Assembly: GCA_013151235.1 (NCBI GenBank)
Contig: JAADIO010000032.1
Coordinates: forward strand, 2,166 to 66,165
Length of the DNA stretch: 64,000 nucleotides
Direction: 5' to 3'
DNA from: Deltaproteobacteria bacterium
Lineage (GTDB): Bacteria; CG2-30-53-67
Shown: in pieces, positions 1-64,000 of the stretch
Position numbering within the stretch: the first letter of the stretch is position 1
How the letters are laid out: each line of letters begins with the position of its first letter
Notes under the pieces: generated by a model
What the model was told of the DNA's origin: nothing
Databases searched by the model: none
What the model saw: the letters and a program-made list of their open reading frames with translations, nothing else
Made by a program: the position numbers and the translations under genes

Positions 1-13
1 AGGCCGGAAACAT

Positions 14-1342
14 TCATCTTGTGCGTGCATGTTCCATACGCTTAGTAGTTGATAGTGCTTCTTGCGGTGTATCTTGAATCTCTTTTCTTATGATAGCGGA
101 AACGATAATTTGTATCGGCAGAAAAACGGCCGTAATTGCGTTTATGAAGAAAATACAGACACAAAAACCAGCAATCCCTGCTTCTATTGCTCCTAAAAAT
201 GAAAACAGTTCTTTATTTTTTTCTGTAACCGGGATGATTTTTCTGAGTGTCCTGTTTTTGAGAAACGTACCGAAAACAAGCAGAAAGTAGGGAACAGCCG
301 CAAATAGTCCGGCATCGGAAAGAATTTCAATATAGGTATTATGAGTAACCTTGGGATTATAATTCCTGAAGACCCATGCCTTGAAATCAGGTTCCAGATA
401 GTCGAAGTTGTTTTCATATTCCATTTTTGCCAATGGGTAGGAAAGAAACCCGGTACCGAATAAAGGGTGGTCCCGGAATACCATCAGACCAGCCTTCCAG
501 AGGATTATACGGGACTTTGCGGACCATCCCAGGGTTTCTTCGTTTTCCATTGATGAGACCCTTCGCACGTAACTCTGGCTTATGAATGGTAAAACGATGA
601 CCGTGATCAGAAGGGCGGCTATCAGGGCTTTGGTTCTGTTATTTATTCTAAGAATCATCACGGCGACAACCGTGGCAAATCCCAGAAGTCCTCCCCGCGA
701 CTGAGTAAATATGACCAACAAGATCATAATAGTTGAAGCCGTGAAACCAATAAACTTTGTCTTGTTATTGTCCCCGTCGAAGAGCTTTTGAAAGGCCAGT
801 GGAGAAGTTAGGACAAAAAGTGCCGCTACACCATTCGTATCTGAAGAAGCATGTCCACCCAGACCTTCCAGACGAGCATTTCCTAAAAAGTGTTGCTGTA
901 TCCCCCAGATTCCGAGCAGCACAAAACTGAAGAGTATGAAGTTCTCAAGTGTTCTGATTTCCTGAAAGTTATTAACAAGAACAACAAGCAATACAGCATA
1001 AAGATAGGTTTTGACGATTTCGTTTGCATAATAATAGGATCTTGAAATTTCATAGTGAGACAGAAAGATAGAGAGAATCAATGCGCCATAAAGCCATAGG
1101 ATTAGCAAGGGCTGTGGTTCCAGAAATGACTTGAAGGTAAACCGACCGGAATTCAGGATAGTGGCGATCCATGTGCAAGCAAAGAGAACCACAAAAGTTT
1201 TTGCACCAGTGTTCCCACCCCAAAAAAACATCTCCGGGCGGATGATGTTGAAAAAGGTATACAGGATCAGTCCCCATAGGGGTCTTCTCCAGATGAAGGG
1301 AAGAGAAAGAAAGATGAATGCCCAATAAACGGATGCTCTCAA
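14..1342 (-). CDS. O-antigen ligase / Wzy-like polysaccharide polymerase family membrane protein
   Basis: 442 aa, polytopic membrane protein. Has a Wzy_C-type 'FTQSRGG' motif and a WaaL-like 'HNTYIEIL..G' motif, with a large periplasmic loop near the C-terminal third. Lies in the EPS locus. Confidence 0.6.
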   Translation of the reverse strand: MRASVYWAFIFLSLPFIWRRPLWGLILYTFFNIIRPEMFFWGGNTGAKTFVVLFACTWIATILNSGRFTFKSFLEPQPLLILWLYGALILSIFLSHYEISRSYYYANEIVKTYLYAVLLVVLVNNFQEIRTLENFILFSFVLLGIWGIQQHFLGNARLEGLGGHASSDTNGVAALFVLTSPLAFQKLFDGDNNKTKFIGFTASTIMILLVIFTQSRGGLLGFATVVAVMILRINNRTKALIAALLITVIVLPFISQSYVRRVSSMENEETLGWSAKSRIILWKAGLMVFRDHPLFGTGFLSYPLAKMEYENNFDYLEPDFKAWVFRNYNPKVTHNTYIEILSDAGLFAAVPYFLLVFGTFLKNRTLRKIIPVTEKNKELFSFLGAIEAGIAGFCVCIFFINAITAVFLPIQIIVSAIIRKEIQDTPQEALSTTKRMEHARTR

Positions 1343-1420
1343 AATACGCTCGTATATAAGTTGTTGAAAACTTCAGCTCTCAGGTTTTTTGCCAAGGTTC
1401 CTGAAGCTGCTGTTTCCCTA

Positions 1421-3238
1421 TTATTGCCTGACAATAAACGGTCCCATCGCGAGATAAGGAAGGTCCCCCTGATTAAAAGCCTTGATGGCATCTTGGGGAG
1501 TGCAGACAATGGGTTCTTCATGCATATTGAAACTTGTGTTGATAATCGAAGGAATCCCGGTTATGGACGCATATTCTTTGATGATGTTATAGAAACTTTC
1601 ATTTGTCTGCGGGCTTACAAGCTGTGGCCGTGCGGTTTTGTCAACATGCACGGCCGCCGGACACTTTCCCACCATAAAATCTGTACAATCAAATGTGATC
1701 GTCATAAACTGAGCCGTATATTCTGCCCCATGAATATTCTTGTAGCACTTGTTCCTTTCTTCATATAATGTTGCCGGTGCGAAGGGCATGAATTCCGTTC
1801 GTTTTAATTGCTGGTTGAGCCAGAGATTGACCGAGGGATCGGTTGCGTGGTAGAGGATGGACCTGTTGCCGAGGGCCCTGGGGCCGTATTCCATCCTGCC
1901 GTTGAATCGTGCTACGATGTTGCCGTCCGCAAGAAGTTCCGCAATCCGTCTTTCAATATTTTGAGGTCTTTCCGGTTTAAGCCCGGCCTGATGTATGGCG
2001 GAAAGCATTTCTTCCTCAGGATATTCCGGTCCCCAATAGACATCATCAATACGTTCGGTCTGAAGAGAGCTCGTCTCCTGGGTATAAAGTGCCATGGCTG
2101 CACCCACGCAACATCCACCATCCCCCATGTTCGGGTGGATGAAGATATTTTCCACCCCGTCGATCTCGAAAATACGCTGGTTTGCCTTAACGTTTGCGAC
2201 GACACCGCCGGATAGTGCGACATTCTTTATCCCGGTTTGTTTTACATAATACGCGATATATTCGCATGCGATGTCCTCCAGAACCTTCTGATAGGCTGCT
2301 GCAACTGCCGGTTTTGAAAAACGGGATGCCAGATAGCGTGAGAAAACGAAATTATGCGGCAGATGATAATAAATATCGCCGTCGGATGTTTCGAAGAAAG
2401 AGCGTACCGTATCATAGAGGATGTCGGCTTTTTCGTATGCGGCTAATCCGACGATTTTGCCTTCGTGCCGGCCGGGCTTGAAACCAAGCGATGATGTTAC
2501 CTTTTCATAAAATTCTCCAAGACTGACAGGATGCTTCAGGGCATGTATCCGTTCTATCCCGCCATTGCGGCCGATGGAGACACTTCCGGCAAGCCCGCTT
2601 CCATAACCGTCGAGTGTAATAAGCAGTGCCTCGTCAAAGCCTGAGGTAAAGTAGGTATTTGCGGCATGACAAAGGTGATGGTCGAAACGTTGCAGTTTAT
2701 GGTCAATGCCGAATTTCTGCAATCCCTTGATCAGCTCTTCCTGCCAATGTCTGTGGTCCCGGCTTGCTCCTTCCACCCATTGTTTTCTTTTACGTCTTCC
2801 CATTATGGTGCCTATCCATGAATAGGTACTCAGCATTCTATATGCGATGTTCATATATCCCGGCTTCTTCATGTACAATTTTTTTTCCGTAAGAGCCGGT
2901 ATGTTGTATTTTTTTTCCGGTTGTTCCGGCAAGTTCCGCATGTGATGGAAAAGGTTTTGAGGAGGATATACTTTTTCTTTGTCGGCATGCCAACGTGCTG
3001 AGCTTCTCATCAGCTCCGATTCCCTTTGCCAGTCATAAAATGAGTATGCGACGTGATCGACCGATTGAGCGGTAAGCCCGTATCGCTGGAAAAGCTCTTG
3101 CAAAGCCAGATAGGGGAACCCGGCATGTATCTTGATCCGGCTCAGTCTTTCTTCAGCAATTGCAGCGATCACTTTCCCGTCTTCCAGCAGGCAAACGGTA
3201 GCGTCTTTGTCTAAGGGGGATATACCGATAATTTTCAT
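1421..3238 (-). CDS. carbamoyltransferase, NodU/CmcH family
   Basis: 605 aa. N-terminus 'MKIIGISPLDKDATV..' has a Kae1/YgjD-like fold start with a conserved His pair. Length and layout are typical of NodU/CmcH O-carbamoyltransferases. Confidence 0.7.
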   Translation of the reverse strand: MKIIGISPLDKDATVCLLEDGKVIAAIAEERLSRIKIHAGFPYLALQELFQRYGLTAQSVDHVAYSFYDWQRESELMRSSARWHADKEKVYPPQNLFHHMRNLPEQPEKKYNIPALTEKKLYMKKPGYMNIAYRMLSTYSWIGTIMGRRKRKQWVEGASRDHRHWQEELIKGLQKFGIDHKLQRFDHHLCHAANTYFTSGFDEALLITLDGYGSGLAGSVSIGRNGGIERIHALKHPVSLGEFYEKVTSSLGFKPGRHEGKIVGLAAYEKADILYDTVRSFFETSDGDIYYHLPHNFVFSRYLASRFSKPAVAAAYQKVLEDIACEYIAYYVKQTGIKNVALSGGVVANVKANQRIFEIDGVENIFIHPNMGDGGCCVGAAMALYTQETSSLQTERIDDVYWGPEYPEEEMLSAIHQAGLKPERPQNIERRIAELLADGNIVARFNGRMEYGPRALGNRSILYHATDPSVNLWLNQQLKRTEFMPFAPATLYEERNKCYKNIHGAEYTAQFMTITFDCTDFMVGKCPAAVHVDKTARPQLVSPQTNESFYNIIKEYASITGIPSIINTSFNMHEEPIVCTPQDAIKAFNQGDLPYLAMGPFIVRQ

Positions 3239-4221
3239 GAAAGATTTTCCTCCAGCATCTTTGTATATGCCTCTCTTATGGTAAGGAAATCCGCGTGATA
3301 GGTTTTCTGAATGTAAGTTACAACATTTTCAATGGTTCTGAAAAAGTTCTGTTTATCCTGCGGCGTGGTTACGTAGGCCGTACTGCCCGGTCGTAGATCC
3401 GAGCTGTGAAAAAAAAGGTTAATAACGCTGTTGCCGTTATGGATGTTCATGTCAATACAGCGACAAATATCTTCGGTAGTGTAACCTTCCGGGGTAATGG
3501 CTACTTTTCGCAATAATTTCAGGCGCCACAAGATTCCGATCACATGCAGCCTGGCAACCTTGGGGGTGGAGAGAATGCGATACAACTTATTTGAGAACTG
3601 AAACCAGGGGAGAGTAAATCCTGCTGTGGCCGGTATCTCCAATAGCGAACGCTGCTTTCCTTGTGCAAGGCAGTTCTCGAAATCGGGATAATAAGGATAA
3701 AGAAGGGCGTTGTCGTACGAAAAATCCTTTTCGCTATAAAAAGGTCTGATGCTGGAGTCGACTTGATAGCCATAATGCGCTAATAAACGCATGATTTTCC
3801 CGTCCATACCCCATCTTCCTGAACGGAAAGAAAAAGGATGTATGCCGAAGCGTTCCTTGATAATATCGGTAAGCTTTTTCAATTTCCTTTCTACCAGGAG
3901 GATGGGCAGATTGATTATAAATGAGTTATGATCGTTGATTTCTTCCGTGACAGGAGGGTTGCACCATGGATGCAGATGAGCACCGATGTCGCACTCCTTT
4001 TTTTTGAAATAGCTCTTTAAAGTCGCGCAGTTTTCTTCTTTTTCCACGACGGCATGGTCAACAAAGTAGGTTGGAATAATGGAAAGAGACCGGCAAAGAT
4101 CCTGGAATTCATGAATGTACGAGATATTCTCCGTCGAGTACGGTGGAACAGGGAGCGGCCCGGACCAATCCCATTCCTCTTCCGTGTCTATGGTGATTAA
4201 AAAGATAACTCGTTTTTTCAT
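3235..4221 (-). CDS. putative polysaccharide deacetylase-like / glycoside hydrolase-deacetylase superfamily protein
   Basis: 328 aa with a 'TIDTEEEWDW' motif, an 'AHLHPW' His pair and 'SFRSGRWG'. Resembles a divalent-metal deacetylase barrel. Stop overlaps the next gene start by 4 nt, suggesting an operon. Confidence 0.45.
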   Translation of the reverse strand: MKKRVIFLITIDTEEEWDWSGPLPVPPYSTENISYIHEFQDLCRSLSIIPTYFVDHAVVEKEENCATLKSYFKKKECDIGAHLHPWCNPPVTEEINDHNSFIINLPILLVERKLKKLTDIIKERFGIHPFSFRSGRWGMDGKIMRLLAHYGYQVDSSIRPFYSEKDFSYDNALLYPYYPDFENCLAQGKQRSLLEIPATAGFTLPWFQFSNKLYRILSTPKVARLHVIGILWRLKLLRKVAITPEGYTTEDICRCIDMNIHNGNSVINLFFHSSDLRPGSTAYVTTPQDKQNFFRTIENVVTYIQKTYHADFLTIREAYTKMLEENLS

Positions 4222-4289
4222 TCCTGAATTGCTTCGACGTAATTTCTAAGAGTTGGAAATCTTTATCCGTGAAAGAAGTACCTGTGATC

Positions 4290-5330
4290 CTACCACGAAA
4301 GAAACGATTTTCGATACTCAAAGAAGCCTGACATGCTCAATCGATAAAAGCTTTTACGTGCTGATATGTCATTGCCCACACCGACGCGAGGGATAGAAAG
4401 TGGATGGTCCTTGCCCGGATTGTACAGTCCGTAATCCGTGGCAAACGCGCATTTGTAGCCGTAATGAGCCAGTAATTTCCTATGTTCTGGTGAGTAATCC
4501 TTTCCAAACTGGCCATTCGGGTAACAGAACGCCCTGATCTCATGCCCTAACTTTTTTTCAAGCCTTATTTTCGACCCGGCCAATTCTCCTTCAAGCAGTT
4601 CCTCCGGTGTGTTTGTGAGAATTCTGTGGGTAGCGGTATGGGAGCCGAATTCAATCAGTCCTTCTTTGTCCATCTTGAATACTTCAGGCCAGGTCAACAT
4701 CCCGAAATCATCTATGTAAGTGGATCGGTCGAAGCCAACCTGGGAGACAACCTGCTGCAAAAGAGCGGATCTTTCATTGCCGTGCTTTCTCTTCAGGTAT
4801 TCCACCTCCATGTGGTAAGCTTCATAATATTGTTTTTTCGAGAAAAGAAAGTTTGCCTGTGGGTTGGTAAGCCGGAGGTTTGCTTGCTGTTTTCCGGCTT
4901 CGAGAATGGTCAGCAATAGTTCGTCAACCCAGAAAAACCGGTCCGAGTTTATGTAATCAACAGTAAGGAAAATAACGGTTGGAATCCTGTATCTTTTCAG
5001 GATCGGGTAGGCGACAGTCATGTTATTCCTGAAACCGTCATCCAGGGTGATTAAAACGGAATGATCAGGGAGGGGGTTGTCTGTTGCCGCCGCCGACAAG
5101 ACTTCATTTAATGAAACGGGGTTATAGTATTTCGCGAGCCAGGAGATCTGTTGCTCGAAGATGCGCGCAGGTAACAATGTCCATGCAGAAGGAGGATTTT
5201 TGCTTTGTGTAACTCCATGATACGTCACTACCAGAAGGCGTTTCCGGTATCTGTGCCGCAGAAATCGGCTGACGCCTGCAAAAAGCAGGATGTTACAGAA
5301 GGCAATCTTTGTGAACTCCTTAAATGTCAT
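4290..5330 (-). CDS. polysaccharide deacetylase (NodB homology), PEP-CTERM-locus type with N-terminal TM anchor
   Basis: NodB motif 'ITLDDGFRNN' plus a downstream His-containing motif. N-terminal hydrophobic anchor. The longest ORF (from 5393) overlaps the upstream gene, so I chose the internal start at 'MTFKEF'. Confidence 0.75.
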   Translation of the reverse strand: MTFKEFTKIAFCNILLFAGVSRFLRHRYRKRLLVVTYHGVTQSKNPPSAWTLLPARIFEQQISWLAKYYNPVSLNEVLSAAATDNPLPDHSVLITLDDGFRNNMTVAYPILKRYRIPTVIFLTVDYINSDRFFWVDELLLTILEAGKQQANLRLTNPQANFLFSKKQYYEAYHMEVEYLKRKHGNERSALLQQVVSQVGFDRSTYIDDFGMLTWPEVFKMDKEGLIEFGSHTATHRILTNTPEELLEGELAGSKIRLEKKLGHEIRAFCYPNGQFGKDYSPEHRKLLAHYGYKCAFATDYGLYNPGKDHPLSIPRVGVGNDISARKSFYRLSMSGFFEYRKSFLSW

Positions 5331-7915
5331 TTGTTTTTTATACGGGCTTTCAGCCAGTTCCACTCTCTTTTTAGATTTGTCTTTGCACAACATCCGGCAA
5401 CATCAGACAGGATTCTACGAAAAAGTCCGGGCATTGTGTAACGGAATGGCGATGAACTGTATTGTCCGCTGCCGGGGCTTTTCCTTTCGTGAACGGGATG
5501 GACGGATTCGCCGGGGTCCGGGATCCATCCGTTCTGCAGGGCCAGGACCATGGGGCGTGTCAGGAATCGTGTTTCACGGCTCTGTAATTCTTTGAAACTT
5601 TCCGTCAGGAAGAACCGGCAACGTTCAATGAATCGCTTGCGATTCTCGGATGGGGCGTATCGAGCTGCAAGATAAAAGACGACGCTTTTCCGAAGGTCCT
5701 GGGCGGCCCACGTTTCGTTAGGGTATTCAAGGACTCCGGGCCTTGTCAAAGTCGGGTATTCATTCTCTGCCATCCAGCCTGCATAGTGCAGCAGGGTGTC
5801 TTTTGCATAAACGTAATCATTGTCGAACTCGTTTAATTCACTCTTTTTCTCAAGATACTTCCCGGTTGCAACCAGAAAAACCGTATAGGACCACCAGCGT
5901 TCGACATTATTCAAGTCGCGGGAGGCGATGTTGTCATTCGGGTGCACCGTGCCCTGGATCAGGCGGGTTGCGATATCGAGATATTTCCTGTCCGACGAAA
6001 GCTCAAAGGCATCTAGAGCCGCGGAAAGGCAATTTCCGGTGCCTCGGTCAAGAGGAAAACACGGCCATATTCCCGCTTCTCGTTTCCCGCGCCACCAGGA
6101 ATGCAGATATTTCTTTGCTCTCAGAAAAGATGCGAGAATGGTTTGCGGCCCTTTCAAGGAGAGGTAACACCAGTCGGCGAGCCTGAGTACCTCCTCCCGG
6201 AAACGAGGATTCCCGGTCAGAAGATGATGAACCATAAGTCCTGTTGTATAACAGTGTTGCGCGGCAGGCCCGCCTCCAACGAATGCGGGGTTTTTGTGTT
6301 TCAAGTGTTCCCTGGATGAACTTCGATGAGTACTGAGTCCGGCATCCAGGTAATGGTCGGTGTGCCAGAAAAGGCCGTGACAGTATTCCTCACGGTCTTC
6401 ATCCGTATGGTTGATATCAATGTCAATGACATGACGGGCCAGATCCGAGGCCAGCCCCGCCCATCGGAAGTCGCCGGTGCGGAAATACTCGCGATAAAAA
6501 GAGGCGACGGCATCGTATTGGTTATTGTAATGTGAGACAAAAGGCCTCTTCCCCCTGTGGTAGACCGCCTCGTGGTCGGCGTACAGTTCCCCGAAATTAC
6601 GCCATCCGTATTCGTCGACCATTTCCCGCTTGGCCATAAAATTGTTCGGTCCTTCAAGAGCTGCGGCCGTAAATTCCAGGTATTGGGGGTCGGCTGGCTC
6701 GCCGCCGGTAATGTCGTTGGACAGCCCGGACTGCCCGATCGTTTCCTGTGAAAATGTTATCTCCGGTGGCCCAAGTCCCCAACCCGCCTGATCCAGAGTA
6801 GTTGCAAAATCAAGATGAAGAAGATGTGTTTTTTGCTCCCCCCCCTGTAATTCATGCAAGTCTGGAAACTTTTCCGGGAAGAATGATATATTTATCATAT
6901 CGTCATGGAATCCCATTGCTTTGGGGAATTCCTGCCAGAATTGCGAAAGGACGACAGAAAGTCCGTTGGTGCTTGGTCCCGCCCAGAGAATCGGCCCGGC
7001 CCTCTTCCCGGTCATTATGACATGATCATCCTGCAATACCTGATATCCTCGTATCGTCATAGGGACATTGCCGTTTCGGTTCCTATGATTGGGGCTGCAC
7101 CAGTTTTCACCGCCGCTCGACTCCTGGTAAATGATTAGTGGCCCGCCTTTCTCGAAAGTCCGCCATGGTTCCCCGATAGAGGTTTTGTAATAATAATCGG
7201 CGCCGAAGTCTTTATTCAGGGACAGAGACACAACGAGTTCCTTGAACAAGAATGAAGAAGGATCACCAAGATCCCAGATTCCGTCCGGATGTTTTGCCGC
7301 TCGGGAATTGTGGAGTGTAAACTCGATGCATGTTTTTGCAGTCCCTGTATAAAAATGCAGTCTTGCCTGGAATAAGAGTTTTTTGTCCCGGCCGAAATGG
7401 CCCTTGATATTGAGCGTTAAGCGGACCGGACCACGGGCTTCAATGGCTGTTTTTTCAATGACGGCAGGCAACTTCAGGTTATCCTGATCTTTTAGCCAGA
7501 GGTCACTGCCGGTATCACCGAGGATATCCTGTCCCTCTACCCGTACCCTCCGGAAAGGGAGCAGCCTGGAAGAATCCAGGACAAAAAAAGCGGCGCCGGT
7601 ATCGATCTCGATCATATTGCCGGCTGAATTGCAGTATATTACCTCCTGCGCATGTTTCAAGGTCTTCACGGGTTCAAGACGCAGATGGACCTGTTCCTCG
7701 GGTGCCATGTCGACGAGGAAATCACAGCGCAGCCATTTAACGCTTCTGTCCGGCCAGTGGGCCAATGGTGTTGTCTGAACCGGGATTGACCGGCCCTTCC
7801 CGTTGAGAACAAAATCGCTGTCCTGCTTCACGATGCCTTGCGGGCAGGGAATGCCGATCGTGGCCGGGTATCTTGTTCGTTGGAGATGGGATGGATTTGT
7901 GATTTTTATTTGCAT
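5327..7915 (-). CDS. large hypothetical protein (862 aa), possible polysaccharide-active enzyme of the EPS locus
   Basis: Long uninterrupted ORF with coding-like composition and no signal peptide. I recognise no catalytic motif. Its position among EPS genes suggests a glycan-modifying or lyase role, but that is inference only. Confidence 0.4.
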   Translation of the reverse strand: MQIKITNPSHLQRTRYPATIGIPCPQGIVKQDSDFVLNGKGRSIPVQTTPLAHWPDRSVKWLRCDFLVDMAPEEQVHLRLEPVKTLKHAQEVIYCNSAGNMIEIDTGAAFFVLDSSRLLPFRRVRVEGQDILGDTGSDLWLKDQDNLKLPAVIEKTAIEARGPVRLTLNIKGHFGRDKKLLFQARLHFYTGTAKTCIEFTLHNSRAAKHPDGIWDLGDPSSFLFKELVVSLSLNKDFGADYYYKTSIGEPWRTFEKGGPLIIYQESSGGENWCSPNHRNRNGNVPMTIRGYQVLQDDHVIMTGKRAGPILWAGPSTNGLSVVLSQFWQEFPKAMGFHDDMINISFFPEKFPDLHELQGGEQKTHLLHLDFATTLDQAGWGLGPPEITFSQETIGQSGLSNDITGGEPADPQYLEFTAAALEGPNNFMAKREMVDEYGWRNFGELYADHEAVYHRGKRPFVSHYNNQYDAVASFYREYFRTGDFRWAGLASDLARHVIDIDINHTDEDREEYCHGLFWHTDHYLDAGLSTHRSSSREHLKHKNPAFVGGGPAAQHCYTTGLMVHHLLTGNPRFREEVLRLADWCYLSLKGPQTILASFLRAKKYLHSWWRGKREAGIWPCFPLDRGTGNCLSAALDAFELSSDRKYLDIATRLIQGTVHPNDNIASRDLNNVERWWSYTVFLVATGKYLEKKSELNEFDNDYVYAKDTLLHYAGWMAENEYPTLTRPGVLEYPNETWAAQDLRKSVVFYLAARYAPSENRKRFIERCRFFLTESFKELQSRETRFLTRPMVLALQNGWIPDPGESVHPVHERKSPGSGQYSSSPFRYTMPGLFRRILSDVAGCCAKTNLKREWNWLKARIKNK

Positions 7916-7977
7916 CTATCGACGATGGGAAAAATATTTTTCCTGCCGGACTTTTTTAAGCTTTCGGCAGGAGTGAA

Positions 7978-9165
7978 TCAGAAGCTGGGCCATTCGCCCC
8001 TGCCCGCAAAATAGAGGTAGATCGCTTCCAACTGTTGCACCCTTTTACGGAAATTGAACCTGTTCTGGATACGTTGCCGGGCCATCCGCCCCATCCGGGA
8101 TCGGAGTTGCGGCCGTTGCAGGAGTTCTGTGACCGCATCGGCAAGAGAGGCGGTATCCCCCGCCGGGCACAGGAGTCCGGTTTCATGTCCCAGAACAACT
8201 TCCGGTATGCCGCCGACGTCCGTCGAGACGACGGGAACCTCCAAGGCCATGGCTTCAAGTATCGTGTTCGGCAGTCCTTCCGTCCGCGAAGTCATCAGGA
8301 AAAGATCGAAGGATGCATAAATATCGGAAAGGTCGGTCCGGTGACCGGTAAAATGAACGACATGACCCAGGCCCATTCCGGCAGCATCTGATTTGGCCTT
8401 TTCCAGTTCATTGCCGAGACCGTCGCCGACCACAACGAATTTTACATTAGGCATCCGCGCCGTCACTTGTCGTACCACCTCAAAAAAGGTCGGCAAATCC
8501 TTGTCGTAGGTGATCCTTGCCACGGTCCCCACCAGGAGATCACCCTTTGCCAAGTTGAGTTCTTTTCTCAGTACGGGTTCCGCCAGGGAGCGCGACCAGG
8601 AAGCAATGTCGATTCCATTGTACAGCACCTGGACATCGTTCTCCTTCAGACCGCCGCGGATCAAGCGCTGCCGTGTATCTTCCGATATTGTGAGAATCGG
8701 GAGCGCATGACGCTTCATCAGCCACAGAATGAATCTCTTGCGAAACAGGAACCTCAGGTACGCCACGGTCTTTGCAAATGATTCCCTGTCGTACTCGGCA
8801 TGAGAGTGGCAGGTGTGCATGATACGCAGTCCGGGCACGAGATATTTCAGGAGGGCTCCGTAGAGGAGTGTTTTGTCATCGTGTGTATGGACTAACGTAA
8901 TCCTTCTCTGCCGGACGACCCGTCTCAAAGAACCGATGCATTTCCGATCCAGAAGATTTCTGTCGACAAAATCCACGTAATCAATCCCGAGTTGCCGTGC
9001 CATGTCGGCAATCCGGAATTCCCGGTCCTCCGGTTGACGGATGTATGTAACCAGTACCTCAACTTTTGAGCTGTTGTGCATGGCTGCGGAGTGCAGAATG
9101 GTTTTGTCCGGCCCTCCACCTCCTTTGTAGGTCCCGCGTACATCCATGATCCGGATCGATTCCAC
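7978..9165 (-). CDS. glycosyltransferase family 4 (GT-B fold) sugar transferase
   Basis: C-terminal 'EGLPNTILEAMALEVPVVSTDVGGIPEVV' is the GT4 EX7E region. 395 aa. Confidence 0.8.
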   Translation of the reverse strand: MESIRIMDVRGTYKGGGGPDKTILHSAAMHNSSKVEVLVTYIRQPEDREFRIADMARQLGIDYVDFVDRNLLDRKCIGSLRRVVRQRRITLVHTHDDKTLLYGALLKYLVPGLRIMHTCHSHAEYDRESFAKTVAYLRFLFRKRFILWLMKRHALPILTISEDTRQRLIRGGLKENDVQVLYNGIDIASWSRSLAEPVLRKELNLAKGDLLVGTVARITYDKDLPTFFEVVRQVTARMPNVKFVVVGDGLGNELEKAKSDAAGMGLGHVVHFTGHRTDLSDIYASFDLFLMTSRTEGLPNTILEAMALEVPVVSTDVGGIPEVVLGHETGLLCPAGDTASLADAVTELLQRPQLRSRMGRMARQRIQNRFNFRKRVQQLEAIYLYFAGRGEWPSF

Positions 9166-9179
9166 CGGTAGATACCCTT

Positions 9180-9692
9180 TCAGGTTTGTTTTCGGATCAC
9201 GCAGGGGTTTCCAAAGACAACCGAGTTTTCCGGGACATCTTGATTGACCATGGCATTGGCACCGATCCGGCAGTTATCACCGATCGAAATTTCTCCGATG
9301 ATCTTGGCGCCGGCGCCGAACAATACATTATTCCCGATCCTGGCTGCGTTTCCGCTTCCACCCCTGTCTCCGATGGTGACATGATGGTAGATCGTACAAT
9401 TCTCTCCGATGACGACCGACGGATGCAGGATGATCCCTCCAAAATGATGAATGCGAAGCCCTGGGCCGATGGTGCATTCCGCCGGGATGGAGATCCCCGT
9501 GGTGATTTCCGTCAACCGTTCAACCAGGAAACGAAATGGCTGGGCGGGTACGTGATGCCTGTGAAACCAGTTGAAGAAACGATACACGATGATTGCCTGG
9601 AATCCCTGGGACAAGAGTCCCCGGATCATCGGTCGCAGGGTGGATTGCCCGGAACCCAATCTTTTGAGATCGTGTTTTATGTTTCGGAACAT
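9180..9692 (-). CDS. hexapeptide-repeat acetyltransferase (serine O-acetyltransferase-like, left-handed beta helix)
   Basis: Repeated [LIV]-G-x-x-x-x hexapeptides ('IGDNCRIGANAMV', 'IGENCTIYHHVTIGDRGG'). Start set to the internal 'MFRNIKHDL' so it does not overlap the upstream gene. Confidence 0.7.
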   Translation of the reverse strand: MFRNIKHDLKRLGSGQSTLRPMIRGLLSQGFQAIIVYRFFNWFHRHHVPAQPFRFLVERLTEITTGISIPAECTIGPGLRIHHFGGIILHPSVVIGENCTIYHHVTIGDRGGSGNAARIGNNVLFGAGAKIIGEISIGDNCRIGANAMVNQDVPENSVVFGNPCVIRKQT

Positions 9693-9699
9693 GACGGAA

Positions 9700-11565
9700 T
9701 CACTGAGGTTTGAAGCACTCCAGCCATAAAGAAAAGATGAACAGGCTCCAGAGTACGGTTCCGTGGTCTTCTTTTCCCGACAGGTGCCTGTCCCATAGAG
9801 TACGAATCTCCGGGAGATGAAAATAGGGGGCCATCTGCTCATTCGCAAAGAGGGCGTCTTCGGCCATGGGTCTCAGTTCATGGCGGAGCCAGTCCGCCAG
9901 CGGGACGACAAAACCATGTTTTTCCCTGTGGATGATGTCCTTCCCGACGATTTCCCCAAACGCTCTTTTCAATAGATATTTTTGCGTGGTCCCATGCAGT
10001 TTCAAAGAGGAGGGGATCCTCGCCGCATATTCTATGATCTTATGATCCAGGAGGGGAGAGCGAACCTCCAGGGAGTTGGCCATGCTCATGCGGTCTACCT
10101 TGGCCAGGATATCGCCCGGAAGATAGAGCTTCAGATCGGTATATAAGATCCTGGACAGATGATCCGGGCCATTTGCCTTGTCGTAAAATTTTTTTACATG
10201 CCCCGAAGGATCATAAGCCTCAACTTCTTTTCGGAAGCTGTCGGATGCCACCCGGCGTAATTGCCGGTCTGTGATAAAGGTGTTTGTAACATAGAAGGCT
10301 TCCGCCGGCGAGAGGAGGGAGGATCTACAGAGCGAATGCAGCCTCTTGAGCGGTCCCCTTTCCGCTTCTTGGGTGAATCGCATGACACCGCTGAGCAGGG
10401 ATCCGGGAACCCATTGCCGGGCAAGGTTTTCATACCGGTCCACGGTATATTTGTCATAGCCGGCAAAGTTTTCGTCCCCGCCGTCACCCGACAACGCGAC
10501 GGTGACGTTCTTTCTGGCAATTTCCGAAACATAATAGGTCGGCACCATGGAGGAGTCGGCAAATGGTTCGTCACAGTGCCAGACCAGTTTTTTGATGATC
10601 CTGGCCGGTTCGTCATGGATATAATATTCGTGATGGTCGGTCCCGAGTCTTGCAGCGAACGCCTTCGCGTACACGGCTTCATCGTGTTTTTTGTCGTCAA
10701 AACCGATGGTGCAGGTCTTGACAGTCCGGTCTTTCGTCCGTGCCATCAAGGCGACGATGCCGGACGAATCCACCCCGCCGCTCAGGAAGGCCCCGAGAGG
10801 CACATCGGATATAAGTCTGCACCGTACGGCCTCTTCTATTTTATGGAGAAGTTCTTCTTCAAGTTCCGTGATGTCCGCCCGAACAGGCCTTGAGAAATCT
10901 ACATCCCAATATTCCGTGATCTTCAAGGCTCCATTTCGGTAGGTCAGATAATGCCCCGGTTCCAGTTTCCGTATTTGGCGATAGATACTTTTGGGATGAG
11001 GGACATAGAGGTATTTCAGGTAATCGATCAGTGCGGTCGGATCGATCTCCCTTCCGACGCCGATTTCGAGGAGGGACTTGATTTCAGAGGAAAAAGCAAA
11101 CCGGTCTTCGGCAAAATAATAATAGAAAGGTTTCTTGCCGATCCGGTCTCTCGCGGCGAACAGCCCGCCCTCCAGCCTGTCCCATATTGCGAAGGCGAAC
11201 ATCCCTCTAATTTGTTCCAGACAGGCCGGTCCGTATGCCGCGTAGCTGGCAAGAAGGACCTCCGTGTCGGTCCGGGTGTGGAACCGGAATCCCCGGTCTG
11301 ATAATGCGCGACGCAATTCCTGAAAATTATATATTTCCCCGTTAAAAACAATCGTAAATCTCCCGTCGGCGCTTGTCATCGGCTGTCTGCCGTCCCCGGA
11401 AAGGTCGATGATCGAAAGTCTTCTGTGGCAAAGTCCCATACTTGCATCCAGAAAGATGTCGCCCATGTCAGGGCCCCTATGGGTCATGACAGCGTTCATC
11501 CGTTCCAGCGACTTTTCCGGAAAGTCTCCCAGCATATTCCGGGTAGCTCCTGCAATACCGCACAT
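9700..11565 (-). CDS. asparagine synthase (glutamine-hydrolysing)-like amidotransferase, exosortase-system associated
   Basis: N-terminal 'MCGIAG' Ntn nucleophile and an 'SGGVDSS' PP-loop. 621 aa. This family commonly accompanies exosortase loci. Confidence 0.85.
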   Translation of the reverse strand: MCGIAGATRNMLGDFPEKSLERMNAVMTHRGPDMGDIFLDASMGLCHRRLSIIDLSGDGRQPMTSADGRFTIVFNGEIYNFQELRRALSDRGFRFHTRTDTEVLLASYAAYGPACLEQIRGMFAFAIWDRLEGGLFAARDRIGKKPFYYYFAEDRFAFSSEIKSLLEIGVGREIDPTALIDYLKYLYVPHPKSIYRQIRKLEPGHYLTYRNGALKITEYWDVDFSRPVRADITELEEELLHKIEEAVRCRLISDVPLGAFLSGGVDSSGIVALMARTKDRTVKTCTIGFDDKKHDEAVYAKAFAARLGTDHHEYYIHDEPARIIKKLVWHCDEPFADSSMVPTYYVSEIARKNVTVALSGDGGDENFAGYDKYTVDRYENLARQWVPGSLLSGVMRFTQEAERGPLKRLHSLCRSSLLSPAEAFYVTNTFITDRQLRRVASDSFRKEVEAYDPSGHVKKFYDKANGPDHLSRILYTDLKLYLPGDILAKVDRMSMANSLEVRSPLLDHKIIEYAARIPSSLKLHGTTQKYLLKRAFGEIVGKDIIHREKHGFVVPLADWLRHELRPMAEDALFANEQMAPYFHLPEIRTLWDRHLSGKEDHGTVLWSLFIFSLWLECFKPQ

Positions 11566-11615
11566 CGATCTGGACCTCCGTTGAAGCTTTGCTTGTGGTG
11601 TCGGGGGCGGAACCG

Positions 11616-12533
11616 TCAGAAAATGGCGCAGAATCTTGCAAGATAATACACATTATAGAGGAGAAGCAGATGGGGATATTGTCTCATACCCGAGTTATGT
11701 CGAATCTTCAGTCCGGCTGAGATCATCAGGGGGGTTTGCCACAGGATAATCATTGCATAAAGCCATGTGGTTTCCGCTCGTATGACGAGCAATATAAAAA
11801 TGAGCAGCACAAAGATCCCAAAATAAAAGGGAAGGACAAGACTCGGCACTTCTTTGAATCGAAAACCATGTCTGAGGGCTCCCCGGTAATTACTTTTCCC
11901 GCGCCAGAGTTCCTTGCGGAAGAACTCCCGGATTGTTCGCGCCTCTCCATGATGGATCGCTTTGATGTCCGGATCCGAGATGATTTTTCCCTGTGCCGAG
12001 AGGCGATAGGAAATGTCCACATCTTCACAGGTGGTCAAGGTTTCGTCAAAGCCTCCAACTTGTTCAAAAGCATCTTTCCGCACGAATAGATTCATCGATT
12101 CCAGCCAGTCCGTTTCCCGGAGTTTTTCCTCCGGATTCCGTACCAGGAGCCAGGTTTGTTGTACCCAGGTCGGGTTTGCGGGAATATACGGTGGCGATCC
12201 GAAACAGGCGACATCTTCCCGTTGAAAGTACCGGGAGGCACTTTCAAGCCAGTCTCGTTCCACCGTACAGTCTGCGTCAAGAAAAGCGAGCACCTTGCCC
12301 CTCGATTTTTTTGCTCCGTAATTTCTCAGCGCTGAGACCGTAACCCCGGGTCTTCGGTAGACGATTCCTCCGCAGGACTTTGCAAGGTCTGCCGTTCTGT
12401 CCGTCGAGCCATTGTCCACCACGATCACCTCGTATTCCTTTGAAGAGAACGTATTTGCATGGATCGATTTCATGCAGCGAACAATATTCATTTCTTCGTT
12501 TCTTGCGGGTATGATGATGGAGATCAGGATCAT
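11616..12533 (-). CDS. glycosyltransferase family 2 with C-terminal transmembrane segments
   Basis: 'ISIIIPARNEE' at the N-terminus, a DxD-type 'FLDADC' motif, and a C-terminal hydrophobic region. Confidence 0.75.
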   Translation of the reverse strand: MILISIIIPARNEEMNIVRCMKSIHANTFSSKEYEVIVVDNGSTDRTADLAKSCGGIVYRRPGVTVSALRNYGAKKSRGKVLAFLDADCTVERDWLESASRYFQREDVACFGSPPYIPANPTWVQQTWLLVRNPEEKLRETDWLESMNLFVRKDAFEQVGGFDETLTTCEDVDISYRLSAQGKIISDPDIKAIHHGEARTIREFFRKELWRGKSNYRGALRHGFRFKEVPSLVLPFYFGIFVLLIFILLVIRAETTWLYAMIILWQTPLMISAGLKIRHNSGMRQYPHLLLLYNVYYLARFCAIF

Positions 12534-12540
12534 GAATCAT

Positions 12541-14985
12541 TCAGTCCGACTGCAACCTGTGGAACTTGGTCCATGTGACCGGCTGTTTGTTCAATATTCC
12601 CTTATAGATTCCGTATAATGCCGCTCCATTCATCAGGCAGAAATAATAAGGAAACAGGAATGTTTGTAATGGGTGGTCTCTCCGCTTTACCACGAAACCG
12701 GTGAAGGCGAATCCGTAGAAGAGAAACTGGACGGCCAAGATCATGCGGTAACCCGGCTGTCCGTAGGACAGGGCGAGGTGAATATTTGCAAGAAACAATG
12801 AAATCAGGAAAAAAGGCGCAAACCAGCGCAGCAGTTTATGTGACAGATAACAAAACATCTCCCGTGTGACGAGGGATGAGGGGATCCCCTGCCTCTGCTT
12901 GAGCGACTGGATGGCTCCCGCGATGACCCTTGCTTGCCGGAAGAATTCCTCCCGGGGAGAAAGAAAATTCCGTTCTTCTGCGATCGCTTCTTCTTCGTAT
13001 ATCAGGCGGTGACCGCTCGAGACGATCGTCATAGAAATTACAAAGTCGTCCAGAATGGTATCCGGCGGTGGTGGTACGAAAAGTTCTTTCCGGATGGCGT
13101 ACAGGCCGCCGTCGGCCCCGATCATGGATCCAAGATCCGTCTCTTTCCGCTGGATCCAGCGTTCATAGATGTAATAGATTGATCCGGATTTCCCCAAAGT
13201 TGTTTCCTCGCCGCGGAGGATTACGTCCGCGCTGACGGCCCCTACGGAAGGGTCGGCGAAGTTTTGTACCAGTTTACGTACGGCATCCCGTCGGCACATG
13301 GTGTTGGCATCGGAAAAAATGATGATCTCACTGTCAATCTCCGGGACCGTCTTGTTGATCACCGCTGTTTTCCCTTCTCGGGTCTGATATTGCATTAGGG
13401 TTACGCGATCCTCATCCTCCCGGAACTTTTGTATCCTTTCTCGGGTGCGGTCCGTAGACCCGTCGGAAGCAATGATAAACTTGATTTTGTCTGTTGGATA
13501 GTCCAGTTCAAGGCAGTTCCTGATTTTCTCTTCGATGACTTCCTCTTCGTTATATGCACAAATCAACAAAGAGACCGTTGGAGTGATCTCCTGTTTCTTG
13601 ATCTTCCTTCGATAAAAGAGAGTGACGATTCCCAAGATAAGCGGATAACCGACATACACGTATCCGAGCAGGAGAAGTGAGAACCGGAAAACAAGGTGTG
13701 TGAAAAACCGGAGCGGAATCCGGCCTAAGTGGAGAGCGAGACAGATTGCATAGATCGACAGCACTGCCATGAACAGGTGGATGATACAGCGGTTCCGGGT
13801 GAGGAGGTTTTCGGATACTTTGTCTTCTTGCCCTCTCGCGTGGTTCCATGTCGAGATGATATTTCCCTGCAAGCTTTTTGCGATACCCAGCAGGGAGGCA
13901 ATGTTCATCAGAATGAAGTAGTAGGCATAGGGAACAAGAGGCGCCCGGATATGTTTTTCGGAAAGGAGCATTCCCAGATAAGCCATACCGGTGAATGCTA
14001 CAATAAAGAGAAATGTGAATTGATAGACGGATCGTCCGGAAGCGGAGAGCAGGAAGCAGGAAACAAAGAATAAAAACAGAAATAGAGGTGAAAACCATCG
14101 CAGCAGTTTGTGAGAAATAACCTCAAGCGCGAATATTCCCGTTTTGAAAGGGTTCATAACGCCTTTCAGTCTCATCAGGCCGCTGAAGCTCCTGTTGACG
14201 ATCCGGATTTTACGTCTGAACTCTTTTTCATAGGTCCCGGCCGCCTCTTCATAGGAAATTGCGGCGGGTTCATAGATGCCGCGGTATCCTTTCAAAATGA
14301 TCTGGAGGGGGTTCACGAAATCATTGATGTCTGTTTCTAATAACGGTTCGTAAAGATCTTTCCGGATTGCATAGATGGCGCCATCGCCGCCGACGATGGA
14401 ATGCAGGTCGGACTCCATTTTTTTAATGAGGGTTTCATGATTCCAGTAGAGGTTTTCGCTTTTCCCGGCCATGGTTCTTCCCGGATCGGTGTAACGGGCT
14501 TGTCCCACGACGTATCCCACGGTGGGATCATGAAAATTTCGGACTAATTTTTTAATTGCATTCTTCCGGTAGATTGCATTGGCATCGGAAAAGATGATCA
14601 GTTCACCCTTTGCGAGCGGTATCGCCAGGTTGAGGCCGGATGTTTTGCCCATACGTTTTTCTTGGCGAACCAGCCTCACCCCTCGGTCCTCATATTCGCG
14701 AACGATCGAGTCTGTCTGATCCGTAGATGCATCGGAGACGACCAGTATATCCAGCTTGCCTTTTGGATAGTCCAGCGACAAACAGTTTTCAAGCTTCGAT
14801 CGGATAACATCCTCTTCATTGTAGCAGGAGATCAGCAAACTGACGGACGCTCCGGTCTTCTCCCGGAGGATTTCTTTTTTCGGAATTACAAATCGCAGTA
14901 CCACGAGGAGAAGCGGGTATCCGATGTAAGTATAGAGAAGTATCAGAAGTGACAGGAATGCAGTGACCTCAAGAAAAGGGATCAT
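12541..14985 (-). CDS. tandem-duplicated fused family-2 glycosyltransferase (two GT2 modules, each with flanking TM segments)
   Basis: Two homologous halves. Each has a TM helix followed by a '..SLLIS/CAYNEE..VI..K..NCL.LDYP..' motif and an 'SDAST/SDGSTD' block. Confidence 0.75.
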   Translation of the reverse strand: MIPFLEVTAFLSLLILLYTYIGYPLLLVVLRFVIPKKEILREKTGASVSLLISCYNEEDVIRSKLENCLSLDYPKGKLDILVVSDASTDQTDSIVREYEDRGVRLVRQEKRMGKTSGLNLAIPLAKGELIIFSDANAIYRKNAIKKLVRNFHDPTVGYVVGQARYTDPGRTMAGKSENLYWNHETLIKKMESDLHSIVGGDGAIYAIRKDLYEPLLETDINDFVNPLQIILKGYRGIYEPAAISYEEAAGTYEKEFRRKIRIVNRSFSGLMRLKGVMNPFKTGIFALEVISHKLLRWFSPLFLFLFFVSCFLLSASGRSVYQFTFLFIVAFTGMAYLGMLLSEKHIRAPLVPYAYYFILMNIASLLGIAKSLQGNIISTWNHARGQEDKVSENLLTRNRCIIHLFMAVLSIYAICLALHLGRIPLRFFTHLVFRFSLLLLGYVYVGYPLILGIVTLFYRRKIKKQEITPTVSLLICAYNEEEVIEEKIRNCLELDYPTDKIKFIIASDGSTDRTRERIQKFREDEDRVTLMQYQTREGKTAVINKTVPEIDSEIIIFSDANTMCRRDAVRKLVQNFADPSVGAVSADVILRGEETTLGKSGSIYYIYERWIQRKETDLGSMIGADGGLYAIRKELFVPPPPDTILDDFVISMTIVSSGHRLIYEEEAIAEERNFLSPREEFFRQARVIAGAIQSLKQRQGIPSSLVTREMFCYLSHKLLRWFAPFFLISLFLANIHLALSYGQPGYRMILAVQFLFYGFAFTGFVVKRRDHPLQTFLFPYYFCLMNGAALYGIYKGILNKQPVTWTKFHRLQSD

Positions 14986-16133
14986 AGGCTTCCCTGATAA
15001 AGTTGCAAATAACGTGACAGCATTTTCTGGAAGGAAAAGTCTTTGGACGCCCTTTCGGCGGCATTGGCCCCCATGGTTTTTTGTTTCTCTGGGGAACGAA
15101 GCAGTTCCAGGACCTTGGTTGCCATGGTCTGTTCCTCTCCGGTGGGTACAAGGTATCCGGTTTTCCCATCGATTACAACCTCGGGGTTTCCTCCTACTGC
15201 TGTTACAACAGAAGGGACTCCGGCGGCCATGGATTCCAGGAGTGTGATCGAAATTCCTTCCGTAAAGGATGTGAGAAGAAACACGTCAAACAAGGGATAG
15301 ATTTCCGGCAGGTCGTATCTCAGTCCCAAGAAAACCACCCGGTCTTCGACGCCGAGATGTTTCGAAAGATCTTTCAGCTCTTTCTCCTTAGGGCCTTTCC
15401 CCGCGATCAGCAGATAGGTTTGCGGCATTTGAGCCAGAACACGCTTGAAAACGTGAAGCAACATGGGGATATTTTTGATCTCGTCGAGACGGGCGGCCGT
15501 GCCCATAACCCGGCTTGTGTTATCCAACTGCAGCAACCGGCGTTTTGTGGATGGAACGATATTTGTCTTGGAGTCGTCAAAGTGCACGCCGTTAAAGATA
15601 ACTTCTATCTTTTGTGCGGGGAAGTTATCATACATCACCATGGCTTTTTTCGTGCTTTCAGAGATGGAAACGATATGGTCTGTCATGCCGGCAAGCAGCG
15701 GATTAAAGAGGTATCTCTTTATTCTTCGCCGATCAGGATATAATCGACCATGCTCTGTAAATATGAGTCTGATTTTCTTTCCCATTAATGAGGAGAGAAC
15801 CGCATAGAAATAGGGGGTATATTGATGGGCATGTACCACATCGATTTTTTCTCGGACAATGATCCTGTTTAAGCGTTTAACGAGGCCCCAGTCGATGCCC
15901 CTTTTTCTTTTAAGGTAATAGACCCGGATACCCTGTGTGACCAATTTGTCACCCAGGGGGCCGATCATGTCGAGGCAGCAGACAGTGGGGGTAATGTTTT
16001 TTTGCGGAAGCCCCTGAATTATGTCATAGACCAGTTTTTCTGCTCCTCCCACACCCATAGAGAGCACCACAAACAAAACGCGAAGGAGCCTTCTGTTGTG
16101 ACTGTCTATACTTATTTTTTTGGAATATGGCAT
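14982..16133 (-). CDS. glycosyltransferase family 4
   Basis: GT-B fold. 'LLTSFTEGISITLLESMAAGVPSVVTAVGGNPEVV' is the EX7E motif. 383 aa. Confidence 0.8.
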   Translation of the reverse strand: MPYSKKISIDSHNRRLLRVLFVVLSMGVGGAEKLVYDIIQGLPQKNITPTVCCLDMIGPLGDKLVTQGIRVYYLKRKRGIDWGLVKRLNRIIVREKIDVVHAHQYTPYFYAVLSSLMGKKIRLIFTEHGRLYPDRRRIKRYLFNPLLAGMTDHIVSISESTKKAMVMYDNFPAQKIEVIFNGVHFDDSKTNIVPSTKRRLLQLDNTSRVMGTAARLDEIKNIPMLLHVFKRVLAQMPQTYLLIAGKGPKEKELKDLSKHLGVEDRVVFLGLRYDLPEIYPLFDVFLLTSFTEGISITLLESMAAGVPSVVTAVGGNPEVVIDGKTGYLVPTGEEQTMATKVLELLRSPEKQKTMGANAAERASKDFSFQKMLSRYLQLYQGSL

Positions 16134-16135
16134 TT

Positions 16136-17329
16136 TTAGAAGATGGATTCTTTGGCTCGCCGGTAATAATATTTCAGGGTTTCCAGCATGGAGGGATAAT
16201 AGACCCGCATGTTGCAGTTGTTGCAGATCGCGATCTTTTTCTTTTGCTGCAGCGACACGAATTGCCTGTGTCTTTCATTTCCCCATATTTTGTCCAGGTC
16301 TGTTTTTAGAAGATTTCCAATGACGTAGGAGCGGTAAAACGGACAGGGAACGACATCTCCGTTCGGATTGAGAGTGACAAAGGTGGTTGCAATATGACAG
16401 TGTTTATAATCATACAGGCCCGACAGAAATGTCTGTTCGCTGGTGACGTCGAGCGCTCTGAAATTTACATAGATTTTCTGATGATGTTTCTTTGTCTGCT
16501 TGATGAGTTCTTTGAACTCGACCAGTTGCTCACGGTTCAGCAGGTGTGATGCATCCTCGGAAGATACGAAGTAGGGCTCGGGCTGAACTCCGTTGATCTT
16601 GGATAAATTGATGTTCTCCTGGCTAAATTCCCCTAAAAACCGGGGGTAAACTGCATCGATATGGTATTGTTCAAGAAACCGGATAATTTGGGGAAAATCC
16701 CGGTAATTCATGTTGGAAAGCGTGTTGCATATAATGATCTTGGGGTAGGTGCGGGAGCCTCGGATATCAATGAAGTTCTCGAGTGCATCCGTTATTTTCT
16801 GAAAGGTTCCGTCGATGCCCCGGATCCCGTCATGCTTTGTGCCGACATCGTCTATAGAGAGATAGACGGTATGTAACCCGTACTCTATCAAGGTGCGGAT
16901 CGTTTCTTTGTCGCACAGATTCCCGTTTGTCGGGAAATAGGTCCGGATCCCGTTTTTTGCACAATATTGAATCATATCAAAAACGGCATCCTTTCTTAAA
17001 AGGGCATCGCCGCCGAAGATTTCAAATGACCGGATGCCGTGATCTTTCAGTCTTGCAAGAATCGTCAGCCACTCGTCTCGACCTAATTCTTGCGGTTGTT
17101 CGCTGTTCCTCTTCCATATATTGCAGGTCTTGCACCGGCTTGTGCACCGATAGGTTAAAAACCCCATAGAGTCCGCTGCGCTTAAGGATAAATGGCGATA
17201 TTCATAGCGGATCAATTCCGGGATCTCCCGGAGGCCGGGAACGATATTTCGGATGATTTTAGAGGCATTCATTGATTTGCCCTTACAGGGAAAGATGGAT
17301 GCTGCGCGGGTTGGTTGTCCCCAATCCAC
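16136..17329 (-). CDS. radical SAM enzyme with SPASM/twitch-like C-terminal Cys cluster
   Basis: 'CTSRCKTC' is the CxxxCxxC motif. 'FGGDALL' is the GGE-like SAM-binding motif. The C-terminus has 'CP..C....CNNC', extra Cys typical of an auxiliary Fe-S cluster. Confidence 0.7.
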   Translation of the reverse strand: MDWGQPTRAASIFPCKGKSMNASKIIRNIVPGLREIPELIRYEYRHLSLSAADSMGFLTYRCTSRCKTCNIWKRNSEQPQELGRDEWLTILARLKDHGIRSFEIFGGDALLRKDAVFDMIQYCAKNGIRTYFPTNGNLCDKETIRTLIEYGLHTVYLSIDDVGTKHDGIRGIDGTFQKITDALENFIDIRGSRTYPKIIICNTLSNMNYRDFPQIIRFLEQYHIDAVYPRFLGEFSQENINLSKINGVQPEPYFVSSEDASHLLNREQLVEFKELIKQTKKHHQKIYVNFRALDVTSEQTFLSGLYDYKHCHIATTFVTLNPNGDVVPCPFYRSYVIGNLLKTDLDKIWGNERHRQFVSLQQKKKIAICNNCNMRVYYPSMLETLKYYYRRAKESIF

Positions 17330-18296
17330 GATCGGCGGCGGTCTGGATGAAGACCGGGGCAGGAGACACCGGTTCCAGGCCGTGTTCTTTGCGTTTCTTA
17401 TCGATGATTTTCCATCCGGTATAATCTATCGCTACCGGATCGTCTGAAATGATCAGTTGATTCAAGGGATCTACATATTTCTGGTCTCTTCCGTTGATCC
17501 ACTTGTATTCGACGAAGATGGCGTCCAGCACGATCAGGCGGGTCTTGTCCCGGATTTGCGGTTGGGCGTTCAGGTGGGGCAAAAACTCCATGATATCCTT
17601 GTGGTGATGCGACGGGTTCCCGATGGAGCCGTAATGATTCTTCATGCTGAGAGATACGCCGGAGTAACCTTCCAGGGCCTTCAGGACAGGCACATTGATC
17701 AGATAATCACACCGGTATTTGTTCTCACTGAGAGGAATGCCGCCGGTTAACAATTTCGCCATACGGTTAAAAAGGAAACGGTGATAACCACCGAGATCGT
17801 CGACCGTCCCGACCTTGATCCCCGGCCCGAGATTTTTCTCGAAGCCGGCATAACGGAATGCGTGATCGGTCTTGTCATAGATGACGATATTGTCCGGTCG
17901 GACCCCACGCTGGATCAGTCCGTCCGTGACAGCCTTGACAACCTTCGATTTGGTATAGATGCCTTGGATCTGGCAGTTAATCTTGATCGCAACCCTCTTG
18001 GCCGGATCCGGAATGATTTTTGACCAAGCTTTTAACAAGTTTCTTTCACCGGTAAAAGACTTGATCCCTTCATCCAGCATCTGTTTGATCACTTGTTCAT
18101 CCAGATTCTTGTTATCGCGTTCGTCCGTAAGGTCTGATGCCCTGTCGTGATGGACGGAGACGAGCATACTCTTTCTTCCACTGTGCGCATGACTGTTTTT
18201 CAGAGAGGGCAACCACTTCAGGAAAAAACCGGCACCCAGAACAGATAAAACTTTTACCAGGAAGTGTCGCCGGTTTATATTACGTAAAAACGACAT
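17283..18296 (-). CDS. Tat-signal secreted protein, DUF362-like
   Basis: N-terminal 'NRRHFLVKVLSVLGAGFF' is a twin-arginine signal. The rest resembles DUF362 family proteins. The family assignment is from memory and is not certain. Confidence 0.45.
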   Translation of the reverse strand: MSFLRNINRRHFLVKVLSVLGAGFFLKWLPSLKNSHAHSGRKSMLVSVHHDRASDLTDERDNKNLDEQVIKQMLDEGIKSFTGERNLLKAWSKIIPDPAKRVAIKINCQIQGIYTKSKVVKAVTDGLIQRGVRPDNIVIYDKTDHAFRYAGFEKNLGPGIKVGTVDDLGGYHRFLFNRMAKLLTGGIPLSENKYRCDYLINVPVLKALEGYSGVSLSMKNHYGSIGNPSHHHKDIMEFLPHLNAQPQIRDKTRLIVLDAIFVEYKWINGRDQKYVDPLNQLIISDDPVAIDYTGWKIIDKKRKEHGLEPVSPAPVFIQTAADRGLGTTNPRSIHLSL

Positions 18297-18314
18297 GCGT
18301 TACCCCGTGCTCGA

Positions 18315-19187
18315 TTACGTGTGGAAAACATTCTGCATGATGGAATATACCTTTTTATCCCTTCCGGTTTTGTCTTTCAGATAGTCATCGAGAATGCCTG
18401 CATCGATGTTTTGCCAGACCCGTTGAAGTACTTCCGGAGTGATCATTCGATTCAGGTACAGTGCTCCTTTCTCCGTTAATGCGCAACTCCGGGCTCGATC
18501 GTTTTCGATATCTTCTATGGCCCGGATCATCATTTCGATGCCGAGTTTTACGACCTTTACATAAAGTGTTTCCGGGTTGTCAATTCCGGATATCTCCGGC
18601 CTTCCCTGGTACAGTATGTCCCCGTCATCGATTCCCTTGTCCACGTAATGTACGGTGGCGCCGATATATTCCGGTTCTCCGTTAAAGAGTGCCCAAAGAG
18701 TCGTACACGTACCCCTGTATTTTTGTGCGAGTCCGCCATGTAGATTCAGCACTCCCTTGGGGGGGATGGAGAGGACCTTCTCCTGCAGCACGGACGTACC
18801 ACAGACGGCAATTACGTCGGGCTTGATCTCCTGGATCGCATGGATATAACCCGGTTCATTAATTGTTTTTCCCCCTTCCGTATATACCACCGTTTGGCCT
18901 GCATGAGGCAGGATATGGCGTCCTTCTTCACCGAAATATGTTTTATCAACGATTGTGGTCTTTCGGAAGTGTTCTTTGACAATCCGGTTATCCGATATTT
19001 TTTTGAAGAGAAGCAGTGGGTGTGCCATAAACCGGAGTGCCTTGAGTAACCGGAGAGGCAGATTGCTGCCGCCGTGCTGTTCTTCGACAAAAACGGCTGC
19101 GACATTCAGCCTTCGGGTCAACCGGTTTGCAAAGTAAATATCGGATGGATCCGAGCTGACAAGAATTACGACCTTTGGTTTGTTCAT
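18315..19187 (-). CDS. formyltransferase family protein (Fmt/PurN-like N-domain)
   Basis: 'VLNLHGGLAQKYRGTCTTLWALFNGEPEYIGATVHYVDKGIDDGDI' matches the formyl-transferase catalytic signature (N..H.S.LP.YRG .. H..D.G.D.G). Confidence 0.75.
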   Translation of the reverse strand: MNKPKVVILVSSDPSDIYFANRLTRRLNVAAVFVEEQHGGSNLPLRLLKALRFMAHPLLLFKKISDNRIVKEHFRKTTIVDKTYFGEEGRHILPHAGQTVVYTEGGKTINEPGYIHAIQEIKPDVIAVCGTSVLQEKVLSIPPKGVLNLHGGLAQKYRGTCTTLWALFNGEPEYIGATVHYVDKGIDDGDILYQGRPEISGIDNPETLYVKVVKLGIEMMIRAIEDIENDRARSCALTEKGALYLNRMITPEVLQRVWQNIDAGILDDYLKDKTGRDKKVYSIMQNVFHT

Positions 19188-19202
19188 ACGCGCTTTGAAA
19201 AT

Positions 19203-20309
19203 CTATGCTGATTTACGGAGAATACGTTTGATTGCGGGAATAAACCTGTATTCAACGCCATACAACAATTTTGAATATAATGTGACATTAAAAAGATGAA
19301 CGTTGATATGCCTTCTGCAGTTCCGTGTCCACTTTTCCTTGTAGTGGTCAGAACTTCCCCCCAGGTCATATTCGGTTATCTCCCCCTTTTCGAAGAGTTG
19401 TTGAACGATATGCGCGTCCAGAAAAACACCCGGTGACATCCGGCCGTAATCTTTTTTGTGCGATGCCCGCATGCCGTAAATTTTATCATTATATTTCAGG
19501 TGATATTCAAACGCAACCGGATCGCCTTTGACCTTTAGTAACCAGACCGAGAGCCATCCCTTTTCGGCGGCTACGCGCGAAAGTTGATCGAAGAAACGGC
19601 GGTTCGCCGGGGAGCTTAGCGAGTCTCCAATTTCTTCCGTCCAGCTGTTTCTTGCAATCTCATACAATTCCGGTGCGATGCTTTGAAATGTTGCATAATC
19701 ATTAATTTCTTGTACGGAAAAATCCCTTTCCCGCTTGAAGCGGTTGCGAATATTCCGGAGGGTTTTACGTGCTTTGGATGATCGGCTTTTGTAATAACTC
19801 TCCCAGTCTGAGTTGATTGTGATGTAGGGCGATATCAAGGCGGGTTGTGTGCCGTAAAGAAAATTCTTGTCTTTCAGGATTTTTCGGAGAAAGTCACAGT
19901 TTCGGGAATTTTCGGGGATATTCTTGAATTCGACAAGATCCCAGCAGTCCTTCTCGGCCATCAGGTGATCGAGAATCGCACGTAACGCCTTCTCTCTCTT
20001 TTCCGGATGTAAGAGAAAGTCATTGTGCAGGGAGTTTCCATTCTCGACAAAGGTGAACATCCTGATCGGGAATCCTCGATTACGTTGTCGCCGGATCATC
20101 ATCGGTGCGATCCCGATCAGCTCTTCATTCTCACGGATCAGGAAAATGCGCAGGAGATTCTGCTGCCCGAAGGTTTGCCACCAGCAGCGATACCATTCGG
20201 GCGTGTAAAATACAGTGCTTTCCTTTTTCTGCAGGATCAGCAGGTTGTTCCATTCGGCCTCCAGCGGATGGATCCGATCGAGGTTGTCGATTGAGTGAAC
20301 GGTAATCAC
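19203..20309 (-). CDS. GNAT-fold acyltransferase, CelD/BioF2-like (Acetyltransf_6 type)
   Basis: The conserved region starts at 'IHPLEAEWNNL..FYTPEWYRCWW'. The longest ORF (from 20534) overlaps the FemAB gene with a low-complexity N-terminus. I propose a GTG start near 20309, which is uncertain. Confidence 0.55.
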   Translation of the reverse strand: MITVHSIDNLDRIHPLEAEWNNLLILQKKESTVFYTPEWYRCWWQTFGQQNLLRIFLIRENEELIGIAPMMIRRQRNRGFPIRMFTFVENGNSLHNDFLLHPEKREKALRAILDHLMAEKDCWDLVEFKNIPENSRNCDFLRKILKDKNFLYGTQPALISPYITINSDWESYYKSRSSKARKTLRNIRNRFKRERDFSVQEINDYATFQSIAPELYEIARNSWTEEIGDSLSSPANRRFFDQLSRVAAEKGWLSVWLLKVKGDPVAFEYHLKYNDKIYGMRASHKKDYGRMSPGVFLDAHIVQQLFEKGEITEYDLGGSSDHYKEKWTRNCRRHINVHLFNVTLYSKLLYGVEYRFIPAIKRILRKSA

Positions 20310-20356
20310 CTTTCCCGCCCGTGAGATCTCCGGCGAACCGGAAGGGTTGTCCAAAC

Positions 20357-21397
20357 TTATGCGATAATGTTCTTCCGTACCATCGGCCCCATAATCTTGC
20401 TCAGTCCGACCGGAAGTCTTTTCCAGACTGCGACCATCCGTGCCATGGCGGGACTGATCCGGTTTCCGGCTTCCGTCATGCCCTGGTTTTTTGCCCAGCA
20501 GTCCCAATAGAGTTGTTTCGGTTCCGCCCCCCACTGTGCCTTGAACCGGTATGTCCCCCCGTTCGGGGTGGATCTGCCGAAGTCGAATTTTCGGAATCCA
20601 TGTTCACAGGCATACTCGAGGGTCTTCCAGTACAGGAGCATGTTCGGGGCGAAACGGTTGTAGCTTCTGAGGGATGAGGCCCACGGGATTTCAAGGCGAC
20701 CGCGAAATCCGATGAGAAAACCCGAGGCGACCGGGACCTCCCGTGCGTATACAACACAGATCACGGCCCGGTTCGGGAAGAGGTCCAGGATATTACGGAA
20801 CAGCTTCTTGCCGTGTACCGGAGAGCCGAGATCCCGCATGTTTACGGCAAAGACATGGTAGAAATCATCCAGCAGTTCCTTGCTTCCGAAGTGTGCTTCG
20901 AACCCCTCCTTCATTGGTTTTTTGATCTGGCTTCTGAGCTTGGATCTGAAGGAAGTCCAGAGTTCATCGGGGGATTCGGGAAGATCGAGGATCATGGAGA
21001 CCTTGCACTGATTCCGGGTGAGGCCGAGTTCATAAGATTCCGCATGGCGTAGCTCCAGCGCCATCCGATGCTTCCCGGCAAGTTCGATCGCCGCATCGAG
21101 CAGTTTTGTCCGGACATCGTTATTCTCTGCAACGATGCCTCCGTAGTTCACGAAGGGCATGGAAACCAGGAAACGACCGAAGATCAGGCTCTTGACGTAC
21201 ACCAAGGGAAGAACCCCGACGATCTGATCTTCTTTTTCGGCACATAGGTAACAGGTTTGATGAGGAAAGGTCCTTTCCATCAGTTTCTTCCAGGAGAAAA
21301 GATGATAGAGCGATGCCGAAGGAGTCTGAAGAACGAAATCGTCCCAGGCTGTTTTTTGCTCCGGGACTAGGTAGGATATTTGAATGCTTTGTTTCAC
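20357..21397 (-). CDS. FemAB-family protein, PEP-CTERM/exosortase-system associated type
   Basis: 346 aa with a GNAT-like duplicated fold typical of FemAB. Sits next to EpsI and the exosortase. Confidence 0.65.
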   Translation of the reverse strand: MKQSIQISYLVPEQKTAWDDFVLQTPSASLYHLFSWKKLMERTFPHQTCYLCAEKEDQIVGVLPLVYVKSLIFGRFLVSMPFVNYGGIVAENNDVRTKLLDAAIELAGKHRMALELRHAESYELGLTRNQCKVSMILDLPESPDELWTSFRSKLRSQIKKPMKEGFEAHFGSKELLDDFYHVFAVNMRDLGSPVHGKKLFRNILDLFPNRAVICVVYAREVPVASGFLIGFRGRLEIPWASSLRSYNRFAPNMLLYWKTLEYACEHGFRKFDFGRSTPNGGTYRFKAQWGAEPKQLYWDCWAKNQGMTEAGNRISPAMARMVAVWKRLPVGLSKIMGPMVRKNIIA

Positions 21398-21401
21398 TGT
21401 C

Positions 21402-22046
21402 TCAGGAGGAGGTCTTTGTGGACCATTCTAATAGATAAGGATAGAATTTCAGAAGGAAATTTTGCAGGGTCCTCCATTGTTGTTCCGGTCTTTTCTCTAT
21501 CGGCATGGAAATCCGTACAAGCGCACCGTTGGTTCGGTTGTTCTGCAACGCGCGGCGGATCAGGTCAAACCGCTGGAGATACTCGTTTGCAATCACCCGG
21601 TTGTCCGCCTGGTACCAGTAGGCGACCAGCCGTTTGTCGGTGCCGTTTTCGATTATCATCCGGTTGATGTGAATCTTCCGGTCTCCAACCGGAACGGCAA
21701 CGACCTCCCTGCGAACCGGGGTCCAACCGCTGCCGGGATAACAGTGTAGGGGGGAGTGGATCTGTGTGCCGTTCTGCTGGGTTCGGTAGTAGCCGATGTA
21801 GAGCCAGATCGTTTGACCGTCGAGGGTATGGTAGGCCCGGTTCAGAATTGCATCGGCGCCGAGTTTTTTTAGGACGGCCGGTTTTAGGGGGATCTCTTCG
21901 CTCTGCCATTTACCGATCCGGTCCGGGAAGGTTGAAAAATTCCGGACGAGCGGAACCGGGATGGGGTGAGAAAGGGACCGACTGTAGAAAAAGACCCCGA
22001 TCAGCAGGATGAAAATCACCGAGAAATAGAGGTTGGATTTTTTCAT
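21402..22046 (-). CDS. EpsI-family exosortase-associated protein
   Basis: 214 aa with an N-terminal signal-anchor ('LYFSVIFILLIGVFFY') and a periplasmic domain. Lies immediately downstream of the exosortase with a 4-nt stop/start overlap, as in XrtA-EpsI pairs. Confidence 0.65.
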   Translation of the reverse strand: MKKSNLYFSVIFILLIGVFFYSRSLSHPIPVPLVRNFSTFPDRIGKWQSEEIPLKPAVLKKLGADAILNRAYHTLDGQTIWLYIGYYRTQQNGTQIHSPLHCYPGSGWTPVRREVVAVPVGDRKIHINRMIIENGTDKRLVAYWYQADNRVIANEYLQRFDLIRRALQNNRTNGALVRISMPIEKRPEQQWRTLQNFLLKFYPYLLEWSTKTSS

Positions 22047-22963
22047 GATGGTTTCACCTGCTCCGGGTGTGCCGGCCGCCGATGAAACGCCTGCAGGAGT
22101 TCATTCACCCCGAATATGAGAAGCGTAGCGGTCGTATAGACCACGATCCCGGAGGTTTCGTGGAGGAATCCCTGAGCCGTGTCGGGTCCTTTGTAAACGG
22201 CGAGAAGGGCCGTGACGACAAGGCGGAGAATGTTGCTGATCACGGCTATGGGGAAGATAGCGACAACCAGGAGAGCCCGGGGAAGGAAGCGTTGCTGGGC
22301 GATGTAGGTGAAGGCGATCCCGAAGGTGAGAAGTGAGGTCAGGGAGCGCAGTCCGCTGCAGGCATCGGCGACCTCCAGGGTGGTGTTCGGAAGATAAATG
22401 ATGTTTCCTTCATGGTGGACGGTAATGTGAAGAAGGTCAATAGTGAACACCGCCCATTTCGTAGCGAAGAGTTTCATGGGGGATGCGATGGCGTAATAGA
22501 GAATGTACGGCAAGGGGATCATCAGCAGGAGATAGAGGATCGGGAATACAATCGTCTTGCTCCCTTTCTTCCCCCACATGGTCAGGAGGATTCCAAGCAG
22601 AACAATGATGAAAGAAATCCGTGTGGTAAAAAGTTCATTCCCTGCGATGCCGATCAGGTAGGTTGTAAATCCGAACAGAACGACGAACAGCCCCGGGCCG
22701 TAAGGTTCCGGCTGAATTCGTGAGATTTTTTTTCTTTTACGCCAGACGAGAAATGCCGAGATGAGAGGAACAAAGATTCCGTAACCGTAGTTCGGGTCCT
22801 GATTCCAGTCCCGCCAGAGTTCCGGAAATACGGGCGCATATAGAACAAGCAAACCGAAGCCCAGAAGGCTGAGTTGCAACGGAAAGATTTTCCGGGAGGG
22901 CGATATCTTGTCTGTCTGTACGTGCTCTGTGGCCTTCATACAGCTCCGCCCTCTCGGTTCCAT
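22043..22963 (-). CDS. exosortase (XrtA-like), PEP-CTERM protein-sorting transpeptidase
   Basis: Polytopic membrane protein. N-terminal 'W..DPNYGYGIFVPLISAFLVW' matches the exosortase DPxYSHG box. 'DACSGLRSL' carries the catalytic Cys and 'ILRLVVTA' the Arg. The start may be the internal 'MKAT'. Confidence 0.85.
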   Translation of the reverse strand: MEPRGRSCMKATEHVQTDKISPSRKIFPLQLSLLGFGLLVLYAPVFPELWRDWNQDPNYGYGIFVPLISAFLVWRKRKKISRIQPEPYGPGLFVVLFGFTTYLIGIAGNELFTTRISFIIVLLGILLTMWGKKGSKTIVFPILYLLLMIPLPYILYYAIASPMKLFATKWAVFTIDLLHITVHHEGNIIYLPNTTLEVADACSGLRSLTSLLTFGIAFTYIAQQRFLPRALLVVAIFPIAVISNILRLVVTALLAVYKGPDTAQGFLHETSGIVVYTTATLLIFGVNELLQAFHRRPAHPEQVKPS

Positions 22964-23115
22964 CCGGAAGAGCTTGAGGTTCTTCCTCCATATGGAACTT
23001 CACCTTCCCTCATGGAAGGGCCGGCAGGACCGGCCGGTATTTGTTGGTCTGAACAGGGCTCACCTCATTGAAGTCTTTACTGCGGCTTCATGGTGAGACC
23101 ATCCCGGGATGCCTT

Positions 23116-24129
23116 TCAGGGTTCTACCAGAACACTTTGATACCAGCGAATTGTTTCGGTCAGCCCCTTTTCCAGATCAAATTGAGGGTGATAAGCGAGA
23201 TACTTCTCGGCGTAGGAGATGTCGGCCAGGGAGTGCCGGATATCTCCTTGTCGTTTCTCCCTGTAGCTGATCTCGGAACGGGAGCCTGTGATCTCGATGA
23301 TCTTCTCCGCCAGTTCCAGGATACTGATCCGCTCGCCGTACGCGATGTTGAAGGACCGGCCGGCTGCTTGATCCTGCACAAATCCGGCGAGGTTGGCCGC
23401 AACCACGTCGTCGATGTAGGTGAAGTCCCTGGTCTGTCCACCGTCCCCTTCAATGGTAATCGGCTCTCCCTTGAGCGCAGCGGTGACAAACTTGGGAATG
23501 ACGGCGGCATAATCCGATTTCGGGTCTTGTTTTCGTCCGTAGACATTGAAATAGCGGAGTCCCACGGTGTCGAGGCCGTAGATGTCGTGGAAGACCTTGA
23601 GATAGAGTTCCTTGGTGACCTTGGAGACGGCGTAAGGGGACTGAGGGTTGTAGGGCATCGTTTCGCGCTTGGGCAGTTCCGGGGTGTCGCCGTAGACGGA
23701 GGAGGAGATGGCCGTGACGACTTTTTTTACCCCGGAGTCGAGAGCGGCCTTCAACATGTTCAGCGTTCCCGTGACATTGATCTCGTTTGTAGCGAGGGGA
23801 TCCTCCACGCTCCGCGCGACGCTGGGGCGCGCCGCCTGATGTGAAACCGCCTCAATGCTGAAGGTTTGCATCACGTCGGTTAGATGGCTCCGGTCGAGAA
23901 TGCTCCCTTCAATGAGGGTGAAATCGGGATGATCGATGATTCCCTCCAGGTTTTCCCTGCGTCCCGTGCTGAAATCGTCGAAGACGACCACCGTATGTCC
24001 CGCCTGGATGGATTGTTCGGCAAGGTTGCTTCCGATAAATCCTGCGCCGCCGGTAATGAGAATTTTCACGTCTTGCTCCTCTGAATATGAATGGGGGATA
24101 ACCCTGTCAATTTTACTATTATACTTCAT
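23116..24129 (-). CDS. NAD-dependent nucleotide-sugar epimerase/dehydratase (UDP-hexose 4-epimerase-like)
   Basis: 'GGAGFIGSNL' Rossmann motif, 'YAVSK' catalytic YxxxK, 337 aa. Confidence 0.85.
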   Translation of the reverse strand: MKYNSKIDRVIPHSYSEEQDVKILITGGAGFIGSNLAEQSIQAGHTVVVFDDFSTGRRENLEGIIDHPDFTLIEGSILDRSHLTDVMQTFSIEAVSHQAARPSVARSVEDPLATNEINVTGTLNMLKAALDSGVKKVVTAISSSVYGDTPELPKRETMPYNPQSPYAVSKVTKELYLKVFHDIYGLDTVGLRYFNVYGRKQDPKSDYAAVIPKFVTAALKGEPITIEGDGGQTRDFTYIDDVVAANLAGFVQDQAAGRSFNIAYGERISILELAEKIIEITGSRSEISYREKRQGDIRHSLADISYAEKYLAYHPQFDLEKGLTETIRWYQSVLVEP

Positions 24130-24391
24130 TCGTGTTGTCGGGGAAAACCTTTTTTCAGGTTTTCCCCGAATTAATATTCCGCCCGGGTAGGGGTTGTGCT
24201 CAAGTTTCCGGGTTGCTGAGCCGATAAGAGAGATACTCAGTCGAAAAATGATGGAAGTCTATAGGAATCTTCACTGGAAATCTACGAAGTCAAGGGATCC
24301 TGCCCTATGGCTTCCGAACTCTTTCGGTTGTGCGGCAGGTCTAATAATCCCGGCTCATGATGGAGCCCGGGAAAATCAACGGAGGTGTACA

Positions 24392-25006
24392 ATGAAAAGA
24401 TTGGGAAGAACATCAGGTTTTACCCTGATCGAGATTATCGTGGTCATTGCCGTCATCGCGATCCTGGCGGCAATCATGACCCCCTCGATCATCAAAAATA
24501 TCGATGATTCCAGAATCGCACGGGCCAAGAACGATGTCCAGGTCCTGGGAGCGTCCGTTGCCGATTTCTACAAGGATACGGGAAAATGGCCGACCGATAA
24601 TGACCCGAGCGCCGGGAACAGTAACTATCTTTATGTGTTGGAGACTGTCGGCGGGACCACCCCCAGTCACAGTGGAACGGATACCAACGGCTGGACCACA
24701 TGGGGGGCCGCACGACGTGACACCTTTGAGAACCAGTTGGTTCTGAACGATCCGAAGGGAGGCGGCAATGCCTATCCGACGACCGGCGAGTTCCGATGGA
24801 AGGGACCCTATATTAACGAGATCAAGAGCGATCCGTGGGGGAACAAATACTACTGTAACGTAATCGGGCTCTGGTACGGCAGGGGCTACGAAGCCGTCTT
24901 TGTCCTTTCCGCCGGTCCCGACGGGGTCATCAATACCGATGTAAAACAGCTTATTTCTTCCAGTCCGACGCTGGGGGGGGACGATATCGGTTTCCGAATA
25001 AAATGA
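24392..25006 (+). CDS. type IV pilin / T2SS pseudopilin-like protein with prepilin N-terminus
   Basis: 'MKRLGRTSG|FTLIEIIVVIAVIAILAAI' is a class III signal (G-1, F+1, E+5). RBS 'GGAGGTG' lies 5 nt upstream of the ATG at 24392. The longest ORF, from 24194, is unlikely to be the true start. Confidence 0.75.
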   Translation: MKRLGRTSGFTLIEIIVVIAVIAILAAIMTPSIIKNIDDSRIARAKNDVQVLGASVADFYKDTGKWPTDNDPSAGNSNYLYVLETVGGTTPSHSGTDTNGWTTWGAARRDTFENQLVLNDPKGGGNAYPTTGEFRWKGPYINEIKSDPWGNKYYCNVIGLWYGRGYEAVFVLSAGPDGVINTDVKQLISSSPTLGGDDIGFRIK

Positions 25007-25097
25007 TGTGATCGTTTCATGAGGATAAGCTGTTCCTGCTGACCATTGCACCGGGTCCGATTTTTACCATCGGTCACGGGATGAAAGGTTCCTTCTG

Positions 25098-26768
25098 ATG
25101 CCGGTAAGTACACCTCCGAAAACCCGTCCTTTAGGGGAACGTCTGATTGATGCGGGGCTTTTAACCTCCGAGCAGCTTCGCATCGCGCTGAAGGAACAGA
25201 AACGAACGAAAGAGATGCTGGGCCGGATCCTGGTCCGGCTGGGATTTACCACACAGGAGCAGATCGAGGCGGCCCTGGCGCAGGAGTCGGGGACCGTTCA
25301 GAAAAATCTCGAATTTGTCGAGATTGATCTTGATGCCGTCAAACTGATCAATGAGGAGACGGCCCGGAAATACAAACTGATTCCGGTCTCCCGGGAGGGA
25401 GAGGTGCTGACGGTTGCCATGGTCGACACCTTTGACGTGGTGGCCATTGACGAAGTCCAGAACGAGTCAGGTCTTGATGTGAACGTGATTGCCGCCTCGG
25501 AGAAGGATGTCCTGGAGGCGATCAACAAGTATTGCGGATTTTCCGGGTCCATCGATGAAGTGGTCGATCAGGCCCTTGCCGAGGGGCTGGGGCGTGATCG
25601 GGCCGACCAGGAGGCCCAGGAGGCTCCGATCATCCGCCTGGTCAATCAGTTGATCCTTCGCGGGATTAATGAAGCGGCAACGGATATTCACTTCGAACCG
25701 GACGAAAAGGTCCTGCGGATTCGTTACCGTCTGGACGGGGCCTTGCAGCAGGGGTTTCTCCTGCCCAAGCAGTTGCAGCCTTCGGTCATTGCCCGGATCA
25801 AAATCCTGGCCGACCTGAACATTGCTGAATCGCGCATCCCCCAGGACGGCAAGATCCGTTTTCAAATCGGGAAGAAAGATATCGATCTCCGTGTTTCCAC
25901 CCTTCCGACCATTTACGGGGAGAACGTGGTGATGCGGATTCTCGACAAGTCAAAGGTCCTTCTGGGGCTGGAGGACCTCGGTTTTTCCCCGCAGAATCTC
26001 GAGATTTTCACCGAGATGATTCAGCGCCCTCACGGGATCATTCTCGTCACCGGGCCCACCGGATCGGGCAAGACGACGACGCTCTACACGGCTCTTTCCC
26101 ATATCAACTCTCTGGACAAGAAGATCTGCACCCTGGAGGATCCTGTGGAATATCAGCTCTCGGTGATTCGTCAGACCCAGATTAATGAAGAGATCGGTAT
26201 GACCTTTGCCGCCGGTCTGCGCTCCTTGTTACGACAGGACCCCGATGTGATTCTTGTGGGAGAGATGCGGGATACGGAAACCGCGGAGATGGCCATCCGG
26301 GCGGCCCTGACCGGACACCTGGTCTTTTCCACCCTTCATACCAACGATGCCGCCGGCGCTCTGCCGCGGTTGATCGATATGGGGCTGGACCCTTATCTCC
26401 TGGCCTCTTCCATCATCATGGTCCTGGCCCAGCGGCTGGTCCGAAAGATCTGCCCCGACTGCAAGGAGGCCTATACGGTCCCTGCCGAAGAACTGCGGGC
26501 TCTTGGACTGGCCGAGATGGAAGGGTTTTCCTTCTACAGGGGGGCGGGCTGCGATAAGTGTAATCAGTCCGGCTATCGGGGGCGGGCGGCCATTTATGAA
26601 CTTCTTCCGGTGGATCACACCGTTCATGATCTGATTCTGCAAGGGGCTTCCTCCGTCGAGATTCAGAAATCTGCGATGTCACAGGGGATGACGACCATGC
26701 GGAACGACGGATTCAAAAAAGTAGTGGTCGGTTTGACGACCCTCGACGAAGTGATGCGCCTGACGTAA
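25098..26768 (+). CDS. gspE: type II secretion / type IV pilus assembly ATPase (GspE/PilB family) with N-terminal GSPII_E_N repeats
   Basis: Walker A 'GPTGSGKTTT', Asp and His boxes, and a tetracysteine 'CPDC...CDKC' motif. 556 aa. Confidence 0.9.
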   Translation: MPVSTPPKTRPLGERLIDAGLLTSEQLRIALKEQKRTKEMLGRILVRLGFTTQEQIEAALAQESGTVQKNLEFVEIDLDAVKLINEETARKYKLIPVSREGEVLTVAMVDTFDVVAIDEVQNESGLDVNVIAASEKDVLEAINKYCGFSGSIDEVVDQALAEGLGRDRADQEAQEAPIIRLVNQLILRGINEAATDIHFEPDEKVLRIRYRLDGALQQGFLLPKQLQPSVIARIKILADLNIAESRIPQDGKIRFQIGKKDIDLRVSTLPTIYGENVVMRILDKSKVLLGLEDLGFSPQNLEIFTEMIQRPHGIILVTGPTGSGKTTTLYTALSHINSLDKKICTLEDPVEYQLSVIRQTQINEEIGMTFAAGLRSLLRQDPDVILVGEMRDTETAEMAIRAALTGHLVFSTLHTNDAAGALPRLIDMGLDPYLLASSIIMVLAQRLVRKICPDCKEAYTVPAEELRALGLAEMEGFSFYRGAGCDKCNQSGYRGRAAIYELLPVDHTVHDLILQGASSVEIQKSAMSQGMTTMRNDGFKKVVVGLTTLDEVMRLT

Positions 26769-26784
26769 TTCCCGGGGACAGGCA

Positions 26785-27984
26785 ATGCCCGAATATACCT
26801 ATAAAGCGAGAAATACGGAAGGCAAACTGATCAACGGTGTGATGGCTGCGGTCAACCCGGAGGATCTCTATGCAAAGCTGTCCGGGATCGGCTGTTATCC
26901 CACCGGTTTCGAGATCCGGAAGAATGTCTCCCTCGGGGTGAGGAAAAGGGTCTCACGGCGGGATCTGATTACTTTCACGGTTCATCTCGGAACCATCCTT
27001 GCCTCGGGGATCCCGATCCTCACCGGCCTGAAGGACCTGCTGGAGCAGACCGAGGTCGGGTTTTTCCGTCAGGTCATTGAAGACATCCATCGGAATATCG
27101 AGGCCGGTCTTTCCCTCTCGGCCGCGATGGCGGAGTACCCGCAGGTCTTTTCCGAACTGTATGTGGCCATGGTTTCCGCCGGGGAGAGTACCGGGAAAAT
27201 GGAGGAAACCTTCCAGAGTCTGACCTCCTATCTGGAGTGGCAGGAGGACCTGATGGGGCAGATCAAGCAGGCGACCCTTTATCCCATTGTTGTTTTCTGG
27301 GCCATCGTTGGGCTGGTGGCCCTGATCTTTACCGTGGTCCTGCCGAAATTTCTCGTTATCTTTGAAAAGAGCCATGTGGCGCTCCCCCTTCCGACCCGGA
27401 TCATTATTTCGATCAGTCATTTCATGCTCCACTCCTGGCCGATGCTGCTGTGCGGGATCTTTCTCTTTTTCCTGGCGCTGCGCTTCATCAAAGGGATTCC
27501 CGCCACCCGGATCGCCTATGACCGGCTCAAATTGATGATCCCAGTTTTCGGGGCCTTAAGTCACAAGATTATCCTGGCCCGGTTTGCGCATACCTTCAGT
27601 TCCCTGTACCGTTCCGGCGTCAATATTATTCATGTTCTGGAATTGATGGAGAAAACAACGGGCAACCGGGTTTTTGAAAGAGCGGTCGTGGAGATCCGCC
27701 AGAGGGTTCAGGAAGGACGGGGTGTTGCCGAGACGATGCGGGAGACGGGGCTCTTTCCTCCCCTGTTCGTTCGGATGGTTTCCATCGGGGAAGAGACAGG
27801 AAGCCTTGATTTTACCCTGGAGAAACTGAGCGGTTTTTACGACCGTGAGGTTCCGATGACCGTTAAAAAGGTCTTCGGTATCATGGAACCGTTGATCATT
27901 GTGATTTTGGGGGGAATCGTGGGGACGGTGGCCATGTCGGTTTTTCTGCCCCTCTACAAGATGATGAGTGTGGCCGGAGGTTAA
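26785..27984 (+). CDS. gspF: GspF/PilC-family inner-membrane platform protein
   Basis: 399 aa with two repeats of the T2SSF domain and three TM segments. Confidence 0.85.
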   Translation: MPEYTYKARNTEGKLINGVMAAVNPEDLYAKLSGIGCYPTGFEIRKNVSLGVRKRVSRRDLITFTVHLGTILASGIPILTGLKDLLEQTEVGFFRQVIEDIHRNIEAGLSLSAAMAEYPQVFSELYVAMVSAGESTGKMEETFQSLTSYLEWQEDLMGQIKQATLYPIVVFWAIVGLVALIFTVVLPKFLVIFEKSHVALPLPTRIIISISHFMLHSWPMLLCGIFLFFLALRFIKGIPATRIAYDRLKLMIPVFGALSHKIILARFAHTFSSLYRSGVNIIHVLELMEKTTGNRVFERAVVEIRQRVQEGRGVAETMRETGLFPPLFVRMVSIGEETGSLDFTLEKLSGFYDREVPMTVKKVFGIMEPLIIVILGGIVGTVAMSVFLPLYKMMSVAGG

Positions 27985-27987
27985 ACG

Positions 27988-29577
27988 GTGGTTTTTTTTT
28001 CATCCAGATTGGTTGTCGGCATGGAGATCAGCGGGAACGTCATTCGTCTGGCTCTGCTCCGGCGCTTGCGAAAAAAAGATTCTCTGGAGGGGCTGATTCG
28101 ACTGGAAGCACCGTCCGACAATATCGAGGATGTCCGCCGGACGCTCACCGATGGTGTCCGCCGGAACGGTCTGACGGGAACGCCCGCAGCCATGATTCTC
28201 CAGGACCCCCGCATCCTGCACCGGGCTTTCGCCTTGCCGAAGATGTCGCAGAAAGAGATTGATGCTGTCGTTCCCTTTGAAGCACGAAAGGCCTTCGGGG
28301 TCAGGCGGGACTTCCGGATCGTTTACCATGTACATACCCGTTATCGGGAAGAAGGGGTCCCGAAGATTGAGGTCCTTGCCGCTGCGGTCCCGGGGGAGAT
28401 CGTGCAGAATGCCCTCGATCTGATTCGGGCCGCCGATCTGGTCCCGTACTATCTCATGTCCCTTCCATTTGTACAGTCGCAGCTACCTTCAGCCGCTCTG
28501 ATCTCGGAAACGGAGGAGACGGTGGCTCATCTCCATATCACCCGTATGGGGGTCGATCTGACGGTAACCCGGGGGGGGCATTTTCTCTTTTCCCGCTTGA
28601 TCCGAAAGGAGATCGACTTTTCCCGATTTGATATGACGCCGATGTCGGCGGAACCGGCCTCTTTTGAGAACGACGGCATGGAAATTCTCTCTATTGCCGA
28701 GGAGACGACCGGTGAAAAGGACGATCCTTTCGAACGTCTCTGTACGGAAATCAATCGATCCTTCCTCTATGTCAAACAACAGAACAAGGAGTCCGTAAAG
28801 CGGATTCGGCTGACCGGGGAAGGAAAAAGATTCCCGAACCTGGTGGAGCAGTTGCAACATCACTTAAAACTTCCGCTGACCGTCCTTGAAAATTTGCCGG
28901 GGCTGGATCGGCCGGTCATCTGTACGCCGGCAGCGGGAGAGGAGGGGGAATACGATCTTTGCGTGGCGGTGGCCAAAACCCCCTCGATCTTTTCCACGGC
29001 CAATCTCCTGCCGGAAGAGGAGCAGCTTGAATGGAAAAAGCGATCCGCCCAACGGATTGCAAAGGTTGCCTACATGGTGACGTCGGTCCTGGTCCTGTTT
29101 CTTTATGTGCAGCTTTCCTATCATGTGTATCATGATCAAGTGGAGGCACGGAGATTGCGGCAGGGATATGCCCGGGTGGATCACCGGTTTGAAGGGGTGC
29201 GCCGCACACTTCAGGTTCAATCCGACCGCCTGTTGAGGCGGGCGCTCTGCCGGGGACTCACTTCGGCATCCATTCCTCCGGAGGATGTTCTGGCGGCACT
29301 TGCCCTCTATGCGCCGGATACCGTTGTCCTGAAGCAGTTGGTGGTGCAAGGGGGAAGCCGACCCTTTTTCATGAGGCTGTCGGGAAGGATCGTCCTGCCC
29401 GATTATTCCGGTGGGGAGAAAGAACTGGATCACTTTTTGAATCAATGTAAAAAGACGGGTTTATTCAAGACCGTCCGGGGACGAATCGGTGCCGCTGCGG
29501 ATCAGGGGGAATCGGGACGGGTACAAGTTGCCTCCGTCGGCCGGAGGCGGATCCCGATCGAAATCGAAGGAGAATGA
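27988..29577 (+). CDS. GspL/PilM-like assembly protein (cytoplasmic actin-like domain, TM helix, periplasmic domain)
   Basis: The N-terminus is PilM/GspL-like ('VVGMEISGNVIRLALL'). A single TM lies near residue 350 ('VAYMVTSVLVLFLYV'). 529 aa. Confidence 0.55.
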   Translation: MVFFSSRLVVGMEISGNVIRLALLRRLRKKDSLEGLIRLEAPSDNIEDVRRTLTDGVRRNGLTGTPAAMILQDPRILHRAFALPKMSQKEIDAVVPFEARKAFGVRRDFRIVYHVHTRYREEGVPKIEVLAAAVPGEIVQNALDLIRAADLVPYYLMSLPFVQSQLPSAALISETEETVAHLHITRMGVDLTVTRGGHFLFSRLIRKEIDFSRFDMTPMSAEPASFENDGMEILSIAEETTGEKDDPFERLCTEINRSFLYVKQQNKESVKRIRLTGEGKRFPNLVEQLQHHLKLPLTVLENLPGLDRPVICTPAAGEEGEYDLCVAVAKTPSIFSTANLLPEEEQLEWKKRSAQRIAKVAYMVTSVLVLFLYVQLSYHVYHDQVEARRLRQGYARVDHRFEGVRRTLQVQSDRLLRRALCRGLTSASIPPEDVLAALALYAPDTVVLKQLVVQGGSRPFFMRLSGRIVLPDYSGGEKELDHFLNQCKKTGLFKTVRGRIGAAADQGESGRVQVASVGRRRIPIEIEGE

Positions 29578-29581
29578 CCCC

Positions 29582-30214
29582 ATGGAACGACTCCCCGGGG
29601 TGAAACGATTTTTGAAGACCCACCAGAACTGGGTGCAGATGACCCTTCCAGGGCTGGTGATTGCGGGGCTGGTCCTGGTTCTGATCGTTCCGAAGGTCAG
29701 GCAGTGGTATGCCCTGCAGCAGGAGATTGGAAAGGTGGGCAGGCAAATGGAACGAGTCTCGATGGATTTGGCTTCTCTCCCGCCGGAGCGGCTTCAGCGC
29801 CTTGCCCGGGCCGATGCGGACGATCGGGAACGGCTGCCCGGCCGGGGTCGGTTCTACACCTACCTGGGGCACCTCCGGGAACTGGGCCGCTCCCTGGGGA
29901 TTGATGAGATCACTTATTTTCGGGGTGCAGTGGAACGGGTCGACATGGATGAGATTCTGGCTCGTTCGACCTTCAATGAGTTGCCCATCTCTCTGGATCC
30001 GGACTCGAATGTCTTGTATGGCATTCCCGTGAAGATCCAGTTTCAGGCCCCCTACCGGACCCTCTATCGGTTTCTGAGGTCGCTCCGGGGAGGAAAACGG
30101 TTGACCGATATCCGGGAAGTGCGGGTCAAAAAAAAATCCGGATCTCTTGCGGTGGAGATGAAGATGGAACTCTATTATCTTGTGAAAAATTCGGGAAGAA
30201 AAGATGCTGCGTAA
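29582..30214 (+). CDS. GspM/PilO-like bitopic membrane protein
   Basis: RBS 'GAAGGAG' precedes the ATG at 29582. N-terminal TM 'MTLPGLVIAGLVLVLIV' is followed by a coiled-coil region. The longest ORF starts at 29489 inside the upstream gene. Confidence 0.5.
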   Translation: MERLPGVKRFLKTHQNWVQMTLPGLVIAGLVLVLIVPKVRQWYALQQEIGKVGRQMERVSMDLASLPPERLQRLARADADDRERLPGRGRFYTYLGHLRELGRSLGIDEITYFRGAVERVDMDEILARSTFNELPISLDPDSNVLYGIPVKIQFQAPYRTLYRFLRSLRGGKRLTDIREVRVKKKSGSLAVEMKMELYYLVKNSGRKDAA

Positions 30215-30677
30215 CAAGGTCTTCTTCCTGCTCCTGATCGTGTCGGTGTTCTTCGCCGTTTACCGGAATTATACCTTTTTCCGCAAACGGTTCCATGCCA
30301 TGACACCGTCGGCGATGGCCTCTCTGCCGGTTTCGCCGGATCGGGTGCCGGGGGAGAAGAAAGAAGACAAAGTCGATGGACTCTCCACCGCCGACCGGCT
30401 CCGGTTTGCGGCGGGCGCAGGCCGGGACCCTTTTGTCCTTCCTGGAGGAGAGACTTTCGCTGTGCCGCAAGTGTCGTCGAAAACGAACCGGTTGCCCCGC
30501 CTGAACGCTGTTCTGTGGAGCCGGGGACGTCGGGTTGCCTTGTTGGATGGGGAGATCCATCAGGAAGGGGAGAATATCTCCGGACACAGGATCCTCCGGA
30601 TTGAGCCGGATCGGGTGATCCTGGCCGGTGGGGGAGGCGAGGTGATGATCGAGCTGAAAAAGGGGGAAACCCCCTGA
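30204..30677 (+). CDS. GspC/PilP-like small periplasmic protein with N-terminal anchor
   Basis: 157 aa with an N-terminal TM ('VFFLLLIVSVFFAVY'). Sits just before the secretin. Its start overlaps the previous stop. Confidence 0.4.
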   Translation: MLRNKVFFLLLIVSVFFAVYRNYTFFRKRFHAMTPSAMASLPVSPDRVPGEKKEDKVDGLSTADRLRFAAGAGRDPFVLPGGETFAVPQVSSKTNRLPRLNAVLWSRGRRVALLDGEIHQEGENISGHRILRIEPDRVILAGGGGEVMIELKKGETP

Positions 30678-30696
30678 ACACAAAGGAGGAAATCTT

Positions 30697-32283
30697 TTGA
30701 AAAATATCCGTATCATCCTGCCGGGGCTTTTGCTCCTCATCCTCTGGGGATGTGCCGCCGGGAGCAAGACGATCGCAAAGCCGGCGCTTCCGGAACAATA
30801 TACGCCGAAACCTTCCGTGCAGTCGGCCCCTCCGGGGGCCGAGTATCTCCTCCCGCAGATGGCCGGAAAGGAGTCGATCAAGGGAATCGACGGAGAGCGG
30901 TTCTCCATCGCCGTGCAGGATACAAAGCTCAAGGATGTTCTCATGGTTCTGGCCCGGGGCAGCCGTTATAATATGATCGTCGATCCCGCCATCAATGAAT
31001 CCGTTACCATTGACCTGAAAAAGATGACCATGGGAGAGGCCCTGCAGGCGATTCTTTCTCCTCTGCACCTGCAGTACACGATTCGTGGGAACACGATTGA
31101 AGTTCTCCGCCCCCGAATGTCGACCCGCGTCTTCACCCTGAATTATATTACCGCCAGCCGGACCGGTGAAACCGGGTTGATTGTCAGCAGCGGTGGGAGA
31201 GGCGGGGAAAAGAGCTCCGCCGGGGACTACGGTACCGTAAAGTCGACGAACAAGGTGGACCTCTGGGCGGAGATCCGCAAAGGCCTGAACAGCATCCTTT
31301 TCGGTGGCGGCGGAGAGAATGGGAGTGGTCATCAGGAAGAGCGGCTGGTGATCAACGAGCATTCCGGGACCATTCTGGTCACGGCCCTGCCGGCGAAACT
31401 GATGGAGATCGCCGATTTTCTGGAGCGCGTCGAAGGATCGATCCAGCGGCAGGTAATGATCCAGGCCAAGATTATCGAAGTGACCCTTTCCGACGGATTC
31501 AAGGCGGGAATCGACTGGGCGGGGATTCCCAATTTGCGGGGCTCCTTCGTGGGGAACCTTACCTCGGGATTGGCTGCTGCACAACCCCTTCCCGCTTCCG
31601 TGGTACAGCATTTGAGTCCGGGTACCGGCAACTTCCAGATCGGCGCCACCAAGGGGGATATCTCCATTCTCCTCGACATGATCGCCACCCAGGGGAAGGT
31701 TCATGTCCTCTCCAGTCCGAGGATCTCGACCCTGAACAACCAGAAGGCGATTATCAAGGCGGGGCGGGAGGACACCTTCTTCACCGTGAACAAGGAAACA
31801 AATACCGAGGGAGGCGTCCTGCAGGAAAATTTCAATGTCGACCGGGAGGACTACACCATCGGCGTGGTCCTTGATGTGACGCCCCAGATCTCATCCGATG
31901 GGACGATCATCATGAATATTCATCCCAGCATCACCGATTTTGTTGAGGAAAAGACCTTCCCTCCGGGGGCTGTAGGGGTTGACATCTTGGCCAATGCGCC
32001 CGTTCTTGATGTCCGGGAAGTCGACACCATGGTCCGAGTCAAGGACGGCGAGACGATTGTGATTGCCGGTCTGATGCAGGAAAAGACCGAGGAATCGACG
32101 ACGTCCGTTCCGGTCCTGGGGGATATCCCGGTGTTCGGAAAACTGTTCCGGCGGGTGGAGAAGAAAAAGGAAAACACGGAACTGGTGATCCTGTTGCAGC
32201 CGGTTGTTGCCGTCGGCAGAAGCCCGGAAGCTGTCTCCTTTTCCTCTGGTGGGACACCTCCTTTGACTCTGAGGCAACCATGA
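30697..32283 (+). CDS. secretin (GspD/PilQ family) outer-membrane channel, lipoprotein-type signal
   Basis: Lipobox 'LLLILWGCAAGS', N-domains, and the C-terminal secretin signature '..VPVLGDIPVFGKLFRR..'. Confidence 0.85.
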   Translation: MKNIRIILPGLLLLILWGCAAGSKTIAKPALPEQYTPKPSVQSAPPGAEYLLPQMAGKESIKGIDGERFSIAVQDTKLKDVLMVLARGSRYNMIVDPAINESVTIDLKKMTMGEALQAILSPLHLQYTIRGNTIEVLRPRMSTRVFTLNYITASRTGETGLIVSSGGRGGEKSSAGDYGTVKSTNKVDLWAEIRKGLNSILFGGGGENGSGHQEERLVINEHSGTILVTALPAKLMEIADFLERVEGSIQRQVMIQAKIIEVTLSDGFKAGIDWAGIPNLRGSFVGNLTSGLAAAQPLPASVVQHLSPGTGNFQIGATKGDISILLDMIATQGKVHVLSSPRISTLNNQKAIIKAGREDTFFTVNKETNTEGGVLQENFNVDREDYTIGVVLDVTPQISSDGTIIMNIHPSITDFVEEKTFPPGAVGVDILANAPVLDVREVDTMVRVKDGETIVIAGLMQEKTEESTTSVPVLGDIPVFGKLFRRVEKKKENTELVILLQPVVAVGRSPEAVSFSSGGTPPLTLRQP

Positions 32284-33248
32284 ATACCGGAGAATCAACG
32301 AGGGAACGGCGGGAAGGAGAAGGAGCCGGGTTGCACCTCTTCATGAACCGGAAAAGAATCCGGGGCTATGGCAGTCTCGCGCTGATGTTTCTCTTTGTCA
32401 TTGTCAGCCTGAAACTTCTCTTTCCGCCTGTGCCGGTAGGGGCTCTCGTGACGACAAACGAGCCCCTCATCCCGACGAAACCGCCGGTACAAAAAGGGGG
32501 AAAAAGGATAGACATCCCTGTGGCGGAACACCCGAAAATCGTCCGGAGAAAGCTGCCCGGGGAGTTCGCTCCTCCGGAAAAGGCGGAAGTCGGGCAGATC
32601 ACCATCTTGTCCCCGAAGCAGGCTGAAGTGAATGAGAAGACCTCCCGTAAGCTGATGGAACTTTCCACCTTTAATGAAGGAGTGGACGCGTTGGCGAGCG
32701 GAAACTACCTGGAGGCGGTGCTGAACTTCAACCGGACCCTCTCCGTTAACCCTCTCAATGTCCGGGCCTGTAACAATCTCGGGCTGGCCTTGATGGAAAC
32801 GGGAAAGGGGAAAGCCGCTGAAGAGGCCTTCCGCAAGGGGCTCGTCATCGACCCCGGGGATGTACGGTGCCTGAACAATCTTGCCCTCCTCTATATCCAA
32901 AGAGGAGAACCTGCCCGATCCCTCCCCTTGCTGGAGCGAATTGTTAAAGACCATCCGGGAGATGCCGTTGCCTGGACCAACCTGGGGGTGGCTGAAGGAA
33001 GAACAGGGAAAGCGGCTGCCGCCGAGACCGCCTACCGCCGGGCACTGAAACTGACCCCCGGGGATTACCGGGTCCATTTCAATCTTGCCCGAACCCTTGA
33101 AAAGGAGGGGCGGCTTATCGAAGCGATCTACTATTATCGGGCCTGTTTGCGGTTCCTTCCTTCGGCGGAAACCGGTCGGGCCCGGAAGGTGATCGCTCAT
33201 CTGAAACAACTCCGGTCATCCCTCACCATTCCCGCCGTCCGGAAGTAA
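32280..33248 (+). CDS. TPR-repeat protein (PilF/PrsT-like)
   Basis: At least six TPR units ('AWTNLGVAEGRTGKAAAAETAYRRALKLTP' and others). N-terminal TM/signal. Start overlaps the secretin stop. Confidence 0.8.
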   Translation: MNTGESTRERREGEGAGLHLFMNRKRIRGYGSLALMFLFVIVSLKLLFPPVPVGALVTTNEPLIPTKPPVQKGGKRIDIPVAEHPKIVRRKLPGEFAPPEKAEVGQITILSPKQAEVNEKTSRKLMELSTFNEGVDALASGNYLEAVLNFNRTLSVNPLNVRACNNLGLALMETGKGKAAEEAFRKGLVIDPGDVRCLNNLALLYIQRGEPARSLPLLERIVKDHPGDAVAWTNLGVAEGRTGKAAAAETAYRRALKLTPGDYRVHFNLARTLEKEGRLIEAIYYYRACLRFLPSAETGRARKVIAHLKQLRSSLTIPAVRK

Positions 33249-33467
33249 TTCTGCACATAAATGGTTGCAATCATTCACTGTAGGATTTCTTTTCAATCAT
33301 AACCTGCTGATTATAAAGAATTTTACGGTGAGACCCCGATTTTTCTCCCCAATCTGTCGGTTTTTCGTACAGGTTCCCCTTTGGTAGGGATGGGATCTGC
33401 GGCATTTGCCCTTTATCCATGCCGTAAATGTTCTGCAAAATGAATAGGTTACTGTAATATATTAATA

Positions 33468-33484
33468 TTGGCATCGATTATGCA
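33468..33484 (+). promoter_or_regulatory. candidate sigma-54 (-24/-12) promoter upstream of the PEP-CTERM gene
   Basis: 'TTGGCATCGATTATGCA' matches the GG-N10-GC spacing of the consensus TGGCAC-N5-TTGCW. It lies about 70 nt upstream of the ATG, followed by the RBS 'AAGGAGG'. Confidence 0.4.
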
Positions 33485-33556
33485 TTCATGCTATGCAGTT
33501 ATTGATTACTGCATTTTATATGGCTTGTTTGAAAAAATATTAAGGAGGTACGGATC

Positions 33557-34150
33557 ATGATCAAGAAAATGTGGAAAATTACGATGGTTGCCTTCCTCGG
33601 GGTTTTATTCTTGGCGCCGGATCTTTTCGCTTTCCCGGTGCTGGGATATGTCGATCCTGGTTTCGGTTCTGGCTATTCCTTGTCGACGACAAAGGTCGGG
33701 ACGGCCACTTACACATTCAAAAATCTTGTCTCCGGATCAAACCTGAATCTTCAGTCGATTTCTCTGGATTTTGAGAAAGATGTTTTTGACATGGACAACA
33801 CCTCTCCTGTGTCGGGAAGCCTTCCTCCGGGCTGGTACTTTGCTCCTCCTATAGACCTTGGAACATATTCTTTTCAGATTACATTTACGCCCGGATTTGG
33901 AATACCGGAAGGCGGAGAGCTTTCATTCCAGATGGATTATACACTATGGGATGATGCCCTTTCCCTGGATTGGGACGAAGGGGGATACTGGGAACAAGGC
34001 TTCGGAGTGAAATATACAGGTGTGCATTTGCTTGTACCCGGCGGTTCAACTGCTCCCGTCCCGGAACCTGCGACCATGCTCTTGTTCGGGATCAGTCTCA
34101 TCACCGTTGCCGGGTATGGAAGGCATCGTATGAACCGTAACAACAGTTAG
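33557..34150 (+). CDS. PEP-CTERM sorting-domain protein (exosortase substrate)
   Basis: Signal peptide 'MVAFLGVLFLAPDLFA'. The C-terminus 'VPEPATMLLFGISLITVAGYGRHR' is the canonical PEP motif, TM helix and basic tail. Confidence 0.9.
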   Translation: MIKKMWKITMVAFLGVLFLAPDLFAFPVLGYVDPGFGSGYSLSTTKVGTATYTFKNLVSGSNLNLQSISLDFEKDVFDMDNTSPVSGSLPPGWYFAPPIDLGTYSFQITFTPGFGIPEGGELSFQMDYTLWDDALSLDWDEGGYWEQGFGVKYTGVHLLVPGGSTAPVPEPATMLLFGISLITVAGYGRHRMNRNNS

Positions 34151-34185
34151 GGTGCGATTTAAAAGAGAATAAGGGGCTTTTCGGG

Positions 34186-34224
34186 AAGGCGTTTACAGTG
34201 ATTGTAAGCGCCTTTTTCTTGTTT
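34186..34224 (+). terminator. Rho-independent terminator after the PEP-CTERM gene
   Basis: Stem 'GGCGTTTAC' / 'GTAAGCGCC' with a 7-nt loop, followed by 'TTTTTCTTGTTT'. Confidence 0.65.
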
Positions 34225-34347
34225 GCCCGGCATGGTGGTAAACCCGGTTCCGGTAACCGGGACGTGACCCTGACCAGGGGAAAGACAACCGGAATCGCAA
34301 GGGAATTGCCGGCAACGGCTGGGTCTGGAGGAAGCGATAGGATGTGA

Positions 34348-34860
34348 GTGATACATATGGACTTGATCCGGCGTCCTGGGAGGGCAAGCGTGCAAGAGAT
34401 CACGAAGTCCGATCGCTGCTTGAATTTTTTTTCCGGTTGTGATAGAAAATGCGACATGGGGGGATCTTCAAGACCGCTGACAGGACTGATGAGCTGGGAA
34501 CGGGTGGATGAACTGATTAAGCAGATCAGGTCCATAGGTCCCTGGTATATCTTTTCTCCCGCGGAAGGGGTTGATTCACTCTTTGAAGCAGGGGGGGAGG
34601 AGGCCTCTCGTTTTCTCGTCGCCCGTACGGAGGAGTTGAAAGCTCGTCCCTATGGTCCCGGATGGGTCTACGTTCATTCCCCCGATGCCCCCTCTTGGAT
34701 CAAGATCTACGATCCCTGCAAATGCGGTTCTTCCTGCAGTATCACAACTCCCCCTGCTTGGTGGGAGATGGATTTGATCGATCCTGCGGATCGAATCGCC
34801 CCCGAGAATTCTTCGATGGAAGAAAAGAAGTTCCTTCTGCACTTTTTTAAGGGCAAATGA
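34348..34860 (+). CDS. hypothetical protein
   Basis: 170-aa ORF with no recognisable domain. It may be real because no competing ORF exists on the other strand and it is preceded by a structured GC-rich leader. Confidence 0.3.
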   Translation: MIHMDLIRRPGRASVQEITKSDRCLNFFSGCDRKCDMGGSSRPLTGLMSWERVDELIKQIRSIGPWYIFSPAEGVDSLFEAGGEEASRFLVARTEELKARPYGPGWVYVHSPDAPSWIKIYDPCKCGSSCSITTPPAWWEMDLIDPADRIAPENSSMEEKKFLLHFFKGK

Positions 34861-35187
34861 CACGCACCCGGGGGAAATCACGCACCTCCTGAGATTCCTC
34901 CTGCCGGTTTTTCCACATTCGACCTTCTTGCAACATCTGTGTTTGCGGCATGGTATGAAAAAAACTTCTCAAATTGGGAATTTTTTTTCCTATATTGGGA
35001 AAAAATTTTCCAATTCACAGATCGAAAATATCCAGAATAGAGCATAATCCATCCATATACCAGTAAAAACAGTCCTAATTATCTGTTTTTTGAGGGTATA
35101 TCCAAGTAATTGTGATTATGGCATCGTATTTGCTGTTATCGAGTATGGGAAGGGATGTTTCAGTGAGAAGAAAGGGGTGGTGTCGTC

Positions 35188-35634
35188 TTGAAGGAGCAAA
35201 CCGAGAACCGACAAACGAATCGAGATCGACGCCGGAAACCGACGCCGATTTTCAGTCGGCATACCTTTTTCGGTCGCAGGAAATTGAACCGTCGAAGCTC
35301 CGACAGACATTACAATTACTATGTTGATTTATACAGTGCCCGCCTTTTTCTCATCCTCCTTCTGATTGTCATCATGTCTCTCCTCGATGCCGGTTATACC
35401 TACCGGTATATCTCGATGGGCGGCAAGGAGCTGAACCCGGTCATGGACTATTTTCTGAGCCGGGGAGTTTTCTCCTTTTTTTCTTACAAGTTCGTGATGA
35501 CGGCTATCGGGGTTTTCGTCCTCTGTCTCCATAAGAACTTCCTCTTTGCCCGGAACATGATTTCCGTGATCCTGGTCAGTTATATCCTCCTCATGTTCTA
35601 CCATGTCTCCATTCTCTACGCTACGCTTCAATAA
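35188..35634 (+). CDS. small membrane protein, DUF5658-like (LxxxD..G..ELNPxM motif)
   Basis: 'SLLDAGYTYRYISMGGKELNPVMDYF' is followed by two further TM helices. The Arg-rich N-terminal extension is probably not all coding, so the true start is uncertain. Confidence 0.45.
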   Translation: MKEQTENRQTNRDRRRKPTPIFSRHTFFGRRKLNRRSSDRHYNYYVDLYSARLFLILLLIVIMSLLDAGYTYRYISMGGKELNPVMDYFLSRGVFSFFSYKFVMTAIGVFVLCLHKNFLFARNMISVILVSYILLMFYHVSILYATLQ

Positions 35635-35879
35635 AGGCAGAGGCACAGAGTTCAAAGGCAAACGTGGTCGCCACCCATCAAGATTGATACTGTGCACTAA
35701 TTATAATCCCCCTTTTCAATATGATTAAGAATTTCCAGTTCCCCGATCCCCAATCTCTGTCAAGGTCTGCTATCCAAAGATCTTCTTGACGGGCTCGGGA
35801 AGTTCAACTATAGTAAAGTTCCCGGAAAGGATTTTTGAGCCCTTTTCCTGCCGTTTTTTCCCAATTGCAGGTCGTTTCC

Positions 35880-36542
35880 ATGGAGTCCTTTACAAATATC
35901 GTCAAAAAGATCGATTCGGTCCTTTCGGTGAATCAGAATATTGAGATCACTTTTGACCATCCCGATTTCATGGTGGAATACAAAAGCCGGGTGGAGAGCA
36001 TTCTGACCGACGGCATTGCCGTGGCTCCACCCACACGCAGGTGTATTGACGTCGGTACCTCCTGCTGGGTCTATTTTTTGACCAAGGGACAACGCTACGG
36101 CTTTTCAAGCCGGGTGAGAGGCTATGGAAAGGAGCGGGTCGTCCTGTTGCTCCTAGCCCGCCCCCAGGAGATCCTGCGCCTTCAGCGGAGAAAATATTTC
36201 CGTGTTCCCGTCGAGATCCCTGTCGATTTCCAGGTACGGGAAGAAACAGAGACGTCTCTCCTGTCCGGTGTGATCCGCAACATCAGTTCCGGTGGTGTTC
36301 TCCTGATAGTCTCCCGGGATGTAGTTCCAGTGGGCAAAGAACTGCGGCTGCGTTTTACCCTGAGTTCCGAGATTTCCCTTACGGAGATTCCGGGAAAAAT
36401 CGTCCGTGTGGAAGAGGCGAAGAACGGAAAGAAATATGAATACGGTGTGGAGTTCATTGATGTCCATAATCGTCTCCGGGATATCATCATGCGTTTTGTT
36501 TTTAACCGCGAAATTGAGTTGAACCGTTTGAGGCGGAGATAA
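35880..36542 (+). CDS. PilZ-domain c-di-GMP receptor, YcgR-like (PilZN + PilZ)
   Basis: 'RRKYFRV' is the RxxxR motif and 'NISSGGVLL' the D/NxSxxG motif. About 220 aa, as for YcgR. Start chosen at 'MESFTN'. Confidence 0.7.
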   Translation: MESFTNIVKKIDSVLSVNQNIEITFDHPDFMVEYKSRVESILTDGIAVAPPTRRCIDVGTSCWVYFLTKGQRYGFSSRVRGYGKERVVLLLLARPQEILRLQRRKYFRVPVEIPVDFQVREETETSLLSGVIRNISSGGVLLIVSRDVVPVGKELRLRFTLSSEISLTEIPGKIVRVEEAKNGKKYEYGVEFIDVHNRLRDIIMRFVFNREIELNRLRRR

Positions 36543-36647
36543 CCTGCCCTCGTATCCGGGGCTCGGATCGTCTTGCGGAGCCGGCGGAAACTGTGATATA
36601 AATGCACAATCTCCTGTGACCTATCCTGTGACGAAAAGAGGGCTTTT

Positions 36648-38393
36648 ATGGAAGATTCTACGGGTAGTTTTACCTTTGTATTGCATGCACATCTTCCCTA
36701 TGTGGCTTCTCACGGGAAGTGGCCCCACGGTACCGACTGGCTGAATGAAGCGGCTGCCGAAACCTATCTCCCCCTGCTGAACGTATTTCACCGGCTCCTT
36801 CAGGAGGGACTCACCCCCCGGGTGACCCTCGGCATTACGCCCGTTCTGACGGAGCAATTAGCGGATCCGGGTTTTAAGGAAGAATTTAAGACCTACCTTG
36901 TCCAGAAGCGGGAAGCAGCCCGTGCCGATCAGCGGGAGTTTCAGCGGACCGGAGAAAAACATCTCCGTGAAGTTGCTCTTTACTGGGAAGAGGTCTTTGA
37001 CGCACGATTACGGGAATTCACCAAAATCTACGGGGAGGACCTGGTCGGGGCCTTCCGGTCGTTGCAGGATCGGGGGGCGATCGAGATCATCACCTGCGGT
37101 GCCACCCATGGTTATCTCCCGCTGATTGGAAGGGACGAATGTGTTCAGGCACAGATCCGGCAGGCCGTCCGTTCCTATGAACGGCATTACGGTAGGCGGC
37201 CGCGGGGAATCTGGCTGCCGGAATGTGCCTATCGGCCCCGGTATGAATGGAAACGGCCCCTGAAGGAGAATGTCAAGGATCCTGCCGTTCTTCGGAAGGG
37301 GGTGGAGGAATTCCTGGGCGAAGAGGAAATCGACTTCTTTGTGATCGATGCTCACCTCCTGCGGGGCGGGAAGGCGATTGGGGTTTATCTCGACCGGTTC
37401 GAGGGATTGCAGCGGCTCTGGGGACAGTTTGCCGACCGCTACAGCCCGACAAAGGAAAATACGGAACGTTCACCCTATCACTCTTACTATGTCGGCTCCT
37501 TCGGGGAGGAAAAAAAACGTCCTGTTTCGGTCCTCACCCGGGATCCCCGGACAGGGATTCAGGTCTGGAGTGGAGAGCACGGGTACCCCGGCAATCCGGA
37601 TTATCTCGACTTTCACAAGAAACATTTTCCCGGCGGTCACCGCTACTGGCGTGTGACCGATGCGAAAGCGGACCTGGCCGACAAGCAGCCCTACGACCCC
37701 CGGAAGGTGCCGGAGATCGTGAGTCAACAGGCGGAACATTTCGTCGAACTGGTCAGGGAGATTCTTGCCGAGGCCCGGAAGAAAGGAGTGGAACAACCGT
37801 TGTTAACGGCTCCCTACGATGCAGAACTCTTCGGTCATTGGTGGTATGAAGGACCGGAATGGCTCTATGAGGTTCTGAAAAGACTCGACCGTGATCTTGA
37901 GGTCGATTTGACGACCGGTTCCCGTTATCTTTCCCGCTGTCCGAACACTACCGTGATCTCCCTGCCGGAAGGCTCCTGGGGGGAGGGAGGGTTTCACTGG
38001 ATCTGGCTCAATGAATGGACGGAGTGGGCCTGGAAGAAAATCTACGCGGCGGAGGACCGGATGGTGGATCTGGCCGGCCGGTTCCGGGGCCGGACGGAGA
38101 TTCCCCTGGTGCGGGTCTTAAATCAGCTTGCACGGGAACTCCTGCTTCTTGAAAGCTCGGACTGGCCCTTCTTGATCAGTACTCTGAGTGCCGGGGATTA
38201 CGCCGAACTGCGAATCACTGAGCATGTGGAGGCCTTTCGAAGACTCGCCGATCTGGCGGAAAAAGTTGCGGAACGGAAGGGATTCAAAGAGGAGGAAGAA
38301 GAGATGCTGACTCTTTACGAGACACAGGACCACCTTTTTCCCGATATTGATTATCGTTGGTGGGCCGAGGTTGATTATCCGGTTCGGGCGTAG
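36648..38393 (+). CDS. glycoside hydrolase family 57 protein (1,4-alpha-glucan branching enzyme-like)
   Basis: N-terminal 'FVLHAHLPYV' and a GH57 catalytic core (Glu/Asp region 'WLPECAY'). 581 aa. Confidence 0.75.
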   Translation: MEDSTGSFTFVLHAHLPYVASHGKWPHGTDWLNEAAAETYLPLLNVFHRLLQEGLTPRVTLGITPVLTEQLADPGFKEEFKTYLVQKREAARADQREFQRTGEKHLREVALYWEEVFDARLREFTKIYGEDLVGAFRSLQDRGAIEIITCGATHGYLPLIGRDECVQAQIRQAVRSYERHYGRRPRGIWLPECAYRPRYEWKRPLKENVKDPAVLRKGVEEFLGEEEIDFFVIDAHLLRGGKAIGVYLDRFEGLQRLWGQFADRYSPTKENTERSPYHSYYVGSFGEEKKRPVSVLTRDPRTGIQVWSGEHGYPGNPDYLDFHKKHFPGGHRYWRVTDAKADLADKQPYDPRKVPEIVSQQAEHFVELVREILAEARKKGVEQPLLTAPYDAELFGHWWYEGPEWLYEVLKRLDRDLEVDLTTGSRYLSRCPNTTVISLPEGSWGEGGFHWIWLNEWTEWAWKKIYAAEDRMVDLAGRFRGRTEIPLVRVLNQLARELLLLESSDWPFLISTLSAGDYAELRITEHVEAFRRLADLAEKVAERKGFKEEEEEMLTLYETQDHLFPDIDYRWWAEVDYPVRA

Positions 38394-38431
38394 CATCTTT
38401 TCAGCAACAACAGTAGTCGCAGGGAGGAGAA

Positions 38432-38875
38432 GTGATGCCGGAAGAGAAGAAGGAAAAAAGTTTTGTTTTTGTGGACAAGCGCAAGGTGACGGAACGTGAG
38501 GATTCGGAGCCGAAGGCCGGTACGAAACCGCCGACAGTGAGCGCCGAAGGATCAACGGACCCGCAGGCAGCCCCGGGACCCTCGGCGGAAACGCAAGAGG
38601 AGCGGGGCCGGGAAGAACCGCTCCCCGAGATTGATTTCAACTCCTTTATTCTTTCTCTTAGCAGTTCGGCCATGATGCACTTGGGACTGCTGGCCAACCC
38701 CGTGACGGAGAAGACGGAAGAGAATCTGCCCCTGGCCAAACAGACGATCGATATTATTTCAATGCTCCGAAAAAAAACCGAGGGAAACCTGAGAGATGAA
38801 GAATCAAAATTTCTCGAAGCGATCCTCTATGACCTTCGCATGAACTTTGTGAAAATCAGTCGGCGGAAAGATTAA
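38432..38875 (+). CDS. DUF1844-domain protein
   Basis: 'FNSFILSLSSSAMMHLGL' is a DUF1844-type core, preceded by an acidic low-complexity N-terminus. Confidence 0.55.
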   Translation: MMPEEKKEKSFVFVDKRKVTEREDSEPKAGTKPPTVSAEGSTDPQAAPGPSAETQEERGREEPLPEIDFNSFILSLSSSAMMHLGLLANPVTEKTEENLPLAKQTIDIISMLRKKTEGNLRDEESKFLEAILYDLRMNFVKISRRKD

Positions 38876-38898
38876 CCGGGATAGAAGGGGAGACGGCT

Positions 38899-41169
38899 AT
38901 GAAGAAGTTCATTATCATTGCAGTCGGTCTGGTTGTTGTTGTCGTTGTCCTTCTGGCCGGACTGGCGGCGGTCTCGCCCCTTTTCCTGAACAAGTACAAA
39001 GAACCGATCCTGGCCCGGGTGGAAAAGACGATCGACCGGAAGGTTGAACTGGGCGATATCCGCCTGACCCTTTTCACGGGGATCGGGGTGCGTCTGTCCG
39101 ATCTGATCGTGGGCAATGTCGAGGGGTTTCGGAGTGAACCGATGCTGACCATGAAGGGACTCGACCTGAAGGTCAAGCTCCTTCCCCTGCTTCGAAAGAA
39201 GGTTGAAGTGGAGCGGGTCGTTCTCCGGGAACCCAGAATCGTGATCGAAAAGAATGAAGACGGGGTGTTCAATTTCTCGGACCTTGTCGGCGGCGACCGG
39301 TCGGCCCCGCAGGAGTCGAAAGCCCCTCCCGCTTCCGGGACCGATTCCCCCTCGGTCCTGGGCGCTCTGCTGGTCTCCCGGATTCGTATCACCGGGGGAC
39401 GCCTGGCATACTATGATGCAAAAATTCCCGTGTTGCAGGAGGGGGTGAAGATCGAAAACCTGAACCTCAACCTGGAGAATGTCTCACTCGATCGTGCCGT
39501 CTCCTTTTCCCTTTCCTTTGGCATCAACCGCAAGAAGACCGATCTTCAGTTGAGCGGGACCGTCGGCCCGGTGGGGCGGAAGATCGATCTGAAGTCGATG
39601 CCCCTCTCCCTGCAGGTGGCCGTCCACGATTTTGACCTGACCCGGCTTATGCCCTATCTGGGAGAGAATCCGACGGTGATGATTCGGAAGGGGACCGTGG
39701 AGATCACGGGGGACTTGGCCGGGGACCCGGAAACGGGGTTGAATATCAAAACTGAAATGCGGCTCAACGCTTTGACTGTACAGGGTCCTGAAAAAGGGGA
39801 GACGCTGGTTCGGGATCTGAACATGCAGGTCCGCAAGGAGGTGTTGCTGGAACTGAGCAGAAATCGCGTGTTGGTGAAAAAGAACGAGATCAACGTCGGG
39901 TCTGCGACCCTCCGCTTTACCGGAGAGATCAACCACCTGAAAAGTAATCCGGAGCTGGCCCTGAAGATGGAGAGTGATGGGATCCCCCTGGCCGGGTGGG
40001 AGAAATTCTTTCCCGCCCTAAAGGGCGTCGGCCTCGACGGATTGCTTCGGACCGATGGGACGGTGTCGGGGCATCCGTCCGGAAAGATGCAGGTCGTGCT
40101 GAATTTTTCTTTTCCGAACCTGGTGGTTCGGCTCCCGAAGAAAGAACCGGCCGCGGTGCGGGAGGAAAAGGTGGGGACGCTTTTCTTGCCGGGGACGGCT
40201 GCGGCGGCGGAGAGGCCGGAGAAGGAGGCTCCGCAGGGACCGTCCTCTCCCTCTCCCCTTCCTGAGAACATCGACATCAAGGGGGTCGTGGAGGTTGCAA
40301 AAGGAAAGATCGACAACCTGACCTTCTCCCGGCTTCATGCCAATTACGGAAAGGTGGGCAATCGGATCTTCCTGAAGAATCTTTCCGTCCGTGGTTTCGG
40401 CGGGGAGGGGGAGATCAAGGGCGCGGCCGGGATCGACTTCGGAAAGAAGCCTCCGGCCTATCGGACGAACCTTCAGTGCAGTCGGGTTGACCTGTCGGTC
40501 CTCCAGGAAGTCTTTCCCGCGCGGAAGGAGAAGGTCGGAGGTCTCCTCAGTGCGGATCTGAAGGTCGAAGGTGCAGGGTTCGGCATGAAGGAGATTGAAA
40601 AAAATCTCAGCGGCGGCGGGAGTTTCAAGATCGACCAGGGTGCCCTGCAGAATGTAAATATCGAGGAACGGGTCATCAAGACGGTCGCAGAAAAACTCAA
40701 TCTTCCCGTTGTTTCCGTGGCTCGGATGACTGGGGTGGAAATCACTCCGGGGAACCGGACACCTTTTGAGAAGTTGCAGGGGCTCTTCCGGATCGGCGGC
40801 GGTAAAATCGACATCCTCAATGCCATTCTCACCTCACGGGATCACGGGTTCTCCACGACCGGGGTTGTGGGGCTCAACGGAAAGATGGATCTGGCGGCTC
40901 GTATGATCCTGCGCAAGGTGGGAAAGGCCTCGGGGCGGAAATTCACCTACTATCTCGTGGATGAACAGAACCGGAAATACATTCCCTTCAAGGTGACGGG
41001 GGATGTGGCGAGTCCGAAGGTTAAAGTCGATCTTGATGCCCTTATCCGGGGGCAGGCGAAGAGGGCGATCAGGAAGGAAGAAAAGAGATTGGAGGATCGC
41101 CTTGAAAAGAAACTCGGCCCCGGAGGAGGGAAGATATTAAAACCCCTGAAGAGGTTATTCAATTTTTAA
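38899..41169 (+). CDS. AsmA-family outer-membrane assembly protein
   Basis: N-terminal TM 'IIIAVGLVVVVVVLLAGLAAV' is followed by an AsmA N-domain ('ELGDIRLTLFTGIGVRLSDL..LKVKLLPLLRKKVEVERVVL'). 756 aa. Confidence 0.75.
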   Translation: MKKFIIIAVGLVVVVVVLLAGLAAVSPLFLNKYKEPILARVEKTIDRKVELGDIRLTLFTGIGVRLSDLIVGNVEGFRSEPMLTMKGLDLKVKLLPLLRKKVEVERVVLREPRIVIEKNEDGVFNFSDLVGGDRSAPQESKAPPASGTDSPSVLGALLVSRIRITGGRLAYYDAKIPVLQEGVKIENLNLNLENVSLDRAVSFSLSFGINRKKTDLQLSGTVGPVGRKIDLKSMPLSLQVAVHDFDLTRLMPYLGENPTVMIRKGTVEITGDLAGDPETGLNIKTEMRLNALTVQGPEKGETLVRDLNMQVRKEVLLELSRNRVLVKKNEINVGSATLRFTGEINHLKSNPELALKMESDGIPLAGWEKFFPALKGVGLDGLLRTDGTVSGHPSGKMQVVLNFSFPNLVVRLPKKEPAAVREEKVGTLFLPGTAAAAERPEKEAPQGPSSPSPLPENIDIKGVVEVAKGKIDNLTFSRLHANYGKVGNRIFLKNLSVRGFGGEGEIKGAAGIDFGKKPPAYRTNLQCSRVDLSVLQEVFPARKEKVGGLLSADLKVEGAGFGMKEIEKNLSGGGSFKIDQGALQNVNIEERVIKTVAEKLNLPVVSVARMTGVEITPGNRTPFEKLQGLFRIGGGKIDILNAILTSRDHGFSTTGVVGLNGKMDLAARMILRKVGKASGRKFTYYLVDEQNRKYIPFKVTGDVASPKVKVDLDALIRGQAKRAIRKEEKRLEDRLEKKLGPGGGKILKPLKRLFNF

Positions 41170-41250
41170 AGCATGTTCTAAAAGATTCTGGGGGAAAAGG
41201 TGTTGCCGTAAGCCGCCGGGCATATCTCGTCATTCAACAATACTCGGAGT

Positions 41251-41652
41251 GTGAGCATGTCGATCGAACTGAAGGTGGAAGAGGGTTATCGTTTTGCTGT
41301 GACCTGCCGGGAACACACGGTCATCATCGATCAGCCGGTAAAAGAGGGCGGCACGAACCAGGGGATGGATCCGGTGGAGCATTTCATTACATCTCTCTCC
41401 GGTTGTGTCGGTTTTTATGCTGTAAACTTTATGAACCGGAAAAAGATCACAACCGGCGGGTTTCGGGTGACGGCGGACTGGGAGATGGCGAAGAATCCTT
41501 ACCGGATCGGAAAAATCCGAATGACCCTCCATCTTCCTGCGGGCTTTCCCGCGGAGCAGCAGGAGGCGCTGCTGGCCGTCTGCCGAGGTTGTACACTCCA
41601 TCATACATTAGAACAGGGGCCGGTTACGGAATATGCAATCCGTGAGGGGTGA
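41251..41652 (+). CDS. OsmC/Ohr-family peroxiredoxin-like protein
   Basis: 133 aa with an OsmC fold. Conserved Cys are in 'LSGCVGFY' and 'CRGCTLH'. Confidence 0.7.
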   Translation: MSMSIELKVEEGYRFAVTCREHTVIIDQPVKEGGTNQGMDPVEHFITSLSGCVGFYAVNFMNRKKITTGGFRVTADWEMAKNPYRIGKIRMTLHLPAGFPAEQQEALLAVCRGCTLHHTLEQGPVTEYAIREG

Positions 41653-41679
41653 TGATTTCCCGATCATTCAGTTTTCCAT

Positions 41680-44232
41680 GTGTTGCGGAAACTTGAAGTT
41701 TGGCGGGTCGCCCTGTATACTCGGATTATGGGGTTGACAATGCACCATCAGTCGGGCCGGCTTCTGGAGATCCTGGACAGTCTGAATATTCCGCTCCTTC
41801 TTCTGGATTCCTCCGGCAAAGTGAAGTCCCACAACGGTATGGTCGAGGAGATCTTCGGGTATTCCTCCGCCGATCTGATCGGTCTTCCCTCGAATAACCT
41901 GATTGCACGATTCATAGCGTCCGAAAGTCCGGTCGGCGTCTCCTCTTCGTCCCCCGATCCTTTCCATGCAGATCTTTCTTCCCCCCTGCAACGGGAGGTG
42001 ACCTGCCGGAGAAAAAACGGTGGGGAATTCCCCGCACAGGTGACTTTCATCCCCTGGGGGGACGGGACCTTCCGGTTGATGGCGGTTCAGGATGTCTCCG
42101 GTCAACGGCGTCTGGAACAGCGTGCCACCCAGCGGACCAAGGAACTGACTCTCTTTAATACCTTCGCAGAGATCTTAAGCCGCGGTGGAAAACCCCGCGC
42201 GCTCCTGCAGGAGACCGTCGATATGCTTCCCGGGATCTTGGGGATTAAGGCCGCGATGATTCACCTACAGGATCAAGAGACCGGGAATCTTGTCCCCGCG
42301 GCCCGGCAGGGATTTGACGCTTCCTTTCTGGCTTCGGTAGGGGAGGTGGAACCGGGACAGGGGTTGTTCGGGAAGGTCCTGACCTCCGGGCTGCCTCTCC
42401 TCGTGGAGAAGGCCTCCGAGGATCCCCGAACGCTCAATTTTGATCTGCATCAGAGCGGTCTTCAAAGCTTTGCCTCCGTACCGGTTTCTTCAAAAGGCGC
42501 CGTCCGGGGGGTCCTGACCGTGGCGAGCCGGCGGGTCTCCTCTTTTACCGCCATGGACATGCAACTTCTTGATGCCCTCGGGAGCCAGTTGGGGATCGCC
42601 ATTGAGAATGCGGAACTGATTGCCCAGCTCAAAGAGAAGATGAACCAGATCGCCCTGACCAATGAATTGAGCGGGACGATCAATTCCAGCCTGAGTATCG
42701 GCACGATCTTCCGGATGATGGTTTCGGAAATCCGGAAGTTGATTGAATACGACCGTGCCGGCCTCTTGCTCTACGATGAGAAGAAGGGGAACCTGTTGAT
42801 CTTCGCCCTCGATACGGGGCTGAAGACGGAGATGACCCGGGGGGTTAAGGCACCCATCGAGGGGACCTCGGCCGGTTGGGCCTTAAAGCATAACCGGCCA
42901 TGGATCAATCGGGACCTGCTCTCGGAGATGCTCTTCCCGCTAGACGGAAAGCTGCGCGACGAGGGGATTCGCTCGACTATCAGCATTCCTTTGACCCAGG
43001 AGAAGAGGCTCGGCGTATTCAACCTCGATAGTCGGGAGGCGGCAAAGTATTCGGAAACGGATCTGCAGATCCTTCTGCCGGTGGCGAAACAGATCTCCAT
43101 CGCGCTGGAGAATGCCCTCCTCTTCGAGGAGATCTCGAGGGAAAAGAAGGAGTGGGAGAAGACCTTTGATGCATTTACGGACATGGTTTGGATCGACGAT
43201 CATCGTCAGCGGATCCTTCGGGCGAATCAAGCCCTGCTCCAGGGGGCAGAGGTGACCATGGCGGGGCTTTCGGACCTCCATTGCGCGAATCTGCTCGACC
43301 GGCTCGGCGTCGGTCCTTCCTGTCTGTGCTGCGAGACCGTAACCACGCAGCGCCAGACCTTCCGGGAGGTTCATGGGCGAGAGGGAAAGATCTTCCATTT
43401 CTGGGCTTATCCTCTCCTCGACGATGAGGGACAGCTCTATGCCGTCCTTCACTATCTCAAGGATGTGACGGAACGCAAAAGGCTGGAACAGCAGCTTCTC
43501 CGGGCGGACAAGCTTGCTTCCCTGGTGACGCTGGTGGCGGGAATCGCTCATGAGATCAACAACCCGCTCGGGATTATCGCCGGTTATGCCGAGGCCCTCC
43601 TTGATCGTGCCGGAGATCCTGCTCTTCGGGGGATGGAAGCCTTTGAGGATTTTCCCGAGTATCTGGATACCATCCACAAGGAGATCTTTCGCTGCAAGGA
43701 GACCCTGGGAAGTCTCCTGGAGTTTGCCCGGCCCCACGGGAGAAAGTCCCGGGAACTCGATATCAATGAACTGCTCAAAGAAGTGATCCTCCTGGTGAAT
43801 CACAAGGCCAAACGTCTTCACTGCCGGATTGAGCATCAGCTCAACCGGGAACTGCCGAAGATCTGTGCCGAACCGGGGAGTCTGCGACAACTCTTCATGA
43901 ATATCATCATTAATTCCCTCTACCATACGCCGGAAGGGGGAAAGATCGAGATTACGACGGAACTCAACCGGAACGATCCGAAAGAGATGATCCAGGTGGC
44001 GATTCGTGACACCGGTCCGGGGATCCGACACGAGGTGATCGACAAGATTTTTGATCCCTTCTTTACGACCAAACCGGTCGGGGAGGGGACCGGATTGGGG
44101 CTTTCCATCTGTCACAAAATTGCAGAGGAACACAACGGGGTGATCGATGTCGAAAGTGAGGTCGGCCGCGGCACGACCTTCTTTATCAAGCTGCCTGCGA
44201 AAGGGAACCATGGCCCGGATACTTGTCGTTGA
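41680..44232 (+). CDS. cytoplasmic sensor histidine kinase (PAS-GAF-GAF-PAS-HisKA-HATPase_c)
   Basis: H-box '[11 protein letters not shown]'. N, G1 and G2 boxes 'DTGPGI', '[10 protein letters not shown]'. No TM segments. Confidence 0.85.
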
Positions 44233-45574
44233 CGACGAAGAACCCTTTCGTCGCCTGCTGAAAAAAGAACTGACCCGGAAAGGGTTTTCCGTTGAGGTGG
44301 CCCCGGAAGGGGAAACGGCGCTGAAACTTTTGAAGGAGAGTGTCTTTGATCTGCTTCTCCTCGATGTTCTGATGCCGGGACTGGACGGAATTTCCGTGAT
44401 GAAACGGCTGCGTAAGGACCCGACGGCGCCGCCGGTGATCGTCTTGACGGGGAAGGCCACGATTGAAACGGCGGTCGAGGCGATGAAGAACGGCGCCTAT
44501 GACTATCTGACGAAACCCTACAAGCTTGATGAGTTGGAAATCGTCATCAACCGAGCCTGTGAATTCGGGAATTTGAAACACAAAAGCCGGGTACTTGAGC
44601 AGGAGCTGGTTCGAAAAGAATCCAAGGTTGAATTTATCGGGGAAAGCCCGCAGTTCCAGGCGATTTTGACGCTGATTCGCAAGATCGCCCCCACCGACTC
44701 CACGGTTCTTATCCAGGGGGAAAGCGGCACCGGCAAGGAGTTGGTGGCGAATGCCATCTGGCATCACAGCCGTCGGAATAATCTGCCTCTTATCGCCCTG
44801 AACTGTGCCACCCTTTCCGAAACCCTCATGGAATCGGAACTTTTCGGACATGAAAAAGGCGCCTTTACCACGGCTTACCGGACCAAGTACGGTATCGTAG
44901 AGGTTGCCGATAAGGGGACCCTCTTCCTGGATGAGGTGGCCGAGATGCCGATGGGACTCCAGGCCAAGCTCCTCCGCTTTCTTGATCGGGGGGAGTTCCG
45001 TCGTGTGGGCGGAAACAAGACCTTGCAGGTCGATGTCCGGATGATTGCTGCGACCAACAAGAATCTGGAGGAACGGGTTCGGCGGAAAACCTTTCGGGAA
45101 GATCTTTTCTATCGCCTCCATGTGATTAATATCAAGATTCCGCCGCTTCGCGAACGTCCGGAGGATATCCGGGACATTGCCCTTCATTTTGCCAAACAAT
45201 ATTCCCGCAAAATAGGAAAGTCGGTCTGGAAGATTGACGCCGATGCCCTGGGGATTCTCCGGCGTTATGCCTGGCCGGGAAATGTTCGGGAGCTGGAAAA
45301 TGAAATCGAGCGGAGTGTGATCCTCTGTGAAGGCGAGGCGATCGGTGTCCACGACCTTTCGATCGCCGATCGGGTTGCAACGCCCACCTCCGGGACGCAG
45401 CCGATGCTGGAGGAGATCGAGAAGGAGTGTATCCTCAGGGTCCTCCGGGAGACCGGCGGCAACCAGACCCGGGCCAGCAAAATCCTCGGCATCAACCGTA
45501 AAACCCTCTACCTAAAACTTCGCAAATACGGTGCACTTACATCGCAGGATAGCGAGATTCCCCCTGAGGTATAG
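44210..45574 (+). CDS. sigma-54-dependent response regulator (NtrC family: REC, AAA+ and Fis-type HTH)
   Basis: Receiver '[21 protein letters not shown]'. Walker A 'GESGTGKE', GAFTGA-like 'GAFTTA', R-finger. C-terminal HTH 'NQTRASKILGINRKTLYLKLRKYG'. The start overlaps the histidine kinase stop. Confidence 0.9.
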   Translation: MARILVVDDEEPFRRLLKKELTRKGFSVEVAPEGETALKLLKESVFDLLLLDVLMPGLDGISVMKRLRKDPTAPPVIVLTGKATIETAVEAMKNGAYDYLTKPYKLDELEIVINRACEFGNLKHKSRVLEQELVRKESKVEFIGESPQFQAILTLIRKIAPTDSTVLIQGESGTGKELVANAIWHHSRRNNLPLIALNCATLSETLMESELFGHEKGAFTTAYRTKYGIVEVADKGTLFLDEVAEMPMGLQAKLLRFLDRGEFRRVGGNKTLQVDVRMIAATNKNLEERVRRKTFREDLFYRLHVINIKIPPLRERPEDIRDIALHFAKQYSRKIGKSVWKIDADALGILRRYAWPGNVRELENEIERSVILCEGEAIGVHDLSIADRVATPTSGTQPMLEEIEKECILRVLRETGGNQTRASKILGINRKTLYLKLRKYGALTSQDSEIPPEV

Positions 45575-45662
45575 TACCCCGCATGGCGGGGTAATTTTCC
45601 CCGCCTTAGATCTTCTCCTCTTTGGGAAATTCAACATTAACTTTCTTAAATCAACAGGTTAA

Positions 45663-46070
45663 ATGTTTGATGCTGTTATGGCATGGGATTTGCTGTTCTA
45701 TTACGGTATGAACGATATCCTTTTATGCTCATCGGATCCGATCTTCATAAAGAATCTCTACGGGATTCTCCGGGAGGACGGTTACCGTGTCGATATTGCC
45801 GGCCATGCGTCTATGGCCGTCCGGATGGTTTTTGAAAAGAGTTTTGCAGCGGTGATCCTCGATTCCGATGCTGTCGGTATGTCTTCGGGGGAGGCTGCAC
45901 GTATCATTTTGAGAGTCATCTCGGGGATCCCTGTAATTCTTGCAGGGGAAAGTCTGTTACCCGAGGGGGCGTTTTCGATCAGCAAACCTCTGGATCTGGA
46001 GGAGGTCCTGGAGGTTCTTCGAACCGTTCGTTTAATTCATTTTCCGGAAAGGAGTGTGAGCGGCCTATGA
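45663..46070 (+). CDS. stand-alone CheY-like receiver domain protein (possibly atypical)
   Basis: Receiver-like pattern 'ILLCSSDP' (acidic pocket degenerate), 'AVILDSD', 'PVILAGE', 'SKPLD'. The stop overlaps the start of the next gene. Confidence 0.4.
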   Translation: MFDAVMAWDLLFYYGMNDILLCSSDPIFIKNLYGILREDGYRVDIAGHASMAVRMVFEKSFAAVILDSDAVGMSSGEAARIILRVISGIPVILAGESLLPEGAFSISKPLDLEEVLEVLRTVRLIHFPERSVSGL

Positions 46071-47098
46071 CACCACGAGAGATTATTTTGCAGGCCTTTG
46101 AAGGGGGGAAGCCCGAGCGGGTGCCGGTTTCTCTCTTCGGTGCCGGCATGTGGAGCATCAAGAGTTTTGAAAGCAGTTTCGAGGAGTTGTCGACCGATGC
46201 AGCGAAGATGTCGGATATGTTGGTGACCCTGTCGGACAAACTGTTGTGTGATATTGTCTATGCCGGCTCCGGGTACAACAACTTTCACGCCGCTGCGTTC
46301 GGCGGGGAGATCAAGTTTCGTTCCATGGGAGCGCCGGATCTGAAGGAACATCTCGTTTCCTCCGTGGAGGACATTGAAAAATTTGATCTATCGGCGCTCG
46401 ACAATGAAGCGACCCTCAATATCGTCAAGGATGCCCTGCATCGTACACGGGAACAGATCGGTGACAAATATGTGGTGAGCATGACGGCCTGGGGACCCTT
46501 TACCCTCGGGGCACGTTTCGTCGGGGAAGAGACGATGATGAAGGCGACCTTCAAGAATCCCGACCTGGTCCACCGGGTCACTGATTTTGCAACGGACCTT
46601 CTGATCCATCTTTATGAACCCCTGGTTGATGACGGGACGCTGGAAGTGATCAGTCTGGCCGATCCGACGGCCTCGGGGGACCTGATTTCCCGCAAGCAGT
46701 TTGAAAAGTTTGCCGTTCCCTACCTGAAAAAGTTTACCGACTGGGCCAGATCGAAGAAGGCGTATACCCTCCTGCACATTTGCGGGAATACGACGGACCG
46801 CCTGGATGTGATGCCCGGGACCGGGGCGAGCTGTATCAGCCTGGATCACAAAACCGATATCGGGAAGGCCTATGAGGCACTCCACGGAAGGATCTGTTTT
46901 GCCGGCAATGTGGATCCTGTCGGTGTCATGCTTCAGGGCTCGGTCGACGATGTGGAGAGGGCCTGCCGGGAGGTGATCGAAAGGGCCGGCACGGAGGGGG
47001 GGTTCGTTCTCATGCCGGGATGCGATATTCCGCCGACCGTCCCTTATGAAAATATTCGGAAATTCATCCAGGTCGCGCGGGAGTGGAAATTGACATAA
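46067..47098 (+). CDS. uroporphyrinogen-decarboxylase-family methyltransferase (MtaA/MtbA-like methylcobamide:acceptor or substrate:corrinoid methyltransferase)
   Basis: 343 aa, URO-D/MtaA TIM-barrel family. Conserved His/Cys/Glu zinc-site region around 'HICGNTTDRLD..'. Confidence 0.75.
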   Translation: MTPREIILQAFEGGKPERVPVSLFGAGMWSIKSFESSFEELSTDAAKMSDMLVTLSDKLLCDIVYAGSGYNNFHAAAFGGEIKFRSMGAPDLKEHLVSSVEDIEKFDLSALDNEATLNIVKDALHRTREQIGDKYVVSMTAWGPFTLGARFVGEETMMKATFKNPDLVHRVTDFATDLLIHLYEPLVDDGTLEVISLADPTASGDLISRKQFEKFAVPYLKKFTDWARSKKAYTLLHICGNTTDRLDVMPGTGASCISLDHKTDIGKAYEALHGRICFAGNVDPVGVMLQGSVDDVERACREVIERAGTEGGFVLMPGCDIPPTVPYENIRKFIQVAREWKLT

Positions 47099-47251
47099 GG
47101 CGAAGAGGGGGTAGTAAGTCCGTGTTGTTCAGGTCCCATTGACCTTGTGAGAGAGGGGGTTGTGATGGGTACATTCTGGGAAAATCTCAAAAATATGTTT
47201 GTGCGGACTGTTCCTCCGGGAGCAGCCGGGCAATCGCAGAAAGGAGCTGCC

Positions 47252-47698
47252 ATGGCTGACGAAAAGAAGATGACGCTGGAAGAAGTAAATCAGTATATGC
47301 AGGAAAAGTGCGGGTTCGTGCCGAGGATGTTCAAGATTATCAATACCGTGACGCCGGAGCCCGGCCGAACCTTTGCCGATTTCTACGCGAGCATTTTCGG
47401 GGAGGGCGCACTTTCCAAGAGCGTCAAGGAATTGATGTTCATGTCCGGTGGTGTCGCCTACTGTTCGCCTCGCTGCATCATTCATGTCGTACCGGCGATC
47501 AATGCCGGTGCAACGTCGGAACAGGTCTTCGAGGCGGCGTCCGTCGGGATGATCCTGGCCGGTTTTGTCCCGAACGGTCCGGGAATTCCCTATGCCTTTG
47601 AATATGCCTTGAAGTGCATTGACATCGACACGAAGTTCCGGAAGGGCGAGGAGTGGGAATACCTGCCGCCCCCGAAATTTGATCACGGGATTTACTGA
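47252..47698 (+). CDS. carboxymuconolactone decarboxylase / AhpD-like family protein
   Basis: 'YCSPRCIIH' is an AhpD-like CxxxxH motif. A strong RBS 'AAAGGAG' precedes the ATG at 47252. The longest ORF, from 47147, is less likely. Confidence 0.6.
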   Translation: MADEKKMTLEEVNQYMQEKCGFVPRMFKIINTVTPEPGRTFADFYASIFGEGALSKSVKELMFMSGGVAYCSPRCIIHVVPAINAGATSEQVFEAASVGMILAGFVPNGPGIPYAFEYALKCIDIDTKFRKGEEWEYLPPPKFDHGIY

Positions 47699-47775
47699 GC
47701 GCTTCAGCCGCGGGAGGGGGGAATCCCCCCTCTTTTGCCCCCCTCCTGCGGATTTTACCCATTTTTAATTTAAGG

Positions 47776-48747
47776 ATGATACATATGTTCACCTTTGAAA
47801 CGGAACAAAAGGTTTGCAAGATCGGCGGATTAAAGGTTGGAGGCCGACCGGCGGAAAATCCCCCTCTCCTGATTGCCTCCATGTTTCATAACAAGGACCG
47901 AATCCTGCAGGATCGTAAAGGGAATTTCGACCGCGTCCGGGCGACAGAACTGATCCGGAAGCAGGAAGAGCTGACCGAAGCCACCGGCATTCCCGGTATG
48001 GTGGCCATGATGGCCAATTCCGCCGGGGAAGCAAAGATCTATATCGATTTCTTTGTGGAAACCACCGACATGCCCTTCGCCATCGATATGTGGGTTGCCG
48101 AGAAACGGATGGCCGCGACGGAATATGTGGCGAAGTTAGGTCTGCAGGACCGGTTTGTCTATAACAGTATTACCCCCTGGGACAAGGACATTCCGGGGCA
48201 GGTGCAGCGGGTCAAAGAGCTCGGCATCAAACACGTATTTGTCCAGGCCTTTGATGATGCCGATCAGTCTCCGAAAGGACGGCTGACCTCATTGGAAAAA
48301 TTGCTTGATCAGGGAGCGGGTGATTTCGAGTCGGTCCTTGTCGATTCCTCGGTGATGAATCTTCCCGCTGCCTCTTTCTCCATGCTGGCAAACCGGATGA
48401 TCAAAGAGAAGTTAGGGCTCCCCTGCGGAAGCGCCTATTCCAATGGCACCCACATGTGGAAAGAGGCCAAGGAGATCTGGGGGCTCGACGGTTTCAAGGC
48501 GATGGATGCTGTGGCCCAGGGGATGTCGACGGCCCTCTGGTCGGATTTTAATTTTTACGGTCCCATCGTGACGGCGCCCCGGATCTTCCCCGGTGTGGCC
48601 ACGGCAAACATCCTGCTTTCGACCCTGGTCTTTGATGAAACCGGGGAGGTCTCGGAAAATGAAGACCTGCCGATCCGGAAGCACTTTTCGGAATTTCTTG
48701 AGAAGATGATCGCCGGTGGTGCAAGAAAAAAGGCGCAGGCCCGATAA
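47776..48747 (+). CDS. MtrH-family pterin-binding methyltransferase (methyl-H4folate/H4MPT:corrinoid methyltransferase)
   Basis: N-terminus 'MFTFETEQKVCKIGGLKVGGRPAENPPLLIASMF' matches the archaeal MtrH N-terminus. 323 aa. Confidence 0.7.
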   Translation: MIHMFTFETEQKVCKIGGLKVGGRPAENPPLLIASMFHNKDRILQDRKGNFDRVRATELIRKQEELTEATGIPGMVAMMANSAGEAKIYIDFFVETTDMPFAIDMWVAEKRMAATEYVAKLGLQDRFVYNSITPWDKDIPGQVQRVKELGIKHVFVQAFDDADQSPKGRLTSLEKLLDQGAGDFESVLVDSSVMNLPAASFSMLANRMIKEKLGLPCGSAYSNGTHMWKEAKEIWGLDGFKAMDAVAQGMSTALWSDFNFYGPIVTAPRIFPGVATANILLSTLVFDETGEVSENEDLPIRKHFSEFLEKMIAGGARKKAQAR

Positions 48748-48780
48748 TCGATAACCCTAATATCAGAAGGAGAAAACGTT

Positions 48781-49803
48781 TTGACGGAAACCATGACATC
48801 AAGAGAACGGGTACTGAGACTGTTTCGGGGGGAACCGACGGATCGTCCGGCCTGTTTCAGCGGGATGGGTAATGCGACAACGGAAGGGCTGAACCAGCTC
48901 GGCTACAAGTTTGCCCAGGTTCATCTCGATGCGAAACAGATGGCGGAGACGGCCATGACGACGCCCCGGCTTTTCGGGTTTGACGCCTGCGTCCTTCCGT
49001 TTGACCTCTGTGTCGAAGCGGAAGCGATGGGCGCAAGGATCAATACCTATTCGAACTCGGACGACCTGCTCTATCCCACGATCAAAGAGAAGGTAATCCA
49101 TGGCGAAGAGGAGATGGAGATCAACCTCCCCTCCGACCTGGTCACGCGCGGGCGGATCCCCCTCATGAAGGAGGCGATCGGGATCGCCAGGGAAACCATC
49201 GGAGAGACCGTGGCGATCGGTTCTTACCTGCTCGGACCGTTTACGCTCGCCGGTCAGATCATGGAACTGAACGATCTGCTGAAACTTTCTTTCAAGAAAC
49301 CGGACAAGGTCGGGAAACTTCTGGCCGATCTGACCTGCGTGATCGTGGCGGTTGCGAAGGAGTATGAAGCGGCCGGTGTTGACTACCTGACGGTACGGGA
49401 GATGGGTGCAACCTCCGACGTGTTGAGCCCCAGGGTTTTCAAGAGCCTGATACTGCCCCATCTCAAGAATATTTTCGAACAGATCAGTGTTCCCAGTGTG
49501 CTGCATATCTGCGGCAAGACGAACAACATCGTCGTTCCGATGGTGGAAACGGGTGCGACGGCCATCAGTGTTGACCAGAAGAATGATGTGGTCGACAGCC
49601 GGAAAAAGCTCGGATCCGATGCCCTGATTTTCGGGAACTACGACCCCTATAACGTGCTTGTTTCGGGTACGCCGGAACTGGTCAAAGAGGCGATGCAAAA
49701 GTGTTTGGAAGACGGCGTCAGTGCCGTCTGGCCCGGCTGTGATATCTGGCCCACGGTGCCGGCGGAGAATTTTAAGGCCATGATGGAAACCATGAATGAA
49801 TAG
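48781..49803 (+). CDS. second URO-D/MtaA-family methyltransferase
   Basis: Paralog of 46067..47098 with the same length and fold. Contains 'HICGKTNN'. Confidence 0.75.
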   Translation: MTETMTSRERVLRLFRGEPTDRPACFSGMGNATTEGLNQLGYKFAQVHLDAKQMAETAMTTPRLFGFDACVLPFDLCVEAEAMGARINTYSNSDDLLYPTIKEKVIHGEEEMEINLPSDLVTRGRIPLMKEAIGIARETIGETVAIGSYLLGPFTLAGQIMELNDLLKLSFKKPDKVGKLLADLTCVIVAVAKEYEAAGVDYLTVREMGATSDVLSPRVFKSLILPHLKNIFEQISVPSVLHICGKTNNIVVPMVETGATAISVDQKNDVVDSRKKLGSDALIFGNYDPYNVLVSGTPELVKEAMQKCLEDGVSAVWPGCDIWPTVPAENFKAMMETMNE

Positions 49804-49817
49804 TCAGGAGGCATGGA

Positions 49818-50513
49818 ATGGCAACTGAAGAGAGAACCCGGGAAATCCTGGAGAAAATGGAGAAAGCCGTGATTGAGTATGACGAAGATGCGGCCAAGGA
49901 GGGTGCCCAGGCGGCCCTCGATGAAGGGGTCAATCCCAATGATGCCATCTTCGACGGTCTGGTCAGCGGGATGCAGGAAGTCGGCAAGCTCTTTGAGGCC
50001 GAAGAGTATTTCGTCCCGGAGCTGCTCATGTGCGCCGATGCCCTTTATGCCGGTCTCGATATCTTAAAACCCCATGTGAAACAGCTCGACCTGGGGGTGA
50101 AAGGCTCGGTGGTGATCGGTACCGTGGAGGGAGATGTTCACGATATCGGGAAGAACATCGTGAAGATGATGTTCGATGTCGCCGGGTTTGAGGTCCATGA
50201 CCTGGGACGGGATGTGCCGCTGGATCAGTTTGTTGAGGAACAGATCAAAACCGATTCCGAACTGGTCTGCCTCTCCGCCATGATGACGACGACCATGATG
50301 GGGATGCAGAAGGTCATCGAGGACCTGAAGAAGAAGAATCCCGATATCAAGATCATGATCGGCGGTGCTCCCGTTTCCGGTGATATCGCCGAGAAATGGG
50401 GAGCGGACGGCTATGCCGATGACGCGACCAATGCCCTCGCAGATGCCATCAACATGGTCAGCTCTCTGAAAAAGATGAAGGAAGAAGCGGAAGCCAGGGA
50501 AAAACGGAAGTGA
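49818..50513 (+). CDS. corrinoid (B12-binding) protein, MtaC/MtbC-like
   Basis: N-terminal cap helix domain plus a Rossmann B12 domain. 'GDVHDIGKNIV' is the DxHxxG motif, and 'SAMMTTT' and 'MIGGAP' motifs are present. Confidence 0.85.
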   Translation: MATEERTREILEKMEKAVIEYDEDAAKEGAQAALDEGVNPNDAIFDGLVSGMQEVGKLFEAEEYFVPELLMCADALYAGLDILKPHVKQLDLGVKGSVVIGTVEGDVHDIGKNIVKMMFDVAGFEVHDLGRDVPLDQFVEEQIKTDSELVCLSAMMTTTMMGMQKVIEDLKKKNPDIKIMIGGAPVSGDIAEKWGADGYADDATNALADAINMVSSLKKMKEEAEAREKRK

Positions 50514-51175
50514 GCAGTGCATTCTTGAAAAAGATGCTCCTCGGTTCCGGGGCGACCGTGGTGGGTGTGGCGGAACTGGATGCGTATCTTGACGGAGAGA
50601 TCCGTCATCTCAACCGAGGGGTTTCCATCGCGGTGGACCGGACGCTTCGGGAAGATACCCTGAAACATCTGGGCCGGCTGCAGAAAAAAGTGGTCCGCTA
50701 TCTGAAAGGGAAGGGATTCCGTACCCTCAGTATCCCCCCTGATTCGGACCGCATCCGGAATAAGTTTGTTGCCGAACTTTATTCCCTTTTGACCCACAAG
50801 ATGGCAGCCACCTGCGCGGGGATCGGCTGGATCGGGCGGAATGGGTTACTGATCAGTCCCCATTTCGGGCCGCGGCTTTCCCTGGCGACGGTCCTGACCG
50901 ATGCGCCCCTGAAGAGCGATATTCCCTATGAACAGAGCCGTTGCGGCAATTGCCGGCTTTGTGTTGACTACTGCCCGTCGAAGGCGATCACGGGCAAAAC
51001 CTGGTCCCGGCGGGACCCTTACAGCGGCCTGGTCAAGCCCCACCGGTGTCGTGTACACAAAGAGGGGGCCCGGGGAGTGACGGATCGGCCCAATTGCGGT
51101 CTCTGCCTGCAGATCTGCCCCTACGGGCGGGCGAAAGGGAGGACCAAACCGAAAGATGTTATGGAGATTGTATAA
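50510..51175 (+). CDS. 4Fe-4S dicluster ferredoxin-domain protein (QueG/RdhA N-region-like)
   Basis: Two Cys clusters, 'CGNCRLCVDYCP' and 'CGLCLQICP'. The N-terminal region resembles DUF1730. Confidence 0.5.
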   Translation: MSSAFLKKMLLGSGATVVGVAELDAYLDGEIRHLNRGVSIAVDRTLREDTLKHLGRLQKKVVRYLKGKGFRTLSIPPDSDRIRNKFVAELYSLLTHKMAATCAGIGWIGRNGLLISPHFGPRLSLATVLTDAPLKSDIPYEQSRCGNCRLCVDYCPSKAITGKTWSRRDPYSGLVKPHRCRVHKEGARGVTDRPNCGLCLQICPYGRAKGRTKPKDVMEIV

Positions 51176-51177
51176 AG

Positions 51178-53154
51178 ATGAGCAGCAAATATAAAGTGAA
51201 TTTTCAGCCCTCGGGAAGTCGGGGGGAAGTGGATGCAGGGAAAACCCTCCTTGATGCGGCCCAGCGTTTAGGGGTTGATCTGGAATCAGTCTGTGGCGGC
51301 AAGGGGACCTGCGGGAAATGCAAGGTCCGTGTTGAGGAAGGATATTTTGAAAAAGATGCCATGGAATCAAGAATGTCCCATCTGTCTCCTCTGACGGACG
51401 TGGAACGCAAATTCATCAAACCGGAAGACGGACCCCGAATGCGTTTGGCCTGTGCCGCCGAGGTGCGGGGGGATGTGAAACTTTTCGTGCCGGAAAAGTC
51501 CCGTGCCGGGAAACAGATCGTTCGCAAGGCCGCAAAAGATATTACGATCGCCCTCGACCCCGCCGTGAAAAAATATTGTATCCGGCTGGATGCCCCGACC
51601 CTGCACGATCTTTCCAAGGGGGATCTTGAACGGATTCTGGGGGCGCTGAAAATGGAGTACAACCTGGAAAACCTTGCCATAGACTATCTGGTCCTCCAGA
51701 AGCTCCAGGATATTCTTCGGGCCGGGAACTGGGAGGTGACGGTTTCGGTCTGGAAAGGCAAAGAGATCATCAAGGTGGAGCCGGATTTTGTGGACGTCTC
51801 CTACGGTCTGGCCGTGGATGTCGGGACGACGACGGTGGCAGCCTATCTGTGTGATCTGAACACGGGCAAGGTGCTTAACACCGAATCGATGATGAATCCC
51901 CAGGTCCCGTACGGCGAAGATGTCATGTCGAGGATTACTTACGCCATGACCCATGACGACGGTCTTGCGATCATGCAGAAGGCAATCATCGAGGGCTTAA
52001 ACGATCTGATTGAGAAGATTACCGCCGACATCCGTTCCAACGGAACGCCCGGCGGTACCTCCATCGTCGATATGACGGTGGTTTTTAATACCGCCATGCA
52101 TCACATCTTCCTGGGATTCAACCCGGTCTACATCGGACGGTCTCCCTTTATTCCTGCCGTGCAGGATTGTGTTGATCTCAAGGCACGGGATCTGGGACTT
52201 CAAATCAATGAAGCTTCCTACATTCATGTCCTTCCCATTGAGGCCGGTTTTGTCGGCGCCGACAATGTGGGGGTTCTCATCGCCGAAGAGCCGTACAATT
52301 CCGAGGACAATGTCCTGATTATCGACATCGGGACGAACGGTGAACTCCTCCTCGGGAACAAGCATGCGGTCTGTTCCACTTCCTGCGCTACGGGACCGGC
52401 CTTTGAAGGGGCCCAGATCAAGTTCGGAATGCGAGCCGCCCCGGGAGCGATTGAAAAGGTCCGGATCGATCCGGAGACGAAAGAGCCACAGTACAAGGTG
52501 ATCGGCAAGGCCGACTGGCATACCCATATCAAGGATGTCAATGCCAAGGGGATCTGCGGTTCCGCCATCATCGACGTGATTGCCGAGATGTTCAAGGCGG
52601 GAGTCATCGACAAGTCCGGGAAATTCGTCAAGGATCTTGACATACCCCGCATCCGGAAGGATGCCGACGGCAAACCGGAGTACGTCCTGGCCTGGGCGGA
52701 TGAAACCTCCATCGGGAGCGACATCACCGTGACGCAGGGGGATGTCCGGGCGTTGCAGCTCGCCAAGGGGGCACTCTACGCCGGGGCGAAACTGATGATG
52801 CAGAAGATGGGGATCGAAAAACTCGACCGGGTGGTTCTGGCGGGGGCCTTCGGGAGTCATATCAATACGGAGGCCTCGATGACCCTCGGGATGTTCCCCG
52901 ATTGTGCCATCGAAAAGGTCTATGCCGTGGGGAATGCCGCCGGCGACGGGGCGATCATGGCCCTGCTGAACCTGGGGAAACGACGTGAGGCCGGCGAAAA
53001 GGCCCGGTGGGTCCGGTTCCTGGAGATTGCCGTGGAGCCGGAATTTGAAAAGGAATTCATGAAGGCGATGCATATTCCGCACATGAAGGATCCTTTTCCC
53101 AATCTCAAGTCGTTGCTGGAGAAGGACCATTTGCCGGTGACGATCAAGGGGTGA
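51178..53154 (+). CDS. RACo-type ATP-dependent reductive activator of corrinoid proteins (N-terminal plant-type 2Fe-2S ferredoxin plus ASKHA ATPase, COG3894-like)
   Basis: N-terminus 'CGGKGTCGKCKV' is a [2Fe-2S] motif, followed by a large ASKHA-like domain ('VDVGTTTVAAYL'). 658 aa. Confidence 0.75.
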   Translation: MSSKYKVNFQPSGSRGEVDAGKTLLDAAQRLGVDLESVCGGKGTCGKCKVRVEEGYFEKDAMESRMSHLSPLTDVERKFIKPEDGPRMRLACAAEVRGDVKLFVPEKSRAGKQIVRKAAKDITIALDPAVKKYCIRLDAPTLHDLSKGDLERILGALKMEYNLENLAIDYLVLQKLQDILRAGNWEVTVSVWKGKEIIKVEPDFVDVSYGLAVDVGTTTVAAYLCDLNTGKVLNTESMMNPQVPYGEDVMSRITYAMTHDDGLAIMQKAIIEGLNDLIEKITADIRSNGTPGGTSIVDMTVVFNTAMHHIFLGFNPVYIGRSPFIPAVQDCVDLKARDLGLQINEASYIHVLPIEAGFVGADNVGVLIAEEPYNSEDNVLIIDIGTNGELLLGNKHAVCSTSCATGPAFEGAQIKFGMRAAPGAIEKVRIDPETKEPQYKVIGKADWHTHIKDVNAKGICGSAIIDVIAEMFKAGVIDKSGKFVKDLDIPRIRKDADGKPEYVLAWADETSIGSDITVTQGDVRALQLAKGALYAGAKLMMQKMGIEKLDRVVLAGAFGSHINTEASMTLGMFPDCAIEKVYAVGNAAGDGAIMALLNLGKRREAGEKARWVRFLEIAVEPEFEKEFMKAMHIPHMKDPFPNLKSLLEKDHLPVTIKG

Positions 53155-53164
53155 GACGTCGAAA

Positions 53165-53482
53165 ATGACCCGTGTGAAAATCGACCCGGGCGTCTGTGGT
53201 TTTCCCGCTCTCGTGACGGTCGAAAAAAAGGACAGGCAGCACTTTCGGGTAACGATCGAGTCCAATTGTGAAATGGTACGGAAATTGGGAGAGGAAATTG
53301 CATCCCTGACGATGCAGGATGCCTTCATCCGGTTTTCCGATAACCGGGTCTATGAGAAGGCCTCAACCTGTCTGAAACACACGGCCTGTCCGGTCCCGTC
53401 GGGCATCCTGAAGGCCCTGGAGGTTGAGGCCGGTCTGGCGGTGCCGCGGAACGTAACGGTGGAATTTCTTGCCGGGGAGTGA
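53165..53482 (+). CDS. small hypothetical Cys-containing protein
   Basis: 105 aa. Translationally coupled, with its stop overlapping the next start. No known motif. Confidence 0.35.
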   Translation: MTRVKIDPGVCGFPALVTVEKKDRQHFRVTIESNCEMVRKLGEEIASLTMQDAFIRFSDNRVYEKASTCLKHTACPVPSGILKALEVEAGLAVPRNVTVEFLAGE

Positions 53483-54744
53483 CAGTGATGAGCGACTATC
53501 TTCTGCATTGCCGGAAATGCGGTGCTCTTTTGCAGCCGCAAGAGTCCGCTTCCGGGGTTCATTGTCCCGATGCCTTGATGAAAAGTGAATTTCCCGACCG
53601 GCGGTTCCGCCTTGAGGGGCGTCGGGGGATCTGGCGCTTCAACTGGCTTCCGGTGCATGCACCCCGTGAAGATACCGCCGCACCGGTGGTTTATCACGCG
53701 GAGGGGCTGGGGCGGCGTCTTGGACTTCGGCATCTCTTTGTCGTATTCAACGGTTTCCGGCCGGAAAAGGGGGCGGAGATCGAGACCTGTACCTTCAAAG
53801 AGTTCGAGGCCGAGGTTGTTCTGCAAAACGCACGGGAACTTGGAAAGGGCGGCCTCGTCGTCGCCTCGGCGGGGAATACCGCCCGCGCCTTTGCCCACCT
53901 TTCGATTCGGACCGATTTCCCCGTGTTCATTGTGGTTCCACGCATGTGTCTTCATGAGATGTGGTTTCTGAAGTCGAAGGAGTCCGTTCCGACGGCTGTC
54001 CTGCAGGACGGTGACTATGCCGACGCCATCGATGTGGCCGAGCGGATCGCCCGGATTTCAGGTATTCCCTTCGAAGGAGGGGTACGCAATTCGGCCAAGC
54101 GGGACGGACTCGGTGTCGTACTGATGGAAGCGGTCTCCTTCCTCGGCCGCCTGCCCGATGCCTATTTTCAGGCAGTCGGGAGCGGCGCCGGGGCGGTGGC
54201 CACCTGGGAGATGGCGGAACGGTTTTTGCGGGACGGCCGTTTCGGGAACCGGCTTCCCCGTCTCCACCTGGCACAGAATCTCCCCTTTGCACCCATGTTT
54301 CATGCCTGGAGACGGGGGGAACGGAATCTGAAACCTGAGGACCTTGATCCGGGCCTGATTGAGAAGATTTCCACCCGGGTTCTGTCCAGTCGTTATCCCG
54401 CCTATTCGATTCTGGGGGGGGTCTACGATGCCTTGACGGCATCCGGGGGGAACATGTACGGGATTACCAACGGAGGGATGGCCGAGGCCCGGACGCTCTT
54501 CGAAGAAACGGAAGGGGTCGATATCGTTCCCGCGTCGGCCATTGCCCTGGCGGCACTGAAAGAGGCCGTAGCGGCGGAAGAGGTCTCTCCCGACGAGCTG
54601 ATCCTGCTCAATATCACCGGGGGTGGGGAAAGGGCCATCCGGCGTGCGGGACGTGCCGTCCCGGTGGCGGGAGACGCAATCTCGAAAAATATTACGGATG
54701 ATGAAATCGAAGAACTTTTATGCACAGTCCTGAAAAAGAGCTGA
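53479..54744 (+). CDS. threonine-synthase-fold PLP enzyme, cysteate-synthase-like, with N-terminal Cys4 zinc-ribbon
   Basis: 'CRKCGALL....CPDAL' forms a zinc ribbon. 'TCTFKEFEA' carries the PLP-lysine motif and 'ASAGNTARAF' the glycine loop of fold-type II enzymes. 421 aa. Confidence 0.6.
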   Translation: MTVMSDYLLHCRKCGALLQPQESASGVHCPDALMKSEFPDRRFRLEGRRGIWRFNWLPVHAPREDTAAPVVYHAEGLGRRLGLRHLFVVFNGFRPEKGAEIETCTFKEFEAEVVLQNARELGKGGLVVASAGNTARAFAHLSIRTDFPVFIVVPRMCLHEMWFLKSKESVPTAVLQDGDYADAIDVAERIARISGIPFEGGVRNSAKRDGLGVVLMEAVSFLGRLPDAYFQAVGSGAGAVATWEMAERFLRDGRFGNRLPRLHLAQNLPFAPMFHAWRRGERNLKPEDLDPGLIEKISTRVLSSRYPAYSILGGVYDALTASGGNMYGITNGGMAEARTLFEETEGVDIVPASAIALAALKEAVAAEEVSPDELILLNITGGGERAIRRAGRAVPVAGDAISKNITDDEIEELLCTVLKKS

Positions 54745-55856
54745 TTTCGATTCTGAAAGGGGCGGGCGTCGATCTTCTAGCGACCCTTCCCTGTGACCGG
54801 GTGCGCAACCTGATCGCCCTTGCGGATGCATCGATTGACCGCATCCCTCTGACCCGGGAAGAAGACGGCGTCGGGATTTGTGCCGGAGCGGCCCTGGGCG
54901 GGCGGCGGCCGGCCATGATTGTTCAAAGCTCCGGGATCGGCAATATGATCAACGCCCTTCTCTCCCTGACCGGATTCTATGAACTTCCCTTGGCACTTTT
55001 CGTCAGTCAGCGGGGAGTCTATAAGGAGGGGATCGACGCCCAGGTTCCGATGGGCAAGGTCCTGCCGGGGCTTTTTGAATCCGTGGGGATCGGTTACACT
55101 CTGATCGACCGGTCCGAAGCGATCCCCGCCATCGGGAAGGAACTGGAGTCTCTCTACCGGGAGAAACGGATCCATGCTTTCCTGCTCAGCCCGGCCCTCT
55201 GGGAAGGCTCCCCCCTGGAGATTTCCCAGAGCCTCAAACGCCGCCATTGTGAAGCGATCGATCCTGAACGGGGTCGGGAGAATCCGGCCCCGGTCCTGAC
55301 CCGCTATGGGGTCCTTTCGACCCTCTGTCCCGAACTGGAAGGGCAGGCGGTGATCTGCAATCTGGGGGTCCCGTCGAAGGAACTTCATGCCCTCCTTCCC
55401 CAACCATCGAATTTCTACATGCTGGGCAGCATGGGATTGGCGACGCCCATCGGTCTCGGTGTGGCCTTCTCAACGGACAAACCGGTTTTCGTCATTGACG
55501 GGGACGGCAGTCTGCTTATGAATCCCGGGACCCTGGCGACGGTCGCCATGGCCCGACCGGGGAACCTGACCATTATTGCTGTTGACAATGCCTCCTACGG
55601 TTCCACGGGGGATCAACCGACCCTGACGGCCGGTTGTGTCGATCTGGAACTGGTGGCCCGTGGATTCGGTATCTGTAACTCTGTGAAGGCTGCGTCCCGG
55701 GAGGAGCTGCGGGAGGCGTTGCAGACCCCCTTCGGCGGTGCCCTCTTTGTCCATGCCCTTGCCCTGCCCGGAAATGCCGCCGTCCCCAATATCCCCCTGG
55801 GTGCCCGGGAGATCAAGGAGGGGTTCCAGGCGTTCCTGGAATCCGGGAGGTTATAG
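54720..55856 (+). CDS. fused sulfopyruvate-decarboxylase-like (ComDE-type) thiamine-diphosphate enzyme
   Basis: About 380 aa. N-terminal PYR-like half and C-terminal PP half with 'VIDGDGSLLMNPGTLATVA' (GDG...N ThDP motif). Size and layout match fused ComDE/Ppd-type decarboxylases. Confidence 0.6.
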   Translation: MHSPEKELISILKGAGVDLLATLPCDRVRNLIALADASIDRIPLTREEDGVGICAGAALGGRRPAMIVQSSGIGNMINALLSLTGFYELPLALFVSQRGVYKEGIDAQVPMGKVLPGLFESVGIGYTLIDRSEAIPAIGKELESLYREKRIHAFLLSPALWEGSPLEISQSLKRRHCEAIDPERGRENPAPVLTRYGVLSTLCPELEGQAVICNLGVPSKELHALLPQPSNFYMLGSMGLATPIGLGVAFSTDKPVFVIDGDGSLLMNPGTLATVAMARPGNLTIIAVDNASYGSTGDQPTLTAGCVDLELVARGFGICNSVKAASREELREALQTPFGGALFVHALALPGNAAVPNIPLGAREIKEGFQAFLESGRL

Positions 55857-55891
55857 GAATGATCGTCTCTTGTGGGAGTGGATGCAAGGGT

Positions 55892-56731
55892 TCAAGGATC
55901 GGGGAGACGGCCACCGTCCGGAGTTGAAAAGTGATCGGGGTTTTTCCGATACTTTTCCGGGATGGTTGCGATCCTCGGTACCGGGCTCAAGGGGTATTGA
56001 TCGACCAGCAGCGTGCAGCCGTAACTCTTCCGTAATTGTTCCGCCGTCAAGACCTCTCCGGGGCGTCCGGTCTTTTCAATTTCCCCCTCCTTCAGAAGAA
56101 GAAGGCGGTCTCCGTAGAGGGCCGCCAGGTTCAGGTCATGGGAAATCATGATCACCGTGATCCGCCGGGTGCGGCGGAGCCGTTCCATCAGATCCATAAT
56201 GCGGGATTGGTGGGAAGGATCGAGGGAGGCCGTCGGTTCATCGAGAAAGATGATCCGGGGTTGCTGGCAGATGGCCCGGGCGATCATGACTCGCTGCCGT
56301 TCTCCGCTGCTTAACTGATCCAGCCGTCTTTCCGCCAGGTGTGTAATGTCGGTAAAGTGCATCGCCTCTTCGGCAATTCGGTAATCCTCACGTTTTTCCA
56401 TGCTCCAAAGCCCGAGATGAGGAGAGCGGCCCATCAGGACCGTTTCCGTAACGGGAAAGGGGAAATCAAGGGGGACCTGCTGTGGGACCACGGCGAGAAG
56501 ACGGGAGAGGGATCGCCGTGAATAATGATGAAGCGCTTTGCCCAGAATGTTAATCTCCCCCCTTTGCGGCTGGATCATGCCGGCGCAGGCCTTGAGTAGT
56601 GTGGTTTTTCCCGCGCCGTTGGGGCCGATGATGATGAAGAATTCCTCCTCCGGGACGTGGAAGGTGAGCCCGTGAAGAATCCCTTTATGTGCATAGTCGA
56701 GATGGAGGTTTTCGACGGAGAGGGCGGTCAT
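55892..56731 (-). CDS. ABC transporter ATP-binding protein (BtuD/FecE family)
   Basis: Walker A 'GPNGAGKTT', signature 'LSGGERQR', Walker B 'IIFLDEPT'. Confidence 0.85.
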   Translation of the reverse strand: MTALSVENLHLDYAHKGILHGLTFHVPEEEFFIIIGPNGAGKTTLLKACAGMIQPQRGEINILGKALHHYSRRSLSRLLAVVPQQVPLDFPFPVTETVLMGRSPHLGLWSMEKREDYRIAEEAMHFTDITHLAERRLDQLSSGERQRVMIARAICQQPRIIFLDEPTASLDPSHQSRIMDLMERLRRTRRITVIMISHDLNLAALYGDRLLLLKEGEIEKTGRPGEVLTAEQLRKSYGCTLLVDQYPLSPVPRIATIPEKYRKNPDHFSTPDGGRLPDP

Positions 56732-57735
56732 TGGTTTGCTCTCCAGAGAAGGTAGACAAAGAGGGGCGCTCCGATCATGGCCGTGATGATTCCCACGGGC
56801 ATTTCCCCTCCGACCGACAGGATGCGTGCCAGGAGGTCGCAGAGAATCAGGTAGGTTGCCCCCCCCAGGATGGAAGCGGGGATCAGCAGGCGATGATCCG
56901 GTCCCAGCACCAGCCGCAGGAGGTGCGGAATCACCAGTCCGACGAATCCCACCAGGCCGGACTGACAGACCACCAGGCTGACCATCAACGACGTCAGGAC
57001 CAGGAGAACCAGGGTGACGGTTTTGACATTTACCCCCATGGAGAGAGCGCTTTCCTTTCCCATTACGAGGAGATTCATCGGACGGGCCAGCAGAAAGATG
57101 ACCAGGAAACAGAGCAGGATCGGAAAGAGGACCGGCAGTTGCCGGGTGCTGACCCGGGAGAGATCTCCCATCAGCCAGAAGAGAATCTGTTGGACCTGTT
57201 CGGATCGGGTAATCGAGATCAGGAAGAGAATGACGGCGGCGCAGAAGGCATTCATCATGACGCCTCCGAGGAGCAGTGCATCCCTGCTCTGCCGGGGCCG
57301 CCCCATGACGAGCAGGAGGATCAGGCCCAGGACCGCCATACTGCCGGTGAAGGCCGCCAGGGGGACTCCCGGAAAAGGGGAAAGCCCGGCCAGCAGCCCG
57401 CCGATCGCCCCGATTGCCGAACCGCCCGAAATGCCGAGGATGTAGGGTTCGGCCAGGGGGTTTCGCAGGAGTGCCTGAAAAACCAGCCCGCCGAGGGAGA
57501 GGGTGGAACCGACGGCGGCTGCCAGGATGACCCGGGGAATCCGGATGCGCCGGATGATGGTGGCGGCGATTGAGTTCTGATCTCCGTAGCCGGCCAGGAT
57601 GGCGAGAGTCCCGGACAGGTCGCTGCCGGAAGAGCCCATGGAGACGCCGAGGAAGGCCGCGATCATCAGCAGTGTGCCGAAGAAGAGTGTGATCGTGATG
57701 AGCTTCCGGGGGAGAGGATGGAACCTAACGTTCAT
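56728..57735 (-). CDS. ABC permease, FecCD/BtuC family
   Basis: About 10 TM helices, with 'TAMIGAPLFVYLL' near the C-terminus. Start trimmed to 'MNVRF' to avoid a large overlap with the upstream gene. Confidence 0.8.
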   Translation of the reverse strand: MNVRFHPLPRKLITITLFFGTLLMIAAFLGVSMGSSGSDLSGTLAILAGYGDQNSIAATIIRRIRIPRVILAAAVGSTLSLGGLVFQALLRNPLAEPYILGISGGSAIGAIGGLLAGLSPFPGVPLAAFTGSMAVLGLILLLVMGRPRQSRDALLLGGVMMNAFCAAVILFLISITRSEQVQQILFWLMGDLSRVSTRQLPVLFPILLCFLVIFLLARPMNLLVMGKESALSMGVNVKTVTLVLLVLTSLMVSLVVCQSGLVGFVGLVIPHLLRLVLGPDHRLLIPASILGGATYLILCDLLARILSVGGEMPVGIITAMIGAPLFVYLLWRANQ

Positions 57736-58690
57736 CGGTGCGCTTCCCTTTTTTCGCAACCTCCGGGTGAATAATCGCCAGCAGGGTCTCCAGTCCGTCG
57801 ACCAGGTGGGGAGTCGGACGATCAAAGAGGTCGGAATCGACAAGATAGATCTTTCCCTTCCGGACGGCCGGGATTTGCGGCCACTTCCGCCAGCTCCCTT
57901 TCAGCCATTGCGGGGTATGACCGCCCGCCATGGAACTGATGATGACAATCTCCGGTTGAAGGGTCAGAACCTTCTCCCAGGTCAACCGGGGATAAGGGGC
58001 CTTCCCTGCGGTCACATTGGTTCCCCCTGCCAGGGTGATCAGTTCGTTGATGGAGGTCCGGCTTCCCACGGAGACCATCGGTTCGGCATCAATCTGAAAA
58101 AAGACACGAGGTCGGGTGTGGGTCCGGGCGACACGGGAGCGGACCCGGTCGATCCGCCGTTCCATATTCCGAACGATTTCCTCCGCACGGGTGGAAGCGT
58201 TCAGAAGATCTCCGATCCCTTTGATAGTCGTCATGATCCCCTGAAGGTTTAATGGATTGACGACATAAACCGGGATTCCGAGGGCCTCAATTCGCGCCAC
58301 GATATATTTGGGATTGCCGTCTTTGATGGCCAGGCAGAGATCGGGGTGGAGAGCAACGATCCGTTCCAGGTCGAGGTGGACATAGGAGCCGACCCGGGGC
58401 AGGGCACGGGCCGCTTCCGGGGTTGTACTGAATCGGGTGACCCCTTTGAGGCGGGGGCCTTTGTTCAGAAGAAAAATGATTTCCGTGAGACTCGGTGCCA
58501 AGGCGATCACCCGCCGGGGGGAGGCCGGCACATCGACCCTGCGGCCCACCGGATCCGTGAGCGTACGGGCTGAGGCAATGGGAAGGAAAAGTTGGAGTGC
58601 GAGGAAGATCACCGGCAGGAGTATGCCGGGGGAAACTCTCCGAAAAGAGCCCTGTCGTCGATGGAGAATGTGCAGGAACGCAGGTATCAT
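57725..58690 (-). CDS. periplasmic corrinoid/siderophore-binding protein (BtuF/class III SBP)
   Basis: Signal peptide, then 'RVIALAPSLTEIIFLL', typical of the BtuF/FhuD fold. Confidence 0.75.
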   Translation of the reverse strand: MIPAFLHILHRRQGSFRRVSPGILLPVIFLALQLFLPIASARTLTDPVGRRVDVPASPRRVIALAPSLTEIIFLLNKGPRLKGVTRFSTTPEAARALPRVGSYVHLDLERIVALHPDLCLAIKDGNPKYIVARIEALGIPVYVVNPLNLQGIMTTIKGIGDLLNASTRAEEIVRNMERRIDRVRSRVARTHTRPRVFFQIDAEPMVSVGSRTSINELITLAGGTNVTAGKAPYPRLTWEKVLTLQPEIVIISSMAGGHTPQWLKGSWRKWPQIPAVRKGKIYLVDSDLFDRPTPHLVDGLETLLAIIHPEVAKKGKRTDER

Positions 58691-58699
58691 GCCGGTCTC

Positions 58700-58990
58700 T
58701 TCGCAATCCCAACGCCCGGGCCTGAAGAAAAAAAAACCCAGACCAATAAATATTGATCCGGGGATGTCCCTTTTTATCCACAGAACCGGTCGGTGAATCT
58801 CTGACCTCGAAGATTCGGCCGCTCATTTCCAGGCAGGTCTTCTGACTCTCGGTTCGTCCTACTTACCGTGTCTTCCCATCGTATTTCCCGACAGTGACAT
58901 CTTTCGGTTTTCGTCCCCGATCACAGCGGCGGGCCCGTCCCCGTTTTTACGGGATTCCCTTCTCAGCTCCTCATGGAAGCACCTGAAAAT
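58700..58990 (-). ncRNA. cobalamin (AdoCbl) riboswitch with expression platform, upstream of btuF-like gene
   Basis: The minus strand reads '..AGGGAATCCCGT..ACGGGGAC..GTCACTGTCGGGAA..GATGGGAAGAC..GAGAGTCAGAAGACCTGCCTGG'. It contains the B12 box (rAGYCMGgAgaCCkGCc) and the CACTG/GGGAAG elements of the E. coli btuB leader. It is followed by a U9 tract. Confidence 0.7.
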
Positions 58991-58996
58991 ATCCGA

Positions 58997-59025
58997 ACTT
59001 TACTTGAAAAACCCTGCAGAGTCAA
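58997..59025 (-). promoter_or_regulatory. sigma-70-type promoter for riboswitch/btuFCD transcript
   Basis: Minus strand TTGACT-17 nt-TAAAGT, immediately upstream of the riboswitch. Confidence 0.4.
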
Positions 59026-59077
59026 GTAGAAAAAGAGGTTCGGAAAGTTCATCTGCGATGAAGGGAATTCGAATTGC

Positions 59078-59106
59078 TTGACAAATCGAAAGGATCTCTC
59101 TATAGT
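59078..59106 (+). promoter_or_regulatory. near-consensus sigma-70 promoter for hsp20
   Basis: TTGACA-17 nt-TATAGT, 38 nt upstream of the hsp20 ATG. RBS 'AAAGGAG'. Confidence 0.5.
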
Positions 59107-59144
59107 TTGTACGTCATTGACACGATGCAGGCAAAGGAGCTTTT

Positions 59145-59585
59145 ATGGCAATCCGACGTTGGGATCCCTTCCAGGATTTTTCCTTGACCCAGGAACGGCT
59201 GAACCACTTCTTTGATGATTCGGTCTATTCGGCGTCGGGTCTGGAGACGGAGAAAAGCTGTGTTTTTATGCCGGCCGTCGATATCTTGGAGACGGGCAAG
59301 GATATTATTCTCCGGGTTGAACTTCCCGGCGTGAGAAAAGAGGATATTGATATTCAGATTGATGGAGAGGTTCTCCACTTACGGGGGGAAAGAAAATTCA
59401 TCCGGGAGACGGGCCGGGAGAAATATTACCGTATGGAATGCTCCTACGGTTCCTTCCAGCGGGCGTTTACTCTTCCACAGAGTATCGTCAAGGAGGAAGT
59501 CCAGGCCCAGTTTGATAAAGGGGTCCTGGAGATCACTTTGCCCATAGAAAAAAAAGAAAAGACCATTCAGGTGGAAGTGGAATAG
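59145..59585 (+). CDS. Hsp20/alpha-crystallin family small heat-shock protein
   Basis: 146 aa with an alpha-crystallin domain ('VDILETGKDIILRVELPGV..', 'G.L.I.LP'). Confidence 0.85.
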   Translation: MAIRRWDPFQDFSLTQERLNHFFDDSVYSASGLETEKSCVFMPAVDILETGKDIILRVELPGVRKEDIDIQIDGEVLHLRGERKFIRETGREKYYRMECSYGSFQRAFTLPQSIVKEEVQAQFDKGVLEITLPIEKKEKTIQVEVE

Positions 59586-59710
59586 AATCTTCCTGAATTC
59601 TTGTCCCCGAAATGAGGTTTTGTTAACTTTTCTTCCTTTCATCAAAGCTGTTTTTTCTGAAGTTTCCCCCAATTCCGTCTTTATATTTGATTTTTTATTT
59701 CCCGGCAACA

Positions 59711-59739
59711 TTGACAGAAGGGGACTCAATAATTATATT
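59711..59739 (+). promoter_or_regulatory. sigma-70-type promoter for dnaK
   Basis: TTGACA-17 nt-TATATT, about 65 nt upstream of the dnaK ATG. A direct repeat 'GACTCA..GACTCA' overlaps the -10 region. Confidence 0.45.
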
Positions 59740-59804
59740 TCAGACAGACTCATATTTTTGAAGAAAAATCTTTTTATTTTCGTTTCATAAGGAGGGACGG
59801 CAAA

Positions 59805-61715
59805 ATGGGTAAGATTATCGGAATTGACCTGGGAACGACCAACTCCGTGGTTGCAGTGATGCAGGGGAATGATCCGGAGGTAATTACGAACGAGGAAGGA
59901 GGTCGGACAACTCCCTCCGTGGTGGCCTACGGCAAAGACGGGACCATTATGGTCGGACAGGTGGCGAAACGGCAGGCGGTCACCAATCCGGAGAATACGA
60001 TCTTCTCCATCAAGCGTTTCATGGGAAGGCGGTACGGGGAAGTCAGTGAGGAGATGCAGCTCGTTCCTTACAAAGTGACCTCCGGGGCGAACAACGAGGC
60101 GAAGGTCGTCGTCAAGGGGAAGGAATATTCACCGCCGGAGATCTCGGCCAAGATTTTGCAGAAGTTGAAAAAGTCGGCTGAGGATTTTCTGGGAGAAAAG
60201 GTGACGGAGGCCGTCATCACGGTTCCCGCCTATTTCAATGACAGTCAGCGACAGGCGACCAAGGATGCTGGAAAGATTGCAGGGCTCGACGTGAAGCGGA
60301 TTATCAATGAACCGACGGCGGCGGCCCTTGCCTACGGCCTGGACAAGAAAAAGGATCAGACGATCGCCGTGTACGATTTCGGCGGCGGCACCTTTGATAT
60401 CTCCATCCTGGAGGTGGGAGACAATGTGGTGGAGGTCAAGGCGACCAACGGTGATACCCATCTCGGCGGGGACAACCTCGACCAGCGGGTCATCGACTGG
60501 CTGATTGCAGAGTTTAAAAAGGACCAGGGAATCGACCTGAGTTCGGATCAGATGGTCCTGCAGCGGCTGAAGGAAGCGGCGGAGAAGGCAAAGATTGAGC
60601 TTTCCACCGTACAGGAGACGGAGATTAACCTTCCCTTCATTACCGCCGACGCTGCCGGTCCGAAGCATATGAATATCAAGTTGACCCGATCGAAATTCGA
60701 GCAACTGATCGAGGACCTGGTGGATCGGAGCAAGGAACCCTGCCGAAAGGCCTTGGCCGATGCGAAGATCTCGGCCGGTGAGGTGGATGAGGTGGTCCTG
60801 GTCGGTGGTTCGACTCGTGTTCCCCTGGTGCAGAAGGTGGTCAAAGAGGTCTTCGGAAAGGAGCCGGGCAAGGGGGTCAATCCGGATGAAGTCGTGGCCA
60901 CGGGTGCGGCCATTCAGGGGGGGGTTCTGGCCGGGGATGTGAAGGATCTTCTGCTTCTTGATGTAACGCCGCTCTCCCTCGGGATCGAGACGCTGGGCGG
61001 TGTGATGACGCGGCTGATCGAACGGAACACGACGATCCCTACCAAGAAGAGCCAGGTCTTCTCCACGGCGGAGGACAATCAGACCAGTGTTGAGATTCAT
61101 GTGCTCCAGGGAGAACGGGAGATGGCCCGGGACAACCGAACGCTGGGACGGTTCCACCTCGTGGGGATTCCCTCGGCACCCCGAGGGCTTCCTCAGATCG
61201 AGGTCTCCTTTGATATCGATGCCAACGGGATTGTGAATGTTTCCGCCAAGGACCTCGGGACCGGGAAGGAGCAACAGATTACGATCACCTCCTCCAGCGG
61301 TCTTGCGGAAGACGAGATTGACCGGATGGTCCATGAAGCCGAGTCCCATGCCGAAGAAGACAAGAAGAGGCGTGAGGCCATTGAGACCAAAAACCAGCTC
61401 GATAGTCTGATCTATAATACGGAAAAGACCTTGAATGAAAACAAGGACAAGCTGACCGAAGAGGACCTTAAAAACGTGGAAGAGGCGCTGGAAGAGGGGA
61501 AGAAGGCGCTCACCTCCGAAGAGACGGAGCCGATGAAGACGGCCATGGAGAAAATTACCCAGGCGTCTCATAAACTGGCGGAAGTTATCTACCAGCAGCA
61601 TGCCCGGCAGCAGGCTGCCGGACCGGAAGGGGGGGGCGGTGAGGCGACGGCCGAACCTGCGTCGGAGGAGGCGGAGGCCGAAGTTGTGGACGCGGAGTTC
61701 GAAGACGAAAAATAG
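59805..61715 (+). CDS. dnaK: molecular chaperone DnaK (Hsp70)
   Basis: '[18 protein letters not shown]', 'DLGGGTFD', and a C-terminal 'EEVD-like' acidic tail. 636 aa. Confidence 0.97.
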
Positions 61716-61956
61716 GAACGGCACAGCTCACCTCTCTTTTGCCGAATGACTGGTTACGCCTTTGGCGTGACCCGCCTTAGATTTATCTTTGCCGCTTTCA
61801 GCGGCTCTGATGAATAAGGGATCTGGGGGTGTTGCGGTGCTCGAATCCTCAACGTATGACATATACGTTTCCGGTTCTGTGCTCCGCGCGCCTTGTCCTG
61901 CGGTAAAATCGAGGCAACCTGAACGGTTCCACACCATATGAGAAAAGGATACGATT

Positions 61957-62406
61957 ATGTCGATGAAAAAATGGGACCCCTTCCGGGATCTTCTATCGAT
62001 TCAGGACCGGATGAATCAGCTCTTTAATGAAACCCGGGCCCTGCAACCGGAGAGAGGGGAGGACTTCTGCAAGGGAAGTTGGTCGCCGCCGGTCGATATT
62101 TATGAAAACGGTCCCGATATTGTCCTGAAGGCGGAGATCCCGGGGATCTCTCAGGATGAAATCGAAATCAAGATCGAAGACGATACCCTGGTCCTGAAAG
62201 GGGAGAGGAAGTTCCGGAAAAAGACGGATGACGAGAACTATTACCGGATCGAACGTTCCTATGGGACGTTTGTTCGATCCTTTACCCTGCCGAACAGTGT
62301 CGATCAGGAGGGGGTCAAGGCCACCTATGAGGCCGGCGTTCTGAAGATCGTTATGCCGAAAAAAGAAGATAAAAAACCGAAGAGCATCCGGGTGAAAGTC
62401 GATTGA
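61957..62406 (+). CDS. Hsp20 family small heat-shock protein (second copy)
   Basis: 149 aa, paralog of 59145..59585 ('[19 protein letters not shown]'). Confidence 0.85.
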
Positions 62407-62447
62407 TCCGGGGAACATCTTCGAAAAAGGATCCGATCCGATACGTT

Positions 62448-63368
62448 ATGGCAAAGCGCGGTTATTACGAAATTCTTGGTGTATCACGAAATTCCGGGGC
62501 CGATGAGATCAAGAAGGCCTACCGGAAGCTGGCCCGGAAATATCATCCGGACGTCAACGTGAATTCCAAGGAGGCTGAGGCAAAATTCAAAGAGATCTCC
62601 CAGGCCTATGAGGTGTTGAGCGATCCCGAGAAGAAAAAGCAGTATGATCTCTTCGGGGAAGCGGGAACAGGGCCGGGGGGGAACGGAGCGCGGGGAACCT
62701 CCGCCCGGGGTGCGGGGTTCGATGGTTTCGATTTCAAGGCCGGGAATTTCGGGCGGGGAGGATTCGGCGGGTTTGAGGATATTTTCAGTGATCTCTTTGC
62801 CGGCGGTGGGCGGGCACGACCGAGCGGTCCCCGGAAAGGGCAGGATGTTCAGTATTCCATGGAGATCTCTTTCGAGGATGCTGCAAAGGGACTGAAGACA
62901 AGGATCAGCCGGAACGGAAGCCGGATTTCCGTAAAGATCCCGCCGGGTGTTGACACGGGTTCGAAGATTCGGATTGCCGGGAAAGGGGAGCCTGGTGTGC
63001 GAGGGGGGCCTCCGGGCGATCTTTTTATCGTCACCAAGGTCCGTCCCCATCCCCTCTTCCACAGGAAGGGGGATAATCTCTATCTTGATCTACCCGTTAC
63101 CTTCGCGGAAGCGGCGCTGGGAACCAAGATCCGGGTGATGACCATCGACGGTCCGATCCAGATGACGATCCCCCGGGGGACTCAGAGCGGTCAAAAACTG
63201 CGCCTCAGGGGAAAGGGGATGCCTCACCTCCGGGGAGGAGGAAGAGGAGACCAGTTCGTTGTGGTGAAAGTGGCCGTTCCGAAGAAACTGGATAAAAAAT
63301 CTGAAAAGCTGCTCAGAGAATTTGAACAAATGACCCATGAGGAACCGCGGCGTCATCTGAGGTGGTAG
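62448..63368 (+). CDS. cbpA: class II J-domain co-chaperone (CbpA-like DnaJ homolog lacking the zinc finger)
   Basis: J-domain '[21 protein letters not shown]', a G/F-rich region, and C-terminal CTD I/II. There is no CxxCxGxG repeat. About 306 aa, as for CbpA. Start chosen at 'MAKRGYY'. Confidence 0.75.
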
Positions 63369-63369
63369 T

Positions 63370-63732
63370 ATGGTTTCGGAAGAATATTTTACGATCAGTG
63401 CCGTGGCCCGGCAGTTTGACGTGCATCCTCAAACATTGCGTGTCTATGAGCGGGAAGGGCTGATCCATCCGCAACGTTCACCGGGGAATACGAGGCTCTA
63501 TTCCCGGCGGGATATTCAGCGGCTCCGGACGATTCTTAACCTGACCCGGGAGATGGGGGTGAACCTGGCCGGTGTCGAGGTGATCCTCCGGCTCAAGGAA
63601 CAGGTGGAGGCGTTGGAGCAGACGCAGGAAGAGATCCTCCGCTTCGTTATGGAAGAATTGCAGCCGATCAAAGGAAAGAGGGACGCCCTGGTCCGGATTC
63701 GGACGGGGCAACTCTGGAGAAAACAGTCATGA
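63370..63732 (+). CDS. MerR-family heat-shock regulator (HspR/CbpM-like)
   Basis: N-terminal MerR HTH 'YTISAVARQFDVHPQTLRVYEREGLI', 120 aa. Directly follows the cbpA-like gene and precedes clpB. Confidence 0.75.
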   Translation: MVSEEYFTISAVARQFDVHPQTLRVYEREGLIHPQRSPGNTRLYSRRDIQRLRTILNLTREMGVNLAGVEVILRLKEQVEALEQTQEEILRFVMEELQPIKGKRDALVRIRTGQLWRKQS

Positions 63733-64000
63733 GACTTGATCGATTTACATTGAAGGCACAGGAGGCCGTGCAGGAAGGACAGACCCTTGCACGGCAGCTC
63801 GGGCACCAACAGGTTGACGGTGAGCATTTTCTGATGGCACTGCTCCATCAGGAAGGAGGAATCATTATCCCGATCCTGAAGCAGTTGGAGGTCGATCCTT
63901 CGCTGTTGGAAGGAACGTTGCGGGAAATGATGGAGAAGAAGCCGAAGGTCTCCGGCCCCTCGGCTCTGGATCAGATCTATGTAACAAAGGAACTGGAGCA
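63729..64000 (+). CDS. clpB: ClpB disaggregase, N-terminal fragment (continues beyond window)
   Basis: 'MRLDRFTLKAQEAVQEGQTLARQLGHQQVDGEHFLMALL' is the Clp_N repeat. The ORF runs off the end of the window. Confidence 0.85.
   Translation, partial: MRLDRFTLKAQEAVQEGQTLARQLGHQQVDGEHFLMALLHQEGGIIIPILKQLEVDPSLLEGTLREMMEKKPKVSGPSALDQIYVTKELE

Follow-up and report, generated by a model that had tools for sequence, protein, structure and literature searches.

A probable MSHA-type filament operon beside an exosortase locus in an uncultured 'deltaproteobacterial' lineage

We analysed a stretch of 64,000 nucleotides (hereafter the window) from an uncultured 'Deltaproteobacteria' MAG, and find that its segment 24392-33248 probably encodes a self-contained filament machine of the MSHA kind, a filament for adhesion or aggregation that is co-located with a matrix island. 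Of its eight genes, all on the plus strand, the first three encode a prepilin, an extension ATPase with a c-di-GMP-binding motif and a platform protein, the next three the alignment proteins, and the last two a lipoprotein secretin and a TPR protein; the functions of the machine we infer, throughout, from homology. Since the operon fills the slot of PrsR beside the epimerase-exosortase-EpsI genes, it lies between the exosortase operon and a PrsR-type, sigma-54-driven PEP-CTERM gene.

Organization of the locus

Every gene listed in an earlier sequence-only reading of this DNA was recovered where that reading had placed it, by profile matches and ORF positions (Table 1). Neighbouring genes of the pilin operon overlap or are separated by at most 91 bp, and therefore form one operon with no space for extra genes; it contains no unassigned coding space, and the window ORFs that were scanned include no protein of the TIGR03015 or AAA_22 type. 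The operon is divergent from the epimerase, exosortase, EpsI and FemAB genes (20357..24129, minus strand), from which an intergenic region of 262 bp separates it, and which are the head of an EPS operon of ~24 kb that extends past the window edge; an amidotransferase and glycosyltransferases also belong to the exosortase locus. On its other side stands the PEP-CTERM gene, which is monocistronic. The pilin cluster had been described as sitting exactly between the exosortase and PEP-CTERM genes, which is right as to location, but the epimerase intervenes and the cluster is divergently transcribed.

Table 1. Features of the exosortase, pilin and PEP-CTERM region, in window coordinates; scores in bits with model cut-offs in brackets where available.
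Feature	Position	Strand	Evidence and remarks
FemAB-family protein	20357-21397	-	TIGR03019 339.7 (cut-off 260.35)
EpsI	21402-22046	-	TIGR02914 149.3 (cut-off 42.8)
Exosortase	22043-22963	-	PF09721 238.2; TIGR02602 189 (cut-off 105.55)
Epimerase	23116-24129	-	stands between exosortase and pilin cluster
Prepilin, GspG-like globular domain	24392..25006	+	PF07963 27.3, PF08334 (T2SSG) 37.1, both above cut-off
Extension ATPase, PilB/MshE type	25098..26768	+	PF00437 460.8; PF05157 58.2 (cut-off 23.1)
Inner-membrane platform protein (PilC/GspF/MshG family)	26785..27984	+	PF00482 186.6, two repeats
MshI-like PilM-PilN fusion, 529 aa	27988..29577	+	PF11104 PilM_2 33.3
MshJ/PilO/GspM-like bitopic protein, 210 aa	29582..30214	+	hhalign vs MshJ 83.5% probability
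MshK/PilP-like protein, 157 aa	30204..30677	+	hhalign vs MshK 98.1% probability
MshL-type lipoprotein secretin	30697..32283	+	PF00263 146.3; lipobox LILWG-C
Membrane-anchored TPR protein, MshN/TadD-like	32280..33248	+	hhalign vs MshN 97.6% probability; one TM helix
Sigma-54 -24/-12 promoter element TGGCATCGATTATGCA	33469..33484	+	TGGCAT-N5-ATGCA, 73 nt upstream of PEP-CTERM ATG
PEP-CTERM protein, 197 aa	33557..34150	+	PF07589 24.9 (cut-off 20.7); TIGR02595 18.1 (cut-off 16)
Intrinsic terminator-like hairpin	34183..34217	+	16-bp stem then T run; closes PEP-CTERM gene

The PEP-CTERM protein, presumably an exosortase substrate, consists of a signal peptide, a domain of ~140 aa and, after the segment GGSTAPVPEP, a TM helix with a basic tail; it has orthologues of 51-59% identity beside the exosortase blocks of three related loci (L005, L092 and L093). 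That its gene is sigma-54-driven, as had been proposed, is borne out by conservation of the promoter element upstream of all four orthologous genes, together with further upstream blocks that are kept in the three relatives, and by the number of such sites in the window (three observed against 0.14 expected by chance). No sigma-54 site was found upstream of the pilin operon.

Components of the machine

The prepilin carries the leader MKRLGRTSG, with cleavage before FTLIE (a G/FTLIE motif), and a globular domain whose motifs DPWGN, SAGPDG and GDDIGF are kept in alignment A3; on the GspG model TIGR01710 it reaches 66.5 bits, below the cut-off of 88.85. The ATPase combines a Walker A motif (GPTGSGKTT) and a tetracysteine motif with two tandem c-di-GMP-binding MshEN motifs at its N-terminus (aa 11-62; NF053729 63.6 bits, cut-off 38), and the c-di-GMP motif is kept in relatives. 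We placed this protein by family-model and PDB scores: it falls under both family cut-offs (TIGR02538 PilB 623.4, cut-off 675.65; TIGR02533 GspE 610.1, cut-off 630.25), and its best PDB matches are to full-length PilB (505-522 bits), those to GspE covering the core only (428-440 bits). The platform protein scores 320.6 bits on the GspF model TIGR02120, under the cut-off of 424.

The three alignment proteins and the TPR protein were compared by hhalign with MshI, MshJ, MshK and MshN profiles built from canonical gammaproteobacterial MSHA loci. The MshI-like protein (97.8% probability) has a cytoplasmic actin-like domain that one predicted TM helix (aa 357-375) joins to a periplasmic domain, and in an AF2 model (pLDDT 78) its predicted fold is that of PilM, well ahead of GspL (Foldseek E 6e-16 to PilM 5eou; 2.6e-5 and 2e-4 to GspL/EpsL). 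The database call of this gene begins 11 codons downstream. The start of the MshJ-like protein was set from homologues, those of L003 and L005 being 210 aa long; the protein has a TM helix at aa 18-36 and a weak match to the GspM model NF040576 (E 0.0011). The MshK-like protein begins with a TM helix or signal sequence and ends in a beta domain; it weakly matches PF16537 T2SSB (E 1.7e-4) and NF041515 GspC_delta (E 0.0038). The sequence-only reading had called these proteins GspL/M/C-like; hhalign and fold assign them instead to the PilM-PilN, PilO and PilP type, as equivalents of MshI, MshJ and MshK.

The secretin is built of an N0/STN domain, a Gly-rich Secretin_N_2 domain and the secretin domain, and its lipobox is kept in alignment A1. 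Its best model is MshL (TIGR02519, 246.2 bits, 4 bits under the cut-off of 250.2), it lies far under the cut-offs for GspD (185.7/351.35) and PilQ (167.5/284.35), and its homologues are mostly named MshL in their source records. The match of the TPR protein to MshN, a homologue of TadD (PMC6668835), is less specific than those of the alignment proteins, and on the PrsT model TIGR02917 it scores 66.9 bits, far under the cut-off of 312.2; it probably acts in secretin assembly. As no Cys follows its N-terminal hydrophobic segment, it is not a lipoprotein, contrary to the sequence-only reading; the lipoprotein of this cluster is the secretin.

Scanning of the whole 64 kb revealed one prepilin motif only, no A24-peptidase motif and no second secretion ATPase, in agreement with the proposal of a single pseudopilin and no prepilin peptidase. 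The window holds no MshM, minor pilins, prepilin peptidase or PilT retraction ATPase, so that the machine cannot be called complete, as it had been.

Relation to known systems

The closest counterpart is the MSHA pilus (mshIJKLMNEGF plus pilins in Vibrio and Shewanella; 'MSH' in TXSScan), with which the window shares the MshEN motif of the ATPase and a series of homologues, collinear with MshI, J, K, L and N, in which the lipoprotein secretin scores just short of the MshL cut-off. MSH systems typically occupy a single locus that lacks a prepilin peptidase (PMC6668835), and the core genes of the window are likewise contiguous. The window differs from MSHA in its rearranged order, with pilin-E-G first; in the absence of MshF and of MshM, an ExeA-like ATPase that is mandatory in the TXSScan model; in having one pilin with a GspG-like head instead of MshA, B, C, D, O, P and Q; in an MshI that is a single PilM-PilN fusion; and in a host that is not a gammaproteobacterium.

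We rejected a classical T2SS on the grounds of the PilM fold, of GspD, GspE, GspF and GspG scores below cut-offs and of the lack of GspH-K. The T2SS is resembled in the GspG-type domain of the pilin (PF08334; DPWGN and SxGxDG...GDD motifs) and in the set of ATPase, platform protein and secretin with no retraction ATPase; unlike a T2SS, the window has no PDZ-bearing GspC, and the N-terminus of its ATPase is of the MshEN kind, closest to PilB. The type IVa pilus was also rejected, with PilB and PilQ scores below cut-offs, a sole secretion ATPase and no PilT. The module is a cluster of the PilMNOPQ/MSHA type, not a T2SS; the sequence-only reading had named a generic pilus cluster of this kind, or a lack of conservation beside exosortases in related genomes, as outcomes that would speak against it, and these are half borne out.

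The exosortase side was compared with the XrtA/PEP-CTERM system (PrsK, PrsR, PrsT and sigma-54-dependent PEP-CTERM genes; Haft 2006; PepA of Zoogloea and Aquincola). Exosortase, EpsI and FemAB (TIGR03019) of the window exceed their cut-offs, the PEP-CTERM gene has its conserved sigma-54 promoter, and a genuine PrsR is found in the relatives L092 and L093. Unlike in the XrtA system, the exosortase of the window falls below the XrtA model (TIGR03109, 191 bits against a cut-off of 208), and PrsR, PrsK, PrsT and the TIGR03015 ATPase are missing from the window, where the PrsR model gives the response regulator a score of 418 (cut-off 502.6). In the literature searched, we met no description of a canonical XrtA locus that also includes pilin, ATPase, platform and secretin genes.

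In Nostoc punctiforme, adhesion and biofilm formation involve the joint action of T4P, a secreted polysaccharide and PEP-CTERM proteins processed by an exosortase (PMC12188702). This comparison system comprises T4P-dependent hormogonium polysaccharide secretion and the cyanoexosortase CrtB; compared with the window, its T4P genes lie outside the exosortase locus and CrtB belongs to a different exosortase subfamily. The authors of that study prefer a route of the Wza type (PMC12188702); the link there is phenotypic, not mechanistic.

Conservation of the neighbourhood

The module adjoins the exosortase block at four loci from two lineages (the window, L005, L099 and L001/L094); in the window and L005 it has that block on one side and the PEP-CTERM gene on the other. 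The exosortases of the two module-bearing lineages are 62-66% identical and the divergent orientation with the epimerase is kept too; that the adjacency has outlasted this divergence (~64% exosortase identity) in both is a hint of something beyond chance. Module proteins of the window and L001 are 42-78% identical and their exosortase-block proteins 51-75%, which is consistent with co-inheritance.

Elsewhere in the same exosortase clade, L092 and L093 are without the module: the exosortase block is directly followed by PrsR (TIGR02915, 557 and 541 bits, cut-off 502.6) and then by the orthologous sigma-54-driven PEP-CTERM gene, an arrangement that supports the earlier idea of an insertion. L098, also of this clade, has a sigma-54 regulator in the slot, and its contig stops before a possible PEP-CTERM gene. 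An HMM made from 120 exosortase sequences detected no exosortase within 10 kb of the other species-representative loci of the secretin family (0/79). Conservation of the adjacency among relatives therefore holds for a small clade, but not for L092, L093, L098 or those 79 loci, and the pairing of module and exosortase is limited to a single small lineage of uncultured 'deltaproteobacteria'.

The order pilin-E-F-I-J-K-L-N recurs with no exosortase within 10 kb in L006, L007, L009, L010, L018, L020 and L023, and sister loci of this kind encode HDOD proteins as well and, as a second pilin, a large adhesin-like one, as would fit an adhesive pilus. The MshI-like protein is rare (6 homologues in 5.8 billion proteins; 3 cluster representatives below 1e-30 among 1.84 billion).

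Rarity and the variable surroundings of the module bear on whether it has anything to do with its neighbours. Conceivably, it landed by the EPS island in a recombination-prone PrsR slot and has been kept there by shallow shared descent, as the restriction of the adjacency to a rare clade, the variability of the epimerase-adjacent slot within the exosortase clade and the differing downstream content (in L001 a histidine kinase and response regulator stand where the window and L005 have the PEP-CTERM gene) would suggest; neighbour-joining trees leave the monophyly of the module-bearing lineages undecided. We consider such a chance association unlikely given that arrangement and epimerase orientation are kept in both lineages, that surface, matrix and c-di-GMP biology is common to both systems, and that MshM and MshN are homologous to proteins of the XrtA system.

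Discussion

We propose that the single prepilin with its GspG-like head would be processed by a prepilin peptidase encoded elsewhere, and that the PilB/MshE-type ATPase would polymerise it on the PilC/GspF platform. Assembly may depend on c-di-GMP through the N-terminal MshEN motif of the ATPase, while the MshI/MshJ/MshK alignment complex would link the motor to the lipoprotein secretin, with the MshN/TadD-like TPR protein as a putative aid to secretin assembly. The surface filament would then share the sessile, high-c-di-GMP lifestyle in which the exopolysaccharide and PEP-CTERM matrix is made, and the region would be a 'matrix island' inherited as a whole rather than an exporter dedicated to exosortase cargo. 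Counting against a filament are the pilin head, which is a T2SS hallmark, and the gene content of the window clade; with one pilin, no large adhesin-type pilin and no retraction ATPase, a short pseudopilus fits equally.

Such a pseudopilus is at the core of the opposing scheme, in which a T2SS-like piston with GspG-like subunits pushes the PEP-CTERM protein through the MshL-type secretin, after Sec export and exosortase cleavage or transfer at the inner membrane and possibly linked to polysaccharide. The position of the module in the window and L005 and its place next to exosortases at four loci are in keeping with this scheme, as are the GspG hallmarks of the pilin and, unlike in the sister modules, a single pilin with no adhesin-type partner. 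No Wza/OPX or other outer-membrane exporter was seen in the 24 kb of EPS operon within the window, but this operon leaves the window, so an OPX exporter may be out of view. T2SSs handle MYXO-CTERM and GlyGly-CTERM cargo, a precedent from other sorting-tag systems (PMC11980579), how PEP-CTERM proteins cross the outer membrane is expressly described as unknown (PMC12188702), and MshM-like and MshN-like proteins occur in canonical XrtA systems. However, in L092 and L093, whose exosortases belong to the same clade, the orthologous PEP-CTERM gene occurs with no module nearby, L001/L094 have the module with no PEP-CTERM gene within their 10-kb flanks even though it adjoins the exosortase there, and the nearest relatives of the module are unlinked to exosortases. 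The alignment protein has a predicted PilM fold and not that of GspL, GspD, GspE and GspC stay below cut-offs, GspH-K genes are absent, and the PEP-CTERM gene is served by a sigma-54 promoter and a terminator of its own, whereas the operon is without a sigma-54 site. We hold a dedicated exporter to be improbable; export of PEP-CTERM cargo by the module is possible, yet unsupported, and for the routing of this cargo or of EPS through the secretin, which the sequence-only reading had put forward, adjacency alone speaks.

The homology of MshM and MshN to TIGR03015 and PrsT of canonical XrtA systems makes a deeper mechanistic link between the two kinds of system possible, next to the adhesion or aggregation filament that we favour. 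It is a long shot that the MSHA-like machine is the outer-membrane route for the exosortase-processed PEP-CTERM protein here and that exosortase and MSHA-type systems are mechanistically related. If this were true, the PEP-CTERM protein might be exported together with polysaccharide, and the TIGR03015 (MshM-like) and PrsT (MshN-like) proteins of canonical XrtA systems would either be left over from an MSHA-like route or act with it.

An operon between the exosortase block and the PEP-CTERM gene

ORF listing together with family scans delineated a compact plus-strand operon (window positions 24392-33248), whose eight genes overlap or are separated by gaps of at most 91 bp and follow the order pilin-E-G-I-J-K-L-N in Msh lettering. 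The window proteins correspond to NOY53162 to NOY53197 in an NCBI MAG labelled 'Deltaproteobacteria bacterium'. The operon diverges from a long minus-strand EPS operon that starts with an epimerase gene and includes the exosortase gene, and a monocistronic PEP-CTERM gene lies downstream, confirming, with corrections, the sequence-only reading that secretin-machine genes sit between the exosortase locus and a PEP-CTERM gene. The accompanying claim of a single pseudopilin and no prepilin peptidase held as well: a single prepilin and a single secretion ATPase are encoded in the 64 kb of the window, where a prepilin-peptidase motif was not found.

Coordinates of the features discussed (window positions unless a locus is named)
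Feature	Positions	Strand	Basis or remark
Prepilin	24392-25006	+	ORF + family scans
Secretion ATPase	25098-26768	+	ORF + family scans
PilC/GspF platform protein	26785-27984	+	ORF + family scans
529-aa PilM_2-domain protein	27988-29577	+	ORF + family scans
210-aa bitopic protein	29582-30214	+	ORF + family scans
157-aa protein	30204-30677	+	ORF + family scans
Secretin	30697-32283	+	ORF + family scans
TPR protein	32280-33248	+	ORF + family scans
Sigma-54 -24/-12 element of PEP-CTERM gene	33469-33484
PEP-CTERM gene	33557-34150		downstream of module
Strong terminator of PEP-CTERM gene	34183-34217
Sigma-54 -24/-12 element	35119-35134		perfect
DUF5658 membrane-protein gene	35188-35634
YcgR-like PilZ-domain protein	35835-36542	+
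Sigma-54 -24/-12 element	45679-45694		perfect
Corrinoid methyltransferase cluster	46067-53154
Cobalamin riboswitch RF00174	58815-59001	-	104.7 bits
Palindrome	24138-24169
Epimerase	23116-24129	-	first gene of EPS operon
Exosortase	22043-22963	-	EPS operon
EPS operon oddities	12541-14985; 4290-5393; 5327-7915; 16136-18296	-
Larger prepilin, L006	26-2235		GspG-like
Larger prepilin, L007	1340-2251		GspG-like
Larger prepilin, L009	786-2138		GspG-like
Larger prepilin, L010	1316-2215		GspG-like
Larger prepilin, L018	5967-6767		GspG-like
Larger prepilin, L020	6009-7133		GspG-like
Larger prepilin, L023	5849-6790		GspG-like
MshM, Enterovibrio MSHA locus (L069)	11406-13445
Sigma-54 element ahead of exosortase gene, L092	9935-9950		relative without module

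Past the exosortase gene, the EPS operon encodes EpsI and a FemAB-family XrtA-associated protein, then glycosyltransferases, a radical-SAM enzyme, an amidotransferase, a deacetylase and a Wzy-like ligase, reaching the window edge. Among its unusual products are an 814-aa double-GT2 protein (multi-TM, about eight predicted segments, PgaC-like synthase type), an 862-aa protein with PcRGLX-like (lyase-type) N-terminal domains, a PgaB-like deacetylase, a radical-SAM/SPASM enzyme and a DUF362 protein. The divergent intergenic region holds a perfect palindrome with a 13-bp stem (TCGGGGAAAACC...GGTTTTCCCCGA). It lies 9 nt ahead of the epimerase start, is partly conserved in L099 (a related locus with the module beside exosortase) and may act as an operator or form a hairpin in the 5' UTR.

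The two plus-strand units differ in their promoters: the PEP-CTERM gene has a sigma-54 element, and none was found in the 262 bp that separate the pilin operon from the divergent epimerase gene. Neither a c-di-GMP riboswitch nor one of another class was detected 5' of the pilin gene. One of two further sigma-54 elements lies upstream of the DUF5658 gene and the other directly past a sigma-54 response-regulator gene, upstream of the corrinoid methyltransferase cluster; the cobalamin riboswitch is near this methyltransferase/RACo cluster. With a score of 418 on the PrsR model (cut-off 502.6), this response regulator does not qualify as PrsR. A second predicted c-di-GMP receptor close to the pilus operon is the YcgR-like protein (PilZNR + PilZ), whose gene lies 1.7 kb beyond the PEP-CTERM gene; L001, another related locus with the module, showed no such gene at the equivalent place. 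A sigma-54 element precedes the exosortase gene in L092, and the same strict pattern found none upstream of the window exosortase.

The machine resembles an MSHA-type filament system

The ATPase scored nearly equally on PilB and GspE models, both slightly under cut-off, but exceeded the cut-off for the MshE-type c-di-GMP-binding motif (NF053729, 63.6 bits, cut-off 38), and solved PilB structures aligned with it over the full length (505-522 bits), GspE only via the catalytic core. The secretin is a lipoprotein whose top model is MshL (246.2 bits versus a cut-off of 250.2) and whose database homologues are mostly named MshL. Profiles built from the window clade and its sister clade were compared with those of canonical gammaproteobacterial MSHA loci, the Enterovibrio locus L069 among them. 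In this comparison the four proteins as yet unnamed matched MshI, MshJ, MshK and MshN with 97.8, 83.5, 98.1 and 97.6% probability, against less than 27% for off-diagonal controls. In the AlphaFold model of the 529-aa protein (pLDDT 78), an actin-like domain of four subdomains is accompanied by a long TM and coiled helix and by a small periplasmic domain of alpha/beta type, and Foldseek ranked PilM first (E 6e-16), with GspL/EpsL cytoplasmic domains far lower (2.6e-5 and 2e-4). The TPR protein was ruled out as PrsT (66.9 bits, cut-off 312).

The sole T2SS-like element is the pilin, which matches PF08334 and carries GspG-type DPWGN, SAGPDG and GDDIGF motifs; its single-sequence AlphaFold model was too poor for use (pLDDT 37.8). 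The machine as a whole is an MSHA-type filament system with predicted c-di-GMP gating rather than a T2SS. MSH systems are described as typically occupying a single locus and lacking a prepilin peptidase, and their MshN is reported as a TadD homologue, i.e. a secretin assembly factor (PMC6668835). The module shares the single locus and the missing peptidase but has no MshM, which is mandatory in the TXSScan MSH model, so that it falls outside MSH in the strict sense despite its resemblance to an MSHA-type filament machine. The most fitting name for it is a rearranged MSH-like variant, a type IV filament module whose pilin is GspG-like and whose gene order is altered.

The module is a variable neighbour of the exosortase block

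The route that PEP-CTERM proteins take through the outer membrane once exosortase has processed them is explicitly stated to be unknown (PMC12188702, 2025). Since T2SSs handle the cargo of two other C-terminal sorting-tag systems, MYXO-CTERM and GlyGly-CTERM, secretin-machine genes next to an exosortase gene merit attention as a lead. The module could accordingly be an outer-membrane route dedicated to PEP-CTERM cargo, a reading that gains from the GspG-like pilin and from the 24 kb of EPS operon within the window, where neither an outer-membrane polysaccharide exporter nor Wza/Wzc genes were seen. We surveyed neighbourhoods in three ways, from MshI-like relatives, from a secretin scan of species representatives and from exosortase relatives.

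Relatives of the MshI-like protein are very rare (6 matches among 5.8 billion proteins; in a set of 1.84 billion, 3 cluster representatives fell below 1e-30), and a metagenome scan with the MshI-like alignment found relatives at 22-23% identity only (L088-L091) and no further clade members. Where flanking sequence is available (L001/L094, L005/L008 and L099), the module diverges from epimerase-exosortase-EpsI exactly as in the window. The PEP-CTERM orthologue follows it in L005 only; in L001 its place is taken by genes for a histidine kinase and a response regulator, so that module and exosortase adjoin without the cargo gene. The scan of species-representative genomes with the secretin alignment gave 80 loci, and tblastn with window proteins plus a 120-sequence exosortase HMM detected an exosortase in just one (L008, on the same contig as L005).

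The seven nearest sister modules (L006, L007, L009, L010, L018, L020 and L023; secretins 36-49% identical) keep the eight-gene order, and none of them has an exosortase within 10 kb; two (L006 and L007) have an HDOD protein at the locus. Each of the seven encodes a second, much larger GspG-like prepilin with 250-414 aa past the cleavage site, in L006 with Asp-rich repeats of a type known from calcium-binding domains. Such a large adhesin-type prepilin gene is absent from the locus in the window clade, an absence that favours the exporter.

The exosortase relatives form a tight clade (58-80% identity). In three of its loci (L092, L093 and L098) epimerase-exosortase-EpsI is kept and a sigma-54 response regulator replaces the module. 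In L092 and L093 this regulator is a bona fide PrsR (TIGR02915, 557 and 541 bits, cut-off 502.6), followed by an orthologue, at 51-52% identity, of the window PEP-CTERM gene; the sigma-54 element recurs ahead of it, as do blocks of upstream sequence. What is conserved as a functional unit is therefore the exosortase block plus a PrsR-type PEP-CTERM gene. The slot between the two varies: two lineages of the clade have the pilus module there and two others lack it. Neighbour-joining trees of exosortase, epimerase and EpsI did not separate one gain from several losses. Both the arrangement and the supposed insertion of the module are real, but the pairing is lineage-restricted.

Adhesion filament or exporter

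The comparative pattern makes it probable, in our view, that the module is an adhesion or aggregation filament rather than a machine dedicated to exosortase cargo. It would be self-contained and c-di-GMP-gated, and co-inherited with a matrix (EPS and PEP-CTERM) island in one lineage. The dedicated exporter is unlikely, given cargo gene and exosortase together without the module in sister genomes, the module beside the exosortase without the cargo gene, the independence of the module family as a whole from exosortases, and the differing promoters; of the proposed routing of PEP-CTERM cargo or EPS through the secretin, the adjacency stands, and the export coupling is unsupported and weakened by the comparative data. 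The lead is narrowed to an MSHA-type machine in a lineage-restricted pairing.

MshM of the Enterovibrio locus (Vibrionaceae) has a sole NCBIfam match, TIGR03015 ('XrtA/PEP-CTERM system-associated ATPase'; 182.9 bits, E 8e-54), and MshN of the same locus best matches PrsT, the XrtA-system TPR protein. Two MSHA accessory proteins therefore have homologues in canonical XrtA (exosortase A) systems, and among characterised proteins MshM and MshN are the closest to these two XrtA-system proteins. That an MSHA-like machine serves as outer-membrane route for an exosortase-processed PEP-CTERM protein, possibly with polysaccharide, the MshM/MshN-like XrtA proteins being remnants or partners, strikes us as quite improbable.

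Literature searches yielded no earlier description of a pilus or secretin operon adjoining an exosortase, and this neighbourhood of the MSH-like module is unusual and lineage-restricted. MSH has been reported in Gammaproteobacteria, Chrysiogenetes and Epsilonproteobacteria (Denise et al., 2019); the compact rearranged MSH-like module is widespread outside those groups, in uncultured Thermodesulfobacteriota, Acidobacteriota and others.

Follow-up and report, generated by a model that had tools for sequence, protein, structure and literature searches.

A bacterial operon joining a corrinoid methyltransferase module to predicted early steps of coenzyme M synthesis

Coenzyme M (CoM, 2-mercaptoethanesulfonate) is already known in aerobic alkene-oxidising bacteria. 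Cysteate synthase, which forms a C-S bond, is a biosynthetic enzyme. The O-demethylase systems of bacteria and Methermicoccus have a layout of URO-D protein, MtrH, corrinoid protein and RACo. In X. autotrophicus, the XcbA-E pathway to CoM has been proven experimentally, and its end product is CoM itself, not just a sulfonate (PMC9457059). In Methanosarcina, CoM is transported by an Ssu-type ABC system, and a Methanosarcina mutant without the CoM synthase MMP16 still grows in the absence of CoM at sulfide concentrations of 0.4 mM or more (PMC11844431). A His-Cys-Cys zinc triad marks S- or Se-methyltransferases, not O-methyltransferases; in the O-demethylases of the URO-D superfamily, one or both zinc cysteines are replaced (PMC10418091). 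Here we describe an operon in a window of 64 kb (the whole stretch of DNA analysed) that, in our reading, would encode a soluble methyl-tetrahydrofolate:CoM corrinoid methyltransferase system along with a dedicated precursor supply. Such a system would do the work of the methanogen Mtr complex in soluble form or, by an alternative likeness, be a split version of the methionine synthase MetH. We found no publication describing this gene arrangement.

Operon layout and conservation

Positions 45663-55856 contain eleven ORFs, all on the plus strand. The promoter element and the genes, in order, are as follows.

45679-45693, plus strand: sigma-54 -24/-12 promoter element TGGCATgggatTTGC, near-consensus, inside the ORF called at 45663
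45708-46070, plus strand: gene 1, small receiver-like protein, 120 aa from ATG 45708; weak Response_reg match (Pfam)
46067-47098, plus strand: URO-D#1, MtaA-family methyltransferase; Pfam URO-D 208 bits; His-x-Cys...Cys zinc site
47147-47698, plus strand: CMD/AhpD-like protein; Pfam CMD; invariant YCSPRCIIH motif; start codon uncertain
47776-48747, plus strand: MtrH-family methyl-pterin:corrinoid methyltransferase; Pfam MtrH 185 bits; NF002142 334 bits (cutoff 287)
48781-49803, plus strand: URO-D#2, MtaA/CmuA-family methylcobamide:thiol methyltransferase; NF004889 256 bits (cutoff 244); TIGR01463 239 bits (cutoff 235)
49818-50513, plus strand: corrinoid (B12-binding) protein; B12-binding and B12-binding_2 domains; TIGR02370 212 bits
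50510-51175, plus strand: protein with two [4Fe-4S] clusters, cysteines conserved
51178-53154, plus strand: RACo-type ATP-dependent reductive activator of corrinoid proteins; Fer2, RACo_linker, RACo_middle and RACo_C_ter domains
53165-53482, plus strand: DUF6951 small protein (Pfam); conserved cysteines; weak fold match to IscU/SufE; role unknown
53479-54744, plus strand: cysteate synthase (predicted: O-phosphoserine + sulfite to L-cysteate); TIGR03844 448.7 bits (cutoff 324.9)
54720-55856, plus strand: fused ComDE-type ThDP decarboxylase (predicted: sulfopyruvate to sulfoacetaldehyde); TIGR03845 179 bits (cutoff 148)

By their coordinates, the first five junctions are a 4 nt overlap and gaps of 48, 77, 33 and 14 nt, and the last five are a 4 nt overlap, gaps of 2 and 10 nt, a 4 nt overlap and a 25 nt overlap. 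The ninth, between DUF6951 and cysteate synthase, becomes a 5 nt gap if the latter begins at an alternative start, ATG 53488, giving 418 aa as in relatives. Because the promoter element lies inside the ORF called at 45663, where the preliminary description had placed the start of gene 1, the start is most likely ATG 45708, and the transcript most likely has a very short leader. The orthologue in L001 is likewise 120 aa, with homology starting at MNDILLCSS. The element is also kept 5' of the orthologous first gene in loci L001, L027 and L042, and L017 has a variant. For RACo, the start is ATG 51178 and not GTG 51046, which would give the longest ORF.

The eleven same-strand genes of the preliminary description were reproduced from the ORF coordinates, and all of its domain assignments were recovered with Pfam and NCBIfam. 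Its gene list was correct in content but not in order: the CMD/AhpD-like and MtrH genes stand between URO-D#1 and URO-D#2. Its 4Fe-4S protein is indeed one, and can be refined to QueG/reductive-dehalogenase-like in the cluster region; its small Cys-containing ORF is real and is now identified as DUF6951.

The whole operon is present in about 40 Nitrospirota MAG species. Of the bacterial loci with enough 5' sequence to judge (43, mostly Nitrospirota MAG species), 40 share this gene order, down to the overlap at the cysteate synthase/ComDE junction, whose 25 nt length is conserved in relatives. Such recurrence on independent contigs puts the arrangement far outside what chance would give. The assignment of 45679-55856 as a single sigma-54-driven operon of 11 plus-strand genes holds, with all evidence being computational. 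Every locus stems from a MAG or a metagenome; evidence from expression or metabolites is lacking.

Cysteate synthase and ComDE

The last two genes had been read in the preliminary description as cysteate-synthase-like and ComDE-like, and both assignments stood up. Of the checks it suggested, all those that could be carried out favoured its main reading. The PLP enzyme, well above the cysteate synthase cutoff, scored only 68.9 bits with the best threonine synthase model. In a comparison with the PDB, it matched cysteate synthase 9k3c at 301 bits, with the FKE lysine motif aligned, and threonine synthases at no more than 52. It is about 45% identical to archaeal cysteate synthases that adjoin ComDE. 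Judged by sequence, it belongs to the cysteate synthase family and not to threonine synthase. The ThDP enzyme passes the ComD model; its ComE half reached 206 bits with TIGR03846, slightly under the cutoff of 221.5, and the phosphonopyruvate decarboxylase model gave 191 bits, failing its cutoff of 312.5. The archaeal ComDE of Methanoperedens (L053) has a matching score pattern. The enzyme thus scores best as a fused sulfopyruvate decarboxylase, not as a phosphonopyruvate decarboxylase.

In the proposed route, cysteate synthase would convert O-phosphoserine and sulfite into L-cysteate. A housekeeping aminotransferase encoded elsewhere would then produce sulfopyruvate, since the operon does not encode one, and ComDE would decarboxylate this to sulfoacetaldehyde. 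We detected no homologue of MMP16/COG1900 or XcbA in the window or in about 20 kb around any bacterial cysteate synthase locus, and therefore the step from sulfoacetaldehyde to the thiol is unaccounted for by the operon genes. We infer that it would be supplied from outside the operon, by a COG1900-type sulfurtransferase or non-enzymatically with sulfide. Given the growth of Methanosarcina without MMP16 on sulfide, a dedicated thiol-forming gene need not sit in the operon.

The methyltransferase module and its proposed thiol substrate

URO-D#2 scores above the subfamily cutoffs for MtaA/CmuA and for methylcobalamin:CoM methyltransferases and aligns with M. mazei MtaA (4ay7; E = 8e-45) with its zinc ligands conserved. 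The zinc motifs are retained in 42-43 of 43 orthologues. We propose that URO-D#2 is a CoM methyltransferase. URO-D#1 reached 176 bits with the mtaA_cmuA model, under its cutoff; its LHICG and PGCDI align with the MtaA zinc ligands and are retained in 22 of 23 orthologues, and L065 (45%) and L067 (41%) also have orthologues. It is proposed to be a second thiol/thioether:corrinoid methyltransferase. Both proteins fall short of the equivalog cutoffs for MtaA and MtbA, and the MtaA pocket residues T28, Q29, R70 and Q94 (PMC13618148) are not conserved in URO-D#2, so CoM specificity is inferred only from genomic context.

Among the remaining proteins, the corrinoid protein carries its DxHxxG motif as GDVHDIG, and RACo is AcsV-like (491 bits). 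The 4Fe-4S protein, inferred to be an electron carrier, has homologues in L066 and L068. DUF6951 is always found with the methyltransferase module. Conservation of the YCSPRCIIH motif of the CMD/AhpD-like protein was checked among 34 sequences; in L065 its first Cys is replaced by Met.

We compared this module (URO-D, MtrH, corrinoid protein, RACo and DUF6951) across lineages. In Chloroflexota-type MAGs it adjoins XcbA-E, the bacterial CoM pathway genes; the homologues in L067, L068 and L071 are 51% (XcbA), 47% (XcbB), 44% (XcbC), 48-53% (XcbD) and 46% (XcbE) identical to the X. autotrophicus enzymes. In another lineage (L065, L070), an SsuA-family sulfonate ABC importer lies inside the module, next to a fusion of MtrH with a URO-D#2-type domain. 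Four further proteins have this fusion, which would tie the pterin and thiol half-reactions to one pathway. Three different supply routes, CS-ComDE, Xcb and an Ssu-type importer, are thus observed beside one module, and they point to CoM as its putative thiol substrate. In 36 of the 43 loci the operon is joined by genes for a cytochrome b of the DsrM type and an HdrD-like protein that best matches the CoM/CoB-dependent TfrB; this disulfide reductase pair would suit a thiol/disulfide cofactor.

Our favoured explanation, which we consider probable but by no means settled, is that the operon, under sigma-54 control, encodes a corrinoid-dependent methyl-transfer system, most likely with CoM as thiol substrate, together with the first committed steps of CoM synthesis. 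The corrinoid protein, held as Co(I) by RACo with electrons from Fe-S proteins, would shuttle a methyl group between three methyltransferases: MtrH exchanging with methyl-tetrahydrofolate, URO-D#2 with CoM/methyl-CoM, and URO-D#1 with another thiol or thioether. CoM would thereby be linked to the folate C1 pool. The data show the identities of the domains, the zinc sites, the conservation and the patterns of co-location, while the substrates, the direction of methyl flow and the step that forms the thiol are inferred. Several points count against this explanation: two steps of the route have no gene in the operon, the ComE half misses its cutoff, CoM specificity rests on context alone, the module also occurs without a CoM gene close by (see below), methyl transfer to folate with a single corrinoid protein does not formally require a CoM intermediate, and it is unknown what becomes of methyl-CoM where methyl-CoM reductase is absent. 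The earlier proposal of methyl transfer involving a CoM-like thiol is nevertheless supported by the zinc sites, the conservation of the operon, and the Xcb or Ssu-type genes beside the module. These data suggest a CoM-dependent methyl metabolism in anaerobic bacteria, undescribed so far. The preliminary description had called this novel in bacteria, which is right for the pathway and its use but not for the cofactor, because aerobic alkene oxidisers already have CoM.

It is possible, if unlikely, that the module exchanges the methyl group of methylated sulfur or selenium compounds (methanethiol, dimethylsulfide, methylmercaptopropionate, methylselenides) with folate without CoM as a carrier, and that a CS-ComDE sulfonate (osmolyte, sulfite detoxification, taurine/isethionate) is merely co-regulated. 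The His-Cys-Cys site does not separate CoM from other thiols or selenols, and published type 1 mlp clusters hold related enzymes in methyl-S or methyl-Se metabolism (PMC10418091). The lack of a thiol-forming gene in the operon would also agree with this, as would the occurrence of the same module in Peptococcaceae/Desulfotomaculum MAGs where no CoM gene lies within 10 kb of it. However, three unrelated sets for CoM supply or sulfonate uptake at the same module in separate lineages would hardly be coincidental co-regulation, and the Xcb enzymes make CoM, beyond a mere sulfonate.

More doubtful is that CoM is made but acts as a redox thiol of low molecular weight, or serves some CoM-dependent enzyme encoded elsewhere as its cofactor, with the URO-D enzymes using different thiols. 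A direct substrate relationship is favoured by the MtrH::URO-D fusion and by the way the CoM genes sit, closely packed and translationally coupled, within methyltransferase operons; none of the loci showed another CoM-dependent enzyme. What this explanation has on its side is that the HdrD/DsrM-like disulfide reductase pair is common in the clusters. CoM overproduction is also reported to be protective against oxidative stress in methanogens (PMC12713407).

The alternative offered in the preliminary description, in which catabolism of cysteate/sulfolactate via sulfoacetaldehyde is linked to a methoxydotrophic O-demethylase module, now seems very improbable. The gene layout does resemble that of the O-demethylase systems, but the His-Cys-Cys site retained in both URO-D proteins argues against an O-demethylase, cysteate synthase is biosynthetic, and the window encodes no desulfonating enzyme of the Xsc, SuyAB, CuyA or IslA type. 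A phosphonate pathway, with the ThDP enzyme as phosphonopyruvate decarboxylase and the PLP enzyme acting on a phosphonate amino acid, can practically be dismissed. Among solved structures, putative phosphonopyruvate decarboxylase subunits do come nearest to the ThDP enzyme, though with no more than 68 and 57 bits, but its score with that decarboxylase model, far under the cutoff, is about half of the summed ComD and ComE scores, a genuine archaeal ComDE behaves in the same way, the partner gene is cysteate synthase, and a PEP mutase gene, which by the preliminary description would have argued for a phosphonate, was not found in the 64 kb window.

Flanking regulators and probable corrinoid uptake

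The operon lies between a two-gene regulatory set and a convergent importer.

41680-44232, plus strand: sensor histidine kinase, PAS-GAF-GAF-PAS-HisKA-HATPase (Pfam), directly 5' of the sigma-54 activator
44147-45574, plus strand: NtrC-type sigma-54 activator with receiver, AAA+ and Fis-type HTH (Pfam)
55892-58690, minus strand: BtuCDF-type ABC importer (ATPase, FecCD permease, periplasmic binding protein; Pfam), convergent to the operon
58815-59001, minus strand: cobalamin riboswitch ahead of the ABC importer (Rfam RF00174, 104.7 bits)

The histidine kinase is the probable sensor for the operon. The true start of the activator is probably near 44230, and a homologous activator is also found 5' of the operon in L001. 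The BtuCDF-type importer, preceded by the riboswitch, probably serves corrinoid uptake.

Cysteate synthase and ComDE in an eleven-gene operon

Eleven plus-strand ORFs lie at 45663-55856, and their Pfam and NCBIfam domains agree with the gene list of the preliminary description. In order, they encode a receiver-like protein, an MtaA-family methyltransferase (URO-D#1), a CMD/AhpD-like protein (CMD), an MtrH-type pterin methyltransferase, a second MtaA-family methyltransferase (URO-D#2), a corrinoid protein, a 4Fe-4S protein, a RACo activator, a DUF6951 protein, a PLP enzyme of the threonine synthase fold and a fused two-domain ThDP enzyme. Neighboring genes overlap by up to 25 nt or are separated by up to 77 nt. 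The corrinoid protein is of the B12-binding type, with the motif GDVHDIG, and the 4Fe-4S protein carries two [4Fe-4S] clusters in a region that resembles QueG and reductive dehalogenases. The receiver-like first protein has only weak similarity to receiver domains.

The PLP enzyme had been suspected of being a cysteate synthase rather than a threonine synthase, and this suspicion is borne out. It belongs to the cysteate synthase family, with 448.7 bits on TIGR03844 (cutoff, 324.9) and no more than 68.9 bits on threonine synthase models. Against the PDB, it matches cysteate synthase 9k3c at 301 bits and threonine synthases at 52 bits or less. The PLP-lysine motif is kept, with TFKEFEA aligned to SFKETEA of 9k3c. 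The gene thus scores as coding for cysteate synthase (EC 2.5.1.76; O-phosphoserine + sulfite -> L-cysteate), an activity that we infer from these comparisons. The alpha (ComD) half of the fused ThDP enzyme reaches 179.2 bits on TIGR03845, above the cutoff of 147.95. Its beta (ComE) half reaches 206.2 bits on TIGR03846, short of the cutoff of 221.5, and this is still the best-scoring model. The ComDE of a Methanoperedens contig (archaeal locus L053) has the same score pattern as the window enzyme, with 229.6 bits on the ComE model.

A phosphonopyruvate decarboxylase or a neighboring PEP mutase would have spoken against this assignment. On the phosphonopyruvate decarboxylase model, the ThDP enzyme stays short of the cutoff (191 versus 312.5 bits), and a PEP mutase domain is absent from all window ORFs scanned, on which grounds we rejected a phosphonate pathway. 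We rejected a sulfonolipid pathway as well, since no domain suggestive of a cysteate acyltransferase is found among the Pfam matches to the window ORFs. More broadly, the window has no genes for PEP mutase, the coenzyme M (CoM) synthase MMP16 (COG1900), Xcb proteins or Mcr.

In the archaeal loci L053 to L055, as in our operon, a fused ComDE immediately follows cysteate synthase, and these archaeal pairs share about 45% identity with the pair in the window. In L054 and L055, MMP16 is encoded ahead of the pair. Using MMP16 of L055 as the query, we found no homologue in the window or in any bacterial locus with cysteate synthase; the same was true for XcbA. In Streptomyces sp. NBC_00083 (locus L060, 10001-11221), a cysteate-synthase-like gene of 41% identity has neither ComDE nor a methyltransferase module nearby and may be part of natural-product biosynthesis.

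Directly upstream of the operon come genes for a sensor kinase and a sigma-54 activator of the NtrC type. Three features mark its flanks.

45679-45693 (+): near-consensus sigma-54 -24/-12 element, TGGCATgggatTTGC, inside the longest ORF of gene 1
55892-58690 (-): BtuF/FecCD/ATPase-type (BtuCDF-type) ABC importer, convergent with the operon and ending 36 nt from ComDE
58815-59001 (-): cobalamin riboswitch preceding the importer (RF00174, 104.7 bits)

The same -24/-12 element is found 5′ of the orthologous first gene in three other cysteate synthase loci (L001, L027 and L042). Given its near-consensus sequence and this recurrence, the operon is very probably sigma-54 dependent. The preliminary description had gene 1 start at 45663; because the element lies inside that longer ORF, a start at ATG 45708 is very probable instead. 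Only 14 nt separate the -12 element from this ATG (13-16 nt in L001 and L027), which implies that the first cistron is leaderless or nearly so. Scans for sigma-70 promoters and terminators across the operon gave no decisive signal. The 77-nt gap between CMD and mtrH contains a stem-loop rich in G+C, GGGGGGAATCCCCC, at 47716-47729 (+), with a T-rich tract after it; this structure might act as an attenuator inside the operon or mark a site of RNA processing.

The cobalamin riboswitch and the BtuCDF-type importer suggest B12 uptake beside a B12-dependent operon, which fits an operon with a high demand for B12. Elsewhere, the window carries exopolysaccharide/exosortase, type IV pilus/secretion and chaperone genes. 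The large exopolysaccharide/exosortase cluster (EpsH, DUF3485) spans 14-24129 (-) and also encodes glycosyltransferases, asparagine synthase, radical SAM/SPASM, DUF362 and FemAB-like acyltransferase proteins.

The methyltransferases and their conservation

Both URO-D proteins keep the zinc ligands of M. mazei MtaA (His-x-Cys and a distal Cys), in the motifs LHICG and PGCDI. These zinc-site motifs are kept in 22 of 23 URO-D#1 orthologues and in 42-43 of the 43 URO-D#2 orthologues. A His-Cys-Cys zinc sphere is the mark of the S-methyltransferases of this superfamily, and O-demethylases replace the cysteines (Kountz and Balskus, PMC10418091). The preliminary description had kept a second reading, in which the operon joins sulfonate catabolism to an O-demethylase module. 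Such a module should have carboxylate or noncoordinating residues in place of Cys, and neither URO-D protein does; the presence of both zinc cysteines in both proteins argues against this alternative, which we rejected.

Model scores place URO-D#2 in the MtaA/CmuA subfamily (TIGR01463, 238.6 bits; cutoff, 235.4) and among methylcobalamin:CoM methyltransferases (NF004889, 256.4 bits; cutoff, 244). URO-D#1 remains below the subfamily cutoff, at 176.5 bits. On the MtaA and MtbA equivalog models, URO-D#2 scores 242 (cutoff, 400) and 171 bits (cutoff, 600), and URO-D#1 scores 146 and 150 bits. By these scores, the two proteins are family members and not orthologues of archaeal MtaA or MtbA. They are about 27-34% identical to each other and to MtaA, a level comparable to that among MtaA, MtbA and MtsA, which are mutually only ~30% identical (PMC10418091). 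Among the MtaA pocket residues (PMC13618148), L75 is kept in URO-D#2, and T28, Q29, R70 and Q94 are not; since archaeal CoM methyltransferases themselves share only ~30% identity, this comparison does not speak clearly for or against CoM. That CoM is the methyl acceptor of the URO-D proteins is inferred from context evidence only, namely, the CS-ComDE (cysteate synthase-ComDE), Xcb or Ssu genes beside the module. MtrH passes NF002142 (333.7 bits; cutoff, 287) and falls below the mtrH equivalog cutoff (169 bits; cutoff, 271).

To follow the operon across genomes, we scanned one genome per species and obtained 61 loci. The informative set is made up of 43 bacterial loci in which the sequence upstream of cysteate synthase extends over 8 kb or more. 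URO-D#2, the corrinoid protein and RACo occur in the same order in 40 of them. The carriers are mostly Nitrospirota MAGs, whose cysteate synthase is ~60% identical to the window protein. In 36 of the 43 loci (L001 8138-10004; most of L003-L061), two extra genes separate DUF6951 from cysteate synthase. The first encodes a DsrM/NarI-like membrane cytochrome b. The second encodes a 400-aa HdrD-like protein with Fer4 and CCG domains; its best match among curated families is the CoM/CoB-dependent thiol:fumarate reductase subunit TfrB. This pair is missing from the window and from L002, L017 and L027. A short way downstream of ComDE, 13 Nitrospirota loci have a gene for an SsuA-family binding protein (e.g., L040 13163-14119, minus strand). 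A conserved 200-aa protein without a Pfam match is encoded downstream in 38 loci; the equivalent position in L001 is taken by a LuxR-type response regulator.

The same module beside other CoM supply genes

We then searched 1.8 billion representative proteins for relatives of URO-D#2. The nearest ones outside its clade are bacterial, with 40-53% identity, and come from Desulfotomaculum, Anaerolineae, Desulfobacterales and Dehalococcoidales MAGs. Across contexts, the URO-D#2-type protein, MtrH, the corrinoid protein, RACo and DUF6951 are conserved, and we refer to these five as the module; URO-D#1, CMD, the Fe-S protein and the HdrD-like protein are variable. CMD and the QueG-like Fe-S protein both occur in modules without CS-ComDE, which rules them out as helpers specific to that pair.

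In three MAG contigs (L067, L068 and L071, the last labeled Candidatus Promineifilaceae, of Chloroflexota type), homologues of XcbA-E are interleaved with the module. The reference genes were taken from X. autotrophicus plasmid pXAUT01. With X. autotrophicus XcbA-E as tblastn queries, matches were obtained in L067 and L068, and none were obtained in the window or the Nitrospirota loci.

Xcb homologues on MAG contigs and their identity to X. autotrophicus proteins
L068 13512-16824 and 3238-4617: Xcb homologues
L067 1-2303: Xcb homologues
L071 1-1802: Xcb homologues
XcbA homologue: 51% identity
XcbB/ComA homologue: 47% identity
XcbC homologue: 44% identity
XcbD homologue: 48-53% identity
XcbE homologue: 46% identity

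The Xcb pathway has been reconstituted in vitro, with CoM as the product (PMC9457059). The XcbA homologue of L068 carries Pfam DUF7714, a correspondence that would assign a function to this family. We considered whether DUF6951 could substitute for XcbA, a [2Fe-2S] thioaldehyde reductase, and ruled it out: XcbA has 313 aa, its L068 homologue has no similarity to window proteins, and DUF6951 is present together with that homologue in L068.

A third context is found in L065 and L070, where genes of the module stand on both sides of an SsuA-family sulfonate ABC importer. Methanosarcina has a CoM-specific transporter, which is an ABC system of the Ssu type (PMC11844431). Directly 3′ of the importer and 5′ of the corrinoid protein, these loci encode a fusion of MtrH to a URO-D#2-type protein (662-665 aa; L065 9900-11888, L070 10001-11998), one of six such fusion proteins found. 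The fusion argues that the pterin and thiol half-reactions are part of one pathway. A homologous pair of NarI-like and HdrD-like genes is also present near the module in L065 and L070.

Three unrelated CoM sources beside one module are the strongest available argument for CoM as the thiol substrate. In three further loci from Peptococcaceae and Desulfotomaculum (L063, L064 and L066), the module stands next to, and after, MtaB-MtaC and an MtaA-like gene. In L064 (207-4947) and L066 (1000-5810), it comes right after MtaB-MtaC-CobW, a RamA-like activator and the MtaA-like gene; in these Desulfotomaculum sp. and Peptococcaceae CEB3 MAGs, the MtaA-like gene reaches 323 bits against the model of archaeal MtaA. 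No CoM genes were found within 10 kb of the module in L063, L064 or L066. L066 has two tandem DUF6951 genes.

A possible role for CoM in anaerobic bacteria

We tentatively propose, with doubt slightly outweighing belief, that strictly anaerobic bacteria of several lineages use CoM as an unrecognized methyl carrier. They would comprise this "Deltaproteobacteria" MAG, many Nitrospirota, MAGs of the Chloroflexota type and, possibly, Peptococcaceae that use methanol. CoM would act through a soluble corrinoid methyl-tetrahydrofolate:CoM methyltransferase, made of URO-D#2, MtrH, the corrinoid protein, RACo and DUF6951, as the bacterial counterpart of Mtr. Supply would be by CS-ComDE, Xcb or Ssu-type import, depending on the lineage, and many carriers would keep CoM reduced with a quinone-linked HdrD/DsrM-like disulfide reductase. 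What we observe are identities, motifs and gene contexts, all from MAG or metagenome sequence.

In the inferred pathway, cysteate synthase, an aminotransferase encoded elsewhere and ComDE would together yield sulfoacetaldehyde. Functions outside the operon would install the thiol, either an enzyme of the COG1900 type or a chemical reaction with sulfide. Such installation is plausible, since Methanosarcina without MMP16 grows without CoM at a sulfide concentration of at least 0.4 mM (PMC11844431). The RACo-activated corrinoid protein would then exchange methyl groups among tetrahydrofolate (through MtrH), CoM (through URO-D#2) and a second thiol or thioether (through URO-D#1). Where present, the HdrD/DsrM-like pair may perform quinol-driven reduction of a CoM-containing disulfide. 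A rough calculation of ours, based on free energies given in textbooks, makes methyl-tetrahydrofolate about 25 kJ/mol more stable than methyl-H4MPT, so that methyl transfer to CoM is worth about -5 kJ/mol from the former and -30 kJ/mol from the latter. This difference would put folate-CoM methyl transfer near equilibrium, and a soluble, nonpumping enzyme could run it in either direction.

With Methanosarcina, the operon has in common zinc-containing thiol methyltransferases of the MtaA family, their cognate corrinoid protein and a pterin methyltransferase of the MtrH type. In contrast to the archaeal methylotrophic machinery of that organism (MtaA/MtbA/MtsA, Mtr and CS-ComDE-MMP16), it resides in a bacterial host, encodes methyltransferases with no more than about 31-32% identity to MtaA, has an activator of the bacterial RACo type instead of RamA, lacks the MMP16 of the Methanosarcina CoM gene cluster and presumably uses tetrahydrofolate as its pterin; no methyl-CoM reductase was seen. 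The sodium-pumping Mtr complex has membrane subunits (MtrA-G), which are absent from the operon and the window. The operon system is therefore soluble and unable to pump ions; it may work like Mtr, but it is not a member of the Mtr complex. Like MetH, it has modules for methyl-folate binding, B12, zinc-thiolate thiol methylation and reactivation. Unlike those of MetH, its modules are separate polypeptides of unrelated folds (MtrH, URO-D and RACo), and the thiol is inferred to be CoM instead of homocysteine.

CoM-dependent methyl transfer is seen as a hallmark of methanogenic and alkane-oxidizing archaea. To our knowledge, bacterial CoM is known only from aerobic alkene/epoxide metabolism, where it is made by a different biosynthetic pathway. 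In a full-text literature search, we found no report that places genes for cysteate synthase, ComDE or Xcb enzymes within corrinoid methyltransferase clusters of bacteria. Xanthobacter autotrophicus Py2 is also a bacterium with its own CoM supply, by Xcb (PMC9457059), whereas the window uses the archaeal phosphoserine route, and in Xanthobacter the cofactor is used for aerobic carboxylation of epoxides and not for corrinoid methyl transfer. Among published concepts, the type 1 mlp cluster, proposed for S- or Se-methyl transfer (PMC10418091), comes closest. Such clusters are likewise bacterial, with several His-Cys-Cys MtaA-like proteins, a corrinoid protein and a RACo/Ram activator, but they have no folate/pterin methyltransferase and no link to CoM genes. 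Our operon has MtrH, DUF6951 and CS-ComDE, and the MtrH-type pterin methyltransferase makes it fail the type 1 mlp definition.

If the proposal is true, anaerobic bacterial C1 and methyl-sulfur metabolism would gain a new cofactor, a soluble enzyme catalyzing the Mtr reaction would be defined, and there would be a methyl-CoM-centered metabolism without methyl-CoM reductase. Metagenome reads of cs, comDE, mtaA and mtrH, often used as methanogen markers, would need reinterpretation. CoM or methyl-CoM could be exchanged between bacteria and methanogens or anaerobic methane oxidizers, and CoM analogues of the 2-bromoethanesulfonate type, used as "specific" methanogen inhibitors, are predicted to affect these bacteria too.

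The methanol operon of the sulfate reducer Desulfotomaculum (Desulfofundulus) kuznetsovii encodes MtaB/MtaC and two URO-D "MtaA" proteins; in that report, MtaA of acetogens is assumed to pass its methyl group to tetrahydrofolate, and a thiol carrier is not discussed for the sulfate reducer (PMC5770442). The window differs from this operon in having no MtaB. For the "two MtaA" proteins of methanol-grown sulfate reducers, our proposal, if true, would provide a testable role.

Follow-up and report, generated by a model that had tools for sequence, protein, structure and literature searches.

A bacterial corrinoid methyl-transfer operon that continues into cysteate synthase and sulfopyruvate decarboxylase genes

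Gene content and control of the operon

The window analyzed here, a stretch of 64,000 nucleotides, comes from an uncultured anaerobic bacterium and carries a vitamin B12-dependent methyl-transfer operon on the plus strand. The bacterial identity of the host is evident from a cobalamin riboswitch, a sigma-54 activator, AsmA, DnaK/DnaJ, and type IV pilus and exosortase genes. An earlier note had placed a corrinoid methyl-transfer module at 46067 to 53154, consisting of two MtaA-like proteins, an MtrH-family protein, a B12-binding protein, a ferredoxin-like protein, and RACo; all of these parts were found there with strong HMM support. The whole unit exceeds that range on both sides, running from 45679 to 55856, with a convergent B12 uptake operon extending to 59001. 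On the 3' side of RACo, the operon continues with DUF6951, cysteate synthase (CysS), and a fused sulfopyruvate decarboxylase (ComDE), ending at 55856.

A histidine kinase (41680 to 44232, plus strand; Pfam PAS, two GAF, HisKA, and HATPase_c domains) is the probable sensor for the operon and adjoins an NtrC-type sigma-54-dependent response regulator on its 5' side. The regulator (44147 to 45574, plus strand; Response_reg, Sigma54_activat, and HTH_8) probably starts about 21 codons downstream of its called start, as the open reading frame (ORF) has 475 aa and the 90% cluster representative has 454 aa. A sigma-54 (-24/-12) promoter, TGGCATGGGATTTGCT, lies at 45679 to 45694 on the plus strand; the window holds 2 matches to such an element versus 0.02 expected. 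The element was found at 44 of 59 related loci, mostly about 390 to 410 nt 5' of the first URO-D gene. The first gene of the operon encodes a small receiver-like protein (45708 to 46070, plus strand; weak Response_reg match), which occupies the same position in 47 loci. The ORF called for this protein from 45663 would run over the promoter.

Convergent with the methyltransferase genes is a btuD-btuC-btuF-like corrinoid ABC uptake operon (55892 to 58690, minus strand; ABC_tran, FecCD, and Peripla_BP_2), with BtuC and BtuF as top NCBIfam matches. Its cobalamin riboswitch lies at 58815 to 59001 on the minus strand (RF00174, 104.7 bits, E = 4e-25), and a terminator-like hairpin (58762 to 58737) separates the riboswitch from btuF. 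The conserved sigma-54 promoter and the neighboring riboswitch-bearing uptake operon fit a regulated, B12-hungry pathway.

Methyltransferases and corrinoid activation

The two MtaA-like proteins are URO-D/MtaA-family zinc methyltransferases. URO-D #1 (46067 to 47098, plus strand; PF01208, E = 3e-61) falls under every NCBIfam cutoff (TIGR01463, 176 versus 235). URO-D #2 (48781/48793 to 49803, plus strand; PF01208, E = 7e-68) passes the models PRK06252, "methylcobalamin:CoM methyltransferase" (256 > 244), and TIGR01463, MtaA/CmuA (238.6 > 235.4), and misses the equivalog cutoffs for MtaA (242 < 400) and MtbA (171 < 600). It matches MtaA in PDB 4ay7 (E = 8e-45, 31% identity), and Methanosarcina mazei MtaA (31%) is no nearer to it than many unrelated family members are. 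URO-D #1 and #2 share only 27% identity; they are ancient paralogues that belong to different subfamilies and did not arise by recent duplication. In agreement with the earlier assignment, both score far too low with the hemE model (66 to 74 bits versus a cutoff of 303) to be uroporphyrinogen decarboxylases proper.

The HICG...PGCDI residues of URO-D #1 are kept in 62 relatives, and the His-Cys-Cys residues of URO-D #2 are kept in 82. Zinc ligands of the form His-x-Cys...Cys mark S/Se methyltransferases, whereas O-demethylases have carboxylates in place of Cys (PMC10418091). Both proteins are thus predicted to have a zinc site for thiols or selenols and not one as in O-demethylases. URO-D #2 is accordingly a putative methylcorrinoid:thiol methyltransferase resembling CoM methylases, and URO-D #1 a predicted second thiol/thioether methyltransferase.

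The earlier note had read the module as an O-demethylase (methoxydotrophy) or methylamine-type methylotrophy system, possibly from archaea. The Mto, Odm, and Vdm O-demethylase systems likewise consist of a URO-D MT1, a corrinoid protein, an MtrH-family MT2, and RACo (PMC8630106). However, this origin and function now appear very improbable. Both URO-D proteins retain the Cys-Cys site in place of a carboxylate-substituted one, and by score they group with CoM methylases and not with O-demethylases. The methylamine-like part fails because the operon has no MttB/MtmB/MtbB or MtaB partner. Recent archaeal acquisition is not supported: the closest neighbors outside the family are bacterial in every named case, and the GC and GC3 content equals that of the flanking genes.

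Use of methanol (MtaABC type) or chloromethane (CmuAB type) is the least probable of the functions considered. JGI and NCBI label URO-D #2 a methanol-corrinoid:CoM methyltransferase or MtaA/CmuA family protein, methanol is implied by the name "mtaA" in metagenome papers, and two MAG papers infer methanol use. CmuA and CmuB, reportedly described by Vannelli et al. in 1999, are said to be a pair of MtaA-like and MtrH-like proteins as well. However, the cluster has no MtaB, its corrinoid domain is separate, unlike the CmuA fusion, and a second URO-D enzyme and sulfonate genes fit neither model.

The soluble MtrH-family methylcorrinoid:pterin methyltransferase (47776 to 48747, plus strand; PF02007, E = 2e-54; NF002142, 333.7 > 287) fails the true-MtrH equivalog (169 < 271) and MtgA (152 < 550). 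Its PDB matches are 8z9u_B (E = 3e-52) and Desulfitobacterium hafniense MtgA, 6sj8 (E = 8e-36). The earlier view of MtrH-type enzymes as characteristic of methanogens does not hold, since soluble bacterial members are established in D. hafniense and Acetobacterium woodii (PMC8630106) and the present protein fails the true-MtrH cutoff and matches 6sj8. In the distant relative L089, homologues of this enzyme and of URO-D #2 form a single 662-aa protein with both domains full length, a fusion represented by one protein cluster on two contigs. The fusion argues that the two would catalyze paired half-reactions.

The corrinoid protein (49818 to 50513, plus strand) has a cap and a Rossmann B12 domain with the motif DVHDIG (PF02607 and PF02310, B12-binding_2 and B12-binding). 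It scores 211.6 against the TIGR02370 cutoff of 215.3 and aligns to MetH residues 639 to 866. The corrinoid motif DxHxxG is invariant in 76 of 76 relatives, in support of the earlier assignment. The following gene encodes a 2x[4Fe-4S] protein related to the QueG/RdhA core (50510 to 51175, plus strand; Fer4_16; QueG, 67 bits; RDH, 61 bits; PDB QueG 5d6s, E = 1e-11). This gene is missing at L004, L086, L088, and L089, and its product is a probable accessory electron donor. The ATP-dependent reductive activase of the corrinoid protein, RACo/RACE (51178 to 53154, plus strand; Fer2, RACo_linker, Raco_middle, and RACo_C_ter [ASKHA]), reaches 491 bits with an AcsV-like model. Its ORF spans 51046 to 53154, with the actual start at ATG 51178 giving 658 aa; an identical 658-aa protein is on record. 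With all components present and motifs intact, the earlier claim that a bacterium has a complete corrinoid methyl-transfer system, dedicated ATP-dependent activase included, stands, while the methanogen-type MtrH, O-demethylase, methylamine, and archaeal-acquisition parts of that interpretation do not.

Two small proteins accompany these components. An AhpD/CMD-like protein (47252 to 47698, plus strand, in an ORF from GTG 47147; PF02627, 24 bits) has a C-SPR-C-x2-H motif kept in 66 relatives, and its gene is present at 52 of 53 loci. The earlier note omitted this gene although it lies within the range given there. DUF6951 (53165 to 53482, plus strand; PF22263, 113 bits) is a small Cys3-His protein with invariant C35, C69, H72, and C75. 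Its AF2 model (pLDDT 87.9) gives weak, consistent matches to the SufE/IscU/SufU fold, none of them significant, and it is possibly a sulfur carrier or Fe-S scaffold-like protein. DUF6951 was found at 43 of 44 loci; the distant clusters L088 and L089 encode it as well.

Sulfonate genes and their conserved linkage

Cysteate synthase and sulfopyruvate decarboxylase are the specific steps of Methanosarcina-type coenzyme M (CoM) synthesis, and their two genes are a signature of that methanogen pathway. The cysteate synthase gene (53479 to 54744, plus strand) clears its equivalog cutoff by 124 bits (TIGR03844, 448.7 bits versus 324.9), and the product matches the cysteate synthase PDB 9k3c with an E value of 1e-88, versus 5e-13 for threonine synthase. 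The predicted reaction is O-phosphoserine plus sulfite to L-cysteate. The fused ComDE (54720 to 55856, plus strand), which would yield sulfoacetaldehyde, passes the alpha model (TIGR03845, 179 > 148), lies slightly under the beta cutoff (TIGR03846, 206 < 221.5), and scores 191 < 312.5 with the phosphonopyruvate decarboxylase model. The cysteate synthase start overlaps the DUF6951 stop, and the ComDE start overlaps the CysS end. Methanogens share the CysS-ComDE adjacency (PMC4045070), and here the pair is translationally coupled. The earlier note overlooked these two genes, the most informative context of the module, immediately 3' in the same operon.

The operon arrangement was found in about 80 genomes, mainly Nitrospirota, plus four other labeled lineages, and the linkage spans genomes labeled Nitrospirota, Acidobacteriota, Thermoleophilia, Rokubacteria, and Betaproteobacteria. 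URO-D #1, the CMD-like protein, MtrH, URO-D #2, and the corrinoid protein occur together at 52 of 53 loci. CysS and ComDE lie just 3' at 39 of 44 informative loci and are not nearby at the other 5 or in the distant Desulfotomaculum cluster L088. The linkage also holds in the other direction, as two CysS homologues picked from a CysS search, independently of the methyltransferase, belong to this same cluster. An ABC importer within the cluster was found at seven genome-scan loci and in L089; at the one locus examined closely, its binding protein passes the cutoff of the aliphatic-sulfonate SsuA family (193 > 163.5). In most relatives, DUF6951 and CysS are separated by an inserted HdrD-like CCG protein, which is accompanied by a NarI/DsrM-like membrane protein; the window's own locus does not have this pair. 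Among protein families, the CCG protein matches TfrB, the CoM/CoB-thiol-oxidizing subunit, best.

Methylated-sulfur catabolism is an unlikely but credible explanation of the cluster. In such a pathway, URO-D #1, URO-D #2, or both would move methyl groups from dimethyl sulfide, methanethiol, or methylmercaptopropionate to the corrinoid protein, from which the MtrH-family enzyme would transfer them to tetrahydrofolate to be oxidized or assimilated. CoM would be uninvolved, with CysS and ComDE serving other ends, such as a sulfonate solute or sulfite handling. Thioether substrates suit His-Cys-Cys sites, an MT1, corrinoid protein, pterin MT2, and activase are the standard design of bacterial methylotrophy (PMC10418091; PMC8630106), Wood-Ljungdahl genes occur in the hosts, which are anaerobes of the sulfur cycle (PMC9326234), and in L088 the methyltransferase core occurs with no CysS/ComDE. 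However, such catabolism leaves unaccounted for the operonic CysS and ComDE in five labeled lineages, the independently sampled CysS homologues, the sulfonate-type importer, and the MtrH::URO-D #2 fusion. We also know of no role for sulfoacetaldehyde in thioether catabolism, which counts against it.

Proposed reaction and comparison with known systems

We tentatively favor a sigma-54-controlled, soluble, split MetH-like methyl-tetrahydrofolate:thiol methyltransferase, with CoM (2-mercaptoethanesulfonate) or a very close analogue as the thiol. RACo and ATP would bring the corrinoid protein to Co(I), with electrons probably from the 2x[4Fe-4S] protein, and the MtrH-family enzyme would exchange methyl groups between methyl-tetrahydrofolate and the corrinoid protein. 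The thiol would be activated at the His-Cys-Cys zinc site of URO-D #2, which would move the methyl group between thiol and corrinoid. URO-D #1 would perform the equivalent reaction with a second thiol or thioether, e.g., methanethiol, dimethyl sulfide, methylmercaptopropionate, or methyl-CoM. CysS and ComDE would supply the carbon-sulfonate skeleton, from phosphoserine and sulfite via cysteate and sulfopyruvate to sulfoacetaldehyde. Thiolation could fall to an enzyme elsewhere in the genome, to sulfide chemistry, or to DUF6951, the AhpD-like protein, or, in relatives, the HdrD/NarI-like proteins; alternatively, these proteins may keep the thiol reduced. We infer each substrate, the direction of transfer, and actual CoM production from the observed gene content, motifs, synteny, fusion, and promoter.

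The CoM assignment is supported by the CoM-methyltransferase subfamily cutoff passed by URO-D #2, the His-Cys-Cys residues of both URO-D proteins, the conserved and reciprocal CysS/ComDE linkage, and the sulfonate-type importer and TfrB-like CCG protein in relatives. It is weakened by the MtaA/MtbA equivalogs and ComDE beta cutoff not reached, by L088 and the 5 loci lacking CysS/ComDE, by the missing HdrD/NarI-like pair in the window, and by a fusion known from one protein cluster. Neither the window nor any of the locus gene lists examined contains a ComF/MMP16 (COG1900) homologue, so CoM synthesis as encoded here is incomplete. To our knowledge, there is no methyl-CoM sink in organisms without methyl-CoM reductase, and the physiological purpose is therefore unaccounted for. 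We found no literature reports of CoM in these phyla, which also weighs against the assignment, and no publication describing a CoM-linked bacterial methyltransferase operon; only an unrelated Xanthobacter pathway is recognized for bacterial CoM synthesis (PMC12068725). The recurring linkage of the methyltransferase genes to CysS and ComDE suggests that certain bacteria produce the "archaeal" cofactor and also methylate it.

Like the MtaA/MtbA/MtsA systems of methylotrophic methanogens, which use soluble methylcobamide:CoM methyltransferases, the operon combines a URO-D fold, a His-Cys-Cys zinc site, and a CoM-methyltransferase subfamily match (URO-D #2); its MtaC/MtbC-like corrinoid protein is likewise a protein of its own, served by an ATP-dependent activase (RamA type in methanogens). 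Unlike them, it has a pterin methyltransferase partner and no MtaB/MttB-type loader, in a bacterial host without methyl-CoM reductase and with a URO-D #2 only about 31% identical to MtaA. The type 2 (Methanosarcina-type) CoM pathway proceeds through cysteate synthase, an aminotransferase, ComDE, and ComF/MMP16; adjacent cysteate synthase and fused ComDE genes in the same order are shared with it (PMC4045070), whereas the bacterial host and the locus without COG1900 ComF are not. Three-component systems that end in an MtrH-family methylcorrinoid:tetrahydrofolate methyltransferase, such as D. hafniense MtgABC and Methermicoccus Mto, likewise have a single operon for the soluble MtrH-family MT2, the corrinoid protein, and a RACo-type activase. 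In contrast to their MttB-family or O-demethylase-type enzymes, two thiol-type URO-D enzymes are present here, with sulfonate-cofactor genes attached.

Type 1 mlp clusters (Kountz & Balskus, bioRxiv 2023, PMC10418091) resemble the operon in having several SCMT-like His-Cys-Cys URO-D proteins, a corrinoid protein, a RACE activase, and codirectional genes in nonmethanogenic anaerobes. They have, by definition, no pterin methylase within 20 kb, and most come from Firmicutes and show links to selenium or methionine salvage; the same paper makes no mention of a CoM-linked MtrH/URO-D cluster. Unlike them, the present operon occurs mainly in Nitrospirota and includes MtrH-family, DUF6951, AhpD-like, CysS, and ComDE genes. 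A split cobalamin-dependent methionine synthase, methionine salvage, or type 1 mlp-like methyl-selenide recycling, in which one URO-D would methylate homocysteine, sulfide, or selenide, is distinctly unlikely. Related Mlp clusters have been proposed for methyl-S/Se metabolism, ClMlp2 methylates selenide in vitro (PMC10418091), and the AhpD-like and CobW neighbors resemble selenoprotein-linked families. However, the presence of a pterin methylase places the cluster outside the published MGC definition, none of the loci showed selenium genes, and the conserved sulfonate genes are left unaccounted for. The Zn-thiol, pterin, cap/B12, and reactivation modules do mirror the logic of MetH. Unlike MetH, the modules are separate proteins (with one fusion, in L089), the thiol module is of the URO-D type and not an Hcy domain, and reactivation is by ATP-dependent RACo instead of SAM/flavodoxin.

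Gene content and regulation of the operon

The + strand of the window carries a single compact run of genes from about 41.7 to 55.9 kb, with gaps that are small or replaced by overlaps (ORF map). Gene order and identities were taken from Pfam and NCBIfam profile scans of the window ORFs, and every functional statement on the operon is based on homology and gene context. The run opens with a PAS/GAF histidine kinase (41680-44232) and an NtrC-type sigma-54 activator (44147-45574). As listed, these two ORFs overlap by 86 nt (44147-44232); the 90% cluster representative of the regulator in the public gene call is 21 residues shorter, and the real start therefore probably lies downstream of the listed one. 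Next comes a small receiver-like protein, situated before the first methyltransferase gene. Its start, the first of the operon, is assigned to the ATG at 45708 rather than 45663 because a perfect sigma-54 element, TGGCATGGGATTTGCT, occupies 45679-45694. Matches to this element numbered two in the window, compared to 0.02 expected by chance. An element of the same form was found 5' of the corresponding methyltransferase gene in 44 of 59 related loci, and in most loci carrying it the distance to the start of that gene is about 390 to 410 nt. This element, the adjoining NtrC-type activator, and the PAS/GAF kinase suggest a signal-induced operon. The second perfect promoter-like element in the window, TGGCATCGTATTTGCT, is at 35119-35134 (+), about 700 nt 5' of a PilZ-domain gene (35835-36542).

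The remaining + strand genes encode a URO-D/MtaA-like methyltransferase (URO-D #1, 46067-47098), an AhpD/CMD-like protein (47252-47698), an MtrH-family protein (47776-48747), a second URO-D/MtaA-like methyltransferase (URO-D #2, 48793-49803), a corrinoid protein (49818-50513; PF02607 and PF02310), a 2x[4Fe-4S] protein akin to the QueG/RdhA core (50510-51175), the reductive activase RACo (51178-53154), DUF6951 (53165-53482), cysteate synthase (CysS, 53479-54744), and a fused sulfopyruvate decarboxylase (ComDE, 54720-55856). The earlier note had described a corrinoid methyl-transfer module at 46067-53154. That observation was correct, but the interval given is limited to the central part of the unit, and the CMD-like gene lying within it was overlooked. 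Convergent with the methyltransferase operon is a btuD-btuC-btuF-like corrinoid ABC uptake operon on the - strand (55892-59001 including the riboswitch). It is headed by a cobalamin riboswitch (58815-59001, - strand, 104.7 bits), with a terminator-like hairpin and T-run (58762-58737) between riboswitch and btuF. The B12 for the methyltransferase operon is probably supplied by this uptake system.

Methyltransferases, corrinoid protein, and activase

Motif conservation was examined in aligned translations from related loci, comprising 62 relatives of URO-D #1, 82 of URO-D #2, and 76 of the corrinoid protein. In both URO-D proteins, across their 62 and 82 relatives, the H-x-C motif (LHICG) is kept, as is the cysteine of the C-terminal PGCDI, and both motifs align with the matching ones in Methanosarcina mazei MtaA (4ay7). 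In the alignment, both proteins thus have the His-Cys-Cys zinc ligands of the coenzyme M (CoM) methyltransferases MtaA, MtbA, and MtsA. Within the URO-D superfamily, His-Cys-Cys marks S/Se-methyltransferases, whereas O-demethylases have the Cys replaced (PMC10418091). Neither protein has the Odm/Vdm/Mtv/Mto-type site, in which one or both Cys give way to carboxylate or non-ligand residues. The earlier note had read the module as an O-demethylase or methylamine system. By the PMC10418091 distinction, the conservation of both zinc-site cysteines in both proteins disfavors an O-demethylase, and we regard the O-demethylase or methylamine reading as very improbable.

URO-D #1 and URO-D #2 share 27% identity with each other. 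Identity to MtaA is 31% for URO-D #2 (over 334 residues) and 32% for URO-D #1 (over 237). URO-D #2 scored above the subfamily cutoffs of PRK06252 (methylcobalamin:CoM methyltransferase) and TIGR01463 (MtaA/CmuA) and below the equivalogs (MtaA_Meth, 242 < 400; MtbA, 171 < 600), while URO-D #1 fell below every CoM-methyltransferase cutoff in the same NCBIfam scan. Such gene names, together with two MAG papers, imply use of methanol or chloromethane; in metagenome papers, the Nitrospirota mtaA gets only a passing mention, under the name of a methanol methyltransferase. We give this explanation hardly any weight.

The MtrH-family protein passes the soluble "MtrH family" model NF002142 (333.7 > 287) and fails both true MtrH (TIGR01114, 169 < 271) and MtgA (152 < 550). 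It does not score as the MtrH subunit of the Mtr complex by TIGR01114, and the gene map of the window has no other mtr genes alongside. Its closest solved structures are 8z9u_B, annotated as MtrH (E value, 3e-52), and 6sj8 (8e-36), a methylcorrinoid:tetrahydrofolate methyltransferase of Desulfitobacterium hafniense. MtrH-type enzymes had been presented as characteristic of methanogens, but occurrence in a bacterium is unremarkable in itself, since pterin methyltransferases of the soluble MtrH-like type are already known from bacteria and nonmethanogenic archaea (PMC8630106).

The corrinoid protein has a B12-binding_2 cap and a Rossmann B12 domain, and its DVHDIG motif (DxHxxG) is invariant in the 76 relatives. 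RACo, with its 2Fe-2S and ASKHA ATPase parts, has all four RACo Pfam domains (E values down to 5e-96). The operon thus contains the corrinoid protein and dedicated RACo/RACE reductive activase of a three-component system, and homology points to three candidate methyltransferases for loading and unloading the corrinoid protein. The CMD-like protein retains a C-SPR-C-x2-H motif. In the 2x[4Fe-4S] protein (221 amino acids), similarity is restricted to the C-terminal half of the QueG/RdhA catalytic core and the two [4Fe-4S] motifs, and the protein is missing in several related clusters.

More distant clusters also bear on how these enzymes are paired. In a Desulfotomaculum MAG (locus L088) the order is URO-D, corrinoid protein, RACo, MtrH, URO-D, and DUF6951, without sulfonate genes. 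Locus L089 has the order CMD, URO-D, DUF6951, RACo, a transporter (SsuA-type binding protein, permease, and ATPase), an MtrH::URO-D #2 fusion, and the corrinoid protein; its cluster also has NarI-like, HdrD-like, Rieske, and cytochrome b and c genes. The fusion (9900-11888 of L089; GCA_041548145.1, JBFETD010000022.1) is 662 amino acids long with both domains full length, and is one protein cluster found on two contigs. This Rosetta-stone evidence suggests that the pterin methyltransferase and URO-D #2 are paired on one corrinoid protein. The operon very likely encodes a methyltransferase system of the thiol type that depends on a corrinoid and has a pterin partner.

Among described entities, the type 1 mlp gene cluster (PMC10418091) comes closest. 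Both combine two or more Mlps with a corrinoid protein and Ram, codirectional and with gaps of less than 2 kb. Unlike the type 1 mlp cluster, which has no tetrahydrofolate-methylase homologue within 20 kb, the operon has an MtrH-family gene between the URO-D genes. Because this pterin methylase is present, the operon lies outside the mlp class as defined in PMC10418091, a paper with no mention of Nitrospirota, MtrH, or cysteate synthase.

Conservation and a proposed link to coenzyme M

URO-D #2 has more than 3,000 homologues, of which the best 120 (69 to 100% identity) are from MAGs labeled Nitrospirota/Thermodesulfovibrionales, Deltaproteobacteria, "Ca. Sulfotelmatobacter," Betaproteobacteria, and Thermoleophilia. 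Scanning a single genome for each GTDB species gave 80 loci, nearly all from Nitrospirota/Thermodesulfovibrionia MAGs and the remainder from Rokubacteria, Thermoleophilia, Betaproteobacteria, Dissulfurispiraceae, and "Ca. Sulfobium"; no genome title among the 80 names a cultured isolate. We took a census of these clusters by tblastn, counting the core in 53 loci with sufficient upstream sequence and the downstream genes in 44 loci whose sequence extends 6 kb or more beyond RACo. URO-D #1, CMD, MtrH, URO-D #2, and the corrinoid protein were present in conserved order in 52 of the 53. DUF6951 was present in 43 of the 44 and CysS with ComDE in 39. The linkage is reciprocal, as two CysS homologues taken from another search also belong to clusters of this kind. 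Of five other loci without CysS and ComDE, two have unrelated genes downstream. A CobW/ZigA-type metallochaperone GTPase is often divergent just 5' of the cluster (L001, 5776-6648; L002, 5335-6210; L090, 1151-1978; and others), and a conserved protein of about 200 residues without a family match is often found 3' of it; the window has neither. In L049, a Nitrospirota lineage without CysS and ComDE near the cluster, DUF6951 is followed by genes for two radical SAM proteins, of which one has a B12-binding domain, and for a SAM-dependent methyltransferase (14680-17809).

In the Methanosarcina-type (type 2) CoM pathway, CysS and ComDE carry out the two dedicated reactions that lead to sulfoacetaldehyde (PMC12068725; PMC4045070), and their genes adjoin in methanogens as well (PMC4045070). 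By homology, the window CysS resembles the type 2 enzyme, scoring 448.7 bits with TIGR03844 (cutoff, 324.9) and matching the solved cysteate synthase 9k3c with an E value of 1e-88, compared to 5e-13 for threonine synthase. Of the two ComDE domains, alpha scored 179 (> 148) and beta 206, slightly under the cutoff of its NCBIfam model (221.5), and the rival phosphonopyruvate decarboxylase model gave 191, far under its own (312.5). The last archaeal step, CoM synthase, is ComF/MMP16, a COG1900 plus ferredoxin protein. No ComF/MMP16 (COG1900) was found among the scanned window ORFs or the gene lists of the related loci L001 to L005 and L086 to L090. A protein of about 400 residues with Fer4_8 and CCG domains in related loci was rejected as ComF/MMP16, since it scores as TfrB/HdrD/DsrK-like whereas MMP16 is COG1900 plus ferredoxin. 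Two substitutes for ComF are possible: the homocysteine-forming COG1900 enzyme, which can take its place in part, and the slow reaction of sulfoacetaldehyde with sulfide; a COG1900 enzyme is present in many sulfate reducers (PMC4045070).

Relatives of the operon have additional genes at this position. An HdrD-like CCG iron-sulfur protein was present in 35 of the 44 loci, usually with a NarI/DsrM-like membrane protein; the NarI/DsrM-like and HdrD/TfrB-like pair sits between DUF6951 and CysS (L001, 14792-16706; L002, L004, L086, L087, and about 35 others), and is missing from the window and from L006, L008, and L009. The HdrD-like protein scored best as TfrB (191 bits; DsrK, 96 bits), the CoM/CoB-thiol-oxidizing subunit of thiol:fumarate reductase, and its PDB matches are confined to the CCG region of HdrB. 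The pair may act on the cofactor as a thiol/disulfide reductase linked to quinol. In seven loci, an ABC importer adjoins DUF6951 in place of the HdrD-like pair. In L090, its binding protein passes the aliphatic-sulfonate SsuA cutoff (193 > 163.5), the permease is TauC/SaoP-like, and the ATPase is TauB/SaoA-like. The importer-bearing loci had appeared to be without CysS and ComDE; this was rejected, as the sequence had ended too early, and L090, when extended, has both a few kb downstream of the importer.

DUF6951 has four invariant residues, C35, C69, H72, and C75 (Cys3-His). With 35 homologues as input, AlphaFold (AF2) gave a confident model of it (pLDDT, 87.9). Foldseek returned no significant PDB match for this model (best E value, 0.097), and a PDB search by sequence also gave no match. 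In the nonsignificant Foldseek top 30, sulfur-acceptor or scaffold proteins (SufE/CsdE/IscU/SufU; TM-scores, 0.4 to 0.55) account for almost all of the entries. These weak fold matches and the invariant Cys3-His set offer a lead toward a sulfur-carrier or Fe-S role. Full-text searching found no publications on DUF6951 or on PDB 8Z9U.

We propose that the operon could work as a split MetH-type machine. The zinc-thiol module would be URO-D #2, the pterin module the MtrH-like protein, and the MetH-like cap/B12 module the corrinoid protein, which aligns with MetH 639-866. RACo would provide ATP-dependent reactivation, with the ferredoxin-like protein as its probable donor, and URO-D #1 would be a second thiol/thioether methyltransferase. 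A rival explanation is a split methionine synthase, a methionine salvage system, or a methyl-selenide system of the Mlp type; no sel genes were found in any locus, which argues against the selenium link, and we consider this group of explanations quite unlikely. In the proposed machine, the thiol would most economically be CoM or a close sulfonated analogue, partly made by the operon or, in variants, imported. Because thiol methylation is thermodynamically downhill, we favor transfer from methyl-tetrahydrofolate, or from a methylated sulfur compound via URO-D #1, to the corrinoid and on to CoM. That the thiol is CoM is a little short of an even call; the clues are contextual, namely, CysS with ComDE, the HdrD-like protein, and the sulfonate-type importer. 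Alternatively, thioethers (dimethyl sulfide, methanethiol, or MMPA) might be catabolized into tetrahydrofolate, with another role for the sulfonate genes; this seems unlikely. The weakest point of the CoM model is the fate of methyl-CoM without methyl-CoM reductase.

A wider reading is that anaerobic bacteria of at least five labeled lineages (Nitrospirota/Thermodesulfovibrionia, Acidobacteriota, Thermoleophilia, Rokubacteria, and Betaproteobacteria) make CoM by the Methanosarcina-type cysteate route, use it as methyl carrier in a soluble methyl-tetrahydrofolate:CoM system, and have an HdrDE-like membrane enzyme for the CoM disulfide. We put this forward tentatively, as possible but on balance doubtful. 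If it is true, one-carbon metabolism that depends on CoM would for the first time be known outside the archaea, and bacteria would have a second, independent route to the cofactor. [quoted passage not shown] Of the three recognized routes of CoM biosynthesis, one is bacterial, that of Xanthobacter (PMC12068725). Full-text searching found no literature linking bacterial CysS or ComDE with MtaA/MtrH clusters, and the conserved coupling of a predicted corrinoid methyltransferase system to putative CoM-type biosynthesis in bacteria is unprecedented. Coupling of CoM-type biosynthetic genes to CoM-type methyltransferases would bring CoM biology to new phyla, in the setting of a conserved, horizontally mobile operon in widespread sulfur-cycling bacteria of the subsurface, peat, and sediment, and would indicate an unrecognized tie between methyl-group and sulfur cycling. 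Metagenome hits to mtaA, mtrH, comDE, and cysteate synthase, which currently count as markers of methanogens or as signs of methanol use, would need rereading. More speculatively, such bacteria could supply CoM or methyl-CoM to neighboring methanogens.

Host and origin of the operon

The window host is a bacterium. Its bacterial markers are the cobalamin riboswitch, the sigma-54 system, AsmA, DnaK/DnaJ, a type IV pilus, PEP-CTERM, and exosortase. The closest relatives of the cluster genes and of the flanking GH57 gene are from MAGs labeled Nitrospirota. In a representative library clustered at 50% identity, the entire family is reduced to representatives at 53% identity, with the next relatives at 40 to 46%. 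When URO-D #2 was searched against a 1.84-billion-protein representative set, the ten nearest clusters examined, where named, were all bacterial (Desulfotomaculum, Anaerolineae, Desulfobacterales, Dehalococcoidales, and Deltaproteobacteria). The operon genes have a GC of 0.51 to 0.61 and a GC3 of 0.55 to 0.71, all inside the range of the flanking genes, including housekeeping genes; hence nothing in the composition points to a recent import. The earlier note had raised possible acquisition from archaea; a recent transfer into this genome is not supported, given the bacterial names among the nearest clusters examined and the match of every operon gene to its flanks. The phyletic pattern nonetheless implies that the operon has moved between bacterial phyla.

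Genes elsewhere in the window, for exopolysaccharide/exosortase, a type IV pilus, GH57, and AsmA, are unrelated to the operon. The stretch 1-34150 contains a large exopolysaccharide/exosortase locus (EpsH, PEP-CTERM) on the - strand as well as a gene set of the type IV pilus/T2SS-like kind (24194-33248). The GC of the window falls to 0.44 to 0.48 at 1 to 6 kb, 14 to 20 kb, and 34 to 36 kb.
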